Shown here: positions 1-64,000 of the stretch, one piece after another | Layout of the letters: each line of letters starts with the position of its first letter | Numbering within the stretch: the first letter of the stretch is position 1 | Origin: Marsupella aquatica | Lineage: Eukaryota > Plantae > Marchantiophyta | Assembly (NCBI GenBank): GCA_973895155.1 | Contig: OZ316896.1 | Span: 1,984,001-2,048,000, forward strand | Direction: 5' to 3' | Length of the DNA: 64,000 nt | Notes under the pieces: generated by a model | Told to the model about the DNA's origin: nothing | The model's database searches: none | What the model saw: the letters and a program-made list of their open reading frames with translations, nothing else | Program-made: the position numbers and the translations under genes

Positions 1-2956
1 CAACTCAGACCAATAGGGCAAAGTGGCTAGTATACTCCACCTGGTCAAACCTGTCCTATCAAAGGTGAAGGAATCATTTGGGTCTGCCGCCCTATCAGCT
101 AGTGACTTCCAATGTGCAAAACTTGTTGCATCAGGAAGTTCACGCTCATCACCAAATGGCATGTCAAAGGAGGAGAATAGAAGTGGGTCAAACCTCATCT
201 CATGCCCCATGAGAAGAAACTTTGTATGCCCAATATAAACAATCTTTCTAATCCATGAACAATATGTGGCCATGTCCTCTAAGCTTGGGCCACAAGTAGA
301 GCAAGCTTTGTACCCCTGAGTTTGCAATCCAGAGACAAAACCAAACCCTGCTTACATAGAAGAAATCAAACCATGCAAACTTTATGTTAGGGTTGTCACA
401 TGAGAAACAACAATAGGAACTACACATTATTGAAGGGTTGCAAATGGCATGGAAGTCATCTTACCAGGATAGTCATGCATTGTCCAACAAATGATCCCTC
501 TCAATTGAAAGACATGTGGAAAACCTCCTGTAATTTTCCTGCCATCATATGCCCACACTCCATTCCAGAATTTTTGAAGTTCTCCAATCAATAGTGCCAA
601 GTAAGTATCAAAGTTCTTCACCTTTTTTGGACCTGGGATAATCAAAGACAATAAAAGGAACCCCTTCTTCATGGATAGCCATGGTGGGAGGTTATAATTC
701 ATGACAACCACAGGCCAAACTGATGTAGGTTGCCCCTTTCCTCCAAGTGAATGAGGGCTAACTCCATCAGATGCCAATCATAGCCTCACATGGCGAGGAT
801 CATGTGCAAAGTCTGGCCATGTTGCCTCAATATGTTTGTGAGCAGGGGAGTCAACTGGCAACCGCATGACACCAGACTCTGATCGATGAGTCTTATGCCA
901 TACCATCAACTCTGCCAAGTCAGAACACCGATACATGTGCAACAACCGAGGAATGATGGGAAACCAATGAACAGCCTTCCTTGGCACCTTCTTTGTTAGC
1001 ATGTTGGGGTCATAGCGAGGCTCATCACATGTTGTACATTGTGTCATGTTTGCATTGGCCCCATGCAATCATTCACACATGCATGAACAATATGATATTC
1101 CATGCCAATAGATGAGAGAACACTCTTTGCCTCCTTCCAAGTTGCTGGCAACACATTCTCAGTGGGTAACATAAGGTCATGGCAAAGTGCAAACATATCA
1201 GATAACAAGGCATTGCTTGCCTTGTGTTTGGCCTGTAGGTTCATCAACCCCAAGATGGCTGAAAGACGACTCAAACGAGCACCCTCATAGATAGGTGTTC
1301 GGGCATGTTCCTCTGCTTCTTCCCATTGGCGTTGTCCCTCAAGGGTATGTCTTGGGCGTGGATCATTGGGGGGCACCTGCCCTTCATTGGGAAGGTCATC
1401 ACCAGGGTTGTCGGCACCAAACCAATCAACCATGAAGTCATCCATGGCTCTATCCTGGTCATCAGTTACTTGTTCATCCATCCGAGGTACCTCTTCATCA
1501 GGGTTACTGCTTCCACTAGCACTTGATGAGGAGTGTGACTCTGATCCATGTCCTTCTTTTGGCATACCCATTTCTCGATATGTTGCTCTCAATCTCTGTG
1601 GTAACATATTTGGAGAGGGTCGCACATTCTAAAAACAAAGCAAACAATTGAAAGTTATATTGCAAAGAGAACACACACAAAAATGGGCTAGGGGTGTGCA
1701 AAAATGAAATAATATTGGTTGTGGTGCAAATACAAAATGTGGCCAAAGGCCATATGTAGTGTCCTTTGATATGCAACATACCACCTATGACCCTTACTTA
1801 ACCCTAATCCCACTCATAGTGAGTAAATAACTCATCCCCTGAGTTAATGGTCCTCGTTGCTACAACTAGGCAATGGTCATGATGATATGTCTGGCCATAA
1901 GGTGCTGGCGGAGGACCCTCAATGAAAACCCACTCACAATTTTGCCTACGCTTAGGGCGAGTCCCCACGGTACTGTTTATGAAACCAGCAATATTCCCAG
2001 TCCGTATGGGGTCCCCATCTATGACACGCTGCTCACTATACCTTCTAGTGTTTCCATCAAAAGTATCCATGTCCAATGCATAAGTCTTCCACTCAGGGTG
2101 TTGTGCAAGAATCATGTTCCAATGTCTTCTCTTGTAGATGGGTCCACCATAAGGAAACAAAGTAGGCCCCTCTCGGCCGCGTCCACCTCTACCACTCTCG
2201 GCGTCCACAATGATGTCCTCACAAGCAAAAACTCCATAGCCATGTCTATCCCCAATTGTGGAAGGTTTGATAACCCAACGTCTACCCCAAACCTTTACCT
2301 CCGCACCGTAGGAAAGCTGTTGTGGCCAACCAAGAGTCTCAGGATCCCAGTCCTTGATGATAGGGACACATCTGCCAGTGAACTCACAATCACCCCACCT
2401 ACCCGTAACCACTGCCTTGTACAAATCAGTATCCCCTCGGGCCCGCCTCTTGGAACGCTTTCTCCCTCTTGGGACAATAGCCTCAACCCCAACTTCCCTA
2501 GGACTGGTGGGCCTTGCCGCTAGACCCAAGGCTTTTGAGAATGCATTGCCTATAGCATCTAGAACACCTTGTGATGGGACATAGGGTGCTTGTGCAGCAG
2601 GTCTAGGCCTATTGGATACCTATTCCACCGAAACCAAAACAAACAAAAGTAGGTGTGAAATTAAAAACCTTCAACCATTGAGTAATGGGAATAGGGTAGG
2701 AAAACTAAGGCATAACACTTACCATATGAGATGAAGAAGCCCCTGGCGTATGACGTCCACAACGCCCATATCTCTCAATATGTTGGGCACATATGTAAGA
2801 TTTTTGGGAAACCTGACCCACACATCTGGAACATTCACAAAGTTGACGGGGTGGACCGCAAGGAGGAGGTGCGGTCGTGTGATGTTGAGGTGGAGGTGGT
2901 GTATCTTCATCAGAGGAGGACGAGTCTGTGGTGGAGATTTCAGAAGATGAAGACAT
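1..2956 (-). pseudogene. CACTA/En-Spm TnpD-like transposase (element 1), spliced, running off the left edge; one frameshift (~1050) and one stop (778-780)
   Basis: Exon 1 2956-2723 has a transposase-associated Zn motif (LCECSRC..CAQHIERYG). Body from 1628 has tnp2/Transposase_21 motifs: IVHACVNDC, CTTCDEPRY, WFPIIPRL, VDSPAHKHI, HVRL*LASDGVSP, SVWPVVVMNYNLPPWLSMKK, WTMHDYPG. GT-AG intron 464-348, then GFGFVSG..GYKACSTC..LPYW. Confidence 0.9.
1804..2619 (-). CDS. SET-domain (lysine methyltransferase-like) exon inside the first intron of the CACTA transposase; predicted 349-aa Zn-motif+SET protein with exon 2956-2723
   Basis: SET motifs in order: IKPSTIGDRHGYGVFA, FPYGG, YAL, IDGD..GNIAGFINS, NCEW, LVVATRTINSGDELFTHY. 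Open frame with no stops; acceptor AG at 2621-2620 is phase 0 and matches the donor ATG|GTAAGT at 2722. Confidence 0.88.
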   Translation of the reverse strand, partial: VSNRPRPAAQAPYVPSQGVLDAIGNAFSKALGLAARPTSPREVGVEAIVPRGRKRSKRRARGDTDLYKAVVTGRWGDCEFTGRCVPIIKDWDPETLGWPQQLSYGAEVKVWGRRWVIKPSTIGDRHGYGVFACEDIIVDAESGRGGRGREGPTLFPYGGPIYKRRHWNMILAQHPEWKTYALDMDTFDGNTRRYSEQRVIDGDPIRTGNIAGFINSTVGTRPKRRQNCEWVFIEGPPPAPYGQTYHHDHCLVVATRTINSGDELFTHYEWD

Positions 2957-3677
2957 ATCCCCTGTAACAAGATATAATTAAAATGGGCATGTTATGACCA
3001 AAACATACCACAAAATGATATAAATCAAAGTTCCCAAATAATGATGACAAGAAACCCAAACCAAAATGACCATAGCAATAAAAAAAGGTACCTTTATGAG
3101 ACCCGGGCTCAGCAGTGCCAATAGGTCAAGGCTCTAAGATAATTAATGAACCCAATCTGAAAGTATGAGGGAAAAGCTGCAACCATTCCATGTATATGTA
3201 AGCACAATAATCTGGACCAGACAAGAACAAAAAACCCTATATACATGTCCCCTTTATACATAGTGGCAACCAAAAGTGTTAAGTACATGAAAGGAACACT
3301 TGAGCCGATCATGCAATGTTTACCTTTCAGATGCCCGGGCTCTCACAATGCATATGCATTAGTATCAAATCATCAAAAGTGCCGCACCCTGCAAGCTATC
3401 ATATATTCCCCTCCTTTGTTAGCAAAACCCATGCCAATCCCTTTTTGATTCATAAACCCAATGAACCTCTCTTAAACCCAAAAGGCTGCAATATAAATCT
3501 CATGAAACCTTGCTTTATATATAAATGATGTTGTTGCATTTAGGGTTTCATTGCATAAAATATGTCTTTGTTGTAAAAGATTTAGTTTTGTAGGTAAGAA
3601 ATGGTTATCGTCACCAATCTCGCATCCTATGCTCTCACCAAGCATGGTCTCGCAGAGGGAGAGCTTTAGTTTTAACT

Positions 3678-3760
3678 TTAATTTCAATTTTTGGTGTGCA
3701 CAAAATATTAAACTATTATAATTTCAATTTTTGATGTGCACAAAATATTAAAATATTACT
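3678..3760. repeat. ~40-bp tandem duplication
   Basis: atttcaattttt(t)g[g/a]tgtgcacaaaatattaaa occurs twice in tandem. Confidence 0.8.
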
Positions 3761-4810
3761 GTATTATATTACTTTTCATCTTTTCCCCACCTTTTACTAC
3801 TTTACTCCATTTATTATACTTTTCCCTTCCTTACTTTTTTCTATATTGCCCCCCCCCCCCCACCCCTTACCACCCCTCTCCTCTTCCTTTTTCCTTGAGG
3901 CCAACCGAGAGGCCAACTCTTCTGTATCCTTATGGTGCATAGTGTCTTATAATTTGGGGAGTGTATATATAACCTCTATGAGAAATAAAAAATATGTTCT
4001 AATTAGCCTCATAATTACTGTACCTTCAAGTACAATTGCTCACAAGTGTAGAGCTTTAAATGGTCAAATGTGCTTTGGAAGTAGTACCTTGGCCTTAAGT
4101 ACCTTTGCATGTGAAATAAAACTGAGGGGAGACATATGAATGATTCTGGTATATCTAATGGTCATTAAAAATTGTCTTTTCAGTGGATGATCTAGATTTG
4201 TTCCCGCCTTTTTAGATTTTTGTAAGCAAACCAGCCCCAAAAATAGGCAGGATTGCATATTATAGTATAACTTGATTGATTAAAAAATGTACTTTATGGC
4301 CACCATAAGGGGGGACTTTACAAGACGGTGGGGGTCGTTCAGTCTCTCTCCATCTAGCAAAGCTGATGGCCATTTCCTTCCACAAAAGTTAAAATGCCTT
4401 AGCCAAAATGTGTCAGGTTTGAAAGTAATCAATGCAATTCCCTGAAAATAAACAACCATTTGCTCCAAGTTTTTAGACCACCTCAAGAGGAGGTCTAAGT
4501 TTTGGACAAAAAAGGTTGCACACCTCAGCAAAAAAGGGACCCACAAGGGGCTCACTCACAAATGACTAGGTTCAGTAATGCTTTTGGTTCATTGTGCCCC
4601 CAAGTTCATGTAAAGTGAAGTGTGGCCAGTTCCCACATATGAATGGCTAGGATTGCAGCTTTCACTTATATAGAAAAAAAAGAATTGTTGCCCCCAAGTT
4701 CTTGTAAAGCCACCCTAAGGTACATATGATTGTGCATAGAAAGACAGATGTGCATAGAAAAAAATATGGTATGGTATATATGATTATTAAATGATTACAT
4801 GCATGATGTG

Positions 4811-6116
4811 TGACAGGGCCCCAAACCCGGTAGTAACTTAGTTATAACTTATAATTGCATATATAAGTAAAAAGACAAGTAGGTGTAGCAAAAGTGTTTG
4901 GATTTTTTATTTTTTTAGTTTTTGTTAGTTCTAATAAATTGATGCGACAACCAGAAGCTGGAGTTGAGAGGGGTGTTGGGCGGTGATGGATGACAATGGA
5001 GCCATTGAGGGGGTACAAGGAGGCCAAAAGGCAGCCCAAGGACTTGGAGGCCAAGGTGTGGGCATCTTGGAGGGGTGGGGGCTGGTCGGAGGCTCCACGT
5101 AAGGCGCAAAACGGGAAGAATGACCAAAATATAGAAAACGTTGAAACTTAAAATAGACGTCGCTGCGCTAGTATATTCCAAACATGACCATGTTTGGATT
5201 CATCTTGAAGCCCTCAATGAGCCCCATGCAAAACTGGGGCTCTCTAGTTGATTTTAGGTCTATATCAAACAGTGAATCCAACAATGTGTCACACGGCCGA
5301 AACGGAGCTAAGACGGGGGAGATACAACAGATCGCATTTTTTGAGAATACAGGGGTTTTCAGGCCGTACGGACGTCCGTACTACAAGAGGTACCGGATTT
5401 GCAAGGGAAGGAGGAGGTAGCAGCACATACGAGGAACCGTGATCCGTGTTTTGCAAAGTCTGGGCCCCTTGGTGTTGTACGGACGAAACGGAGGGAGATA
5501 GTACCCCGTAATAACTTGAATGATCATATCTTGGCTGTTTGACCTCCGTTTTGTGCACCGTTTATGGGGCCGTGATCAGGAAGAGGAGGTCTCCTCATAT
5601 ATGTTTTCAGATTTGAAATCTGAGAAAATTTTAGTTTTGACAATTGTAGGGGCCCCCTCCTTTTACGGCAGATCGGTGGTGGCGATCAGGAGGATTGAGG
5701 CTGGTAGGCAGGGTACATAGATAGGATAGGAGGTGGTGGACTCAAGTGAGTCCTTGTTCAGCATAGTGGTAGTTGGCACCATCGAAGGCACCGTTGGTTC
5801 CGTAGTAGATTAATTAGGGTTTTAGGTGGCATGTGTGTGCCACATGACTTAGGTTAGGGATTTCTTGAATGAGGTTTTAAGTGGTGCTGCTAGGGTATCC
5901 GCCATCGTTGTGACCCCATGAGGGGTGCTTTGGTGTTTTTTTTGGTATTTAGGGGGGAGCCTCGTAGTGATAGGGGGGACTCAGTCTAGTGTTGGTTTAG
6001 GGAAGTTATCTCATAGCCTGAAGAGAGAATCAAGCTAGAGTAGTGAGGTAGAGGTGTAGCTTTGCCCCAATAAGGCAGGAGTTGGGCAGACGGCAGGAGG
6101 CCGGGTTGTCCTTGCA
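4811..6116. mobile_element. Solo LTR (1306 bp) of an LTR retrotransposon
   Basis: Starts TG(acaggg) and ends (ccttg)CA; perfect 5-bp TSD ATGTG at 4806-4810 and 6117-6121; composition differs from the flanks. Confidence 0.85.
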
Positions 6117-6119
6117 ATG

Positions 6120-8123
6120 TGTTACGATTTCTTACCGGAAGATATGGATTTGGGTTGATTCCTGAAGTTTTGGTGTGGCATTATCTTTTCTGTGTCACGA
6201 TTGTGTTCTTTCCCTAAGAAGTGTCTAAGGAATCCTTGCACGGATTGGTCAACCATGTGAGTACGCGGGGGGTGGTGACTGCACTCCATCAGCGACCAGC
6301 AGCTAAGAGTGTGTGTGGTGTAGTCCATGGAACTTGATGAAAAGCAGAGAGGCTAGTCGGTAGACTTGATCAAAAATTACACTTCGGTCCGAGAGCGGAA
6401 TCAAACATACTTATCCTACATGCAATAGAATCCCAATAGCGTCCCTCCACGTTCCCATCATACAATAACAAATGATTTTAGTATGAGGAAATACGTATTT
6501 GTCGTGTAAATCGTTTGATAAGCAGGTGACATGATGATTTTTTATCAATTTATTAACCTTTAAAGAATAGAAATAAAGAATATATAATGCTGACATTTTT
6601 ATTGTCCTCCCTGCTATTCACGTTGTCTGGGGGAAAATGTGGTTCTTGAGGAAGTATCGGGCCTATGGCTGCTAGTGTCAAGAGAGAACTTAAGTTAAGA
6701 TCATGATTACTATTCTAGATTGGGTAGTAGACACCACAAGGAATGGTTCTGTGGATGAAAGCACAACATCATAACCCTTTTCTCCATACCTACGGACTAT
6801 TGCCTCATTGGCAGCTACCTTGGGTCGAGTTACAAAACGAATATCTCCCAACGAGAAAGAAATGGGAGGTTCATCGGAGGGAGGTTTGTTGAGATCCAGA
6901 TCAAATACAAGATAAAAATTGTGCAAGCCCAATCCTGCCCGTAAACTACATAAGGGTATACAAGTGGCTCTATTGAATTTAAGACTAGAGTTGCAAATGC
7001 TTCTCCAAAGTGAAAAGTCATATGCTGACGCATTATCTCTTTTTGGAGTACATGAATTCTAATAAGGAAAAGATTAGGGAGAGAAAGAACAGGTACTTGT
7101 CTGGGAATTATCGTACTATCAAATATTTCATCCAACTAATATTCATTCAGATAATGACAAGATATAGAATCATTCAGCAAAAAAAAGATCATTCATTCAA
7201 ACAAATACTATGCATTGAGTTAACTCTAAGTGTATACATGTAGATGTTTATCTTAATAAGTTTATCTTCTTTTGAATAAAAACACTATCTGAAGTCCAAC
7301 GCATGCAAATTACCACTGACTGAGTTAAGCTCCAAGCTAGCGTGCATGCGTGGGTCTACTTCATAAGGGTTTCACCCAAAAGGAACATATGATGTCAAGG
7401 TATTGTTGAGCACTTTCCAACTCTTTAGGACTTAATAACCATCTCCTATCAAATAATAATACTTTTTGAAGATCCAACTCATACAAAATATCTCCGGTCA
7501 AGTCGAAGCTCTAAGCAAGCGTGCATGAGTGGGTCTACTTCATAAGGGTTATATTCATATAAGAGGTCATCAAGTCCAATGGATTCTTAAGGCTTCACAA
7601 CTTAGTCGATGAAAAATGGGAAGTAAGGGGAGAGAGCCCCTCTCCTATTTATTTATAGAGCTCACACCTCAAGCACACGGATCAAGCATGGCACACGGAT
7701 GGAAGCCATGTGTCACACACCCAAGGCAAGTAAGTGTGCTAGTATTGTAGTTACGTGAGTGGAGCAACTATAGGCAGTACACTGTAGCATGCACATTGTA
7801 GATCGTATATTGTAGCATGTATATTGTAGATCGTACATTATAGCATGCACGCTGTAGATCGTACACTATAGCATGCATACTGTAGACCATACACAGTAGC
7901 ATACACATTGTAGATCGTACACTATAGCATGCACACTGTAGATCGTGTACTGTTAGTAGCATGCACATTATAGACTGTATATTATAGTATGCACGTTATA
8001 CACATGCATATAATGTGAGATTTCAAACTACTATCCTATATTACTAAGCTATACTTAGGAGGAACTTACTAAACAAAGAATCCCCACGATAACGTTCATG
8101 TTGAGCATAGACGACATTCGTAA
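6120..8123 (-). mobile_element. Probable LTR-derived segment, truncated at its right end
   Basis: Ends tgttacga... and ...tcgtaa form an imperfect inverted pair. Minus-strand TATA-like ctataaataaataggagag at ~7650; internal ~177-bp duplication (7290-7550) and a 28-bp tandem array. No TSD found. Confidence 0.4.
7777..8005. repeat. 28-bp tandem minisatellite (~8 copies, built from 14-bp subunits)
   Basis: Consensus gtacactgtagcatgcacattgtagatc, repeated with mostly transition-type variation. Confidence 0.9.
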
Positions 8124-8380
8124 TGGCAAGCCCATGAACCATCCAACACACAAGAGTCAACACAGAGAGATACGTGGTTCACCTCCACATGAGGCTATGT
8201 CCACGGGAATACACAAGAGCTTTACTGCACTCTAGGCCGACCGGCCATACCAAGCATCCACAACACAAGCTCTCCCTATCTCTCAACTAGCTTCGTAACA
8301 ATGAGCCTAAATTCCACCAGGGTCTGGCATCAGCCCTGGCTATATGCACAACAGCACTACCGCTAACATTAGCTAAGTCT
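8124..8380 (-). repeat. Copy 1 of a ~255-bp direct repeat; Copia-like LTR fragment
   Basis: Nearly identical to 9652-9907 (ggcaagcccatgaacc...acattagctaagtc); contains gatacgtggttcacc. Confidence 0.75.
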
Positions 8381-9616
8381 CAAAAGGGTACACCTTTTCA
8401 TACCTCCTTTATGTTAGGCTTCCAAACCTATAAAGTCTTTTAGAGTTACTCCATGGGAAGGAAAATCTTATTCAGTGTGGAATTTGCTGATTAATTCTCC
8501 CTCCTTCCATTGTAACAAGACATTGAGAGTCAAGGTCTTGTATGGAAGTAAAGCTTTGATTTTAAAGTGTGATTAAATTCAAAACTCTTTTGTGGTGATT
8601 GAATAATTTAATGATTAGCTTCTGAGATTTACATCAAATTCACTACTAAGCTTGCTCGCTGTGACATGATTCGTTAGCCAGCTCGAGGATGAATGTTGTT
8701 TGTGAGAGGCAAAATTCCATTCTCAGAGTAATTAGTATCGATTACCATGCACTGGAATAAACTTTAGAATTTGACTTAAGTCATGTATCATACTTAGTCG
8801 AATCATGTTGACAATATCTTAAGGTTTATCATTGCATTTGTAACCAGAAAATTACCCTGGGTTTGGTGAGCAAAATTCCCGTAATCAGCATTATTATAGG
8901 TTAGAGAGAAAGGTTGATTGAAGAATGATAGCAAGTTACCATTCTATACGTGCTAAGACAAGAGTCCTTTCTTAAGGAGTGGCAATGTTAAAATGCTAAT
9001 CAAATCATCTCAGTCTAAGTTTATCCTCTCCTATAACTCATAAGACCATTTGTTGTTGTTTTGATTAATTTGTTTACTTCTGTTAGGAGTAAATGTGAAT
9101 AATAGAGAGCAAGAGGCTCTAAAACTCTCAAAAGGATAAAAATGTTTAATTCAATCCAGTTTTGTTCTTAAAGGGATCGAAACTCGAGTCTTTATGTGAA
9201 AAGAAACACTTTTGATTCTTCCATCTATACGATATCATTTTGGCGCCGCTGCCGGGGAACAAATTTGGAATTGGATTGAACCTAAGTGGGCAATGAATGC
9301 CAGATTGTAAAATTGGAAGAGAGAAAAGAGTTGCATTGATGACCAAATCAAAAGAGAATAAGGAGTTTACATTTGTGGTGCGTCCGATCACCATTGAGAA
9401 TGCCCCTAAAGCATTCTTAAAGAAATTGAAGGAATCAATGGAGAGGGACTGCCCCATGAAGGAGGTACTTAAACAGGAGACATTGGATGATAAGGAGGCA
9501 TGAGGAGGATTCTTTCCAGCATAAATTGGAGGAGAGATTTGCCAACATTCTATGGAATAGAGCCCTAAATTATGTCTGAAAGATTCAAAAATTATTTGAG
9601 AGAGAGAATCCTTTCA
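8381..9616 (+). mobile_element. Athila/Tat-like Gypsy fragment: 3' part of a 5' LTR, PBS and degenerate leader/gag start
   Basis: LTR end ...acgatatCA (9237) followed by tggcgccgctgccgggga (9241-9258), the tRNA-Asp-type PBS typical of Athila/Tat elements; LPTFYG remnant downstream. Confidence 0.65.
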
Positions 9617-9970
9617 GTAAGAGCGGACAGTTGGTCACCATGGAAGGAGACGGCAAGCCCATGAACCATCCAACGCACAAGAGTCGACACAGAGAGATAC
9701 GTGGTTCACCTCCACATGAGGCTACGTCCACGGGAACACACAAGAGCTTTACTGCACTCTAGGCCGACCGGCCATACCAAGCATCCACAGCACAAGCTCT
9801 CCCTATCTCTCAACTAGCTCCGTAACAATGAGCCTAAGTTTCACCAGAGGTCTGACATCAGCCCTGGCTATATGCACAACAACATTACCGCTAACATTAG
9901 CTAAGTCCTAACCCGAGTTAGACTAACTGTGGTTAGCTCATGAGTCACAAGACTAGAGCAATATCTAACA
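9617..9970 (-). mobile_element. Copia-like LTR containing copy 2 of the ~255-bp repeat
   Basis: On the minus strand it begins TGTTAGATATTG at 9970, with agttag motifs and gtgaaccacgta; left boundary uncertain. Confidence 0.5.
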
Positions 9971-10713
9971 GTTCAAAGAATGGGTAGTCAAGGCTAGGTC
10001 AAGTAATTGTTGTTCAATTGTTACCTAATTAACCCTTTGGAAAAGCATTAATTATTCATATGTAATTTAATTAATACAAAGGTGCATGATTGTCGGGTGC
10101 ATGATCGTTCAACTACTTATATTGTATATGTGTCTTCTAGTGATAGAAAATAAATCCAAGCAAATAAACTGCAATGATAAAAAATTAATTCTTTCCATTT
10201 TTTATCTGGAAACATTTCATTTCCTGTTCTTCCTATTTTATTTCTTAGATTTATCTGACATATTTGAAATAGTATTAACATACATTTACCTAGTGTTCTC
10301 ATAAATATCACATAGTTTAATTTTTCATTCCCAAACTCTAATTTAAAAAAAACTATTTAATTTGAACAACTTACTGTCCGGCATGAAAAGAGTTGCGTCA
10401 TGGTCAATATATATATATATCAAAGTTGATTCTGAGTCCAAAATTGTTAGGATATATAGCTACTTGAAGTCAACTAGATCTCACCATATTAACAATAATA
10501 GATAACTAGCTAGGGTAGGATAATTATTTAACCAAGAAATTTAACTGATCTGTCAATTTTGTAGCCGTAGACTCAAAACATCCCAACAGTACCAAAAAGC
10601 AATCTAGTGAAAATTATTTTTGTCCCCATTGGTGAACAATACCCTAGGCAAGCTAGTGATGTGAAGATAAAAATGTGTGACTGGTGATCAAAGCCAGCTC
10701 AACTACTGCAAAA

Positions 10714-11340
10714 CACTAGTGGAAAATAGTGTCCTTAATGACTAGAATGAGGACTAAAAAACGAGTCATATGTACCAATATATGACTAGAGCTTTTCTGT
10801 CATACCTGCCTCGTCTTTTAGGACAGTCAATTAAGACAAATGACTAAAACTCTCACTAGTCATTTATGGTAGTCCTAAATGACACAATATTTTTGAAATG
10901 ACATGTTGTCCTAAATGACTGAATGAATGGCCGTCAGTCATTTAGGCATGTCTTTAATGACACATATTTAAACAAATCATATTACAACACGTGGCAACTA
11001 CGCACGGTTGTCATTATATGTCATTTCAGACATGTCATAAATGATACAATAATAAATCATTTAAGGTGTCATTTAGTGTGTCATTCAAGGTGTCGTACAT
11101 GGTGTTATTAAAAATGTCATACAAGGTATCATACAAGGTGTCATTGAGGGTGTCATACAGGGTGTCATTGAGGATGTCATACATAGTGTCATATATGGTG
11201 TCATTGAGGGTGTCATTGAGGGTGTCATATATGGTATCATTGAGGGTGTCATACATGGTGTCATTGAGGGTGTCATACATGGTGTCATTGAGGGTATCAT
11301 ACTGGGTGTTTTTAAGTAATGTCATTTGGGATGTATCTAA
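10714..11340. repeat. Subterminal repeat region of A, including a 12/24-bp tandem array (11060-11310)
   Basis: Alternating gtgtcattgagg / gtgtcatacatg units, each with the GTCAT core; putative TnpA-binding sites. Confidence 0.88.
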
Positions 11341-11589
11341 GAAGAGCTCATAGTTATATTCAAAATCACATACAATGAATCCACTTAAAACCCTAAACAA
11401 AGACATCACTTTGCGCATCATCATTGTATTCAGAAATTCACATTCCAACATTCACAAGCTCTAGTATAGAACAATTGAAAAAACATAAGTCTTTATGATG
11501 AAGTGATAGAAAGTACACATTTTTCACTCGCATGAGTGAAACAATGGTAACCAAAATATTCAAAAATTCTTTGTTCTACATGATCAGAG

Positions 11590-14500
11590 AAAATGTTCAA
11601 CACTTCCAAAGAAACCTAGCATTCCACAATGTATTCATTCCTAACACATTTCGTAAGCAGAGTTGTTTCTCTTCTTTGTTGGGCATTGGCAATGTTGCAT
11701 CACCACAATACACTGCCTTAACTAATACTCACACCCAAGGACTCTCAATCATGACACAATGAAATTTATCCTCTCTTGGTAACCCTGTCACTTCACCTCT
11801 AGCAACAACTGTAGAGCGATCCACAACGCTTCGTACTTCTATAGCATCTCCTTTTGAAAACTGCCACACAAAATTGTTAGGACAAATACTGTCTTGTAGT
11901 ACTGATTTGGGCATATCATCAATTTAAGAACATAAGCCAACTGAAAACAAATTCACCTTTGCTGCTGGATTTGGGGAGAGAACTGGTCCTCGTTCACTAG
12001 GTGAGATAGTGATAGGGGTTGATTTCTTGAATCTCTTTGAAGGCCTAGGTGGTGTAGCCTCTTATTCCTGAATTGTATTTGACACTATCTGTTCATCTGT
12101 GATAGCAATCTCATCACTCTCACCATTATCAATGCTGCTTTGTACAACGCAAGGTTCCTGCAGTGCTCCCAAATTTGCTTCTCCCATACTTGGCTTTGGC
12201 TTCTGCCTTGTTAAAGTATCTGATTTCTCTCGCTGTGATACAGGATTCTCCCCTGAAGAAGCTACCACAAAACCAAACAATGAATGCTTAGAAGACTTCA
12301 TTCTAAATTGAAAAATAAACTATTGCATATGTAACATGTTTAGAGTATAAGTTTGTATGTTCTTACCATCACCATCACCTGAGAAAGTAAGAGAACGTTT
12401 CCTGCTATTACCTTTAGGCTCAACCACCACCTTAGTAGCAATTGCATTTGATAATTGCATATGGAACTGATTCTGTTGATTTTGTGCAATGAAAGAAGTC
12501 ATCATAGATGTCAAATTGTCCACTTTGAATTCAAGCTTGGTTAAATTCTCCACAGACTGTTCAAGCTTGAGTAATCGAGCTGGTTCCTCAATTGTAGTTT
12601 CCCTGGACAGTGGAGTCTACATACACAAACACACCATACAATGTCAATCATCAATGATAATTTGAACATCATGGATAACTGATAATCAAAATTGAATATA
12701 TACACAGGTTTTCATTACATACCGCTGATCCATGTGCAGATCCAATTCCAACAAAACTACTGCCTCAATGTTCACCACTACCCATAGATGGACAGATCTG
12801 CACTGGGGGGACTGGACTACTAGACACAAGTTTTGATATAACGGGGCTCGTCATTCCTTTTGCTTTTTGGAAACACAAAATCACATTCAAAGCAATTGGA
12901 ATATTAATGAGAACTCATCATGTCATTGTTTATTCCTATACTAGATAAACACTTCAATTCAAATGACAGTCTAGACCTGCAATGAGATGGACCATCTGAA
13001 GATTCTTACCAATCTTTTTTCTGCTCCAGCAGCCCCTCCTCTTCCAAAATGCTCTTTGTTCACCACTTCTGCCCTCCTTGCTTTCATCACAGCACTCCTT
13101 GCAAGCAAAGCAGGACTATCAAAATGATCCACCAGTCGTGCCCATTTCAATGGGTCAACATATTGAGGTCCTGGTTTGGAGCGATCACGTTTACATACAT
13201 CCTTCCAATAAGTATTTAGTTTGTGACGTTCTCTTTTCAATAATGTCCAACAGTGTCTAATAAATTTCTTGTCAGACACTAACTGCTTATCTGGATACTC
13301 CCAATCTGCCTTCATCAATTTCTGCACATCCTCAATTATGTTTGGATCTTGTTTGTTCCAATCAGATACTGATACATCAAAAAGCCTCAAGACATTGGCA
13401 CGTAGCTCCTCCATCCAATATGGTTTATTAGGATGAGAATCATCAATATCATTGTCATGAATTTGAAAAAAACACCACAAATGATAGTCATCAACATTGG
13501 GAATGAAACAAACACCAAATTGCTTCTGAGTACACAAACTATAGGCCACAAATGTGAAATGTGCAATGAAAATCTTACCGTTATCAATTTTCCCTTCTTA
13601 TTGTCAGCCCTTCTTGCACTACTACCGGTTCTCTGGAATTGTTTTTTGGCTTGCCTAGATTCCCTGTGTTGCTCTGTTGCAGTCTTTCTTCCCTCTACAT
13701 ACACAATGAGCATCCAATATTGATCATCCACAATTGCAAAATGAGGGACAAGAAATATTACCTCGGGGGTTTCACTTCCACAAAAATGGCATATCACGTG
13801 CGACGAAGGATAGGGTCATTTTATTGGTTCTAAGGGAAGACTTAAGAATTTTTGTAGAAGAACAATAGAGTCTTTTAAATTCAATTTTGAGACTTATAAG
13901 AACATTAGGGTCTTTTTAATTCAATTTTTAGAATATTCCAAGAATATTCCAACTTTATAGGGGTTAAAAAATTAAAAAAAATTCTTACATTTTAGGGGGT
14001 CCGAGGCCTAAAAACGTCGCAGGCGATGGGGAGGTCCCCATATAGTGAGACCCCTGAGAATATTACAATATAATAGGAGGACCCTTCATTGAATTTGACT
14101 TACCTGAACCCTGACTGGATGTCACTACTGCAGAGTGTCTAGATTTCTCAATCGATGTTGATGGAACCACCACTATACACATGCAAACCACTAGAGTTAT
14201 GAATCCAACATTCATATAGATCAACATTGAAAAATACATTGAAAATCTCTGAAATTACTTACATTCAAATAGCTGGCCAGTCACAGGGTCTTTGTAACAT
14301 TGCACCATGCCACTCATGGAAGGTCCAACCTTTGTAGGGGTTTCTTTTGCATCTGCCAAGCTCTTAGATGGAGGTTGCAGATGTTCCTATCCAGATCAAG
14401 TTAAAACGAATGTTATTAAACAAAATCATTACCAATGTCTATAGTTTCCTCATAATGTTGGTGAAATGTAATAGGAATCTCACCTTGGATAAATTTTCTG

Positions 14501-14690
14501 GTTTCTCATCTTCACTGTACTCAGCATCAGTGTCATAATCTGATTCAGAGCCCTCATCACCAGACTCTGCCATACTCACTAAGGCAATTCTTGATAGTCT
14601 GGAACTCTGTGTGGTAACCTCACTTCTAGGAGTTCGACGTGCACTTGTTTCCTTCTTGCGCCCTACGGTCTGTGTTGCACCCAATCTACA
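11590..14690 (-). CDS. Multi-exon TnpA/Tnp1-like gene of A (Transposase_24-like exon plus C-terminal Tnp1/En/Spm-like domain); exon limits approximate, probably degenerate
   Basis: 12971-13549 encodes YWMEELRANVLRLFD...KWARLVDHF...HFGRGG; the last exon encodes FSKGDAIEVRSVVD..VVARGEVTG..FHC..TLWN. Collinear with the homologous exons in B. Confidence 0.75.
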
Positions 14691-14983
14691 TGAGAGAATA
14701 TCAATGAATGAATGACAAGTATCAAAAACCAACTCATATTGTTGATGAGCAATATTAACACATCTTTGCACATTCAAAACAACATGCAAGATTATACTCA
14801 CATGAAATTGAAATTTTCTCCAAATATCTCCCTGAATTTTCTATTGTTGTCTGCTACCTTCTTATTTCGTTCCTCTTCATATGGAGGTATTTGCTGCATT
14901 CACTGCTAGACTATGGCATGCCATGTTAGTATGATCCCACTCCCAACTAAATGAAACTGGACTGTACAGTATCTTCAAACCAT

Positions 14984-17900
14984 TCATTTCCTTTTATACT
15001 TTCTTTTTCCTTTGTCTGTAGTACTTGGTCCAGGCTCCTGTCTAGTTATACAGGCTTCTGCCAACTCTATGTGAAACTTAGCATTGTCATCCATAGTATC
15101 ATGGAAATCAACTTCCATGTAATCACCCAACACTCTTGTAGACCTGGATTCCTTGTGGAGGATTGTCCTCCATGCAATCCCCTTATCATTTGGATAAAAA
15201 AACACCTGTTCTATCTGTCGTGGCAATACATAGTCCATTTTCTTGGAAGCACCCAGCTCCTTCTGAAAATTTACTTGCCACAATCCAGACGCATCATATC
15301 TCATACTTGCAGTGGCTTTGGGAGTCCAAGATGGGTTTGCCCACCTTCCTTTGAAAAGGACCACTTCCTTTATCAGAGGCCCATAGTTCAACACTAAGAT
15401 GTCTGTCAACACCCCCACATATTGTACAAATTCATCTACTATTGCCCCTGACCTAATGACCCGCTTCTCAGTGAATGTACAAGCCATCCCAGAATCAAAA
15501 GTCTTGAACCCAGATGAGTCACAATCAATCAAGGAACCTAGTGATGGAATGGTCCTCCAATGGTGCCCATAGGCTCTGCAGGCCCTGTACCGCAGTGCCT
15601 TCAGACTAGGTGGTACACTATATGCTGCCAACACCATTCGTTCAAACTCATTCTCAAAATTATGCCTTCTAATTGTCACTTCAAACCATTCTCTAAAAGG
15701 AGGCAATTCATCCAAATCAGAGGGATAAGGCACAGGATTCCTCCAATTTCCTGGATTCTTCATCCATTCTTTCCAGAAATCTGCTCTGTGCTTGGTAACT
15801 GCCTCCTTTTGATCATCATAAACCTTGCATGGCAAGAATGATAGTCATCTCCTAGGCCCACACAATTTTTGCTCAAAACTCAATTCTGTTTAATAATAAA
15901 CAACAGAGAACTTAACAATATAAATCATGGTCATACCTATACCATGGTTCCACCAGCTCTTCATTCTCCAGTATGTAATGATGCATAGCTATCATATCAT
16001 TCCACTCCAAGGAGATTTGTTTTCCAGCTCCTTCCAAGACAATGCCTGCAACACCAGGATTCTCCTCCAAGTCCCATGTTCTCATTCCTGTCCCCTTAAC
16101 ATCGATCATGTATTCAGAAAGGAATCCTAAAGATTCATCCAGAAGGTAGCCTTCAGCCATAGAAGGCTCTGGACGTGCCTTGTTTCGAACATAACCCTTC
16201 AAGGTCTTTAGATATCTTTCTATTGGGTACATCCATCTAATGTTCACTGGACCACAGATGTCTAGTTCCTGAACCAGATGAATCAGCAGAGGGGTCATGA
16301 CATCAAGGAAGCTTGGTGGGAAATGAATTTCCATAAGGCAGAGTGTGAATGCAACATCCATCATCACAGAGTCGTACTATGAGGGATCCCAAACCTTGGC
16401 ACAGATGGTACGCCACACATTGCTCACTCTGGCTATGGCCAACCAAACACCTTCATCAAGTAATCCCATTGTTGCCAATCGAAGGATTTGTTGCATGAGG
16501 TGGTGGAAATCGTGAGATTTCAGCCTTGATAACTTCTTCTTAACTGTGACACATTTAGCCAGAGAATTGCTGAAACCAGTGGGCCCTTTAAAGGTCAACA
16601 ATACCTCTAAGAACTTAGTCTTCTCTGTCTTACTGAGGCAATATGGGGCTGGCGGCATGATCTTTGAATCCTTTTTTGGATCTGGATTTGGAACCAGCCA
16701 CAGGTGTTCTCGCACGTCCATGACTTTCATGTCTTCTCGAACAGAAGGAGTATCTTTTGTCCCAAAAATAGTGTGCACAATGTTGTGCGCAAGATTCTTC
16801 TCACAGTGCATGGGATCCAAACAATGGTTGATGAGAAGTTTCTGCATTGGAAGCACAGTTCAGTACAAACTAAGTTAGAATAAGAAATGTTACTCTTTGC
16901 TACTTAACATTACACACTGAGGGATTCAGTATGGGGAACCAGATACTTACACTCCAGTACGGCAGCTTGTATAATCCAGTAACCCTCTTCACTCCATTCG
17001 CCTTTACTGGAGAATTTTCATCATCCAGTGCATTCCCTGGTTTCTCCTCCACATATTCAGCGGCCTTCTCTCCCCAACGTTTCCTATCAGAGCTGGACAC
17101 TCTACACGGTGCAGCTCGTGCCTCTACCTTACCATTAAAGTATTTTGCCACTTCCTCTTTGCGGAAATAGTGCCTCTGTGGTAACCAGCAACGATGGCTA
17201 GCAAATAGTAACTTGCCCAACTGTTTTGAACCATGTGCCACACAATTTGGCCCACAAACCACACATCCTTTGTACCCTGCATGTTGTTGGCCAGAGACTA
17301 ATCCATATGCAGGATAAACATTGATTGTCCACAATATTGAAGCCCTTAGCTTGAACTGTTGCTGCAATCCTGGCCTTGGTAGAACATCAAAACAATCTAC
17401 TCCTTCTGACCATAATGTCTCAAGATCATCCACAAGTGGAGCCATGTATACATCAAATTGTTCCTCGCTTACAGACACAGGACCTGGAATTAGAAGAGCT
17501 AGCATGACAAAGAACTTCTTTGTGGAAAGCCAAGGAGGGATATTATAATTCAACAGCAGGATTGGCCATGTAGACCAGGCAGTAGAATTATTCCCAAATG
17601 GATTTACCCCATCAAGTGCCAATCCCATTCGCACATTCCTTGGCTCAGCAGCAAAAGCAGGGTCAATCTCTGTGTCCACATGTTTCCATGCCTTTGAATC
17701 TGCTGGATGTCAGACCATGTTGTCCTTGCTCTTGTTCTCATGATGCCAAGTCATTAGCTTAGATGTACCCTTAGTGGCATACAATCTCTTCAATCAAGGG
17801 ATTATAGGGAAATATCTCAAGACCTTCACAGGCTGTAACGAATTCCCTACTAACTTCATCTTTGGCTGATTACACTTGGAACAATTGTCCAACTCTACAG

Positions 17901-18768
17901 TCTCATTTCTAAATAACATACATCCGTTCTCACAGACTGGGATTCTCTCATAGTCTAAACCCAATTTTCTCAGTAATTGTTTTGCAGCATATAGGTTCTT
18001 AGGGAGAGTGTGCTCTATTGGCATTCCATGCTCAGTCAATAAAGACAACATGGCATTCACTCCCGTGTTTGAGAACCTATTGTTGTGACAGATGTTTAAA
18101 AACAATAACATGAAGGAAACTACATCTGTCTTACTGCCTGGAAATAAGGGTCTCATGGCTTCTTCTAAAGACCCTTGCAAAGGGATAGGATTCGTAGGAT
18201 GCCCTGCTGTAGGTGTGTCCTCATGACTGGTCTCAACAGAGGGTGGATCTGCCTCATTCTCATCATTTTGAAACATTGAATCTATATCAAAAGGAGGATC
18301 ATTGTCAACATATTCGTCAGACTCTTCAGAAGCTCTTGCCAATGTCTCTTGAAGTAAAACTCGTACTTGCTCTTCAACATCTATTGATGGTTGGCCTGAG
18401 TGGATTGCCTCTCAAGACATTCCTACCCTCAGTGCCTCTGGAGCAGAGTTACGGATGTAATTGGATCTCCACTCCTCGTCAGAAGAGTCTTCACCCTCTC
18501 CTACCCACACTCGACAGGCAGGGTAGCGGCCATATTTAAGAAGATGTTGTTGACTGGTCTTTCAAGTAGTCTTAACAATCCCTTTGCATTCCATGCAAGA
18601 GCAATACATTCTATGATCAGCACTACCAGAGCAAGCTGTCTGTTCCCGAGCCCATAAGTTATCATCACGTCGTTGTATTCGACATGGATGGGAAAGAGGT
18701 AAACTTCTCAGGTTGTCTGCCTCTGTTGTATGTGCAGTGTTATGTGACCTAGCCTGGCTAGAAGCCAT
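14984..18768 (-). pseudogene. TnpD transposase of A (Zn motif, tnp2, DUF4218- and DUF4216-like regions) with frameshifts/stops and two introns
   Basis: MYCSCMECKG; IPVCENGCMLF; LALDGVNPF; TWPILLLNYNIPPW; DPMHCEKN; LKSHDFH; RWMYPIER..LKGYVRNKARPE..MAEGY; YVGVLTDIL..QVFFYP. Broken into several ORFs. Confidence 0.92.
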
Positions 18769-19770
18769 GATTGCAGCGCTACCTAATCAAAAACACAGTT
18801 GCACATCTTTCTTCTGTGACATCTTGTAGAGCTCTAGACAACTCCAAAACCCTTCCATACCATCTTCTAGAGCGTCATGTGAAGCAAATGTGTGCACAAG
18901 TGAAGAATAGACATACATTTGAGGTACAGTACTCCAACTGAGGTAAAGGCAGCTCCCACTTTAGCCTTCATTGCCAATAGAATAGTACATGCATGCCAAC
19001 AACAGGTAAACAGATGACATATTAGCAACTTGATCAGAAATTATTTACTTGGATACGTTACCTAGTCTCATTTCATATTGTAAGTGGCAATGGGTATTTG
19101 AAGGAGACCTGAATTGTTAAAATCAAAATGACAAAAGTTTACAAGACCAAATAAAGGCCTACCTCAACCAGATTTAAGGCAAGGGTGTGGCCAGTAGTCA
19201 GCAATCTTAGACCCTTCAAACAGTGAGTACAATAACAAACATTAATCATAATGTCCAACAATCCCCTCCTTCATTATGTGACTTTTGAATTCATTTGTTG
19301 AAATGATCCTCTTCATCAAGGCAGTTGGTTTTGGGCAGGTACTAGAATAGATTCCAGATCACAACATTTCATCATCCCCACACAAACCAGGATACATATG
19401 GACAAGGGCCTGAAAGGGTTTCATGTAATGTACATAATTAAACATATAGTGTTTTTGTGCAGTAGTAAGAATGAAATACACACTCAGTCTTCAAAATCAT
19501 CAAAAATGAGAAAGTTCAGAGACCTGGGTTGAAGGAATTCTTAAGGCTGTGGGTTTAGAAAGGCAGTCTACACTAAAAACATGAGAGACATTAAGTGAAG
19601 TTTGCCTTCTTATGGCCAGATCCCTCAACGGGGACAACAAAAAATTTAAGACCTTGGGTGGATTTTAGGTCTTGCTCAGGTCAGTGTGATGTTTCTTAGT
19701 TTTTTGTTATGGATCTCCATTCAGGCTCTTCACATGTTTGCCACTGACACTCTTAACAGTCATCATACAA

Positions 19771-20217
19771 TCAAAATTGATACTGGTCTTTCTCCACTAA
19801 GTGTTGCTCTACTCTAGGGCAAACAGTCTCAACCCCTGGTCCCAAGACTGGCTCATCATGGTGGAATATTATACAGGCACACCTTCTCTGCAACCTACTG
19901 TGTCCATCCCGCCTATATATATCCCCTGGGTGCACTCGACATTTTGGGCAAAAATCCTCACAACTGTGGATACAGACAGAGTAGCATATCTGCTCTGGTT
20001 GTACCACTCCATTATCAACTGCCACAATACAAAAACCTATGGGCAAGGGTGGAGCATCTAGAGTAATGTGCCGACTGTATGTGTCTCTATGTACAGGCAA
20101 AAACTCCCATTGCACAGCAGAACTGGCAGGGACCAACCTCATTCCACTTAGCTTCAGGCGTAGCCTCTCAGCTCTGCCTTCAAGGTCAGCTCCCAAGCTG
20201 CTGCGTGTCCTTGGCAT
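19771..20217 (-). CDS. Unknown Cys/His-rich accessory ORF in A (~148 aa from MPRTRSS)
   Basis: Open frame between the PHD gene and TnpD on the same strand; CYSVCIHSCEDFCPKC..CACIIFHH cluster. Confidence 0.4.
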   Translation of the reverse strand: MPRTRSSLGADLEGRAERLRLKLSGMRLVPASSAVQWEFLPVHRDTYSRHITLDAPPLPIGFCIVAVDNGVVQPEQICYSVCIHSCEDFCPKCRVHPGDIYRRDGHSRLQRRCACIIFHHDEPVLGPGVETVCPRVEQHLVEKDQYQF

Positions 20218-20309
20218 TACTATGACAAATACAAGAAGCAATAGTTTATCCAACCCAACACTTTCAATGAATTTCATGCAAGTAACAATTTAACATTTAA
20301 CTATTTCAT

Positions 20310-20465
20310 ACAATCAGATACTTTAGTCCATTTGAGTTTAGTCCATTAGACAGTGTAGTCCAGTTCATACAATCAGACAATTTAGCCCACTTCATACAAT
20401 CAGACATTTTAGTCCATTTCATACAATCATCCTACTTTAGTCCATTTCAGTTTAGTCCATTGAAT
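20310..20465. repeat. Short tandem repeats (catacaatcagac/ttagtccattt)
   Basis: About 4-5 degenerate copies, mostly ~27 bp apart. Confidence 0.7.
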
Positions 20466-20633
20466 CCAACTTGACACTTCACTCCATTTTCATCCAACCA
20501 AAAACTCAGGTGCTCCACTGTACCCCTCTAGTTCATTTTGATGTCCAATATACTTCCATAAGTCCTTAGCCCATTTTAAGTTCAGTATACTTTGTACTAT
20601 GCAGTATTTTCTATACAACTGAAGGCTTATGAT

Positions 20634-21344
20634 CTATTTGAAATCATGAGGTGGCACATCAGAACCCTCTGGAATGACATGGCGATTGCAGTACACCATA
20701 TGCCATGGACCAATATCCCATGTTTCTCTACCCTTCACCCCTCTCTTCAAGTGTTTGTCTGCCTCTGGTCCCTCATCCCTGCACCACACACGAGGGCACC
20801 TATGACACTGGATAAATTCCCATATGCCATCCGCATACTCCTTACACACATCACAATAATGCCTTGGGCATATCAGAGCAGCGGGATGTGCATCTGAGTT
20901 CTCTGCGTACCCCATGAGAGGCAACTCCTTGGCCCTCAGTATGGTCCGCAGACATCCCACATGATAAAAAGAAAAGTAGTCATCCTGTGCACACTGGACC
21001 ACAAGGGGCTCATCTGTAGTGGGCTTTAGGGTTCAGCCAAGTAGTCCACAAGCAAAGCAACGACCTCATTTCTGTTGACAGAGGTCACAGAGCCACTCCT
21101 TGGCCCAATCATGCCCTCTAGAAATGGCAACGGGTGTGCACTCAGGCCCATGGCCATCAGGCTCCTCAGAATCCTGCCCATCAACTAAGTAATGGAAATG
21201 ATGACTGCAAGGCCCATCGCAGAACAAAACAATACCTCCCTCATCACATTCAAAACAACAAGGGGGATCCATGCGGAGGTGCTCTTTATGGGCAAACTTT
21301 GGATCCAGCCAGGCAGCAGCAGTCCGTGCCATGCCTGATGTCAT
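20634..21344 (-). pseudogene. EDM2-like composite PHD-finger gene in A; two in-frame TGA stops
   Basis: One frame reads CFECDEGG..CDGPCSHHFH..WLCDLCQQK*GRCFACGLLG*..VQC..FYHVGC..ICPRHYCDVC..IQCHRCPRVW..MVYCNRH. Stops at 21068-21066 and 21035-21033 are consistent with CGA>TGA. Confidence 0.85.
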
Positions 21345-21654
21345 GTGTGGATCTGCAGAATTACCTTCCATATTACAAAGGTGTACTTACGTAAGAGATT
21401 TGAGTGCAAATGAGGAGATGTCCTGCCCACCTCAGTCTCACGGAGTACAAGCAATGTCCAAAATAACTTGGCTCTGGTTTATGTGTGCTCTGCACAGACA
21501 GCAAAATGTTAAACGCAATCAGTCAAGCAGACTTGGATAAAGTGTTCAAAGTGAAAGAGAAGTTTATTCAAAAAGGCAAGACTGAGAATATTCAAAGTAG
21601 GCTGCAGTCTTATCTACTGCTCAAGACACAAAGGGTAGGTCTAATGCACGATGT

Positions 21655-21985
21655 CCCTTATCGCAGCTCCAATCCACTGATGCGGCTCACTGAATCCCAA
21701 ACTCCAGCTGACGCTTTGCAAAGGGGAAGAAAAGCAAAGGGGAAGCAGCCGCAAACCCAATAAGCTAAGACAACAATCTCATAGGAGAGAAAACAGGATT
21801 GGGAGAGAGGCAGAGCAAACAATACTCTGTAAAAAATACTTGGTCCTTGGTGAACCTAGCATTACATGCTGCTCTACAGATTGGTACTGTCTTGAGGAGC
21901 TCAAACAATAATGCACAGCACTATACTCAGAGCAAAGACAAGAACCAAACTTCCAAGAAGGCAAAAATGGCCAAGGCATGACAAG
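21655..21985. repeat. Diverged duplicate of 26335-26515 (probable 5' UTR exon/intron unit)
   Basis: cgcagctccaatccactgatgc...aggggaagaaaagcaaag matches cgcagcttcaatccgctgatgc...aggggaagaaaagcaaag; both are followed by aaaatggc(c/t)aag(g/a)catg. Confidence 0.7.
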
Positions 21986-22214
21986 ACACAGCTCAGTTAA
22001 TCAAACTAGCAGCTTGCTTGTACATTAGTTGCTCTACCCTAAACCCTAAAATGCTTCTCGTCCCTGCCAGTGTGGAGCGCAACACTACCTTAGTTGCAGC
22101 TTTGTCCTTCACTAAAGCTGAAATCCGGTTGATAGCTGACTGTGCAATCCGGTTGATAGCTGCTGCTGGTACTCGCCAGACAGACCCTTCACTGAAACTG
22201 AAAACAAAATTTGA

Positions 22215-25200
22215 TGTAGCAAGGTGATAAAGAGATAAATGACTATTTACTCCTTAACAACTCGATTTCGTTCCGGTTAGGAGTGGATAAGATCGACAAG
22301 ACCTAATTAACACGATTTGAGAAGTTTACATCAACATTCTTAGGTTGGAGAGATTTCTAATGATCTCCTTAACATAAGTGTTTAACCACAAACTCAAGTG
22401 GGTAATCCTTAGGATTCACAGTGCAATAATAAAGACTAAAATTAACCAAGATTGAAACTAGAGAGAGTAGATAGGAGTTTTCAAAGTGCAAGGGGATTGA
22501 ATTTCTGACCATCACCACTTCTTCAATAAGGATTATGGCCTAATTTAAGATTCAGAAATCAACATTTTCTATGCTTTTTGATTTCTCATAGCAACTCTTC
22601 TCCATCTATTGAATTTAGAAGACAACAATGTAAATCAACCCGGGACACTTTTCTGGTCTTGCTTAAGACGGTACTAGGATACTCGAATTGGTTTACTTCT
22701 CCTACAATCCTTAAGATTGCTTGTTTGAGTTTTGTGCAAATGTCAATTTCCTCTTTGGTGAATCTTCCAAATGTATTGATGACAAATCTCATTGATCTTT
22801 CAATATCATTAAGGCACACTCTAGCATTCATTGAACACTTCACAACAACTCAAGGGTTGCTAAAACTTCTTCCTTTTACTCAACCATGGTAAAAAGAAGG
22901 GAAGAAAAGACATAGATTCCTTCAGAGGCAATGAGGAAATCAAAATGTATGTTTTCTTTCTCGGTTGACTTTGGGTTCTCCTCCTTTTGTACTAAAAGTG
23001 GAGATTATGAAAAGACATGCCTCTTCAAAACCTAAGTCTAAAGAAATATGTAAATAAAAGTGAACTATCCTAGTCAAAAATGGAGTAGAGTCTCCAATGG
23101 ATACATCAACAAAATACTGGAGTCTACTTACTCATATACTAATCTATATAGCTATTTCTAAGTCTAACTAATGTGGCTCTAACTCTCTAAATATAACTCT
23201 ATTCTGGTCCTAGCTTTTGGGAAGGAACCTCCTCAGTGTTAGCCATGGCAAGGGGTTCTGGTCGAAGGAAAACTCCCTGCTGGCCAGTGGTAAAAGGGAT
23301 GGACGGGTCAATATCCATGTTCTCCTGATGGGCACTTGGGTTATGAGAATAAGTGTAAGAATGGGAGTGGAAGTGGGTACTGGGAGTGGGGAAACCAGGA
23401 GGGTTGAGGGGTGATGAGGGGCCAGTGGAATAGACTCCTTCATGAGGACTAGGAGAGAAAGATCTGGTAGTAAAGGGAGGAATCTGAGTATCAGCTAATA
23501 GCTCTTCTGTAGTCAAGTCACTCATCTCCCTTAGGGCTTCACAGGTCTTTGAGAGGCCTGTAAGTGCATCATCCACCTTGGTACTCACATCTACCATTAA
23601 ATGGTTAATCTTGGAGAAAAGGATGGGTGTGGTGTTCTTGGCCAAATACTCATCATAAATTTGGGCCTTAAGAAGATCCAGAGAAGCTATCTTAGTCAAA
23701 GGCTCAATCAGATCCAAAGATTGAGTGATACTGAGTTGGAGAGTATGCTCAAGCTCATTCTTCTTCTTACTCCTTTCCAACTGCTGTTTGAGTTCAGATA
23801 CCTTCTTCTTGAGGAACTCATTCTCCTTTTCCAACTTCCTCTTATCTGTGGCATCACTCATGGTGGAGATCTTCTCAAGAATCTGTCCTGGTTTTATTCC
23901 TAACTTCTGAGAAATGTCAGTGATGGCCTTCTCCATCATAGTGGTCTTCCTCTTCACCTTCTGGAATGTGTCTGAGATGATCTGGAAATCAGCTAGGGTG
24001 TCTAGGGAGGCATGGCCGGGTGCATCCAAAAATTCAGCCGGGTCGACGAAGGCCGGGTCGGGAAAGTCCGGGTCGAGGTTCCGGGCAGCAGACCGGGTCT
24101 TTCGAGGATTTGTCTCTGCTGGCTCCTCATCCTCACTGTCATCAGAGGTGGCCTGGGTGATATCTGGATCTGTCTCTCTATACTTTATGAAGTTGAACTT
24201 GGCCAATAGTAATTTCTTCTCCTCTCTGAACAAAACTCCTTCAAAGCTATATAGATGTGCCAGGTAGCAGGAGAGGGGAGTAGGACTCTTGTTGGATAGG
24301 TTCTGTACCAACTTCCTTATCAAATCAAAGATAAGCTTAGCCTAGTTGACTTTTCTTTCTCCCTTGTAAGCAGCAACAATGGTAGAGCCAACTCCAACAG
24401 TAACTCTTCTTGGTTTCTCAGGGTACAGCAGGGGTAGCAGAAAGCTGAAGACTCGTCTCAGATCAGGATCCAAACACTTAGAAACATTGAACCCGTCCTT
24501 AGTTACTGTTGATGGCTCCTTTGAAGTAAGGAAGGATTAGGTTGTCAGCTCTCCCCACTGGACCTTCTCCTTCATCTTCCAATACAAAAGCTCCTGCAAT
24601 CATCATCTGAGTCCATCGCTTAGGTCGGCCTCTAGAGGTATCCTTAAACTCAGCTGGATACTCCTTGGATCGGATCTCTCTGATCATATCTTCGCTTTGA
24701 TAACTCCAGGGTAGCTCCATCAGAGACTCACAACCCATCTTGAGCAAAGACTCCCTCAGTTTGACCTTCTCAGCTTCACTGTCCGGAATAGCTGGCCTCA
24801 GAATTTTTATGGCAATAGGGACCTCCTTTCTCTTCGATCGTCTCACAGGGGCTTTAACCGGAGTAGGTGCAGGTGATGTTGAGGTTGAATGTCCCTTAGA
24901 GACGCGAGAAGTGGACATTCCGGCTGGATCCGCCCCTTGCTCCATAGGATTTCTGGAAGCAGAAAATTGATTTCTGGTAAATGTTCTGCCTCCTATACGG
25001 CAAGCTCTACAATGATGCAACTTCAGAATATTCAATCGCTTCGGTGTCGACCAATGGTAGAAATGTCCGGGTTGACCTGGCCGCAGCGTTTATGATCAAC
25101 TGAAAATCGTTTCGGAAGAATTGCATCAAGATTGTGTCAACCACAATGCAGGGTCATCTAACGTAGGGAAAAGCTGGACTCAATCGGGCCTATAATGGTG

Positions 25201-25814
25201 ATGTTCGGGTTGACCTGGCCGCCCTTCTCACAACCGATGTATCCACGATCAGGATCTCAAACTTTCTGCCTTCACTTCCAGCGGTGGAGTTGGCATTCCC
25301 CTCACAACGAATCAATCAGTACCCTCATATCCAGGCTCTCATCATGCAATGCAAGATTGGTCCTATAATCCGGACCCAAGATCCTCTACCAAAAGGGTAG
25401 AGCCTCCTCACTCTACTACTTAAACAGCCTAATGCGCTCGGGAGCTCAAAACCTACCAAGTTTGGCTTTGAGAGGTGTGAGAGGCCGGATCGACTCTCCT
25501 TCCTTATATCCGGATTCTGTTGTGGTCGTGCCTGTGTTTGACTTATGATTTTAAAAACTTTGGCAATGGACAGTTGTTGTTTAGTAGAGTCTCGGTATAA
25601 GCTTTATATCTCATTCAAGGCTTATAGTAAAAAGTTCTGGATTGATCCTCCTTCTCTAATATCAATCCGGGTTGACCTTAGATCAGCTTGAAAGTCTCAT
25701 AACACTTCAAAGTAGTCTTCAGGTCCCTCTTCAGCCTCATTTGAGATTTTAAACATAAAAATTCTAAAATTTATGGTTAGTTAACCCTTCTTTTATAAAC
25801 ATCCTTATCTCACA
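22215..25814 (-). mobile_element. 3.6-kb solo-LTR-like insertion carrying a long ORF, nested in an intron of A
   Basis: TG(tagcaagg)...(ccttatctca)CA with perfect 5-bp TSD TTTGA at 22210-22214 and 25815-25819. No gag/pol and no internal LTR pair seen. Confidence 0.8.
23199..24945 (-). pseudogene. Retrotransposon accessory-type protein with coiled-coil C-terminus; one frameshift (~24510) and one stop
   Basis: GCESLMELPWSYQSEDMIREI...KDGFNVSKCLDPDLRRVFSFLLPLLYPEKPRRVT..VN*AKLIFDLI..PTPLSCYLAHLY; similar to the ORF in the insert in B. Confidence 0.7.
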
Positions 25815-26752
25815 TTTGAGACCATCGGGTAGTGTAAGTGGCAATGAAAGCATTAAAAAGCAACTGAGTAGTCTCAGGGATTGAGGTGAGGTTTCAGTTT
25901 GCTTTGGCGCAGAAAAAAGGAGCGAATGCTGGGCCTAGTCATGGGGTAAAAAATGTTGTTACGTATGGCATTTGGAAAGCTAGAAAAACAGACAGAGGGG
26001 TCCAAAAGCATTCATGAGCTAAACGAGAGCTCTACACACAATAGTAGCAACAAATCAATCAAGAAGAACACATTACAACACACATAAGTAATTACAAGCA
26101 GTAGGATTTAGCATTGACAAAATACTTGGTATTGACCACTCGCAGGACAATGTAGTCTCAACCACCAAGCAGGACTAAAATGAAGGCCGCAAAGAAGCAA
26201 ACTATATGGCAAAAGGAGAAGCCTTACGGCCTCAGTCCAACTCCTCTGTAGCAAGCTTGCTTGCCTCCTGATGAGCACTACCCAAAACCAAGGTCGCCCT
26301 AAACCTCAATTGACCGAGAAAAATGCACATCCACCTTGATCGCAGCTTCAATCCGCTGATGCAGATCACTACAACCCGAACTCCAACTGACACCTTGCGA
26401 AGGGGAAGAAAAGCAAAGTGGAAACAGAAGCATAAGCAAAAGGAAAACAAAAATGGGGATGCAAAGAAAATGGCTAAGACATGCCAGAAGAAAGCAAACG
26501 GCCAAGGCATGTCAGGACGCAGCTCAAAGCGAGAACACAAGAGGCAAGCAATTGAGAGCAAAGTCAAGAAGGACCAAAAATAATGTAGCTATACACACCA
26601 GCAACCGGAAACTCACTTTAAGCTACAGGAACACTCACTGTTGTTTGTTGATTGTTGCTGCTACTATTGCTTCGCGCCCACCTGCTAGTTCGCCCAGGCC
26701 TGCAGCGCACCTCAGGAGCAGGAAGTCTCTTCAGAATTGCAGGTCTGGGCTC

Positions 26753-26916
26753 GAGCTCAAGTGTCAACAATAGTGGAAAGGGAGCGAGCGAGCAACTCCC
26801 TTTAGGGCCCTAATGCGCAACTTGCGAAGCCTTGAGCTCAAGTGTCAACAACCGTGGAAAGGGAGCGAGCGAGCAACTCCCTTTAGGGCCCTAAATAATG
26901 CGCAACTTGCGAAGCC
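26753..26916. repeat. ~80-bp tandem duplication in the 5' region of A
   Basis: gagctcaagtgtcaacaa..gtggaaagggagcgagcgagcaactccctttagggccctaa..tgcgcaacttgcgaagcc occurs twice. Confidence 0.9.
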
Positions 26917-27929
26917 CACCTCGCTGCTTCACAGAAGGTCCGAGCAGTTAGCACTCCTCTTTGCTGGTCGCTGCTGCACTGATTGCTCACAGGTAGACTT
27001 CCCTTTCACCATAGAAAATCCCACCAGAACTTCAATCAGCTAAGGAGCGATGGCGGCAGTAGGCAGCAATAAGCAGTTCCCCCGAGAGTAAACAAGTTTG
27101 CGATCGATGGCAAACTTAGGAGGTCAGTCCTAGGGCAGCTTCCAATTGCCCACAATACAATGCGCGGCCCTCCTCCACCCTAAAATGTAGTCCCAAGTCT
27201 AAGCTGAAATCCACAGAGAAAACCCCAAGGGCCAACTAAACGCCCGATGCTGCTTGTGCGGATGTGTGTGCGACTGCGCTGTGCCTCTTTTTGCCTTGAA
27301 AACCTCCACATTCGATATGCTCTTCCCGATGTTATTCGGGAAAATGGAATCCAATGAGCCAGGAGTGCTTGGGGAGGTTCCCGCCCGTGACAAAGACCAG
27401 GGCCGGGGGATTGAGGGGATTACATGTGCTCAACATGTGGACGGTGGAGATTGCATCCAAACGGGACTATGAATGGGAACAACTCAGACCATCCAGATGA
27501 AGGGAGACTAGGGCCTTATTCCCCCAATTAAGGACTTAAGAAGGCGTTGTTAATAGGGGGTGGGGAAAACTTTGCACCACCGAGTACTATTTTCTCACCC
27601 CCAAAAGTGCACATATTACTAAGATGCCCTGTAGAGGAATTCAAATTCTGATAAGCCCCCTTCAATTGCAAAGCAATCCATCAGCCGTAAGCAGGAGAAA
27701 TCATTATTTATATGTGTGCCTTAGTTAAAGTCGAGGTAGCGGCCTAGATAAAATTGTTTCAGAGGTAATTTAAAGAAGTTAGTAAGCTTAAAAAAATACG
27801 AATTATAAACTGGCCCACTACAATAAATGATAAAAATTGAGAACTTCAGCACATCTGGACTCTAATGGAATATTAATTTTCTTGTCTCATAATCAATCAC
27901 ACACCTGACAGATCGACCACACCAGAACA

Positions 27930-30900
27930 CGAGTCATTATGTATGGCAGACATGACTATCGCATTGACATCTCTAATGACTGTTTTGCATGTCATTTAGG
28001 GTTTTTGAAGGCTATTGGCACTCCACAAATAACCACAACCTTTAATTGCAACCCTAAACCCCACACCATGTGGGGCGGGTAGCATCCTTATTAGTGGCCC
28101 CTATCACCAGGCAAGATAGCCGATCAGCACCCTGAGGCTCCAAAGAGGCATATTGTCCATGGCATGCATGACTCCCGCATTGACATGAACAATGACTAGT
28201 TTCTAAGTCATTGGCATAAATGACATGTCAACGCACAATTACACAAATGACGACTGAGAAATTTCAGTCACCTAGGGAAAAAACTGAAAATTCCTTGGGA
28301 ATGACAAAACGGGAGGGAATTGGACCCCTTTGGACAAATCATTCCAAAGTAGTAAAAGTTGGGAGTGTTTTTCCCGAGGTTTGGTGATGCCCTTGCTTGG
28401 TGTAAAATGTTGGCTACAAAAACCCTTTAGGAGACAAAGTGGCATGACTAGTGGCCTAGGGTTCATGAGTACCCTATCCCGCACCATGTAGAGTGGATAT
28501 CATCCTCAATGGCCGGCTACGATCACAAATATTGCCAATCAGCCCCCGATGGCCCGAACGAGTCATATTGTCCATGGCATGCATGACTGCAACATTGACA
28601 TCATGAATGACGGATTTTTGTGTCATTAGCACCAATGACGTCTCCCGGCACTCCATAAATGACAAAAACCCTTAGTCACGTGCACAAATGACTCCAAATC
28701 CCTTGCAAATGACCAAATCCCTTGCAAATGACCAAATGGGGGTTATTTTCATCCCTTTGGGCAAATGAGTCCAAAGTCATACAACTTGGGACTGTTTTGC
28801 CCAAAGTTGGGTGATGCTCTTCCAAGGTGCAAAATGTGTGTTTTAAAAAGCTTTGTGGAGGCCAAGTGGTAAAACTAGTGGCCCAGGGTTGTCGAGTACC
28901 CTATCCCACACCATGTGGAGTGGGTAGCATCCCTAATGGTGGGCTACAATCATGGAGATGGCCAGTCGTTCCCCGGAGGCCCCAAAGAGTCATATTGTCC
29001 ATGGCATGCATGACTGCGACAGTGACATCATGAATGACCTATTTTTGTGTAATTTACATGAATGACGTCTCCCAGCACTCCCTAAATGACACAAACCCTT
29101 AGTCACGTGCACAAATGACTCACAATAGTGGTTTGCACCCCTTCAAGCAAATGACTCCAAAGTCATACAACTTGGGAGTGTTTTGCCCAAAGTTGGGTGA
29201 TGCCCTTCCAAGATGTAAAATGTGTGCTTTAAAAAGTGTTGTGGAGGCCAAGTGGCATAACTAGTGGCTCAGGGTGTACAAGTACCCCATCCCGCACCAT
29301 GTGGAGTGGGTAGCATCCCTAATGGCCGGCTACGATCATGTATATTGCGAATAAGCCCCCAAAGGCCCCAAGGAGTCATATTGTCCATGGCATGCTTGAC
29401 TGCCACATTGACATCATCAATGACTCATATTTGTGTCATTTGCTTAAATGACACCCCTTGGCACTCCACAAATGACAAAAACCTTTAGTCACACGCACAA
29501 ATGACTCAAGATCCCTTGCAAATGACCAAATTAGAATGATTTGCACCCTTTTGGGCAAATGACTCCAAAGTCATACAACTTGGGAGTATTTTGCCCAAAG
29601 TTGGGCCATGCCCTTCCAAGGTGAAAAAGTTGGGTCATAAAAATTATTGCGAGGCCAAATTGGGATAACTAGTAGCCCAGAGTTTAGGTGTACCCTACCC
29701 CACACCATGTGGAGTGGGTAGCATCCCTAATGGTGGGCTACAATCATGGATATGGCCAATCTACCCCCGGAGGCCCCAAGGAGTCATATTGTCCATGGCA
29801 TGTATGACTGCAACAGTGACATCATGAATGATGTCTCCCAGCACTCCCTAAATGACACAAACCCTTAGTCACATGCACAAATGACTCTAGATCCCTTGCC
29901 AATGACTCACAATAGTGGTTTGCACCCCTTCAAGCAAATGACTCCAAAGTCATACAACTTGGGAGTGTTTTGCCCAAAGTTGGGTGATGCCTTCCATGAT
30001 GCAAAATGTGTATTTTGAAAAGTGTTGTGGAGGCCAAGTGGCATAACTAGTGGCCCAGGGTTGTCAAGAACCCTATCTCGCACCATGTGAAGTGGGTATC
30101 ATCCTTAATATATGGCCGGCCCCTATCACCAATGGGGTCAATCAGCCACCAAAGGCTCTTAAGAGTCATATTCTGCATGACATACATGACCACAACATTG
30201 ACATCCCAAATGACATTTGCATAAATGACATCTAGCGGCACTTGTCAAATGACTAGAAAGTTAAGTGAGAGCAAAAATGATTGGGAATCCTTTGCAAATA
30301 ACATGAATAATATATTGAAAAAAATGACATGAGCAAATATAGGCATGTAGTACCTAAATTCTAAACCTTAAACCCTAGACCTATGCCCGAGAGTGTTATT
30401 TGGCAACCTTGCATGCCCCCATATATACTCAAACATGTGAAATGTGAATACAGCTTAAGGAATGTAAACACTTCAGGAGTCCTTGGCATATATAGGAAAG
30501 ATGTAATGAATGGGTGCAAGTATATATTTAAATGTACATACTTATTAGAGATGATCAAGCCTTTAAGTTGTACATCAATTTAATGATGAGACTCACAACA
30601 AAAGAAGGCTTGTTAGGTCTCTAAATGTATTTCAAATCTAATATGTGAGTGCCACTAGTCTTTATATATACTACCATACATTTTGGATGACTAATCATAC
30701 CCTAAACCCTAAAACATATACTAAACCATAAACCTCAAAATAGTCATATGTTGTTTATCATGTCATTTATCACTTTTGGTTTAAATGACTACTAACATTT
30801 TTAAACACTGATATTTGCATATTTGATTTATTAGTCATTAGTCACAGTCGTCTGAAATGACTTCCCATATGTGAAACACTGATATGACAGAGTTTTTGTT

Positions 30901-31142
30901 AATTGTGTCATTCACAAAGACTGTCTAAAATGACTACAACTCATGATTGTTGTCATTATAGCAGTCAAAGTCATTTGGCTCATTGGTTTAAATGACACTA
31001 TTGCAAGTATTAGTCATTTTTTGCACCCCGTCATTTTGGACAGTCATTTCAATGTCATTTATGTTATGTCATTTACATATTTTGTCATTTGAGCACATAA
31101 GTCATGTGTCATAGTCATAAAAAGCCCCATTTTCTACTAGTG
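27930..31142. repeat. Right subterminal region of A with ~6 tandem units of ~380-430 bp
   Basis: catatt(g)tccatggcatgcatgact recurs at ~28150, 28563, 28990, 29377, 29785 and 30167; many ATGAC motifs. Confidence 0.9.
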
Positions 31143-31843
31143 ATTAAAACACCCCAGCAATAAATAAATATTAGAGAATGATGATAGGCCGGATTATCAA
31201 GTGTTTTTGGCCATTTGCCATGCAAAATCCAGGCACTAAGAACATCCAATGAGGCATGCCTGTATATATGGTAGCTACTTGAGTAAAGACTCATAGGTCT
31301 TGTATTCAAATGTGGCATGGCATATGGTGGCTGGATCACTTGAATACCGACTCATAGGTCTTGGATGCAAATGTTGTCATTGGCTTCTGCTACCTCCCTT
31401 TCCCTGGGGTTTTGCAGGTCTATTTAATTTCCTTCTAAAAATACATTATCTTGTGTGTTCTTGTGAATATTATCTCTAGTGGAGTGAACTCCTTGTGTTT
31501 ACTACTTGAATGTGTGTTTGATGTATGTTGCACATGTGCATGTTGTCTTGAATACGATTTAGGGTTTAGAGTATAAGATTAAAGTTCCTTAAGTTTACAA
31601 AGAATACATGAGGACACATAGGGGATAGAGATTGCACATGCACCTCATAAAGGAAATCAATATGCATGGGCTGTCTTGTTCATACTTCATATTTTCAGGA
31701 GGGTGGACATTATTAGGGGACCACGCGTGCAGCTATGAATCCCCTCCACTTCTGTGAGGCTATGGTACAGAGATGGTTGTACATATGCGAGGTAGTACTG
31801 TTGTCAAGCTGGTGGCCTCAAGACATATGACGCAGTTAACTGT

Positions 31844-32560
31844 CACTAGTAGAAAACAATGTATTTTATGACCGAAACAATGACTATTAATCAGGTCTTT
31901 TTAACAAAACAATGACGCAATCGTTCTCGTCTTTCCAGACGCGTCACAACGGACATTTTGGTCACGGTCCTTTTGGACAAATGACGCTAAAAACATGTGG
32001 TCATTTCATACTATCCTAAATGACCGTTTTTATGATATGGTCATAAATGTTGAACGGTCCAAAATGACGACACAAATCACCATCGACGGTCAATTACCGT
32101 TGACCGTCGATGGTCCCCGTACCCAATCACACAACGACACGTGGCAATAAAAAAATAAATAACATTGGTCATTTTGGACTTGTCCAAAATGACGTACATT
32201 ATATAACAAATCAAATAGTGACACGTGGTTCAAAGAGGATTCACCATTTGGCAATATATTTGGGTCATTTTGGACATGTCCAAAATGACTACAGTATAAA
32301 CAAGTCATATTAAGACACGTGGCTCAATTGGGAGAAGACACGTAAAGATACACATTAGTCATTAATGACATGTCTTGAATGACATAAAGTGAGTCATAGT
32401 GGACTTGTTTATAATGACCATGAGAAAGGTCATTGTATATGTCATTCTTTGAATCATTTAGTCTATGTCTTTAATGACCAGAGTTGAGTCATATTGGTCA
32501 CAAAGATAGTTATGAATAATGACCATTACATCAGTCATTCTAGCCAGTCATTCAGACGAA
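31844..32560. repeat. Left subterminal ATGAC/GTCAT motif region of B
   Basis: Many aaatgac/gtcattt motifs in both orientations, e.g. ggtcattttggac..gtccaaaatgac. Confidence 0.85.
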
Positions 32561-32906
32561 GTATTCAATGATTTGGAGAAATTCAAATTTAAGTGATCAT
32601 GATAGATAAAACTTGATGTCAATCAAAAATCATACATTACAAAGCCATTCAATAGATTTGCTGAATGAAAACTTAAAGAAACATTCGATATATATCACAA
32701 ATCCAATTGATATTCATACAAGATACCTTCATAAGTCTCACGGTAAATATTGAACTCAATGCAAATTTATGAAACACAATTACATTGACATCAATAATAT
32801 TAGATTGTCAATTGTTACAACCTGACATACCAATCACTCTGCATGTTTATAGAAAAACAGAGTTGTCATTCTATCATGTCTATTGTTTCTTGATAGAGTG
32901 CTATTT

Positions 32907-35760
32907 CTATTGCTTCTTAAGCAATCTAGAGTTCCATAGGGCATTCATCCCTTTCACATCAGATAATTTAGACTGGTTCTCCCCTGAATTGGCAAATGGC
33001 AATGCCACATCTACAAACACTTCAATCACACGCACTCGCAAGAAAGGGCTTTCAAAATCTGCACAATGAAACTTATCTTCTCCTGGCAGCCCTGTCACCT
33101 CACCTTCTACCACTATCATGGAATTGTCCACAACGCTCTTCATCTTCACCAAATCTCCTCTTGCAAACTGCGAACAACACATTTTGTTAAAAATGCAATA
33201 AACAGAAATTGAAAGATAGAAGAACACTCAAATCAAACACACATTTACCTTTGCAACGGGGTTAGGAGACTGCATTGGTTTCTTCTGTGCAGGTGATGCA
33301 TTTGCTGAGGATCCTTTCTTCCTTTTCTTCTTTCCCTTTCTAGTTGATGGAGTGTCATCCTGCTCACTTGGAATGGGAGTTTCTTTTGGCAACTCAGATG
33401 ATTCTGGGGTTACATCTGGTGTCAACTGAGTCGACTTATCCTCTGGCAACTGAAAGGCATCTGAAATGGCTTCTTTGGGCAACTTAGATGGCAAAAGGTT
33501 CACTTCCAATTCAGTTTGCTTTAGAGTACTGTTAGCTATGTCAGTTGGTCTTCCCTGCAACACAGGAGGCTCCCCTAAAGATGCTGTCATAAAACACACA
33601 CAAAAGAAATGCATAAACAAACATGTATACACCAGCAACATATAATCACACTAAAAACATGCAAGAACATTATAAACATGCAATGACATATACACATCAC
33701 AATAATTACATTGAATGGACAGTGTATACATGATAGAGAATTTTACCTTCATTATCGCCTGAAAAAGTAAGAGATCGCTTTCTACTACCTTGTTTGGTAG
33801 TTGTAGTCAACTTACTGTGACTAGGCACAACTGTTGGAACTTGTGCATTACTGGGGTGATGTGCCATCCACGTAGTCATCATGTTTGTCAACTCCCTCAT
33901 AGTGCCTTTCAACTCAGCAATATCCAATTTCACAGCCCCAATGGCAGTTGATCTCTTCTTTTGAATGTGGGGTCTGTAAATGAACCACAAACCAACACAA
34001 CAGTCTCACTGTCAAACTTACAAATGACACAACACTAGCTCTGTCAAATGGAGAATGATGTACAAATCAAATTAATTGGTATGACAATACTCACAGCTGA
34101 TCCATGTCTGTTTCCTCGCCCCAGTAAGCTAGCACTTTTACCCTCCCCACTTGCCAATGATGGGCTCACCTTTGCTCCCACAAAACTACCAGTCTGACCT
34201 TCTGCACTTGCCAATGATGGGCTCATTGTCACCTTTGGCAATGAACCCTGACTACCATGGTTTTCTTTCAGGTCAGATATACCTGGGCTTGATCCTCTCT
34301 TCTGCTTCTGTTCAAACACACAATGAATGAGAAATCACAGAGTCTGTTTTCATCAAGATTCACAAACAAGACAAAATTGATAGTGAAAATGATAGACAAT
34401 TTACCATTCTCTTTGCTGCTGCAACATGCCCTCCCCTTCCAAAGTGAGAGGTATCTTGCACTCGTGCTCTTTTATCAGTCATCTGTTTACTCAAAGATAT
34501 CAATGTTGGACTGGTAAACTGAGATACCAAAGCTGCCCATTTCTTTGGATCAACACCAGATGGCCCAGGTTTGGTTGGATCCTCATTGCAAACTTTCTTC
34601 CAATAAACATGCATTTTATGGCGCTCTCTCTTCAATATGCCACGACAATGACTCTGGAATTTGGTGTTAATAAATTCCCCACCCACATACTCCCACTCAG
34701 CTGCCATGTTATTCCACACTGTGGTTGTATGAACTTGTGGATGATCAGTCCATTTTGGCTTTGATACATCAAAGACTCTGAGTACGTTGCCACGAAGTTC
34801 CTCCAGCCAGTATTGTTTGTTGCCATCAGAATCATCAATATCATTGTCATAAATCTGCATTTCACAGACAATGTCAGATCATAACTCTAGAATTTATGCA
34901 GAGTCCAGGTTTTATACACACAACAACAGAGAGGATCAGATTTGTCTAAATCTACATTCAAAACAAGTACAATACTCACTTTAATGTGTTTGGGCACCTC
35001 TCCGCAATCCCTTCATTGTTTGGCAGTATTATCAAACTGCTTCTTAGCATGCCTTCATTCCCTGCACATCTCAGAGGCCCCTCCTGCAATGCACACACAT
35101 GCATTCAATCAAAAAATATGTACATGATTGAAAATTTGAGCAAATGTACTTGCATATGCATGACGAGCAGATTGTGTATTACCTGAAGATCCTCTGGAAT
35201 GTAGTACATCAGATTGACCTGATCTGCCTTCAGATGCTGATGGAACCACTAAACAAACACACAACACCAAAGCACTTCAATTAATTTCATTTCCAAGTAG
35301 AATATCAACTTCCAAACACACCTGAAAAGTAGAACAGTACAATCCACTCACTTTCATATAAGAGTCCAGTGTCTGGGTCTTTCCAACATCTCACCAGCCC
35401 ACCTCCACCAGGCCCAGTCTTCTTAGGACCACGATTTTGTTTCTGTACCTACATCATGGACAACGTAAGCATATCAACATATAATTTGAAAAAGGGACAA
35501 GGATCCCTTCCTATTAGGATGATGAAGTTCAAGCATTACCTGTTGTGCACTCTCTGGTTCTGACCCTCCAATGTCAGAATCCTCAGTGTCATACTCAGAA
35601 GGAGAACCATAGCCATCATCACCAAACTCTGCCATGTTCACCTTGGTAACTTCTGATAGTCTAGAGCTCCTCCTCTTTGGCAATGTTTCAGTTGAAGTAC
35701 CTTTCACCAAAGCAGGCTTTCCTCTCTCTCGTTGTACATGTGTGGTTGGGCCTCTAAGGA
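32907..35760 (-). CDS. Multi-exon TnpA/Tnp1-like gene of B; exon limits approximate
   Basis: 34360-34860 encodes YWLEELRGNVLRVFD..KWAALVSQF..HFGRGG; 33706-33990 has SRKRSLTFSGD, shared with A; the last exon encodes FARGDLVKMKSVVD..GEVTGLPGEDKFHC..ALWN. Confidence 0.78.
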
Positions 35761-36186
35761 ACAAAGCAATCATCAACATACACCAATGCAGATCAAACAT
35801 ACATGCAAAATGAATCTACAACACCGTAACACTAGTACTTATGTACAGGATCCATATATACTAGTATGAGACCAATCTGGAATATGAAAACTGAACATGA
35901 ACCTGACAACTCCATCTACTGAATCAAATTTGCAATAGACATATCAACACACACATCAGCTTGCAGTCTGGCCCCAGTCCTAGATCACGCATAATTCTGA
36001 CATTATGCTCTATGTTCCGATTTTGGGCCTCCTCATAAGGATTCACAGAATGTGACAACCCCTGCAATCTTCCTTTCACAGGCTGCATTCACCAACTGCA
36101 CAAATGGGTAAACCATTAGTCTGATTTCATAAATAGTCCATACATGTAGTCCATCTATGGACTTCACACACCTAGCTAAAACCTAT

Positions 36187-39100
36187 TCACTGCTTAGGCC
36201 TGCCCTTTCTTGCAGATCCCTCTGCATCTCTGCCTCGTTTGGGACCAGTACTTGGTCCTGGATTTGCTCTGGACCTACAGGCCTTAGCCAATTCGATGTG
36301 TAATTTGGCATTGTTTTCCATTGTAGCATGGAAATCAACGTCTGTGTAATCACCTAACACCCTTGTGGACCTGGATTCTTTGTGGAGGATTGTTCTCCAT
36401 GCTATCCCCTTCTCATTGGGGTGGAAGAAAACCTGCTCCACTTGCTTTGGGAAAACGTAATCCATTTTCTTGGACACACCCAGTTCTCTATGGAAATTTA
36501 CCTGCCAAAGACCAGACTTGGTATACCTCATACTGGCAGAGGATTTAGGAGTCCATGATGGATCTGCCCATTTCCCTTTGAAAAGAATCACCTCTTTCCT
36601 CAAGCTGCCATAATTCAGTACCAAGATATCTGTCAAGGCCCCTACATACTGTACAGATTCTTCTATGGTTGCACCAGGCCTGTCCACTCGCTTCTCAGTG
36701 AATGTAGAAGCCATCCCAGAATCAAAAGTGCTGAAAGCACCAGAATCACAATCACTCAAACACCCCAAGGATGGAATAGTCCTCCAATGGTGCCCATAGG
36801 CTCTACATGCCCTATACAGTCGTGCCTTCAAACTAGGTGGTGTGGAGTATGCAGATAGTAATGATCGCTCAGACTCTTTCTCAAAATTATGGGTATTGAC
36901 TAATGTTTGAAACCATTCCCTGAAAGGTGGCAATTCTTGGCAGTCAACGGGAAATTCCACTGGTTTTCTTCGATTGGTAGGCTTCCTCATCCACTCCTTC
37001 CGGAAATCCACTCTTCGTTTGGTAAAAGTCTCATTGGTAGCATCATATATCCTGCATGGCAACAACAACACTGAAGACATTAGTGCACGATCCACCATGA
37101 ATATACAAACACAATGGGGCAACATAATTATGATCCATATGCCTAAGGATAGGAGAGTTTCTAGGGTTTATGTACCTGTACCATGGAGCCACTGTCTCTT
37201 CATTCTCTAATATATAATGATGCATGGCCATCATTTCAGACCAATCCAAAGTTATCGCCTTTGCAGCCCCTTCCAAAACAATGCCTGCAACGCCAGCATC
37301 CTCCTCCAACTCCCAGGTTTGTTTTCCCTCTCCCTTTGCATCAATCATGTATTCAGAAAGAAATCCCAAAGACTCATCTAATACATAGCCTTCAGCCATA
37401 GAAGCCTCTGGACGTGCCTTGTTTCGTACATAACCCTTCAATACCTTCAGGTTCCTCTCTATTGGGTACATCCATCTGCCTGTAACTGGGCCACACAAGT
37501 CTAATTCCTCCACTAGGTGAATCATTAAATGGGTCATGACATCAAAGAAGCTTGGTGGAAAATGGATTTCCAAAATGCAGAGAGTGAATGCAACATCCAT
37601 CATCAAATTCTCATACATTGAAGGGTCCCACACCTTCGTACAGATCTGGCGATAGATATTGCTCACCCCAGCTATGGCCAAGCGAACCCCTTCATCAAGT
37701 AATCCCATTGTTGCCAGAGGGAGAATCTGTTGCATGAGTTGGTGGAAATCATGTGATTTCAACCTAGAGAGTTTCTTGGATTTTGTAACACACTTTGCCA
37801 AAGAACTTGAAAAACCAGTGGGCCCTTTCAAGGTCAATAAAACCTCCAAGAACCTTGTTCTTTCCTTCTTGCTCAGGCAATATGGGGCTGGGGGCATCAA
37901 CAATTTGTCATCCTTACGCTTGGGAGCTGGATTGGGTACAAGCCATAGGTGTTGGTGCACCTGTAAGAGCTTCATGTCTTCTCTCACAGAAGGAGTGTCC
38001 TTGGTCCCAATGATAGTGTGCACAATGTTGTGTGCAAGATTCTTCTCACAGTGCATGGGATCTAGACAATGGTTAATGAGTAGTTTCTGCAGTGGACACA
38101 CAATTCAGAAATTAGGGCATTGAATACAACTTTTGGCATCACTGGGCAGTAGTTTGTGCAGTGGACACAATTCAGAAATTAGTGCATTGAATACAACAAT
38201 TACAAAATCTGGGCTACAGGAAGTATATGAAGAGAATATATTTCAAAGTCATATGAAGAGATTGCAGAAATTCATTGTAGTAGTATGGAGTCTTACATTC
38301 CAATAGGGCAACTTGTACAGACCAGCAGCCCTCTTCACTCCATGCACCTTTATGGGGCATTTCTCATCCTCAACCTTGGTTCCTTCCTTCTTCAAATATT
38401 CTGTTGTCTCGTCTCCCCACTTCTTTCTATCAGAGCTTGTCATTCTACACGGTGCAGGTCGACTCTCAATTGCACCATCAAAGTATTGTGCACTATCTGG
38501 TCTACGAAAAAGATGCCTTGCTGCTAACCATCGACGGTGGCCACTGTACTCTAATTTCTGCAAGTGCTTAGAACCACGTGCCACACATTCTGGCCCACAG
38601 ATGACACATCCTTTGTATCCAGAGTGTTGTTGTCCAGATATTAAACCATATGCAGGGTAATCATTGATTGTCCACAATAGCACAGCCCTAAGGTTGAAGT
38701 GTTGAGACAATCCTGGGCGTGGCAATTTGTCAAAGCAGGGCACTCCTTTCTTCCACAACAGCTCCAGCTCCTCATAGAATGGGCCCAATATTATGTCTAG
38801 CTGTTCCTCTGTTACTGAATCAGGTCCTGGAATCAGCATAGCTAGCATGACAAAGAACTTCTTGGTGGTAAGCCAAGGAGGTAAATTGTAATTCAACAAC
38901 AGTATTGGCCAGGTAGACCAAGCTGTGGAATTATTCCCAAAGGGATTCACCCCATCAAGTGCCAACCCAAATTGCACATTCCTTGGTTCAGCTGCAAATT
39001 CCCGATCAATATTTGTATCCACATGCTTCCAAGCCTTTGAATCTACTGCGTGCCGAACCATGTTGTCTGTGATTCTATTCTCATGATGCCAAGTCATGAG

Positions 39101-40231
39101 TTTAGATGTACTAGCAGTGGCATACAATCTCTTCAACCTGGGAATTATAGGGAAATACCGCACTACCTTCCTTGCCTGTAATGAATTCCCCACTCTCTTC
39201 ATCTTGGGCTGCTGACACACTGAATAGTTTTCTAACTTGGCATTCTCACCCCTAAAGAGCATGCAACCTTTCTCACAGACAGGGATTCTCTCATAATCCA
39301 AGCCAAGCTTTCTCAATAGCTGCTTTGCAGCATATAAGTTCTTGGGCAGATTATGCTCTACAGGCATACCATGCTCCCCCATCAAAGACAACAATGCATT
39401 CACTCCTTTGTTTGAGAATCCATGGCCATGACAGATGTTTAGCAGAAGCAACATGAATGACACAACATCTATTTTGCTGCCTGGGAACAAAGGTTGCATT
39501 GCTGCATCTAAAGATAACTGTGCAGGATCAGTCTCCACAAGAGTTTCGGAGAATTCAAGAGGGTTTACAGGATGGGCACCTCCTTCACTCTCATCATCCC
39601 CAAGTACAAAATCCAAGTCAAAACGGTCCTGATCATCTAGTTCACGCTCAGGGGATTCTTTAGTGGTTCTCAGCAACGTTTCTTCCAGTAGAGCTCTGAT
39701 ATGTTCTTCAACATCTATAGTTGGATGTTCTTGAACATCCACAGTTGGATACTCTGGAACATCCACAGTTGGATACTCTGGAACATCTACAAATAAATGT
39801 TCTTCAACATCTACAGTTGGCTGTTGTGCACAGGTTCCCTGCTGAAGGTTTGCTACCCTCAATGCCTCAGGGCCATGTTGTGACATGTAGTCAGCACCCC
39901 ACTCTTCATCAAAAGAGTCCTGTCCCTCTCCCACCCACACTCGACATGCAGGGTACCGACCATGTTTAATAAGGTGCAGTCTAGCAGTATTCCGATTAGT
40001 CCTATAATTCCCTTTGCAGTTCACACAAGGGCAGTACATCTTATGGTCCCCACTCTTGTGGCAGGTCTTCTGTTCTCGAACCCACAAAGCATCATCACGA
40101 TGTTGTACTCTAGCTGGATGGAAGAGCGGCAACTTTGAAGTTCTACCCACACCTAACATATTCTGTGGCAATTGTGCCATGCTAGCTTGATTGAAACTAT
40201 GATTTTCAAACTGTATCAGTGTGACATGCAT
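36187..40231 (-). CDS. TnpD transposase of B; three coding exons (40231-38297, 38086-37176, 37051-36187), apparently open
   Basis: MYCPCVNCKG..HLIKHG; LALDGVNPF; WTINDYPA; DPMHCEKN; RWMYPIER; DUF4216-like last exon. GT-AG introns 38296-38087 (phase 0) and 37175-37052 (phase 2) keep the frame. Confidence 0.93.
39700..39820 (-). repeat. 24-bp coding tandem repeat (PTVDVPEY-like, x5) in the TnpD N-terminus
   Basis: PTVDVEEH/LFVDVPEY/PTVDVPEY/PTVDVQEH/PTIDVEEH. Confidence 0.85.
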
Positions 40232-41035
40232 ACAAAATTGGGCCTACCATCACAGTTGTACAACTGATGCCAACCACAGTCCAATTGCTCAAACCCATAG
40301 AGCCCAGTTTCTCAAATCCACTATAGTGGGGCACCTTCTCCTTCTTGCATACAAATAGAGCATCACATACAGTGTCATCAAAATGCTACTATGAACGTAA
40401 ATCTCTGTGCCTTCATCATTTCCAGTATTTGTTTGCCTATTAGGAATGTGAGCAGACAGGTCTGGAATAAGTAACGTTTGTGACACCAGTGACAAATTTA
40501 CAAGTGAAGTTTAGACATCAATATGGAGGAAAGTCACACTCAAAGCACATGCTTGAAAATCGGAATCCTACCCTGGAAAAGATAATAAAGTTGATTTCTC
40601 AAAATTAATTGCCTCAATCCGCAATGCACTGTTGTAGAGTGTGTATACATGAGGAGTTCATCAAACTGCATATAAATAGTCCACATGTTTTAGCACTCTG
40701 AAAATTGTTTAAGTCCACGTGAAACCATCACAAAGCTCTATCTCAAGTTTGTGTTCCATCCAACCTCAATCAAATCCAAGATATGTGGCTCCTAGCAGGA
40801 GTGCCTAGTGTAGGGTCAATGTCATGGTCAGGACAGTAAAACATCCCCTTCTTGGGCTGCCCATGCGCTGAGTGATCCCAAATTGTTCGATCATGGGCAA
40901 ATCCCCTATGCTGGACAAACAGCAGGCAGTCCTTGTGCCATGCCTTAGGACACCTCATGCACTGAACCAAAAAGCCATTAGCCCCATCATTGGGCCCCTG
41001 TCCACAAGTAAGACAAATATGGAGTCCACATGATG

Positions 41036-44000
41036 TGTGATGCCTAGACAGGAATCACTCGGCCAATTAAGTGGGTAAAGCAAGAAGGCACCCTAGGAAC
41101 ACCTTAGTATAGGGACAAAACAAGGAAAATATAAACCATTAGGGGCAACCATGGAACCCGGGCCGAGGCCGGAGGTAAGGACGCTGAGGGTGAAAACTCG
41201 ATTAGGGTTAGGGCGCGTTAAGCGTCGGCGGCTAGGAAGGATCAACGGGAAGAAGGACCGGCAGAGGAGAGGGGTAAGGAGCGCTTGCAGGAGATGGTGG
41301 CTCATTTGCAAGCACGAACTAGGCAGACGACTACGGGAAGCCAACTACTGTCAGCTGCTTAGGCAAGCACTCGGGGAGAGAGTAGATACCGACGATCGAC
41401 CTAAGGAGGGTATGAGCAACGTCAATCAAGCGGCACATTTCTGGGGATGCCTGTTCGAACGGGCAACTGAGTACATCAAGACTTACGAGGACGAGGAATC
41501 AGAAAGGGCAGCTCGAGAATGGCAGGAGCTTGCTTGATTGTGGGAGCTGTAGAAGACGGCTTTCTTAGGAGGCGAACTCATCAAGGACGAGTTCCTGTGG
41601 ACGCCTACCTCCAATCAACTCGACGATCTTCTGTTTTGCAAAGACAGCGTCGTCGGCATCCGAGAGGCCATCAAGAACTGCAACGACATACACTGGGAAT
41701 TAAAGGGTAGCACGGAAAGGTGGACCCAAGCAACGGTGCTAGGAGAAACCTCCACGGCAGCAGAGATGAAGAGGAAGGGAGCCGTCAACGATGAAGCCAC
41801 CCCGGCAAAAAGAACGAGGTCGGCGGCACCAAAGAAGCCAGCCAAGCAGCAGAGCAGGAGGCAGGGAGAAGCCGAAGAGGAGGAGGTCGATCCCATCAAG
41901 GCCATTCCAACCAAGGATGACACCTGGAAGGGCTGGGCGGCAACCCTACCGGTGGAAGTGCAACTACATTTTGCACGGGAGGAGGATGCATGCTTTACGG
42001 CAATGCAGACCAAGAAGTATCAAGGCTTCATGGCCAGATCCGGCTTAGAGGCCTTTGTAAGATTACCATGGCTGAAGCCGGAGGTACCGGAGTCAGACCT
42101 ATTAGAATTCGTGGGGTCATGGGAACCCGAGACCAATTGCACGAGGATATATGGGAAGGATTTCTATCTTACTCCCAAGGTAATTGCCGAAGTGTTTGGC
42201 TTGCCGATAGGCAATAAGACCAAATATGATACCAGGAAGACCTTGCCTGACAAGGAGTTCCGGTCGTTCCCCGGGCCATCAACGAAGAATGGCTTCTTCC
42301 GGAACACCTGCACCAACCCGCACATAGGAGAGATGATCGACTTCTTGCGGGTGACCATGCATTGTAACTTGCCGAGGGCAGAGATCGGCAAGGCACAGGT
42401 CTATTTGGCAGAAAGGCCAGACCCAAGCCGGGACTACAACGGGTACCTCCTCAACCAATTGAAGAAGATCTTAAAGGAGGAGTAGCAGGTAATCGGCATG
42501 GGGAGCGTGTCGCGGCTTGGCTATCACATGACGCTGTTGTGCCGGTATGCCAGAGGTCAGACTTTTGCCCCAGTACTTCCCCTACAGGTAAGGGCACCCG
42601 AGGAAGCTCCAACGCCAAGGCCGTTGGCTGAGAAGCCTCAACCACCTGTTAGCCCTACGATCGAGCAGGTGTTTAGGCCCAGGAAGGAGGACTTGCCGAT
42701 GCAGCAACCAGGCATGCAGAGTCTGCTGAAACTACTGGAGAAAGAAAAGAAATCGGCATCGGCAACAACAACGGCACCGGCAACAATGCAGGACACTACT
42801 ACAGAGGTAGGCCTACACCGGCTCACAAGAGAAAACCCCTTTGCTGGAGACAAGGAGAGAAGCAGGCCGGAATCCAAGCCAGGTGTTCGAATGTATGTGG
42901 GAATCTCAAGCTCCGAATCTGAGGCAGAATTGCCTGAAGCTTCTACCGACGAAGAGGAGAGGGAGAAGCCGGACGTCCAAGAAGTAGAGGAGGCAGTGGA
43001 GGACTGCAGCCATGATAATTCCGGCTATGGGTCGGACCATCACGTTCCAGGAGTAAGGACCTGTGGCCGGTTTGTCCCCACACTTCCAAGGGTAGTGCGA
43101 GGGGACCCCAACCAGCAGAGTAGCCCTGAGTCTCCCCCACCAGATGTTGCTCCCCCGAGCTTTGACGGCATAAAACAGACGGTGCAGGAATTTCAGGAGC
43201 GAATCAGGCAGGAAGAGGAGGCAGCCTTGGCTAGGGAAAAGGATTTACCAGGAGGAGATTGGCCGGAGGACATCAGGCGGCTAGCCAAAAAAGGAAGCAA
43301 ACCTCTAGCCATGATTGAAGAGATCCGCAAGACGGCTTGGGAGCAGAGGCCGCGATGGGCGATGCCGATCACTTCTACTTACTCCACCTACGCTAAGAAT
43401 AGAGCCATGGAGTATGGTGAGATGTGTGGGGAACTTGCGCTCGGCATCTTTGGAGAGGAGTTGGAGGTAGGACCCTTTTTCCATAGAGAGCAGTTGGAGA
43501 AGCACCAATTAGAAGAAGTGGTGGCTTTAGAGAGAAGCAAGAAGGACGAGGTCATTCGGCGGCTTAGGAGGATGGAAGCCGAGATTGAAGATCTAAGGGC
43601 GGCCAAGAAAGCCCAAGATGAACTGCGGATTAAACGGCATGAGCTGAACATCATGCAGGGGCAGTTGGACACCGCGCAGGCTGATAATCAGAATATCAAG
43701 GATAAACTGACTCAGACGCAGGGAGAGTTGGCTGACACGATCAAAGAGAGGGAGAAGTGGAAGCAAGAGCTGAAGAATACAGAGGAGGCCCACATAACAG
43801 CCAACAGCCGGGCCATGGCGGAGACCCAAAGAAAGGAATGGGCGTTGAAGGGGGAGCTCGAGAAAATCCGCGGAGCCCTTGAGCAGAAGGAGGCCGAGTT
43901 AGGGAAATCCTATCAAGGGATTATGGCGCTGCAGCAGGAGCTTGCGTCCCTGACGGCCAGCTTCAAGGCCGACCTAAGGGAGAAGGATGAGATGCTCGAT

Positions 44001-45697
44001 CAGACTTACGCCAAGATGAACCAGATGGAGTCTGTCATCATTGCAAAGCTCGACAAGGAGCTAAGAGCAACCCGGGAGGAGAGGACTACCTTGAAACAAG
44101 AACGGGAGGAAGCCCAGAAGGAACTAGAGGAGGCACGCAAGGACCTGGATGAGACCCAGGAGGAGTTGGAGGAAATCACGAGGAAGATGGAGAACCTCCA
44201 GCGGCGGGCCGACAACCAAACAGAGCGGCTGAAGAAACAAGCCGCAGTATTTAAGTGCTTGTCTTCATCAGGCCCAACTCCAATTGGGGCAACCAAGTTA
44301 CCAAGAGTGGTACTGGCCGAAGAAAAAGCCGCGCCACCTGCACCAGTGCCGGAAGTAAGTGGGAAGGGGAAGGGACCAGCTGCCGAACCAGAAAAGAAGA
44401 AAAAGCGGAAACCTTCAGGGTCAAGGAGTAATCCGACTCCACAAGCCGTGGTGACCAAGGAGGTAGACCAGCACCATCCTCTGGCATGAATACGGCAATA
44501 GATCCCGCTATCATCACAGGTGGGGGTGGTGCGGCCCAAGCCGAACTACTCAGTAATGAGGCCGGTATTCCAGATCCGCCTCTTGAGTAGGCCGGGGAGA
44601 CCGTAGCCGAGGCTGAGGCCGTAACCGATTCCCGAGCCGATGCCGACGCTGATGGTGGACCTAGTCAGGCCGATGGAGAGTTGACTCAGTCAAGGGCAGG
44701 TAATCTGTCAGAGAATGAACCTACGGCAGTGGCTGAGGAGGAAGCGTTGGGGGCGTCCATTAAGGATCCTCCACCGGTGTCGTGACGGTGCAAGGGCGCC
44801 GTTCCTTTTAGGGAGGGCGGACGTGGAGGGAGGAGGCGTGAGTGGGCAGGGCGGGCGCTGATCTCCAAGTTTAGGATTAGGATCAGGACCAGGAGCGGCC
44901 CTGACACTTAGCTTAGTGGGATTGCGATTCCACTGGTAGGAGCAACACTTGTGCTCCTACCTTGCTGTACATAGGTAGATTCGGGCAAGTAGATTACTGT
45001 TAGGTAGATTAGGCTTACGATGCAAAGAACGGCGGATCCACTACCAGGATAAGTACCTGGGCAGCGGGGAGCTCAGGGCCTCTTCTTTAGCAAGTTTTTA
45101 GTTTGCACCAGCCGGGCTGGGATCAAGTAGTACGAGAAGCTCTCGGTTAGTCATACAGTGACCCTTGTGTATATTCATGTTTCCTCATGCCTAAGAGCTG
45201 AATAGAGTTGGCCTCACGGCTTAGTTCGCAGAGCTTGTGTATGAGATGTACTGTTTGTATGGCAAGTGCATGGTATGACTCAGTCAGAATGAGTCATTTT
45301 GCTATTTGTGTGTCGCATTAACTTGTGTGAAGAGTGCCCACATCAACCAAAAGGAAGGAAAGTAAGCAGGGGAGTGAGAGTTGGATGTGTCGAGCTGAGA
45401 GAGGTCTTAGCGGCTTAACCAAGCCTATTGGGGATCATTCCAGCAGCGGAATCCAAACATACCTAACAAGACGGAGGGGAAGACAGGGGAAGGCCTAGAT
45501 TAGGCCGGCTACGTATCTCATGACCCGATGAAGGATCTGTCCAGTATATGTGTGTAAAATGTTAACAGTAGTAGTAGAAGGTTAGTAGCGTCCCATGCCG
45601 CTAAGCCGCGGAAACGGCCTCGCCAAGCGCGAAACCTGCGGGAATCGGCTTGAGCTGGGGGGTTTCTTGGGTTTAGGGAGCCATGGGACGCACCACA
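41036..45697 (+). mobile_element. 4.66-kb solo-LTR-like insertion carrying a long ORF
   Basis: Ends TGTGATGC...GCACCACA form a 7/8 inverted match; perfect TSD TGATG at 41031-41035 and 45698-45702. No gag/pol, no internal direct repeat. Confidence 0.88.
41151..44489 (+). pseudogene. ~1110-codon retrotransposon accessory-type ORF with a long coiled coil; three in-frame stops
   Basis: ORFs starting at 41151, 41736 and 42498 share one frame, broken only by TGA 41535, TAG 41550 and TAG 42483. Motifs GLEAFVRLPW..LLEFV..IAEVFGLP..KNGF..CTNP..IDFL. Confidence 0.78.
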
Positions 45698-46801
45698 TGA
45701 TGCTGTGCCAGGAACCAAACACTGCTGACAGTAAAACCGGGCATAGAGAGGGTCTGGACATTTTCTTACCTCTTCACCAATTTTTCCAGACACATGGCAC
45801 TTAAAGCAAGAATGTTCCTCATTCTTGCAATCAACACAAAGCCATTCTCCAACATGGCCATCAGCCAGGGATATAGTTGGGCATAGCCATTGCTGACCCA
45901 AAGGACAGGAAACATTCTTATGGAAATGTCGGTGGCAAGGCCCATCACAAACAATGAGATCCCCTCCCTCATCACAAATCGCACATACATGTGGACTATT
46001 CTGCTTAATCTCAATGTCTAAATATAAGGACAATTGAGGTGCTTGAGAGGATTCACCTCTGCAACGATTCATGGCCTTCTGCTTATTGCGAGCCATGGTC
46101 CTACACACTCAGACCCTACATCAGATTGTGAAACACGAAGGAATAACAGGGTGTAGCATGACACAAAAGAATGAGGGTGCAGCATAAAATATGACTGTAT
46201 GTAACCACAAGGGTGCAGCATAAACCAATGCTTTATGGATGGCAAAGCACTAGGATTGAGCAACGCAAATAACCTTGGCCTATGATTGGAAGCAATCACA
46301 AATATTGCAACCTGTATGCCTTCGCCTACTGTCCAGCAGTGCTCACTCACCCTGCCTTTTTAAAATCTGTAAGGGCAACACAGAACAAATAGCAATTGAG
46401 TTTCGACAAAGCATTGGTTCTCAAGTTTTAAAATGGACAGACTTGTTTCATTGCCTGCCTTGTGCGCAGCAGACTAAGACCGATCAGGGAAAATTTATAT
46501 ATTCAAGTAGTGAGAGCTACAAATTTAAATTTGCTGGGACAGTTTTCCAGTTCTGGATCTTGCTGTGCTTTATATACAGCAGCAACCTGAATTCGTTTTT
46601 TATAGACCAGCTTTTGACCACGGCTACAACTTCAAAACAATCACACAATCAAATCATGACAAATGATAAATGCAGCAACTAGCAAAGGAGAAAAATGCAG
46701 TGGCCCTGAAGTAAACCTGGGTCAAGGTTGTGAATAAAGTTCTCACCTTGTCCCTGCATAGCATCGGGAAATTCTACCCAGAGTCTAAAGCGGGAGATAA
46801 C

Positions 46802-47836
46802 CCCTGGGCCCTCACTCTTACTATATCAAGTGAACCCCTTGAGAACAGATACCCCCCGCGTACCCCTTCTTAATATTTTTGTTCACAAAAAAAATCCCTT
46901 GTTAATTTAAAAATATTAACTTTTCCTATTAAATTTTATCCTTTTGTAAATTATAATAGAGTTTTTCAAGGAATTGAAAACACCCTTGAATTTTTAGAAT
47001 TACAAATATCATACTGAAATAGTTAAAACTTTATCTTTTCATAGGGGACTTGTATGTTATGCTCGATGTTCAAGGTACATATTATATATAGATAAACAAA
47101 ATTAGGACGAGAGAAAATTATAGTTCTTCCTATAGTTTACACATAGACCTGCAATTTTGTCTTAGTGTTCGCAAAAGTGCCTCTGAACTTCTAGTTTCAT
47201 TAGTACTATATATATGTATAATCCAAGAATAATACTTCAAAGTCTGAACCAACTATAACAAACATTGTTTGAGCGCTCGAGACCCCTCCCTCAATACACA
47301 AACACATCTGGCCTCATACATGGCTGTTTGATTCAAGGGAATTCAAAAGTAATCTTGTCCATCCATGTGGGATTGATCCATGGATCCCCATCAATCCCAG
47401 TTTCCCAACCAAGTTGGATCCAAAGATCCTGGCCCAAAATTTACTCAACTCCCCACTTAACTTCTAAACGTGCGGGTAAACATGTCTACCTTAGTTAGCC
47501 CATTTGTTCCACTATAAGGGGACCAACGAAACCAAACCTGCCTTAAGACGATAATAATTAAATATATGATTTACTATATGGACACGTGTGCAAATGAAGT
47601 GATGACATGTGTGTCAACCATATAGTGACGCGTGTACTTGGCATTTTGGGTACCCTTGCATAAGATTTATGTGACATGTATTTGATTCTTGCCTTATTAC
47701 TAGTATTGTGGTGAATGTATATAGAGGGATGTTGCCTACTTTAAAAACTGTTATAAAAATTAGTTTGCATTACATTAAAAATACCCTTGCGTTGTTCGCA
47801 CGTCCTCCTTGTATTAGTAACACTAAGGGCCCAGGG
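46802..47836. mobile_element. Non-autonomous TIR DNA element (MITE-like, hAT- or Mutator-type), 1035 bp
   Basis: TIR CCCTGGGCCCTcactcttacta versus reverse complement CCCTGGGCCCTtagtgttacta. TSD GAGATAAC (46794-46801, 47837-47844), alternatively read as 10-bp GGAGATAACC. Confidence 0.85.
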
Positions 47837-50299
47837 GAGATAACCAGGCGATGATCCATCCCAAGTTGCGTCAGGTCTAGGAAGATTAGTACTCTCCTAA
47901 CGTGACAAGACTTCTTCTGGATCATTCTCTGTAACAAAATTTATTCATTTCAAGTAAAAGACTGAAATCATTTGATGGCAAACCATCAAGCTGACTTTCA
48001 TGGTTAGACACTGCCAATAAAGTTTTCAACACAACAAACAGAGCAAACATTGCCAAAAGAATTTTTGGGTACAAGGGTGCTGCATCCTGATTTGCCTAAA
48101 CTCCATGAACTTACTAGCAGATTCTTATGTTCAATTAGGTAGCATTAAATAGACCAGCCTTCCACTCAGGCAGAAACAATCCTGGCCCACTCAGGCATTA
48201 AACAAGGTCGAGCCGAAAACTTTTGGCATCAGCCGCATAAACACCAAATGTTGCCAATGCTAACACAATGAAATACTGGAAGAGATAGAAAAAGATACAG
48301 CAGCATTTGAGGCAATAATTGCCAAACAACAAAAAGACAACACAATAACTTATCAAAACTGAACACAGCAGACACAAAAAATTGATGCTAAGGAGGAACT
48401 ACAGGAGACATACACAAAGTGGGCGCAGTTACATCCGTAGGATGGCATTCACCATGGGTTGGTTGGCTACATTTAATCACGAGCACATTTTACCAGACAG
48501 AGGCCCAGGTCCTTGTTTACTCTTCTAGTACGATGGCATTATGTTCCACAGGTCCCTGAAGTGCTCATTAGCGATCTATGAGGTATAATCATCTCTCTTG
48601 CTTGGACTGTAGGCAATATATTGATCGGAATGATGACATGGTTGCTAAGGAAGGGAGATCCTCAAACCACAACAAAAGTTTAATGTTCCACTATAACAAA
48701 ATCAGAAATCAGAAATCAGCAAATCAGCAAATCAATAGCAGACAGAAAGGAACACTGTTATTTGAAGACAATAAGCTTTATTTTGTTTTTGCAATTATAA
48801 GCTTGAGGTGTATGGTGTTCAATTGTTCTGCAGAGCGGTCCTCGCACGAATAGTTTTTAAGACTGATTACATTCAATCTGTCTGGATCCTTTAAGACAAC
48901 ACATATATTGCAGGCACATGTAAAGCTCCATGAACATTGAGACAAGGTCGGAAAGAGGGTCCAGGTTGTGATTAAGACAAAAAATAGAGAGAAACCCCAA
49001 CTCCAACCATCGCATGATCACACAATCATGCGCTTACCCTTAAAGCCCAAACTTGCTCCCACAAATGGAAGTCCTTAGTTCCTCCCACCACCGTCCGACA
49101 ATGGCTGTTGCACTGCAAAGACAGTCTGTGCAATGAAGCTCCCACTTCCAACAATGGACAGCTACCGCAGCTCCTCAGCTCCCATAGCTCCTCAACTCCC
49201 GTAACTCCTCCACTCTGGAACCTCCTATACTTGATTGCCGATTGCAGCTCGTCCTCACCCGCTCCTCACCACTCCTCCCACTCCTCAATCACCAATAGCT
49301 TATTGCCGATTGCAGGTTGTCACGGATTGCCTTGAGCCCTTGAACTCCCGTAGCTCCTTCCGTGACTGCAACTCAGTGATAATCTTAGCTGCGCAACCCA
49401 AGCCTTGAGCATGCCTCATACCTCATCTGACCAAGCTACCAAGGCACAATGCAGCCAGGAGCGATGGCCATGTAATCCGCGTGAGGGGGCCGTCGACGCT
49501 GCGCGACCCTCACCAATGCCAAGCACCCTAAAGCAACGAGCGCTCAGTAACGTGGTGTGCCAAGAAAGCCAAACATTGAACGTCAAGTTTGACAGAAGCA
49601 CAGAGGGGAGGGAGCAGGCGCATGCACAAGTAAAAGGAACAAACGGATGTGCTTATGATGATAACCTAGGCACTCGGGACCGCGCGCATAGCTCCCCTAC
49701 ATTGAACTCCCCACCTCCTAGCAACGAGACCTCACCTCTGCTCAGCTCACCTTTGGGAAAAAATCGAGCTACAACCGGAAATGTAGCAGCAAATGCGGAG
49801 CAGACAAACGACATAGCACAAAATGTGGCAAGCAAAGGATCACAGTAGCGTATTGGAGCATTACCAGCGACCTCCACCTTGAACTTGCAAGCAGCAGCTT
49901 GCGCTCTATTGCCCCCCACACACTGAAAAAAGCACACTGGAAAAAGCGCAGGCTCTCGGGGCAGGCTCACAGTGAAAAGAGTCGCAAACCCAATCAAAGC
50001 TCCTCCCCAACAAGTCTTCTTTGACCGCGCAGCACACTTCTCCGCCAACTCGCAGCACAATGAACAGAAATGGCAACTACAAAACCCTTGCAGCCCGAAT
50101 GGGTCGGAGCTCCATGGAGGCTTGTAATGTGCACACAAAGGCGCTCCAAGAAATGAGCACATTCAACAAAAGACTCAATGTTTTTTCAGGAAAGAGGGCT
50201 CCCGCGACTCGATGTTTTTTAGGGAAAGAGGGCTCCCGCAAATACGGGAGAACACCTATGTGAGAGAAAGCATACCGTTGGATTGGCCTCGTCCGCTTC

Positions 50300-53200
50300 G
50301 TTCAAATGACGCAAAACGTCCGTTCAAATGACCCAAAACGTACACCCTTCTTAACCCTAAAATCCTTACTTCACACAAGAAGTGAAGTCCCCCCCCCCCC
50401 CTAAGGCCCTAGGGAAGGCTTGGTTAAATTTAAATTCAAGCTCCCCCAAAAGGCACTTTCCTTGAAAACAAAACGGTTAAGAATGTTAAGGACCAATGTT
50501 ATATATAAAAAAGGACGCCCATGATATAAAAGGTCCATTTGGACCAAGGGGAAACCTATTTGGACCCTAAACCCATAACCCACCCCTCATTTAAACAAAT
50601 TAATCCTTCATGGGAGGTGAGGATGTTGTGCATTACACTAGTGTAATTAACTATGCAATGGCCATGTGTTTTGGGTGATAGGTTATGTCCGCAGTCATAT
50701 ATGCATGCATCAATGACCTCCAATATGACAAGATTAATGGCTTCCAATATGACCGCATGAATGACCCTAAACTTTTAGACTCAATGAGCTCCCTTGTAAC
50801 TCCAAAGAGAACCCCCCCAATATGCTTTGAAATGACCACATTTCCTGTCATTTGGTACTTTTGACCTCTAGTATGACAGCCAAGATGACCCTAATTTGAG
50901 GTGTTTGAATTAATGACACACCATTGTTCCAAAATGACCCAATGAAGATTACACTACCTCTAGGAGTGCCCCTTTACAATTCCTTTGCAATTTAATAGAA
51001 AATACCCTAACTCCAAATATTGGCAAAAACATGACATACATATATAGAAGGAAGATAGCCTTCCACTAGTATTGCACTATATACCTCTTGGAGAGACAAA
51101 AACAATATTTCTTTGCCTTTGGATGTGATGGTATACACCCATGGTTGCACTTTTGGCAAATCATTCCAAAGTCGTACGACTTGGGAGTGATTTCCCCAAA
51201 GATGCATCATGCCTCAAGTAAACGCAAAAACATATGTCCAAAGTGTTTATGTCGCAACTAGTGGTTGGACAATGATGAGTATAGTGTCCCGCACCCAGTG
51301 GAGAGGTTCTCACCTCTATGTGGGGCCCCATGGCACTCTAGGGCCCACCACCAGCCCCTAGCCCCAAACTAGTCATTTGTGCCTTTCCTTAATGACTGCA
51401 TGAGGGACCCCTCAAATGACCACAAATCCAGTCATTAGACTGATATGACTGCCCATATGACAGTTTTAATGACCCTACTTTTAGTCATTGGCATTTATGA
51501 CGGGCCATTGCTCACATATGACCCAATAAAGGCCCTAGTACCTCTAACTAGAGCCAACTTTAGATCCTTTGCAAGATTGGAATATTCCTCTTCCCTAATC
51601 CCGCACCCACACCATACTGAGAAGCACAACTCCCCTGCCCATTCCATTGGTGCAGCACTACCTCTTGGGGAACCAAAAAATAGGTTTTATTTGCCTTTGG
51701 ATGTGATGGTATACATCCATGGGAGTGATTTCCCCAAAGGTGCATCATGCCTCAAGTAAACGCAAAAACATGTGTCCAAAGTGTTTATGTTGCAACTAGT
51801 GGTTGGACAATGATGAGTATAGTGTCCCGCACCTAGTTGAGGGGTTCTCACCTCTATGTGGGGCCCCATGGCACTCTAGGGCCCACATCCAGCCCCTAGC
51901 CCCAAACTGTCATTTGTGCTTGTGTTTAATGACTGCATGAGGGATCACACAAATGACCACAAAGCCAGTCATTAGACTGATATGACTCTCTATATGACAG
52001 TTTTAATGACCCTACTTGTAGTCATTGGTATTTGTGATGCAAATGTTTTTAGAAATGACCCAATAAAGATTACACTAGCTCCTTGAATGCCCCATCACTC
52101 TTTATTTGCAAATTAAATTATCCCCCATCCAAACACTTGCAGCAACATGACACAATTACAACAAAGGATGACAACCTTCCATTGGTATTGCCCTACTTCT
52201 TCGAGAGACAGAAAGATTTCATTTGCCTTTGGATACGATAGTATGCGCTCATCTATATATGGTGACACTTCTAGAAAATCACTCCAAAGGTGTATGACTT
52301 GGGAGTGATTTCCCCAAAGCTAGGTGCATCATGTTTAAAGTAAATGCAAGACATGTGATCAAATTGCTAATGCTGCAACAAGTGGGAGGACAATGATGAG
52401 TATTGTGTCCCGCACTTAGTGGAAGGGTTATCAACTATATCAATGACTCTACAATTATGACCGGTGTCTAGAATGACTATTGAGTATTTTAATCTTCATA
52501 TATCTTGGGTTCTTTAATGACTCTATAAGTAGTCATTTATGCAATAAGTCCATAATGACTGTATGTTATTGTAAACATTGATATATCATGATTTTTAGAT
52601 TGACCCTATATTTAGTCATTTATGCGACAAGTCCATAATGACAGTATGTTGTTGTAAACATCGATATATCCTAATTTCAAGATTGACTCTGGAGTTAGTC
52701 ATTTATGAGAGAAGTCCATAATGACGGAATGTTCTTGTAAACACTGATATGTCATTATTTCAAGATTGACCCTAGAGTTAGTCATTTATGAGAGAACTCC
52801 ATAATGACGGTATGTTCTTGTAAACATTGATATGTCCTAATTTCAAGATTGACCCTAGAGTTAGTCATTTATGAGAGAACTCCATAATGACGGTATGTTC
52901 TTGTAAACATTGATATGTCCTAATTTCAAGATTGACCCTAGAGTTAGTCATTTATGGCAGAAGTCCATAATGACAATATGTTGTTGTAAACACTGATATA
53001 TTCTCATTTTCAGATTGACCCTAAATTTTGTCATTTAACACCGTTGGTTAAAATGACGATAATACATTTTTTGTCATTTATCACCGTTGTCCAAAATGAT
53101 CCAAATAGATTTTTGGTCATTTCAGTCATTGTCCAGAGTGACTATAATGTTGCTAAACACTGATTAATCATTGTTGTTATTAATTGTGTCATTTAAGACA

Positions 53201-53425
53201 TGTGTCTAAATTGACCATTTAGGGAAATTGGGTCATTTTGGTCGCATCAGTCATTATAGACATTATACAAAATGACCAAAAAATTAACATTTTGTCATTT
53301 CAGTCTATTGGTCATTGTGGACAATCATTCCCCTGTCATTCTTTTTGTGTCATTAAAACTTTTGGTCATTTATTCATCTCTGTCATTGGGTGATTGGTCA
53401 TAAAGGGCCCTGTTTTCTTCTAGTG
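50300..53425. repeat. Right subterminal region of B: ~3 units of ~540-580 bp (51000-52440) plus ATGAC motifs
   Basis: gggagtgatttccccaaag recurs at ~51183, 51721 and 52301. Confidence 0.88.
52515..53040. repeat. 83-bp tandem array (~6 copies)
   Basis: gattgac at 52598, 52681, 52764, 52847, 52930 and 53013, an exact 83-bp period. Confidence 0.95.
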
Positions 53426-53614
53426 ATACACAATAATTCTTTTACATAACGACATTCGTACTTCATCGCCTCTTTTGTTAACAATATTTTTTCCACAACT
53501 ACATCTTTTGTGCATATGATATTTAGCACAACAATATTTTTATGCAATGACATCTTTTGCACAACAATTTTTTTGGTGCAATGCAAGGAGAATGAGCTCG
53601 CCCAATTCATTTGC

Positions 53615-53975
53615 ATTGCCTTGACATCTTTGTCTCTCCTTAGTTGAAATTTTTTCCTCGCCTTGATATCTTTTCTCATCTCAAAATCGTTTCCTCCCTC
53701 AACATGATTTCCTCACCTTGACTTTGCCTTCACATCTTTTCCTTGCCTTGAAATCTTTTGTGCAATGCTCGCCTACATTGCTTTGTACATATCACCTCGA
53801 CATTGTTTTCTCCCTTCAACATTTTGTCCTCACCTTGACATCTTTTTCTCACATCAACATCGTTTTATCACCTTGACATCTTTGTATCACCTTGACATCT
53901 TTGTATCACCTCGACATCTTATTATCACCTCGACATCTTTGTATCACTCGACATCTTTCTATCATTGACATCTTT
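53615..53975. repeat. Degenerate ~19-21-bp tandem repeat outside B
   Basis: Recurring cacct(t/c)gacatcttt units. Confidence 0.75.
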
Positions 53976-56634
53976 CGTGCAATGCACTGGTATTGGGCTA
54001 GTGTAAACATAAATCATGACAAATGGCATACATGCTTATTATTTGACATATATCATGGTCATGAATTTTCCATCTAGAGGTTTCACTCTAGTAACCTAGG
54101 CCCCAAATCTAGCTTGTAGTTCATATTTTATAAATAAGATTCAATGCAAGAATTTAAATAAATGTGGGCCTAATATACAATACAATTCCTGTAAGTTTTT
54201 ATTGCTCAAATGGTACTATTTGTAATAGCCACATAAAATGATCTCAATCATGCAATATACTAGTTTATACAATGACTAGCCCCACACTCATGCATTGCAC
54301 ATACCATGTCATGTTGTCATTATAGCTACACCCTTCTAACACTCTGCTATTTTAACTTATTGAAAATGATGTAAACATGATCTTATTATCATATCTTATT
54401 TTGAGTTTATTAAAGTAATCATTTGAATTAAAGTACAGAACGAGCAGTCACACCCTTTCAGCTCGATCTAAATAGATCATTCAATGTTAATATTAACTAA
54501 ATCATAGCTATAGTGTGCGAATAAGTGCATTGTGGCAGCGAATTAATCTGATACAGATCAACTGGAGCTTGGCATCCATGAAACATCTCAATCAAATAGG
54601 ATATATTAAATATGACTGACTCAGATACTTAGCATGTACACTGACTCCATGATTGCCTGTTTGTTCACTAGCTAGACCAAAATTAAATAATCTTACTAGG
54701 AAATAATTTGATCATTCAGTGTCCCCCGCTCTCATTTTCGTATCAATGATACGAAAATCTTACACATCTTAGGATTCTAGGAATCTTTAGATAAGTAATC
54801 TATAAATTATCACGAGATGCAATTAGCCCACAATTTCTCTTCCATCAATCCCTAGCCTGCAGGTGAAGTGATCGATGCCAACTAGATCACAGTTTCGTTG
54901 TTCTTTTGCTAAGTGTTTACTACGATTGGATGCATGTCCCCGTGCAGGTCCAGAGTATTAATTGAAACCTAAGATACTAACAACTCGCAACGACTGGTCT
55001 TCCAATATCTCATCATCTAGATGATATCTCCCATATGGTTGGATTGAAGAAACAAATGAATGCATGAAAAGATGCTCATGTGACCCATGCAACTACCTAG
55101 GGGCAAATTAAAAGACTACTAGCTATAAGTACTAGTGTTTACTACAATACCTGAAAACAAGAATAAAGGCAGACCAGGACCCACGTCAACTAGAACATTG
55201 CATGACATGATCGATTGTCCATGAAAGTCAGTCAGAGGTATCTAATGAAGCTACCATAATAATAACAATTTATTCTCATGAGCCAGCAGTAAGATCATAT
55301 ATAGTCCATGTGACTTAGACAAACATGGCTCCAGGCAGGTATTAGCAATGTAATATAGAATTTCACATAGTTATCATGATATGAAATTTAAAAGTGCCCT
55401 AACCTGTTTCACCCGATAATTTTCTGAATCAAGTTGAATTTACTATTGCCTTTAGATGGCTCAAGTATTGTAAGGAGACCCAGTGCAGGAGACATCAGGC
55501 AAAAAATGCAGATGACTTAAGGCAGGAGATAGGGGCGTGAACAGCGCGGCTTATAAGTTTTCATCCCGTTATACTTAAGAGGTCGTTTGTCAATCCTATT
55601 ACCTCTGGGCTCTTGCTTTCTGGGTGCTGAGTGCAAATTAAATGAGGTAGACCTGAAACATAATTACTACACGGGAACCATGCGATGACCATATATCCTT
55701 TTACAGGATGCAGTAGCATTTGTCTTCAGCCCACGGCAACCATTAATTGGGACTACTCATACCAGGAAAGTATTGTCTATCATCTGGAAATTAAGGTACG
55801 TATGATCTTATGGCCCTCAATCTTTACAGGTGGTATCGCCGGATCGACTTCACATACACCACAGGCTCGATCATTCCGTCCGGCTTTTGAAATGCCAATT
55901 TCATTTATGAATTTTCTAGCAAAGCTACCTTTTGTACATATATGTCGAGTCAGTTCTAACTCTGGAAAATTGAAAGTGAACCGTACGTTGCTAATCTTGT
56001 GTTGTACATTGTGATTCTAACATTTGTGTTACTTATCTAACCCTTATTTGAAGCACATGTGCCTGAACAGCTTCCTTTCCATGTCAAATATTGTACAGTC
56101 CAGAAAGATACTGTAAGTACCCAATTAATCATGCATTTACCCAAATATGTTAAACTGAAACAAAACCAGATTGATCACTTACAAAAATTATCGTGATATC
56201 TTGAGCATCAACCAAAATATGTGATGGATATTTAATACAACTGGCTTTGTAAGTCAGAGAGTTCCAGCTTGAGAATGAAAGTTATTTACTCGAGTAAGAA
56301 CGTACTCTCTTCACAGGCGGACGGTGGAAAATAGTTGGCAATGATAAAGAAGAAACCCACTACGCATAAGGCCAACTATCGATTCTGGTAATCTGCATAC
56401 GTATCTACTGTACATACATTGCCCATTTGGTTGAAGTGATCGATGTATACATACTATTTAGGTCAATAATAACCCACATGAGTATTATCCATATGATCCT
56501 TAAGTCCACTTTGCAAACTGGCCTTGCAAAAATACTTTTAGTCTTGTATCCGGCCGGCTTCTATACATCTTTGTTGTATATGTGCAAAAGGCGTGTACGT
56601 TTCCAATGATTTGGCCTTTTGCTAACTCATTTTT

Positions 56635-57504
56635 TTGACTCATCACGGTATAATTTATAGTGGAGCAGACAACGATTCAGTAGAAATCCCTCGTGCCAGA
56701 AGAAAAGAAGACCCTCGTCAACCACCAGATGACCACATACCTACAAACTATCTGGTTACCCGCGAAGATATATCTACACGACCAATTAATTCTGGACGAG
56801 AATCACCGTCTATCCCCAAGATTACAGCTAGTGAGGCTCATGCTTCTGAATGGGACATTGATTTGGACAAACCAACACATAATGAGTCTGAAACCGGTCA
56901 AGACATCTTTAACTATACTTTTTATGAAGGAGATTACGTATGTTTAACCCTCAAGGAGCTTGAGGTTGCAAGGGGAACAGTGTACTGTGTCCAACCTGAC
57001 AAAGCAATTAACCCAGGTGAACATTTGGGAAATAATCGCATTGCTGTGAAGCTTACAAAGGTTTTCGAGAAGACAATAAAGCTCCCATATCCTGCCCCTA
57101 GTGCTCGTACTGTTGAAGAGGCTTTTATAAATTCTCAGCCTATCATGTGGGACAATTTCCGCGTCTTCCATGCTTATCATAACAGCCCTCTTGGTCAAGA
57201 CGTGTCGCTTGGGGATGGTGTGGGTACAAGTTCTGGTCATCCCGTCACTAGCACGTTGGGACCAAGTGCTCGCACTTCAGGTGGAACCAACACTAAAGCT
57301 GGTTCTAAAGAGGAAAATTATGACGTTGAGGAAAATGTGTCTAAAGCGGGGTCTGAAGAGAGAGAGGGTGATCTTGAAGAAGAATCTGACTATGAGCTGT
57401 TTGAAGAAACTGAATGTACCGATGATGACGACGAGGATAACCAAGAAGACATTGAAGACGAAGCTGGTCCGTTACACACACTCCAACCCAATACCATGAA
57501 TTAA
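56635..57504 (+). CDS. Exon with a Tnp1/En/Spm-like domain and acidic tail; part of a degraded multi-exon, probably TE, gene (~55200-59560)
   Basis: FYEGDYVCL..EVARGTV..HLGNNRIAVKLTKVF..LPYP..TVEEA..IMWD resembles the TnpA C-terminal domains of A and B; flanking pieces contain stops. Confidence 0.55.
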   Translation: MTHHGIIYSGADNDSVEIPRARRKEDPRQPPDDHIPTNYLVTREDISTRPINSGRESPSIPKITASEAHASEWDIDLDKPTHNESETGQDIFNYTFYEGDYVCLTLKELEVARGTVYCVQPDKAINPGEHLGNNRIAVKLTKVFEKTIKLPYPAPSARTVEEAFINSQPIMWDNFRVFHAYHNSPLGQDVSLGDGVGTSSGHPVTSTLGPSARTSGGTNTKAGSKEENYDVEENVSKAGSEEREGDLEEESDYELFEETECTDDDDEDNQEDIEDEAGPLHTLQPNTMN

Positions 57505-60500
57505 TTATCTTTAAGGCAAGTTCCTAGGATTGATTTCGCTTGTCACGGGAAAATTCATGATCTAACTATTCAAGAATTGATAAGCCTTTTCAGAAAAATT
57601 GGTATGACAAACTTTTCTACAGTAGCTGTCTTAACGTGGTCCATTCTAGAGGATACCCTCACTGGAGAAGATAAACTTTGGGTCTACTCCTAAATTTTCT
57701 GTGAACCCACTGCAAGACAATATTATCAGTTCTCTCTCACATAGACCAAGCTTGACATTCAGGAGAATCAGCTGTAGAGTACAATATAATAGACTCCGGC
57801 CGGACCCTTAGTTTCTCACACTGTAAGCTAGATGCAAAATCTTCCCTATTAATAAAAAGACGTACAGATTAAAGATAAATTTGGGAGGTACCCTTGCGAA
57901 CTGACTTTGGACGTACTTGTAACATGTCACTCGCTTTCAATGAGAAGATGGAGCTAGAGACTTGCCACGAGAGAGAAAAACTCTACCTCCACAAGGAGCT
58001 TATGAGAGTTTCAGCATGACCCAAAAAGCAACCTCCAGTCAAAATTGGTTTGAAAGTAAAAAAGATAACATCAGGGGTAAAATGCTAGGACCAAATTATG
58101 CATACCCACTGGATCCAGCGATTGAAAGGGAGCTCGCATTTATCGTCAGAACTTTCTGGGTATGTCATGATTGTTCAAAAATATGGGGAATGTCTATCAT
58201 ATTCAATGATAATTGATCGAATAAGCACCAATTAAGACCATTGTTTCATTGATGTTAGCACCTTTGACCTTACGCACTGGTGAAGAAGGAAAGCTTTGGA
58301 AGTTTGACTCAAAGACATCTATGGATAGTGCAAGCTCATTGCTGCATGGAAGTTTTTCCTCATTTGCTTGTTTGGTTCAGATACTTGTATAAGAAAAAGA
58401 TTCGATGATAAATATATGAGGGAGTACTTTTAATCGACGAAATAATTGAGATAAAACTACTATATAATTCATTTCTCATGAATTTGTTTTGTAAAGGGAA
58501 ACCAGCCTTGAAAGTCATCAACGTATATATAGCTTGGGTCAGTTCCAATCAAGGCAACGAAAAATGTACGATAATCTGAGATTCAGAGAGGAGTCCCTCA
58601 CCTAGTTTCAGGTTTAACATCTGATAACGTGGGCCTTTTCATACCCTTGCGGTTTCTCTGTGCAGGAATATTGTACTCACAATAAAATGCACGAATGTTC
58701 ATATGAGCATTGTAGTATGTTACTTGGCTCGACACAATGCCCCACTTTCAAAAAGTTCATAAAGGACAGTGACACAAGGAATGCAAGGAACATGATAAAA
58801 CTTGGACCAGACGAGGCACGAGCATTGTTCCTAGTGGTAAGAAAACCAAGTATTACTTGCACTTTAATTTCTTGTGGCTTGTCCCGAGGAAAACTTGCTA
58901 TATGTGCAAAGGATATGTATAATACTGGGAAGGGTTTACACGGTGCCATTTTTGGAAACGACAAGTCGCTGGTGAGCGTAATTAATTAGCTCTAATAAAT
59001 ATAGTGCTTAAAACCTTATCAATGCTGCAGAAGAATCACAATGCGAATTCTTACCTTGTCGAATACTAATTAAGTAATACCAGTGAGTATGTTCCTTCTT
59101 TCCCTTTGGGGCTTGATTTACTCAGTAATATTACCACTTAAATATTAAGGAAAACAACTCTAAGTATCAGCTCGTGTCGATGATATTCAAGCCCCTGATC
59201 GAACATATCACATCTAATGCAACATATCCACGTACCCTTAGCCGGAAAAACACCTACTGAGAGCTAGCTTAAAGAAAGGACAATACAGGAGCCTTTTCTC
59301 CACCATTGATGAAGAGGAACCTTTCTGCTTTTCCCTCTTCCGTCATCACGGTTGCGAAAACTTCTAAGTACTATAGTGTGCTCACTTATATGTATGCTTT
59401 CTGTCAGGAACTAACTCAAAAGATCAACACCTTTCTCGATGAAAACAACTACAAAGAATGGTCGCTTCCGGATCATGCAGAGAAATATCTTCTGTAAGAA
59501 TCCAAAGGCTCTTGCCGCCTTAATTACCTTCGTCATGTATTGTGGACCTATATATATATGTCAGTGAGAAGATTTTGAAAATGTAAAGGACGCTAGCTAT
59601 CACGTGAACCCGTGATGTATAATGATGGCCACTAAACTTGGATCGAAGGATGTTTTGGCAGAGTGACCGGTGAGCGTTAGCGGATTATTAGATTCATTGA
59701 GAATTGTTTCTTCTGTAAGTGCTTGGGCACTTTCAGTAAATTTTCTTTGCAAGCTTCTCAAAGGTCTCTGGTGACTGGACAGTGATCAGATTTCTAAACG
59801 GAGAAGAGATCGCAGGCTTTCTCAAAAGAAGATCAAAAGTTTTGCAGCAATCACCGGATTGACGTTTGAGCAGGTCACAGCTGGTCCTTCATTTTGCTAT
59901 ATATTATTTCAGCCTAAAATTCAATTTTTCCAAAAGTTAAACGGACAATGGAATTTAACTAGACTGCTGGTCTTTATTTCACTGTCTCATCACGTTGTAC
60001 AATTTTCTCATCACATTGTACAACTTGTTTCGAGGGATTGTATATTTTTTAGATCTTTAATTTGGTTTCCCGGGGTACTTATTTATTTTCTTCCTAACCA
60101 TCTTGAGCGAAAAAGTTAAAAGTTTTTTCATTCAATTGCGCAAAGAACTTTAAAAATTTGGTTGAAAAAAATAGGGATATTTTAATACAACTTTGATACT
60201 TATAAAAACTGTAGTGTGTTTTCAATACCACATATAAGAATACTTTTAGAATTTGACATAAAATTAGGAGTAAAAAAATAAGAAAAATCTACTATATTCA
60301 CTTAAATTTTAGTATATTCATTACTTGAAAACTCAGTGTGTGATATAATACCTACTTGAAATGAGGCCCCCAAGCTTGGCTTATTCATGAAGATCTTGAC
60401 CTTTTGTATTTTTCATTAGGCATAAAGAAAATTCCGTCGAAACTTTACTCGAATGTCAAGTATGAAAATAGGACTTAAGCACTAAAAGACTTAACCTGAA

Positions 60501-62322
60501 AATATTTTGGGTTCAAACCTCTAATCGTCTAACTAAAGCCAACTCTGCGTGATTTCAACTTGAAATCTACTCTGTAGCTGTTTAGACCAAGTAGAAAAGG
60601 CCCAAGCAAAATTTACAATTTCTTATGAGACGCAGGTACGCAGCTATATCCAATCTTATGAAGATAACAGAAAAACAATATACCCTGCGAGGATTGGTGA
60701 AGAGTGGAAGAAAGGCAATGAAATTCTAATGTAAGTGAAGCCAGCCATGAATTTGCTTTCACGATACATTCAATAATTAACGGAAAGTAAACAAATGTAT
60801 TCCGGCACTCGCAAGCCCGCTCGCAAGCACTAAGAACAAGACTTCAGTCCGACTTCAAAGGTGGAATGTGTTCTTCGATGCATATGAAATGAAATTATAT
60901 ATAAGACCCATTTCGTGATTCATTGCGGAGGATACAGAACCTTCAGGATATCGAAAAGTAATTGCAAGGCAGATTACATTTATGTTAACATTAATTGAGC
61001 AACAAGATCCAAAGTAACAGTCACTTCAGTATTAAACAGCACTGAAGTCGAGATCTAATGTTGCAGTCAGTCAAGCTCCACAAAAATTCTGTGCCAAGGA
61101 CTTAGTTGACTAAAATGGTGAGTATGCAAGCAGGAAGTGGCAGACAGAAAACAAAGACCGTTATCCGACAAGTGAAGAAGTGGACACTCTGGCGGAAACG
61201 ACTAAAAGAACACCACTTCAGGTGCCTATCATTTTCGTCCATATACATTCCTCACACATTTTCAGGATTGATATGCTGTATTGAATCTACGTAGCTGCTC
61301 GAGCTAACATTACATCTTTCCTGATTCGACCCAGGTCAAGGAGTTTTTGAAGGCATTTCGGTTTAGGCACAGAAATGTCTATCAGATTAAACAAACACCT
61401 GTTGAAAGACTTCAAAAAGACAGACGAGCTGTCAGCGACTCTTCACAAATAATACTGTGGGTGCTTCCTTTATCCAATGAACTCCGGATCAAATTTAGTG
61501 GATGATTCTCCTAAATGATAGATATTTCGAGCAGATTAGCTACGAACTATAATCAGGTTACGAACTTCAGGTTAAAGCTGCACTTTTGGTACCACTAGTA
61601 TTCCTTCGGGAATTCTGTCATCTCTTCGTTGGAGTACATGAATAGTTCAATTCCAATTTCTCAGTTCTGTAGATAACACATTATATTAGTCATCTTCAGT
61701 AGTGTATCGTATCAGGATTCCCGCAACCTTCACGGGTTGTTTCCATCTTTACCAGCCGGTTGTACACTTGGGTTAGCCTTTTGGCTCTGCAAGGCACACT
61801 TTTGTTCTCGGAAGCCGTATTGGTCCCCACTAAAACTAAGCGTGTTCCAGATTCATTCACTCCAATCTTTTATGCTACTAGCCACTAGACATAATGTGTA
61901 TTTCCATTACCTAACATTTTTGCATTAATGGGCGTTTGTTTCTGAAATCGTGTGTCTTTCAAAATGTAGATACTCTATTTATTTTCTGAGCAATAAAGAA
62001 TTACTTTGGAGCTTTTTAACAAAAAATGAACACTTCGATTTTGTCACAAAGCTGGCAGTCAGAATTGTGTTCTCATAACAGAGAAAGGTTTGTTCGCATC
62101 TGCTTAAAAAATGTTAACATTACAGCCTGTTCTAATTAAAACACACTTGAAGGTTCGTTTGTTTAGTTTGCTTAAACCTGTGAATTAGTTTTATATTCAT
62201 TATTATGGCACAATGTTCCCCTCCACAAAATCCAGTCCCAAAACCCAACAGGGTGCCGCTACTAGTGTTTCGTTAGCTTTTTTGAGTCTGCAATAACTTG
62301 AGCATGTTTCACGTCTTTGCAG

Positions 62323-62918
62323 AGATTGGATGAAAAAGCACAGAGATTACCCTTTTGCAAGTCGGGAGGATTTTAAAGAGCTTATGGAGCTGACAGGGCT
62401 AAGTCGAAAAATTGTGAGTCCTTGCTGTAATTAGCCTAAATGTTCTTCCTTCGTGAAAAGCAATTTAGAACCAGCAGGCTCTTTGGGTCATCAGTTTTTT
62501 ACATTTTGAGAGTTGCTAATAGGCAGGACACAATCTCAAAGAGAAGTCTTTCGAAGTTGGAAGTATTTGTTTCAGTCGGAAAACCAGGCTGCTCAGATAG
62601 GTAGAAGTTTATCGAATCAATCAATACATCGAAAGGCTGAAAAATAATTGACGTGAAAGTTGAAACTCACCTTTCGCAAGGTTTTCACATAGCTAAGGTG
62701 TAACCAATTGCAGGTTGCTGGTAGGATGGAGAAAGAAAGGAAGAACCATCCTCAAAATTACCCAGAAGGGGCACTGGTATACGATCCATCAAGACGCAAG
62801 AAACAGAAGTTGGGCCAAATCGTACATCACGTTCCTGGCCAACAGGAACAGGGGGAGATTAATAAATCAGACCATAAGGTGAAGAGCGCAGAGGCTTCAT
62901 CTTCACAGAGGAAACACG
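62323..62918 (+). CDS. Divergent TALE-class (BELL/KNOX-like) homeobox, exons 62323-62413 and 62714-~62918, in a multi-exon gene (~60600-63500)
   Basis: Spliced product DWMKKHRDYPFASREDFKELMELTGLSRKI|VAGRMEKERK aligns without gaps to BELL-type WLFEHFLHPYPS..D..LLA..TGLSRNQ|VSNWFINAR; canonical tttgcAG / GTgagt / tgcAG sites. Confidence 0.6.
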
Positions 62919-63757
62919 GGTATGATTCACGTCAGCCCTTGGGGTGTCTTCTTCACCCATTTATAATTTGACAGACCCAATTTGGATAAAGTGGCCATTT
63001 GCCTTAGTCCTTCAAATATGGGAGAATCTTTTGAGGTTATATTCGATTATTACTAATGGAGGTCTACAGTTTCATTCAATCACAAAAGACATGCTCATTC
63101 GTTCCTTGTCTTGAACCTCACTAATAACTCGAATATCTCCCTTGCCACTGGATCATCCGATGAACTCATTGACCCTCACAATGGCGCCGTCTATATACTC
63201 CACATCTGAGGCAACTATACCACCTTAATCAGTAACGAAGAGCAAGTTCAAGATAAGATATCTACAGAAAAGGCTCGGTCGAGAAAGTCTGATAAACCAG
63301 CTCAACAAGAACTAGGCTCGATACCTCGTGAAGTTGATGACACAGCAGATACACGCATGAAATGGCAGACGAGACGACCCAGGTCTAAGAAGGATAATAG
63401 CAAAGGACTTGCTAAAGTTGCAAAAACCGTAGGGACAGGGGAATCTGAGAGACGTCTACAAAATGTAGGTTCAGACCCGGGTTCAGAAACCAAGTAAGTG
63501 CTAACCTTTTAATCTTGACATGTCTTGTGCTTATTAAAGTAGGACGTCTCGTGACACGTTGCTCCCGAATCATAAGTCAGGCGCCAGGTTTGCCGTGAGG
63601 TTTATTGGGTGTGCAAGAGATGCAGGTCCCGGGGCAGTTCCCATCAAGAGTCAGCAGCACTGCCGGCTGCACTACTTTTATTCGCAAGAATGTACTAATT
63701 CAATATTTTGAATCCATAATTCTGTCACGATAGTTCTTAATTCTAGTAGACTAAAAA

Positions 63758-63802
63758 CTGCCATTAAGCTATTAGTAGAACTGCCATTAAGCTATTAGTA
63801 GA
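63758..63802. repeat. 23-bp tandem duplication
   Basis: actgccattaagctattagtaga occurs twice. Confidence 0.85.
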
Positions 63803-64000
63803 CTCTTGCCGTAGTCTAGCGTGCCTGTAAAGTGAAGGAATATGCACCAAATCGAAGTATTGATTTCGCGAGAGTTTGAATTGAGCAGTTCTTTCAGATT
63901 CATGGACCCGGTACGCAAAGTTTGACCAAAATAAATCATCAAACACGAGGAATTTTCGTTTGAATTCTAAAATCTAACATCGGGTCTAACATAGATTGGA

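Follow-up and report, generated by a model that had tools for sequence, protein, structure and literature searches.

A SET-domain exon nested in a bryophyte CACTA transposase gene is predicted to share the first coding exon of the transposase

In a CACTA (En/Spm) element of the liverwort Marsupella aquatica, one pre-mRNA likely gives rise either to a transposase or to a predicted SET lysine methyltransferase that begins with the same zinc motif and may serve the element. The element copy lies at one edge of a 64,000-nucleotide stretch of DNA (GenBank assembly GCA_973895155.1, contig OZ316896.1, positions 1,984,001 to 2,048,000 of the forward strand), which we call the window and whose numbering is used below. 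The structural core of this proposal is well supported by comparison of sequences: a single first coding exon (exon 1) faces two alternative acceptors, one opening a SET exon and the other opening the body of the TnpD (Transposase_21) transposase. SET genes on transposons and alternative splicing of the Spm type are already known; the literature searched gave no account of the shared-exon layout.

Features of the SET-bearing element copy, in window coordinates
Feature	Position	Strand	Remarks
Putative non-coding 5' exon, 65 nt, inferred	3324..3388	(-)	CAG before, GTAAAC after; both ends also in L022
Putative non-coding 5' exon, 65 nt, inferred	3092..3156	(-)	CAG before, GTACCT after; conserved in L022, L018 and L002
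Exon 1, first coding exon, 78 codons (234 nt)	2723..2956	(-)	Ends ATG/GTAAGT, phase 0
CxCxxC-x13-H motif in exon 1, behind a Ser/acidic stretch	codons 2839-2780	(-)	
Intron A, 103 nt, predicted	2620..2722	(-)	Phase-0 GTAAGT donor to AG
SET exon, 271 codons + stop	1804..2619	(-)	Linker, helix, then SET domain (PF00856)
Spacer, 175 nt	1629..1803	(-)	Predicted 3' UTR of SET, and last part of the 1094-nt TnpD intron
TnpD (Transposase_21) exon	465..1628	(-)	PF02992; broken in the window copy, contiguous in relatives
Intron between TnpD exons	464-348	(-)	Same gap in L041, L058 and L060
Next TnpD exon	1..347	(-)	PF02992, E 1.3e-7; runs off the window edge

A first-pass annotation of the window had proposed the shared exon, and the minus-strand sequence, examined with a script as well, bore out its coordinates and phases for exon 1, the SET acceptor and the TnpD acceptor as well as its intron sizes of 103 and 1094 nt. 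From 2720 to 2500, the SET frame contained no AG other than that at 2621-2620, and the AG at 1630-1629, which closes the longer intron, had a T-rich tract before it and the TnpD frame after it. Joining exon 1 to the SET exon gave the 349-residue product that had been claimed (78 + 271 codons, one stop). Intron A was 64% AT compared with 50% in the exons, and the spacer was 63% AT; AATAAA was absent from the 175 nt of this spacer. The TnpD part matched PF02992 in three pieces in a Pfam search (best E 2.7e-25), and in the window copy it changed frame near 1069-1065 and met a stop at 780-778. The contrast drawn in the annotation between an intact SET frame and a broken TnpD stands as an observation but says nothing about function, because sister copies decay neutrally and ordinary decay can produce the same pattern. 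Its description of exon 1 as the first exon likewise held in part. A putative acceptor AG at 2963-2962, five bases 5' of the ATG and present in 48 of 55 relatives, together with the two splice-like 65-nt blocks, makes it probable that a spliced 5' UTR precedes exon 1, which would then be the first coding exon but not the first exon of the transcript. A GTAAG after the SET stop (1797) was considered as a further donor and dropped, as it was not conserved.

A word-indexed search returned 41 relatives of the SET exon, of which those with an organism name belong to Calypogeia fissa (72%), to several species of Sphagnum (65% at most) and to Riccia sorocarpa, and a search among 50% representatives returned 99 at E ≤ 0.001. 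Twenty of these proteins were looked up, and all ten that carried an organism name were bryophyte; host SET proteins were absent among the top relatives, and one cluster of relatives alone held 360 member sequences. Scanning metagenome contigs with exon 1 gave 65 loci, on which the locus counts in this work are based; most are near-copies of one young family, so that these counts stand for about three lineages, namely the window copy, a Sphagnum type and L022. The SET exon followed exon 1 in 22 of the 24 loci with at least 330 nt downstream, the other two being interrupted, and the order exon 1-SET-TnpD was seen in all nine loci with at least 1150 nt downstream. A sharp CACTAC terminus marked the element start in 20 of the 65 loci, with 18 distinct flanks and mostly 3.15-3.4 kb upstream of exon 1. 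These termini come from relatives, one end per locus; the window cuts its own element at base 1, and the 5' terminus of the window copy was not found, the family-depth cover ending near 3516. DUF4218 lay downstream of the transposase in L060. In run X1, the contigs that spanned intron A and the spacer each had 7 differing letters and a depth of 542-596 (unique flank, about 18); this points to many close siblings, though depth is not a copy number. The window copy is one decayed member of a bryophyte CACTA (En/Spm) family that is multi-copy in Sphagnum, Calypogeia and Riccia.

Two loci are internal-deletion derivatives: in L065 (3335 onward), the middle of exon 1 is fused to sequence from far along the transposase gene, and L034 has its terminus just 1.2 kb upstream. 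In the Sphagnum-type element L060, opposite-strand frames with no Pfam match lie between the CACTAC terminus and exon 1 (7943-9085, minus strand); they are a candidate second accessory gene and were not found in the window.

The splice signals and the reading frames of this family were conserved in a manner consistent with their use. A phase-0 donor GT followed exon 1 in 49 of 49 loci reaching that point, the SET acceptor was kept in 16 of 20 relatives and the phase-0 TnpD AG in nine of nine, so the splice-site conservation that the annotation had proposed to test in other copies was found for each of these sites. Intron A was 103, 111 or 116-118 nt long in relatives, the splice signals staying while intron sequence and length varied. 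Similarity began sharply at the TnpD AG, seven codons ahead of the first Met, the first 23 TnpD codons had a dN/dS of 0.14 (0.02-0.46), and the distant gene model P0139 retained the PS..M.P.RLR pattern of the TnpD start. Between families, dN/dS of the SET exon was 0.23 (0.14-0.35) and 0.26 (0.16-0.41), and that of exon 1 was 0.18, whereas sister copies evolved neutrally (0.5-1.5 in 21 pairs). The SET frame is thus under purifying selection between families and neutral among sisters, the pattern that selection acting on whole elements should leave in their cargo. A lower dS for SET (0.7) than for TnpD (1.4-2.2) had raised the idea of a recent SET swap, which was rejected when the difference disappeared at four-fold sites (0.40-0.50 compared with 0.42-0.61). 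A 217-residue antisense frame over SET was also set aside, being no more than codon shuffles yield.

These comparisons bear on whether the SET stretch is a passenger, inserted independently or captured from the host, that does nothing for the element. CACTA elements commonly capture genes, and the neutral evolution of sister copies would suit such an origin. The SET segment nevertheless occupies the same position in three lineages, with related layouts in Riccia, and the value of 0.23 between families speaks for purifying selection; its top relatives include no host SET, and the longest inverted match between its flanks was 6 nt, compared with 6.8 in shuffled sequences. The possibility of an independent insertion, which had been named in the annotation as one outcome that would overturn its proposal, was therefore not borne out, and the passenger explanation is already largely refuted and scarcely credible. 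The conserved layout and the purifying selection instead mark the SET exon as a family trait and not a one-off insertion. In a TnpD tree of 11 rows, SET-linked transposases fell apart from SET-less ones; having no outgroup, this tree does not give the order of events.

Does the SET exon depend on exon 1? First, the first Met of the SET exon in the window copy is residue 169, past the GxG at 127, and neither intron A nor the upstream 65-nt blocks of this copy contain an in-frame start; with no start codon before residue 169, the SET exon needs exon 1. Second, gene prediction linked exon 1 to SET in 27 models (29 pattern matches less two intron read-throughs). Third, the zinc motif or a remnant of it is carried by eight of the 62 rows in a SET tree, on several deep branches (six of 68 rows were short and left out); among them is P0060, from a 2141-nt Logan contig, whose single frame contains both the zinc motif and SET. 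Run X1 also has a 2588>2717 joint whose ends look like splice sites, which was not counted as a splice. The contigs of the five runs compared behave as genomic ones, and among the rows listed they showed neither the exon 1-SET joint nor the exon 1-TnpD joint. The central claim of the annotation, a shared exon 1 with two alternative acceptors, is therefore backed by conservation, by the transposase-type motif and by the lack of another SET start, with both splices standing as predictions.

Some of the same observations weigh against a nested separate gene, in which exon 1 would belong to the transposase alone and SET would be expressed from its own start codon or promoter within the intron. In Sphagnum-type copies a Met does follow the acceptor at a distance of four codons, and many of them are annotated as 263-residue proteins. 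However, a Met is missing not only before residue 169 in the window copy but also before residue 113 in the Calypogeia protein P0001, the phase-0 SET acceptor is conserved, and P0060 keeps the motif and SET in a single frame, so we regard a nested gene as quite improbable. Even less credit is due to one long product running from exon 1 through most of SET and then into TnpD by way of a donor inside the SET exon, a possibility that we consider very unlikely. The gene models P0028, P0249 and P0093 fuse parts of SET to TnpD, and a GTGAGT at 1937 is kept in five of six relatives; this donor, however, is in phase 1 and so cannot meet the conserved phase-0 acceptor, its codons specify conserved residues, and the fusion would lose the conserved C-terminal motifs and the stop of SET. 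No strong phase-0 donor was conserved inside the SET exon or the spacer.

To place the Cys/His motif of exon 1, the annotation had proposed a comparison with PF13963: a Pfam search with exon 1 gave no match at E ≤ 1, PF13963 included, and the relative P0100 matched that family at E 0.031, below the cut-off. In its spacing, the exon 1 motif nevertheless agreed with the motif at the N-terminus of another, ordinary TnpD of the window, itself a match to PF13963 below the cut-off (E 5.9e-5). When a profile of eight exon-1-type motifs was run against 1188 segments, the N-termini of the two other CACTA transposases of the window ranked next after exon 1 (E 1.6e-4 and 3e-3), a ranking that is partly circular because the profile rows were picked by CxCxxC. 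With exon 1 joined to TnpD, the motif stood 149 residues before the conserved block, compared with 179 in the ordinary element. Against the assignment of exon 1 to TnpD, such a join occurred in none of the 300 proteins examined. Modelled alone, the zinc module reached a pLDDT of 68, with short strands and a helix, and gave no fold match. On these likenesses, the Cys/His motif of exon 1 appears to be of the transposase type, and the phase-0 end of the exon suits the TnpD acceptor, whose phase is conserved.

The two other CACTA elements of the window (12971-21021 and 34360-40243, both on the minus strand) have Cys/His motifs of the ordinary kind at their N-termini and lack any SET-like segment. 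For the first of them, a CACTACAG at 21021 is a candidate terminus, and a short stretch near 4553, within the high-copy repeat at 4300-8100, resembles one just inside this 21021 terminus.

The SET assignment rests on profile and structure alike. The SET exon scored 27.1 bits against PF00856, above the cut-off of 22.4, which agrees with the match predicted in the annotation. A PDB search with a single SET sequence found nothing, and a model built from 66 sequences reached a pLDDT of 92 and confirmed the SET fold for the protein: its Z scores were tied among Set1 (12.0), SET7/9 (11.8), PRC2 (11.7) and SET8 (11.6), the top match having an rmsd of 2.7 over 124 aligned residues, Foldseek gave E 1.4e-7, and the Atlas likewise returned SET clusters. 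Identity to any solved SET was 14-26%, with no subfamily preferred. Glycines of the GxG motif were kept in 60 and 64 of 65 rows, the Asn in 58 of 66 and the C-terminal Tyr in 51 of 54 non-gap rows, and FP[YF]xG was also kept. The usual SET consensus has a His after this Asn (the NH motif), in the cofactor pocket; 64 of 66 rows had Ser there instead. A post-SET region was also missing, the chain ending three residues after the Tyr in the window copy and 1-27 residues after it in 46 rows with the motif. The residue before the final Tyr pair was small in most rows, which by SET rules would presumably allow multiple methylation. The best PDB sequence match was LegAS4/RomA (E 1e-4), which likewise lacks the His. 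RomA is reported to methylate H3K14, and its SET domain alone binds SAM poorly without the C-terminal domain (PMC10653858). LegAS4/RomA, SET8, Set1/MLL and EZH2 have the SET fold, GxG, Asn and C-terminal Tyr in common with the SET exon but differ from it by the low identity given above and by their post-SET or ankyrin parts, which the SET exon lacks. The 349-residue product (Zn-SET) contains no known chromatin-reading domain. Where the annotation spoke of a methyltransferase, the profile and the fold agree, and the activity itself is a prediction; the Zn-SET protein is likely an active enzyme.

One distant member of the SET group, P0118 of Calypogeia fissa (503 residues), has Cys/His repeats with a weak DUF5763 match in place of the transposase motif. 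Repeats of this kind are known from giant-virus proteins. With a viral origin in mind, viral contigs were scanned with P0118 and with the alignments of SET and of exon 1; nothing was confirmed, and the SETs of giant viruses matched the fold no better than cellular SETs did.

In the mechanism that we propose, skipping of the 1094-nt intron would, very probably, place the Cys/His exon ahead of the TnpD body and so restore a normal CACTA transposase. Use of the near acceptor together with a 3' end in the 175-nt spacer would, with good probability, produce the Zn-SET protein, which we predict with somewhat less assurance to be active as a SAM-dependent lysine methyltransferase. It may serve the element, as TnpA and VANC do theirs, most plausibly through a histone mark that counters silencing, and this step, drawn from that analogy, is held only tentatively. 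Its putative route to the element, which the annotation had assigned to the zinc module, would be contact of the shared module with the transposase or with chromatin, and not the reading of DNA; targeting of specific sequences by the exon 1 motif is unsupported, because the DNA-binding domain of Spm is reported as a tandem helix-turn-helix. In the fullest form of the proposal, an old bryophyte CACTA lineage would swap the catalytic body attached to the zinc-motif exon for a histone methyltransferase, the module would dock on the transpososome or on element chromatin, and the mark would override silencing; a plant transposon would then, through alternative splicing, encode a histone writer of its own and direct it to itself. 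Taken as a whole, this version is possible but doubtful.

A different use of the same two splice products deserves weight, although we judge it unlikely: the substrate of Zn-SET might be the transposase or a protein of the host's silencing machinery, or Zn-SET might be a weak enzyme that acts through the shared module as a binding or dominant-negative regulator. The replaced His and the missing post-SET region throughout the family, the distance from all solved SETs with no preference for a subfamily specific to a histone site, and the absence of a known chromatin-reading domain from the product are each consistent with a non-histone role. Against a dead enzyme, however, cofactor and catalytic positions are kept across rows of 26-86% identity, and LegAS4/RomA illustrates that a SET without the His can be an active histone enzyme. 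A SET lysine methyltransferase that would serve the element is the reading that we carry forward, with moderate confidence.

Comparison with known systems places the layout more precisely. In En/Spm of maize and in Arabidopsis Spm3, a transposase and an accessory protein arise by alternative splicing of one unit, and anti-silencing activity has been reported for Spm3 TnpA (10.64898/2026.08.24.746577, available in part). The bryophyte family resembles these elements in having one transcription unit for two proteins, with the alternative splicing predicted here. The parallel drawn in the annotation was therefore fair in outline, but the second product of En/Spm is a DNA-binding regulator with a tandem helix-turn-helix domain, and proteins resembling TnpA seem to be confined to flowering plants. 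Unlike En/Spm, the bryophyte family has as its accessory part a SET fold on the transposase's own N-terminal Cys/His exon. Plavaka elements of red algae, which belong to the EnSpm superfamily, carry PAG2, a SET gene (PF00856) proposed to modulate transcription (10.1101/2025.02.11.637652). In the portion of that preprint available, PAG2 belongs to a group of three separate accessory genes, carries a fused DNA methylase domain (PF01555) as well and is not described as sharing a transposase exon; in our Pfam searches, the SET exon and its full-length relatives had only PF00856 and no PF01555.

SET genes also occur in HarbingerS and MuDR elements of Phytophthora, where they are presumed to counter silencing, and SET-carrying Helitrons are known (both as cited in PMC12730594 and 10.1101/2025.02.11.637652, each available in part). 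These belong to other superfamilies and hosts and are described, as far as those texts go, as accessory genes; the transposase linked to our SET exon is PF02992 and not that of Harbinger or MuDR. VANC of VANDAL (MuDR) is similar in being an element-encoded chromatin regulator in plants, but the accessible descriptions make it a sequence-specific anti-silencing protein without a SET fold. The literature searched yielded no account of a SET exon that uses a transposase's first coding exon, nor of this bryophyte family, and the accessible part of PMC11982613 had nothing on such a layout; Repbase and preprint supplements may list the family.

If the proposal is correct, a mobile element would have a direct route to writing chromatin or methylating its own machinery, and a splice switch would choose between mobility and regulation. 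VANC and TnpA, the plant counter-silencing proteins, are DNA-binding regulators, and a SET enzyme sharing a transposase exon would differ from both. The family also offers a handle on the role of the N-terminal Cys/His motif of CACTA transposases, and many annotated "SET domain proteins" in the genomes of Sphagnum, Calypogeia and Riccia are transposon genes.

Repeats also lie elsewhere in the window. A high-copy repeat occupies 4300-8100, upstream of the SET-bearing copy, and contains a tandem array of 14-bp units (7756-8000). A short repeat of very high depth, SINE- or MITE-like and with a sharp left end at 8099, occurs twice (8099-8380 and 9652-9907), and a 12-bp tandem array of about 27 units spans 11021-11344. 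Farther on, a minus-strand frame at 45518-46108 has weak matches to NSD-like PHD fingers and adjoins a long coiled-coil frame on the plus strand (41553-44489); it may be a further module for reading chromatin that a mobile element carries.

Follow-up and report, generated by a model that had tools for sequence, protein, structure and literature searches.

EDM2 of Arabidopsis is the product of a host gene, a protein of 1297 amino acids with 2.5 atypical PHD fingers arranged in tandem, a cassette that is closed by a C-terminal YC..H.I...TP.R.H motif and that, according to the accessible text of PMC7529245, is followed by a methyltransferase-like ELP domain and by a tail rich in proline; a DNMT1-RFD lies at residues 19-136. 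In the available portions of two papers the PHD module of EDM2 is described to bind H3K9me2 and other marks (PMC7472560, PMC7529245). On the side of the transposons, the closest described systems are the accessory genes of EnSpm/CACTA and other large DNA elements, which likewise stand as separate genes: PAG1-3 of the red algal Plavaka elements (SET/methylase, 2OG oxygenase), TnpA of Spm and VANC of VANDAL. For such genes an action on chromatin or silencing was proposed or shown, as far as the accessible text of the reports goes (10.1101/2025.02.11.637652, 10.64898/2026.08.24.746577), and the first of these provides a precedent for chromatin-acting accessory genes in EnSpm elements. Moreover, the recruitment of reader domains by transposable elements (TEs) is widespread, with 823 candidate fusions given in the available part of a survey (10.1101/2021.11.30.470311), which counted fusions of TE and domain, so that a standalone open reading frame (ORF) would go uncounted.

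Here we report on such a standalone ORF in a 64,000-nucleotide stretch of the liverwort Marsupella aquatica, the window. It encodes a composite PHD cassette of 219 amino acids, belongs to a multi-copy CACTA transposon and is very probably a real accessory gene kept by selection. PAG1-3, TnpA and VANC are enzymes or sequence-specific DNA binders, whereas the product of the window ORF is predicted to be a reader-only module of the histone-binding type. A literature search for a standalone PHD accessory gene of this CACTA family found no description.

Two CACTA elements with a PHD gene in the same slot

Element B (31844..53425, minus strand, 21.6 kb) is a CACTA/EnSpm element, recognizable by its Tnp2 domains and by 14-nt terminal inverted repeats starting with CACTA (1 mismatch), with subterminal repeat arrays near both ends. 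The Tnp2 transposase (36187..40180, minus strand) is read in three segments with Transposase_21 (E 2e-65), DUF4218 (E 8e-36) and weaker matches to DUF4216 and Transpos_assoc; its likely start at 40180 lies about 590 nt past the stop codon of the PHD ORF, which is placed just upstream. A multi-exon gene downstream of the transposase (32900..35670, minus strand), common to elements A and B in tblastx blocks (51% identity in one exon), gave no match in a Pfam domain search and can be called TnpA-like by position only. Upstream of the PHD ORF, an inverted-repeat insertion of ~1.04 kb is found at 46792..47834, and contigs of runs X1 and X2 join 46791 to 47835.

Element A (10714..31142, minus strand; depth step at about 10738 for its left end) has the gene order of B, and the transposase domains of the two are 67-78% identical. 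It carries a paralogous composite-PHD ORF of 232 amino acids (20634..21332) in the same slot and on the same strand, with two in-frame TGA stops and 30% identity to the copy in B. The intact relative P0006 is 66% identical to this ORF and has Lys and Arg at the two stop columns. In element C the same slot is taken by a SET writer. The 3-bp flanks do not match (TGT/ATA for B, AAA/ATT for A), as may be seen with or without an original 3-bp target site duplication in copies that are old and nested.

Reconstruction of the interrupted reading frame

In element B the PHD ORF is interrupted by a nested insertion. The original prediction stated that excision of the insertion together with one copy of its target site duplication (TSD) gives a 219-codon stop-free frame, and this is confirmed: after removal of 41036-45702, that is 4667 nt comprising 41036-45697 and one TGATG copy, the minus strand reads from an ATG at 46096 to a stop at 40770 with no internal stop. 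Since all five in-frame lengths among the 15 excision lengths tried (4660-4674) are stop-free, the open frame alone has no power to fix the breakpoint. The length is fixed by a direct repeat of 10 nt, CCACATGATG, present at 41026-41035 and again at 45693-45702, together with contigs of runs X1, X2 and X4 (3/4 runs; not X5), in which 41025 is joined to 45693 and 4667 nt are skipped, so that the excised form is real. One contig of 1204 nt spans 40329-41025 and 45693-46195 with 17 substitutions and 0 gaps.

The 5' half of the ORF (45703..46096, minus strand; residues 1-131) encodes a basic N-terminal tail, PHD1, which is preceded by 37 residues, and most of PHD2, and it is 77% identical to the uninterrupted homologue P0001. 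The 3' half with the stop codon (40770..41035, minus strand; residues 132-219) encodes the half-PHD and the EDM2-type C-terminal motif, is 86% identical to residues 138-225 of P0001 and stops where the cassette ends. Compared with a profile of 14 homologues from which the window sequence was left out, the halves match end to end, the 5' half covering positions 1-143 at 46096-45692 (E 4e-45) and the 3' half positions 135-225 at 41051-40773 (E 3e-34). The claim that the gene is perfectly restorable holds for the frame; it fails at residue 118, a zinc-ligand position with Tyr (TAT) in the window ORF and Cys in all 11 full-length database homologues. The copy in element A has Tyr at the same ligand column, so that both window copies are damaged, B by insertion and Cys-to-Tyr exchange and A by two stops and the Tyr.

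The insertion itself (41036..45697, 4662 nt) has TGTG...CACA ends and contains a single degenerate, coiled-coil-rich reading frame on the plus strand; it is present in very high copy number, at roughly 1800-7600 times the depth of unique contigs in X1. The TGATG copies lie at 41031-41035 and, on the plus strand, at 45698..45702. A 5-bp duplication is favoured over one of 10 bp, because the insert then ends with TGTG...CACA and because three joints listed for X2 leave the insert at 45697; as a correction to the original prediction, the junction repeat extends to 10 nt, and a 10-bp duplication of MULE type is judged less likely than 5 bp with 5 nt of microhomology. An internal pair of long repeats was not found within 41036-45697, a Pfam search for gag, reverse transcriptase and integrase gave no match, and a full retroelement is thereby rejected. 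TG...CA ends and a 5-bp duplication are as in solo LTRs of the Ty3/gypsy type, which the insertion may represent, and an Atlas comparison gave, as a lead only, ATHILA ORF1/Transposase_32 clusters at 0.88, below 0.9.

Kinship with EDM2, short liverwort proteins and NSD proteins

The window ORF aligns to residues 224-432 of EDM2_ARATH (P0170) with 30% identity over 215 columns (E 2e-23), and the family profile finds the EDM2_ARATH cluster with E 3e-40 over profile positions 37-224. The EDM2 motifs on which the original prediction based its assignment of the ORF agree with the EDM2_ARATH sequence, and the C-terminal YC..H motif is aligned in the ORF. The 2.5 fingers are collinear, with one ligand Tyr here, and the C-terminal motif closes the cassette in the B ORF too; it is degenerate in the copy of element A. 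The assignment as an EDM2-type composite PHD is borne out by the comparison with the PHD1-3 cassettes of NSD2 and NSD3, which are shared with the ORF and are the best PDB sequence matches (E 2e-15), but match only as far as profile position 174 of 225 and are without the EDM2-type C-terminal motif. Pfam assigns PHD-1st_NSD to 14/14 family members, PHD_NSD to 11 and PHDvar_NSD to 9, while neither the ORF nor any homologue was found to contain SET and PWWP domains, which are features of NSD proteins. Among solved structures, searches by PDB sequence turned up no plant relative of the EDM2 cassette. For the intact P0001 a model was obtained with a mean pLDDT of 79.7 and a low-confidence N-terminus (residues 1-28); its best fold matches are PHD cassettes, partial and weak (top Foldseek TM-score on query 0.30), and the one with the best Z (5.3) superposes 75 residues on the PHDvC5HCH tandem of NSD2 with an rmsd of 2.6, which is weak as well.

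The best long matches of both window ORFs are short EDM2-like proteins of liverworts (for B 35% identity over 213 columns), namely Marchantia MPTK1_1g03210 (P0032), Riccia KAL3685775.1 (P0031) and Calypogeia CAM6087769.1 (P0029); P0033 and P0036 were placed with them by architecture alone. These host-type proteins of 692-768 residues have the cassette at the C-terminus, with a (D/E)DPP.C entry to PHD1 that resembles the A-type copies, and a long N-terminal region that the window ORF does not have. P0032 shows a weak DNMT1-RFD match (E 0.09), and there is no DNMT1-RFD in the window ORF. A literature search for a function of the short liverwort proteins found none. In a tree of 38/191 sequences chosen by us, the short liverwort proteins, and not EDM2 proper, are the group that the standalone proteins join (99/96); the grouping of A and B reaches 92/65 only. 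AU tests on two groups that were named after the tree was seen give mixed support for a placement outside EDM2 proper: p is 0.019 when every standalone protein is grouped with EDM2 proper and 0.21 when the B type is grouped with angiosperm-type EDM2. The comparison thus speaks against a simple view of the ORF as EDM2 minus its tails. B-type proteins have lost the acidic run that precedes PHD1 in EDM2: the 15 residues before PHD1 contain 2 acidic residues in the window protein and 0-3 in 15 B-type proteins, versus 6-10 in seven EDM2-like proteins. B-type proteins are also without a PHD2 segment of roughly 20 residues, and because of both losses the binding mode may have changed.

Copy number and conservation of the uninterrupted gene

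In X1 the junction contig has a depth of 701 and the transposase contigs 771-858, versus 10.7-11.7 for two unique contigs with zero differences, so that the interruption-free form, as does the transposase, reaches roughly 60-fold the depth of a single copy. For element A the depth is 344-710 over the PHD region and 322-789 over the rest (one repeat-rich bin excluded). The linkage of PHD gene and transposase was seen in the window itself and, through depth and a single contig, in the runs. The uninterrupted copies that the original prediction proposed to look for were found in these contigs and, moreover, as 11 full-length standalone homologues of 213-247 residues, with their own start and stop and 29-83% identity to the window protein. 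Sixteen columns are Cys or His in 13/13 aligned rows, and the stop codon ending the PHD ORF is conserved among homologues. The longer relatives of P0001 come from a full HMMER search, where a word-seeded search scored 0/65 candidates; a metagenome scan with an alignment of four sequences gave 220 pattern matches and 0 confirmed loci. CpG depletion is equally strong in the DNA of the PHD gene and of the transposase (o/e 0.12-0.25).

Possible roles of the PHD protein

Our preferred reading, to which we assign as a whole mechanism a tentative probability of about 0.42, is a reader-only accessory gene related to the EDM2 family that would aid the transcription of its element in silenced chromatin. 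The cassette, stripped of every other domain of the EDM2 family, is in all probability an accessory gene of a multi-copy CACTA family, likely captured from a short gene of the EDM2-like type that liverworts possess. The element would express the ORF, and its product would probably bind chromatin, with binding to histone tails suggested by homology, and compete with or replace a host reader, which would likely aid transcription of the element in silenced regions. The PHD ORFs diverge far faster than the transposase (30% identity versus 67-78%), as would be expected if the protein faces the host; relaxed selection, or two captures made independently, would also account for the divergence. As the protein is without a DNA-binding domain, how it would recognise its own element is not evident, unless it is partnered with the TnpA-like protein.

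The alternative that survives best, which we nevertheless consider unlikely, is a tether, in which the PHD protein binds Tnp2 and reads a histone mark and thereby steers or switches on integration. Chromodomains steer the integration of chromoviruses, the PHD of RAG2 acts in this way for RAG1, and NSD-type cassettes bind non-histone partners as well. The PHD ORF always adjoins the transposase on the same strand at similar depth, and PHD and chromo readers of TEs are tied to targeting in the accessible text of two reports (10.1101/2021.11.30.470311, 10.1101/2022.06.16.496473). However, the published cases are fusions, whereas here a conserved stop ends the ORF, for which reason a PHD-transposase fusion exon is also judged unlikely; moreover, the SET writer of element C suits chromatin modification better than targeting, and the PHD protein diverges much faster than its supposed partner. 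A wider and rather speculative scheme, which we consider unlikely, makes the chromatin slot before the transposase of bryophyte CACTA elements exchangeable, with a SET writer occupying it in one lineage and a captured EDM2-family reader in another. The PHD protein would be a mimic or antagonist, made by the transposon, of the EDM2 pathway of the host and would switch the transcript of its element between a short PHD-only and the full transposase product, with an H3-tail bait added in some subfamilies.

The original prediction proposed that the PHD protein could recruit or titrate the machinery of EDM2 and ASI1/AIPP1, so that the long TE transcript is processed. Spelled out, the protein would act specifically on ASI1-AIPP1-EDM2 and the spliced transcript would reach the distal poly(A) site, with the PHD ORF as proximal and the transposase as distal product. 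The cassette is genuinely of the EDM2 family, and the AAE complex favours distal polyadenylation across intronic heterochromatin according to the available text of PMC7472560. Splice-acceptor-like sequences precede the start codons of both PHD and Tnp2, which, together with a GC-rich block upstream (49000-50500), would fit a single transcription unit that is processed in alternative ways. However, every non-PHD part of EDM2 is absent, the nearest host relatives are other than EDM2 proper (with the reservation of the B-type AU result), and pure titration is expected to lower, not raise, read-through, and we regard this version as quite improbable.

It is very doubtful that the protein acts as a histone-tail decoy, with a disordered N-terminus that, as an imitation of the H3 tail, either sequesters the writers or readers of silencing or fills the PHD pocket of the protein itself. 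Met-Ala-Arg-x-Lys occurs at the first Met or at an early one in 6/15 B-type proteins versus 3/128 long matches, and the first nine residues of H3 are matched 7/9 by P0001, in the segment modelled with low confidence, and 5/9 by the window copy. This motif was noticed post hoc in non-independent rows of one clade, is missing in A-type proteins and in 9/15 B-type proteins, begins with a Met-Ala-Arg that also starts three short liverwort host proteins, and a basic nuclear localisation signal accounts for the tail equally well. Least credible is a functionless Pack-CACTA-type passenger amplified with the element: gene pieces are often captured by CACTA elements, both window copies are broken and CpG depletion does not set the PHD DNA apart from the transposase, but the boundaries of the domain are clean, the ORF has a start and a stop codon of its own, frames stay open and zinc ligands are kept over 29-83% identity, and A and B retain protein similarity in the PHD region (E 4e-12) where a blastn match no longer remains.

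Significance

To our knowledge, VANC and TnpA, both DNA binders, are the sole transposon proteins with a demonstrated anti-silencing action in plants. If the preferred reading of a reader-only accessory gene is true, this CACTA family would follow a different strategy, acting on histones and RNA processing and not by DNA binding, with a protein drawn from the same family as the host factor in control of transcripts that run across TE heterochromatin. The ORF offers a natural construct of the EDM2 cassette of 220 amino acids, and the finding points to the unstudied short EDM2-like gene of Marchantia, a genetic model that would allow a direct test.

An interrupted PHD gene within a CACTA transposon

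The PHD ORF of element B, one of the CACTA transposons in the window, is well supported as a real feature and lies on the minus strand in two pieces, the 5' part running from the start at 46096 to 45703 and the 3' part from 41035 to the stop at 40770. Joining both pieces yields the 219-aa stop-free frame stated in the original prediction (40770..46096). A 10-nt direct repeat is found at the insert junctions, and parsing the insertion as 41036-45697 with a 5-bp duplication (TGATG) results in insert termini TGTG...CACA. The open frame is weak proof by itself, since 5 of 15 excision lengths tried were stop-free and every in-frame excision around that length stays open. Contigs from four public sequencing runs were compared with window positions 38000-48500, and in three of these runs (X1, X2 and X4) independent DNA joins 41025 to 45693, so the uninterrupted form of the gene is real; the boundary at 45697 is supported by three listed X2 joints at which the insert is left. 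The X1 contig carrying the join (1204 nt, 17 substitutions, no gaps) has a depth of 701, and two unique zero-difference X1 contigs have depths of 10.7 and 11.7. As rough values, contig depth not being equal to copy number, the uninterrupted PHD gene amounts to approximately 60 times, the B transposase to approximately 74 times and the insert to 1800-7600 times single copy in X1. The gene had been called perfectly restorable, which did not hold: residue 118 is Tyr in the window copy and Cys in all 11 full-length database homologues, so removal of the insert would still leave an imperfect protein.

The insertion is a 4.7-kb LTR-like unit and is among the most abundant repeats of the compared runs. 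It contains no internal repeat pair and a single decayed coiled-coil frame of approximately 1100 codons with an Athila-ORF1-like lead; its appearance suggests a large solo LTR, on an Atlas lead of 0.88 only.

A conserved gene in a fixed slot

The PHD ORF represents a conserved, standalone zinc-finger gene occupying a fixed slot in a multi-copy CACTA family. Elements A (10714-31142) and B (31844-53425), both on the minus strand, look complete with 14-nt CACTA termini; no matching flanks for a 3-bp TSD were found at either. Both have the gene order GC-rich block, PHD ORF, Tnp2 (with Transposase_21, DUF4218 and DUF4216) and multi-exon gene. The transposase domains of A and B share 67-78% identity and the PHD ORFs 30%. 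The PHD ORF of element A (21332-20634, minus strand, 232 aa) contains two TGA stops, and its X1 depth is in line with that of the remainder of the element. In a third, partial CACTA element, C, at the left window edge (transposase pieces 1-1628; contigs at approximately 50 times unique depth in X1), the same slot upstream of the transposase is taken by a SET-domain ORF (1804-2619, minus strand; Pfam SET, E 6e-6, above cut-off).

Uninterrupted copies exist: both candidates from a search with the ORF 5' half are uninterrupted (P0001, 225 aa, 77%; P0002, 216 aa, 66%), and a four-sequence profile revealed 14 homologues among 403 candidates, 11 of them full-length (213-247 aa). They form two types, A and B; the B type mostly ends with HISW[IL], and the intact P0006 is 66% identical to the element A ORF. 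All 13 aligned rows have Cys or His at the same 16 columns. Pfam PHD-1st_NSD is matched by all 14 homologues (with a score under the curated cut-off in the example displayed), PHD_NSD by 11 and PHDvar_NSD by 9. A structure model of P0001 on the family alignment reached a mean pLDDT of 79.7 and a pTM of 0.75, with low confidence for residues 1-28, and fold searches with it returned weak matches, all PHD cassettes.

Element A also holds a small Cys/His-rich ORF of approximately 148 aa (19774-20217, minus strand) between PHD ORF and transposase, for which a Pfam search gave no match; a 1-nt deletion at 20262 in three of the four runs suggests a frameshift near it. An insertion-like block of element A (21643-26427), flanked by 107-nt direct repeats (82%), contains two minus-strand ORFs without assignment (23199-24341 and 24499-25089). 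Small nested insertions in element B (46792-47834) and element A (13760-14083) are skipped by contigs of other runs. Tandem or dispersed subterminal arrays lie at 11021-11344, 28050-30300, 52415-53078 and 53792-53943 (units of 12, ~400, 83 and 19 nt). A 256-nt direct repeat (95%; 8125-8379 and 9652-9907) falls in very high-depth bins, three runs skip 2705 nt (6532 to 9238), and a 292-aa ORF outside element B (56626-57504, plus strand) has no Pfam match.

Relation to EDM2

The motif match to EDM2, stated in the original prediction, proved correct: the window protein aligns with EDM2 residues 224-432 (30% over 215 columns) through the C-terminal motif, whereas matches to NSD2/3 stop short of it, and the ORF halves match EDM2 with E 2e-10 and 3e-13. 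A 14-sequence profile retrieved 1292 proteins at E <= 0.001 and 124 at 1e-30. Among the 145 new matches listed, 71 have at least 900 aa, the cassette starting at residue 170-300 in 51 of them; the 10 matches looked up comprised three EDM2/EDM2-like clusters (one with EDM2_ARATH), five liverwort proteins, one from Closterium and one unnamed. Judged from these named homologues, the host of the elements is probably a liverwort or a different bryophyte. In contrast to EDM2, the TE protein lacks the DNMT1-RFD and the acidic run before PHD1, B-type proteins miss approximately 20 aa inside PHD2, and the TE protein ends at the cassette while EDM2 continues. Judged from sequence, it would work like an EDM2 protein without being one.

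The best long matches of both window ORFs are liverwort proteins of 692-768 aa ending soon after the cassette (35% identity for the B protein); P0037 and P0038, the long EDM2-type proteins of liverworts, are separate from these. Liverworts thus possess a short EDM2-like protein (P0029, P0031 and P0032; in Marchantia MPTK1_1g03210) alongside a long EDM2-type one, and a literature search on the short protein gave no paper. A tree built from 38 selected cassettes unites standalone and short liverwort proteins in one starred group (99/96). A constraint that groups 16 standalone proteins with EDM2 proper was rejected (AU p 0.019), and one that groups only the B type with angiosperm-type EDM2 was not rejected (AU p 0.21). 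The TE PHD gene is likely derived from a short EDM2-like paralogue; this stays short of proof, given mixed AU outcomes, long branches and groups defined once the tree had been seen.

Possible roles and biological meaning

As the EDM2 module binds H3K9me2 and other marks, according to passages of PMC7472560, PMC7529245, PMC3632883 and PMC9910501, the TE PHD protein would be expected to bind chromatin. It presumably serves its element, since a neutral fragment would lose frame and ligands over such a distance. We favour, with a probability of roughly 0.4, a helper that would act on silenced chromatin of the element, competing with, or substituting for, an EDM2-family reader of the host, because fast divergence points to a host-facing protein and the slot is shared with a SET writer. 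A tether for the transposase is a doubtful second reading, and the specific recruitment or titration of ASI1/AIPP1 proposed originally is more unlikely still. An H3-tail decoy would agree with the Met-Ala-Arg-x-Lys start of 6/15 B-type proteins compared with 3/128 long matches and is nevertheless quite improbable; a neutral passenger, at odds with the retained frame and ligands, is the least probable. Splice-acceptor-like sequence precedes the start codons of both PHD ORF and transposase, so a single transcript may give rise to the two proteins as alternatives.

No description of an EDM2-type PHD gene carried by a TE came up in full-text literature searches outside subscription journals, Repbase and Dfam. 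The term 'PHD' is absent from the main text of 10.64898/2026.08.24.746577, comparing 962 Spm proteins, though its supplements, like Table 6 in the preprint on chromatin evolution, could list such proteins. A term search of PMC13547354 gave no match, and the literature covered also included PMC13621724, PMC12477816, 10.1101/2022.06.16.496473, 10.1101/2021.11.30.470311 and 10.1101/2025.02.11.637652. Chromatin-acting accessory genes of EnSpm elements are a known kind, and by analogy the PHD ORF would be a candidate variant of it.
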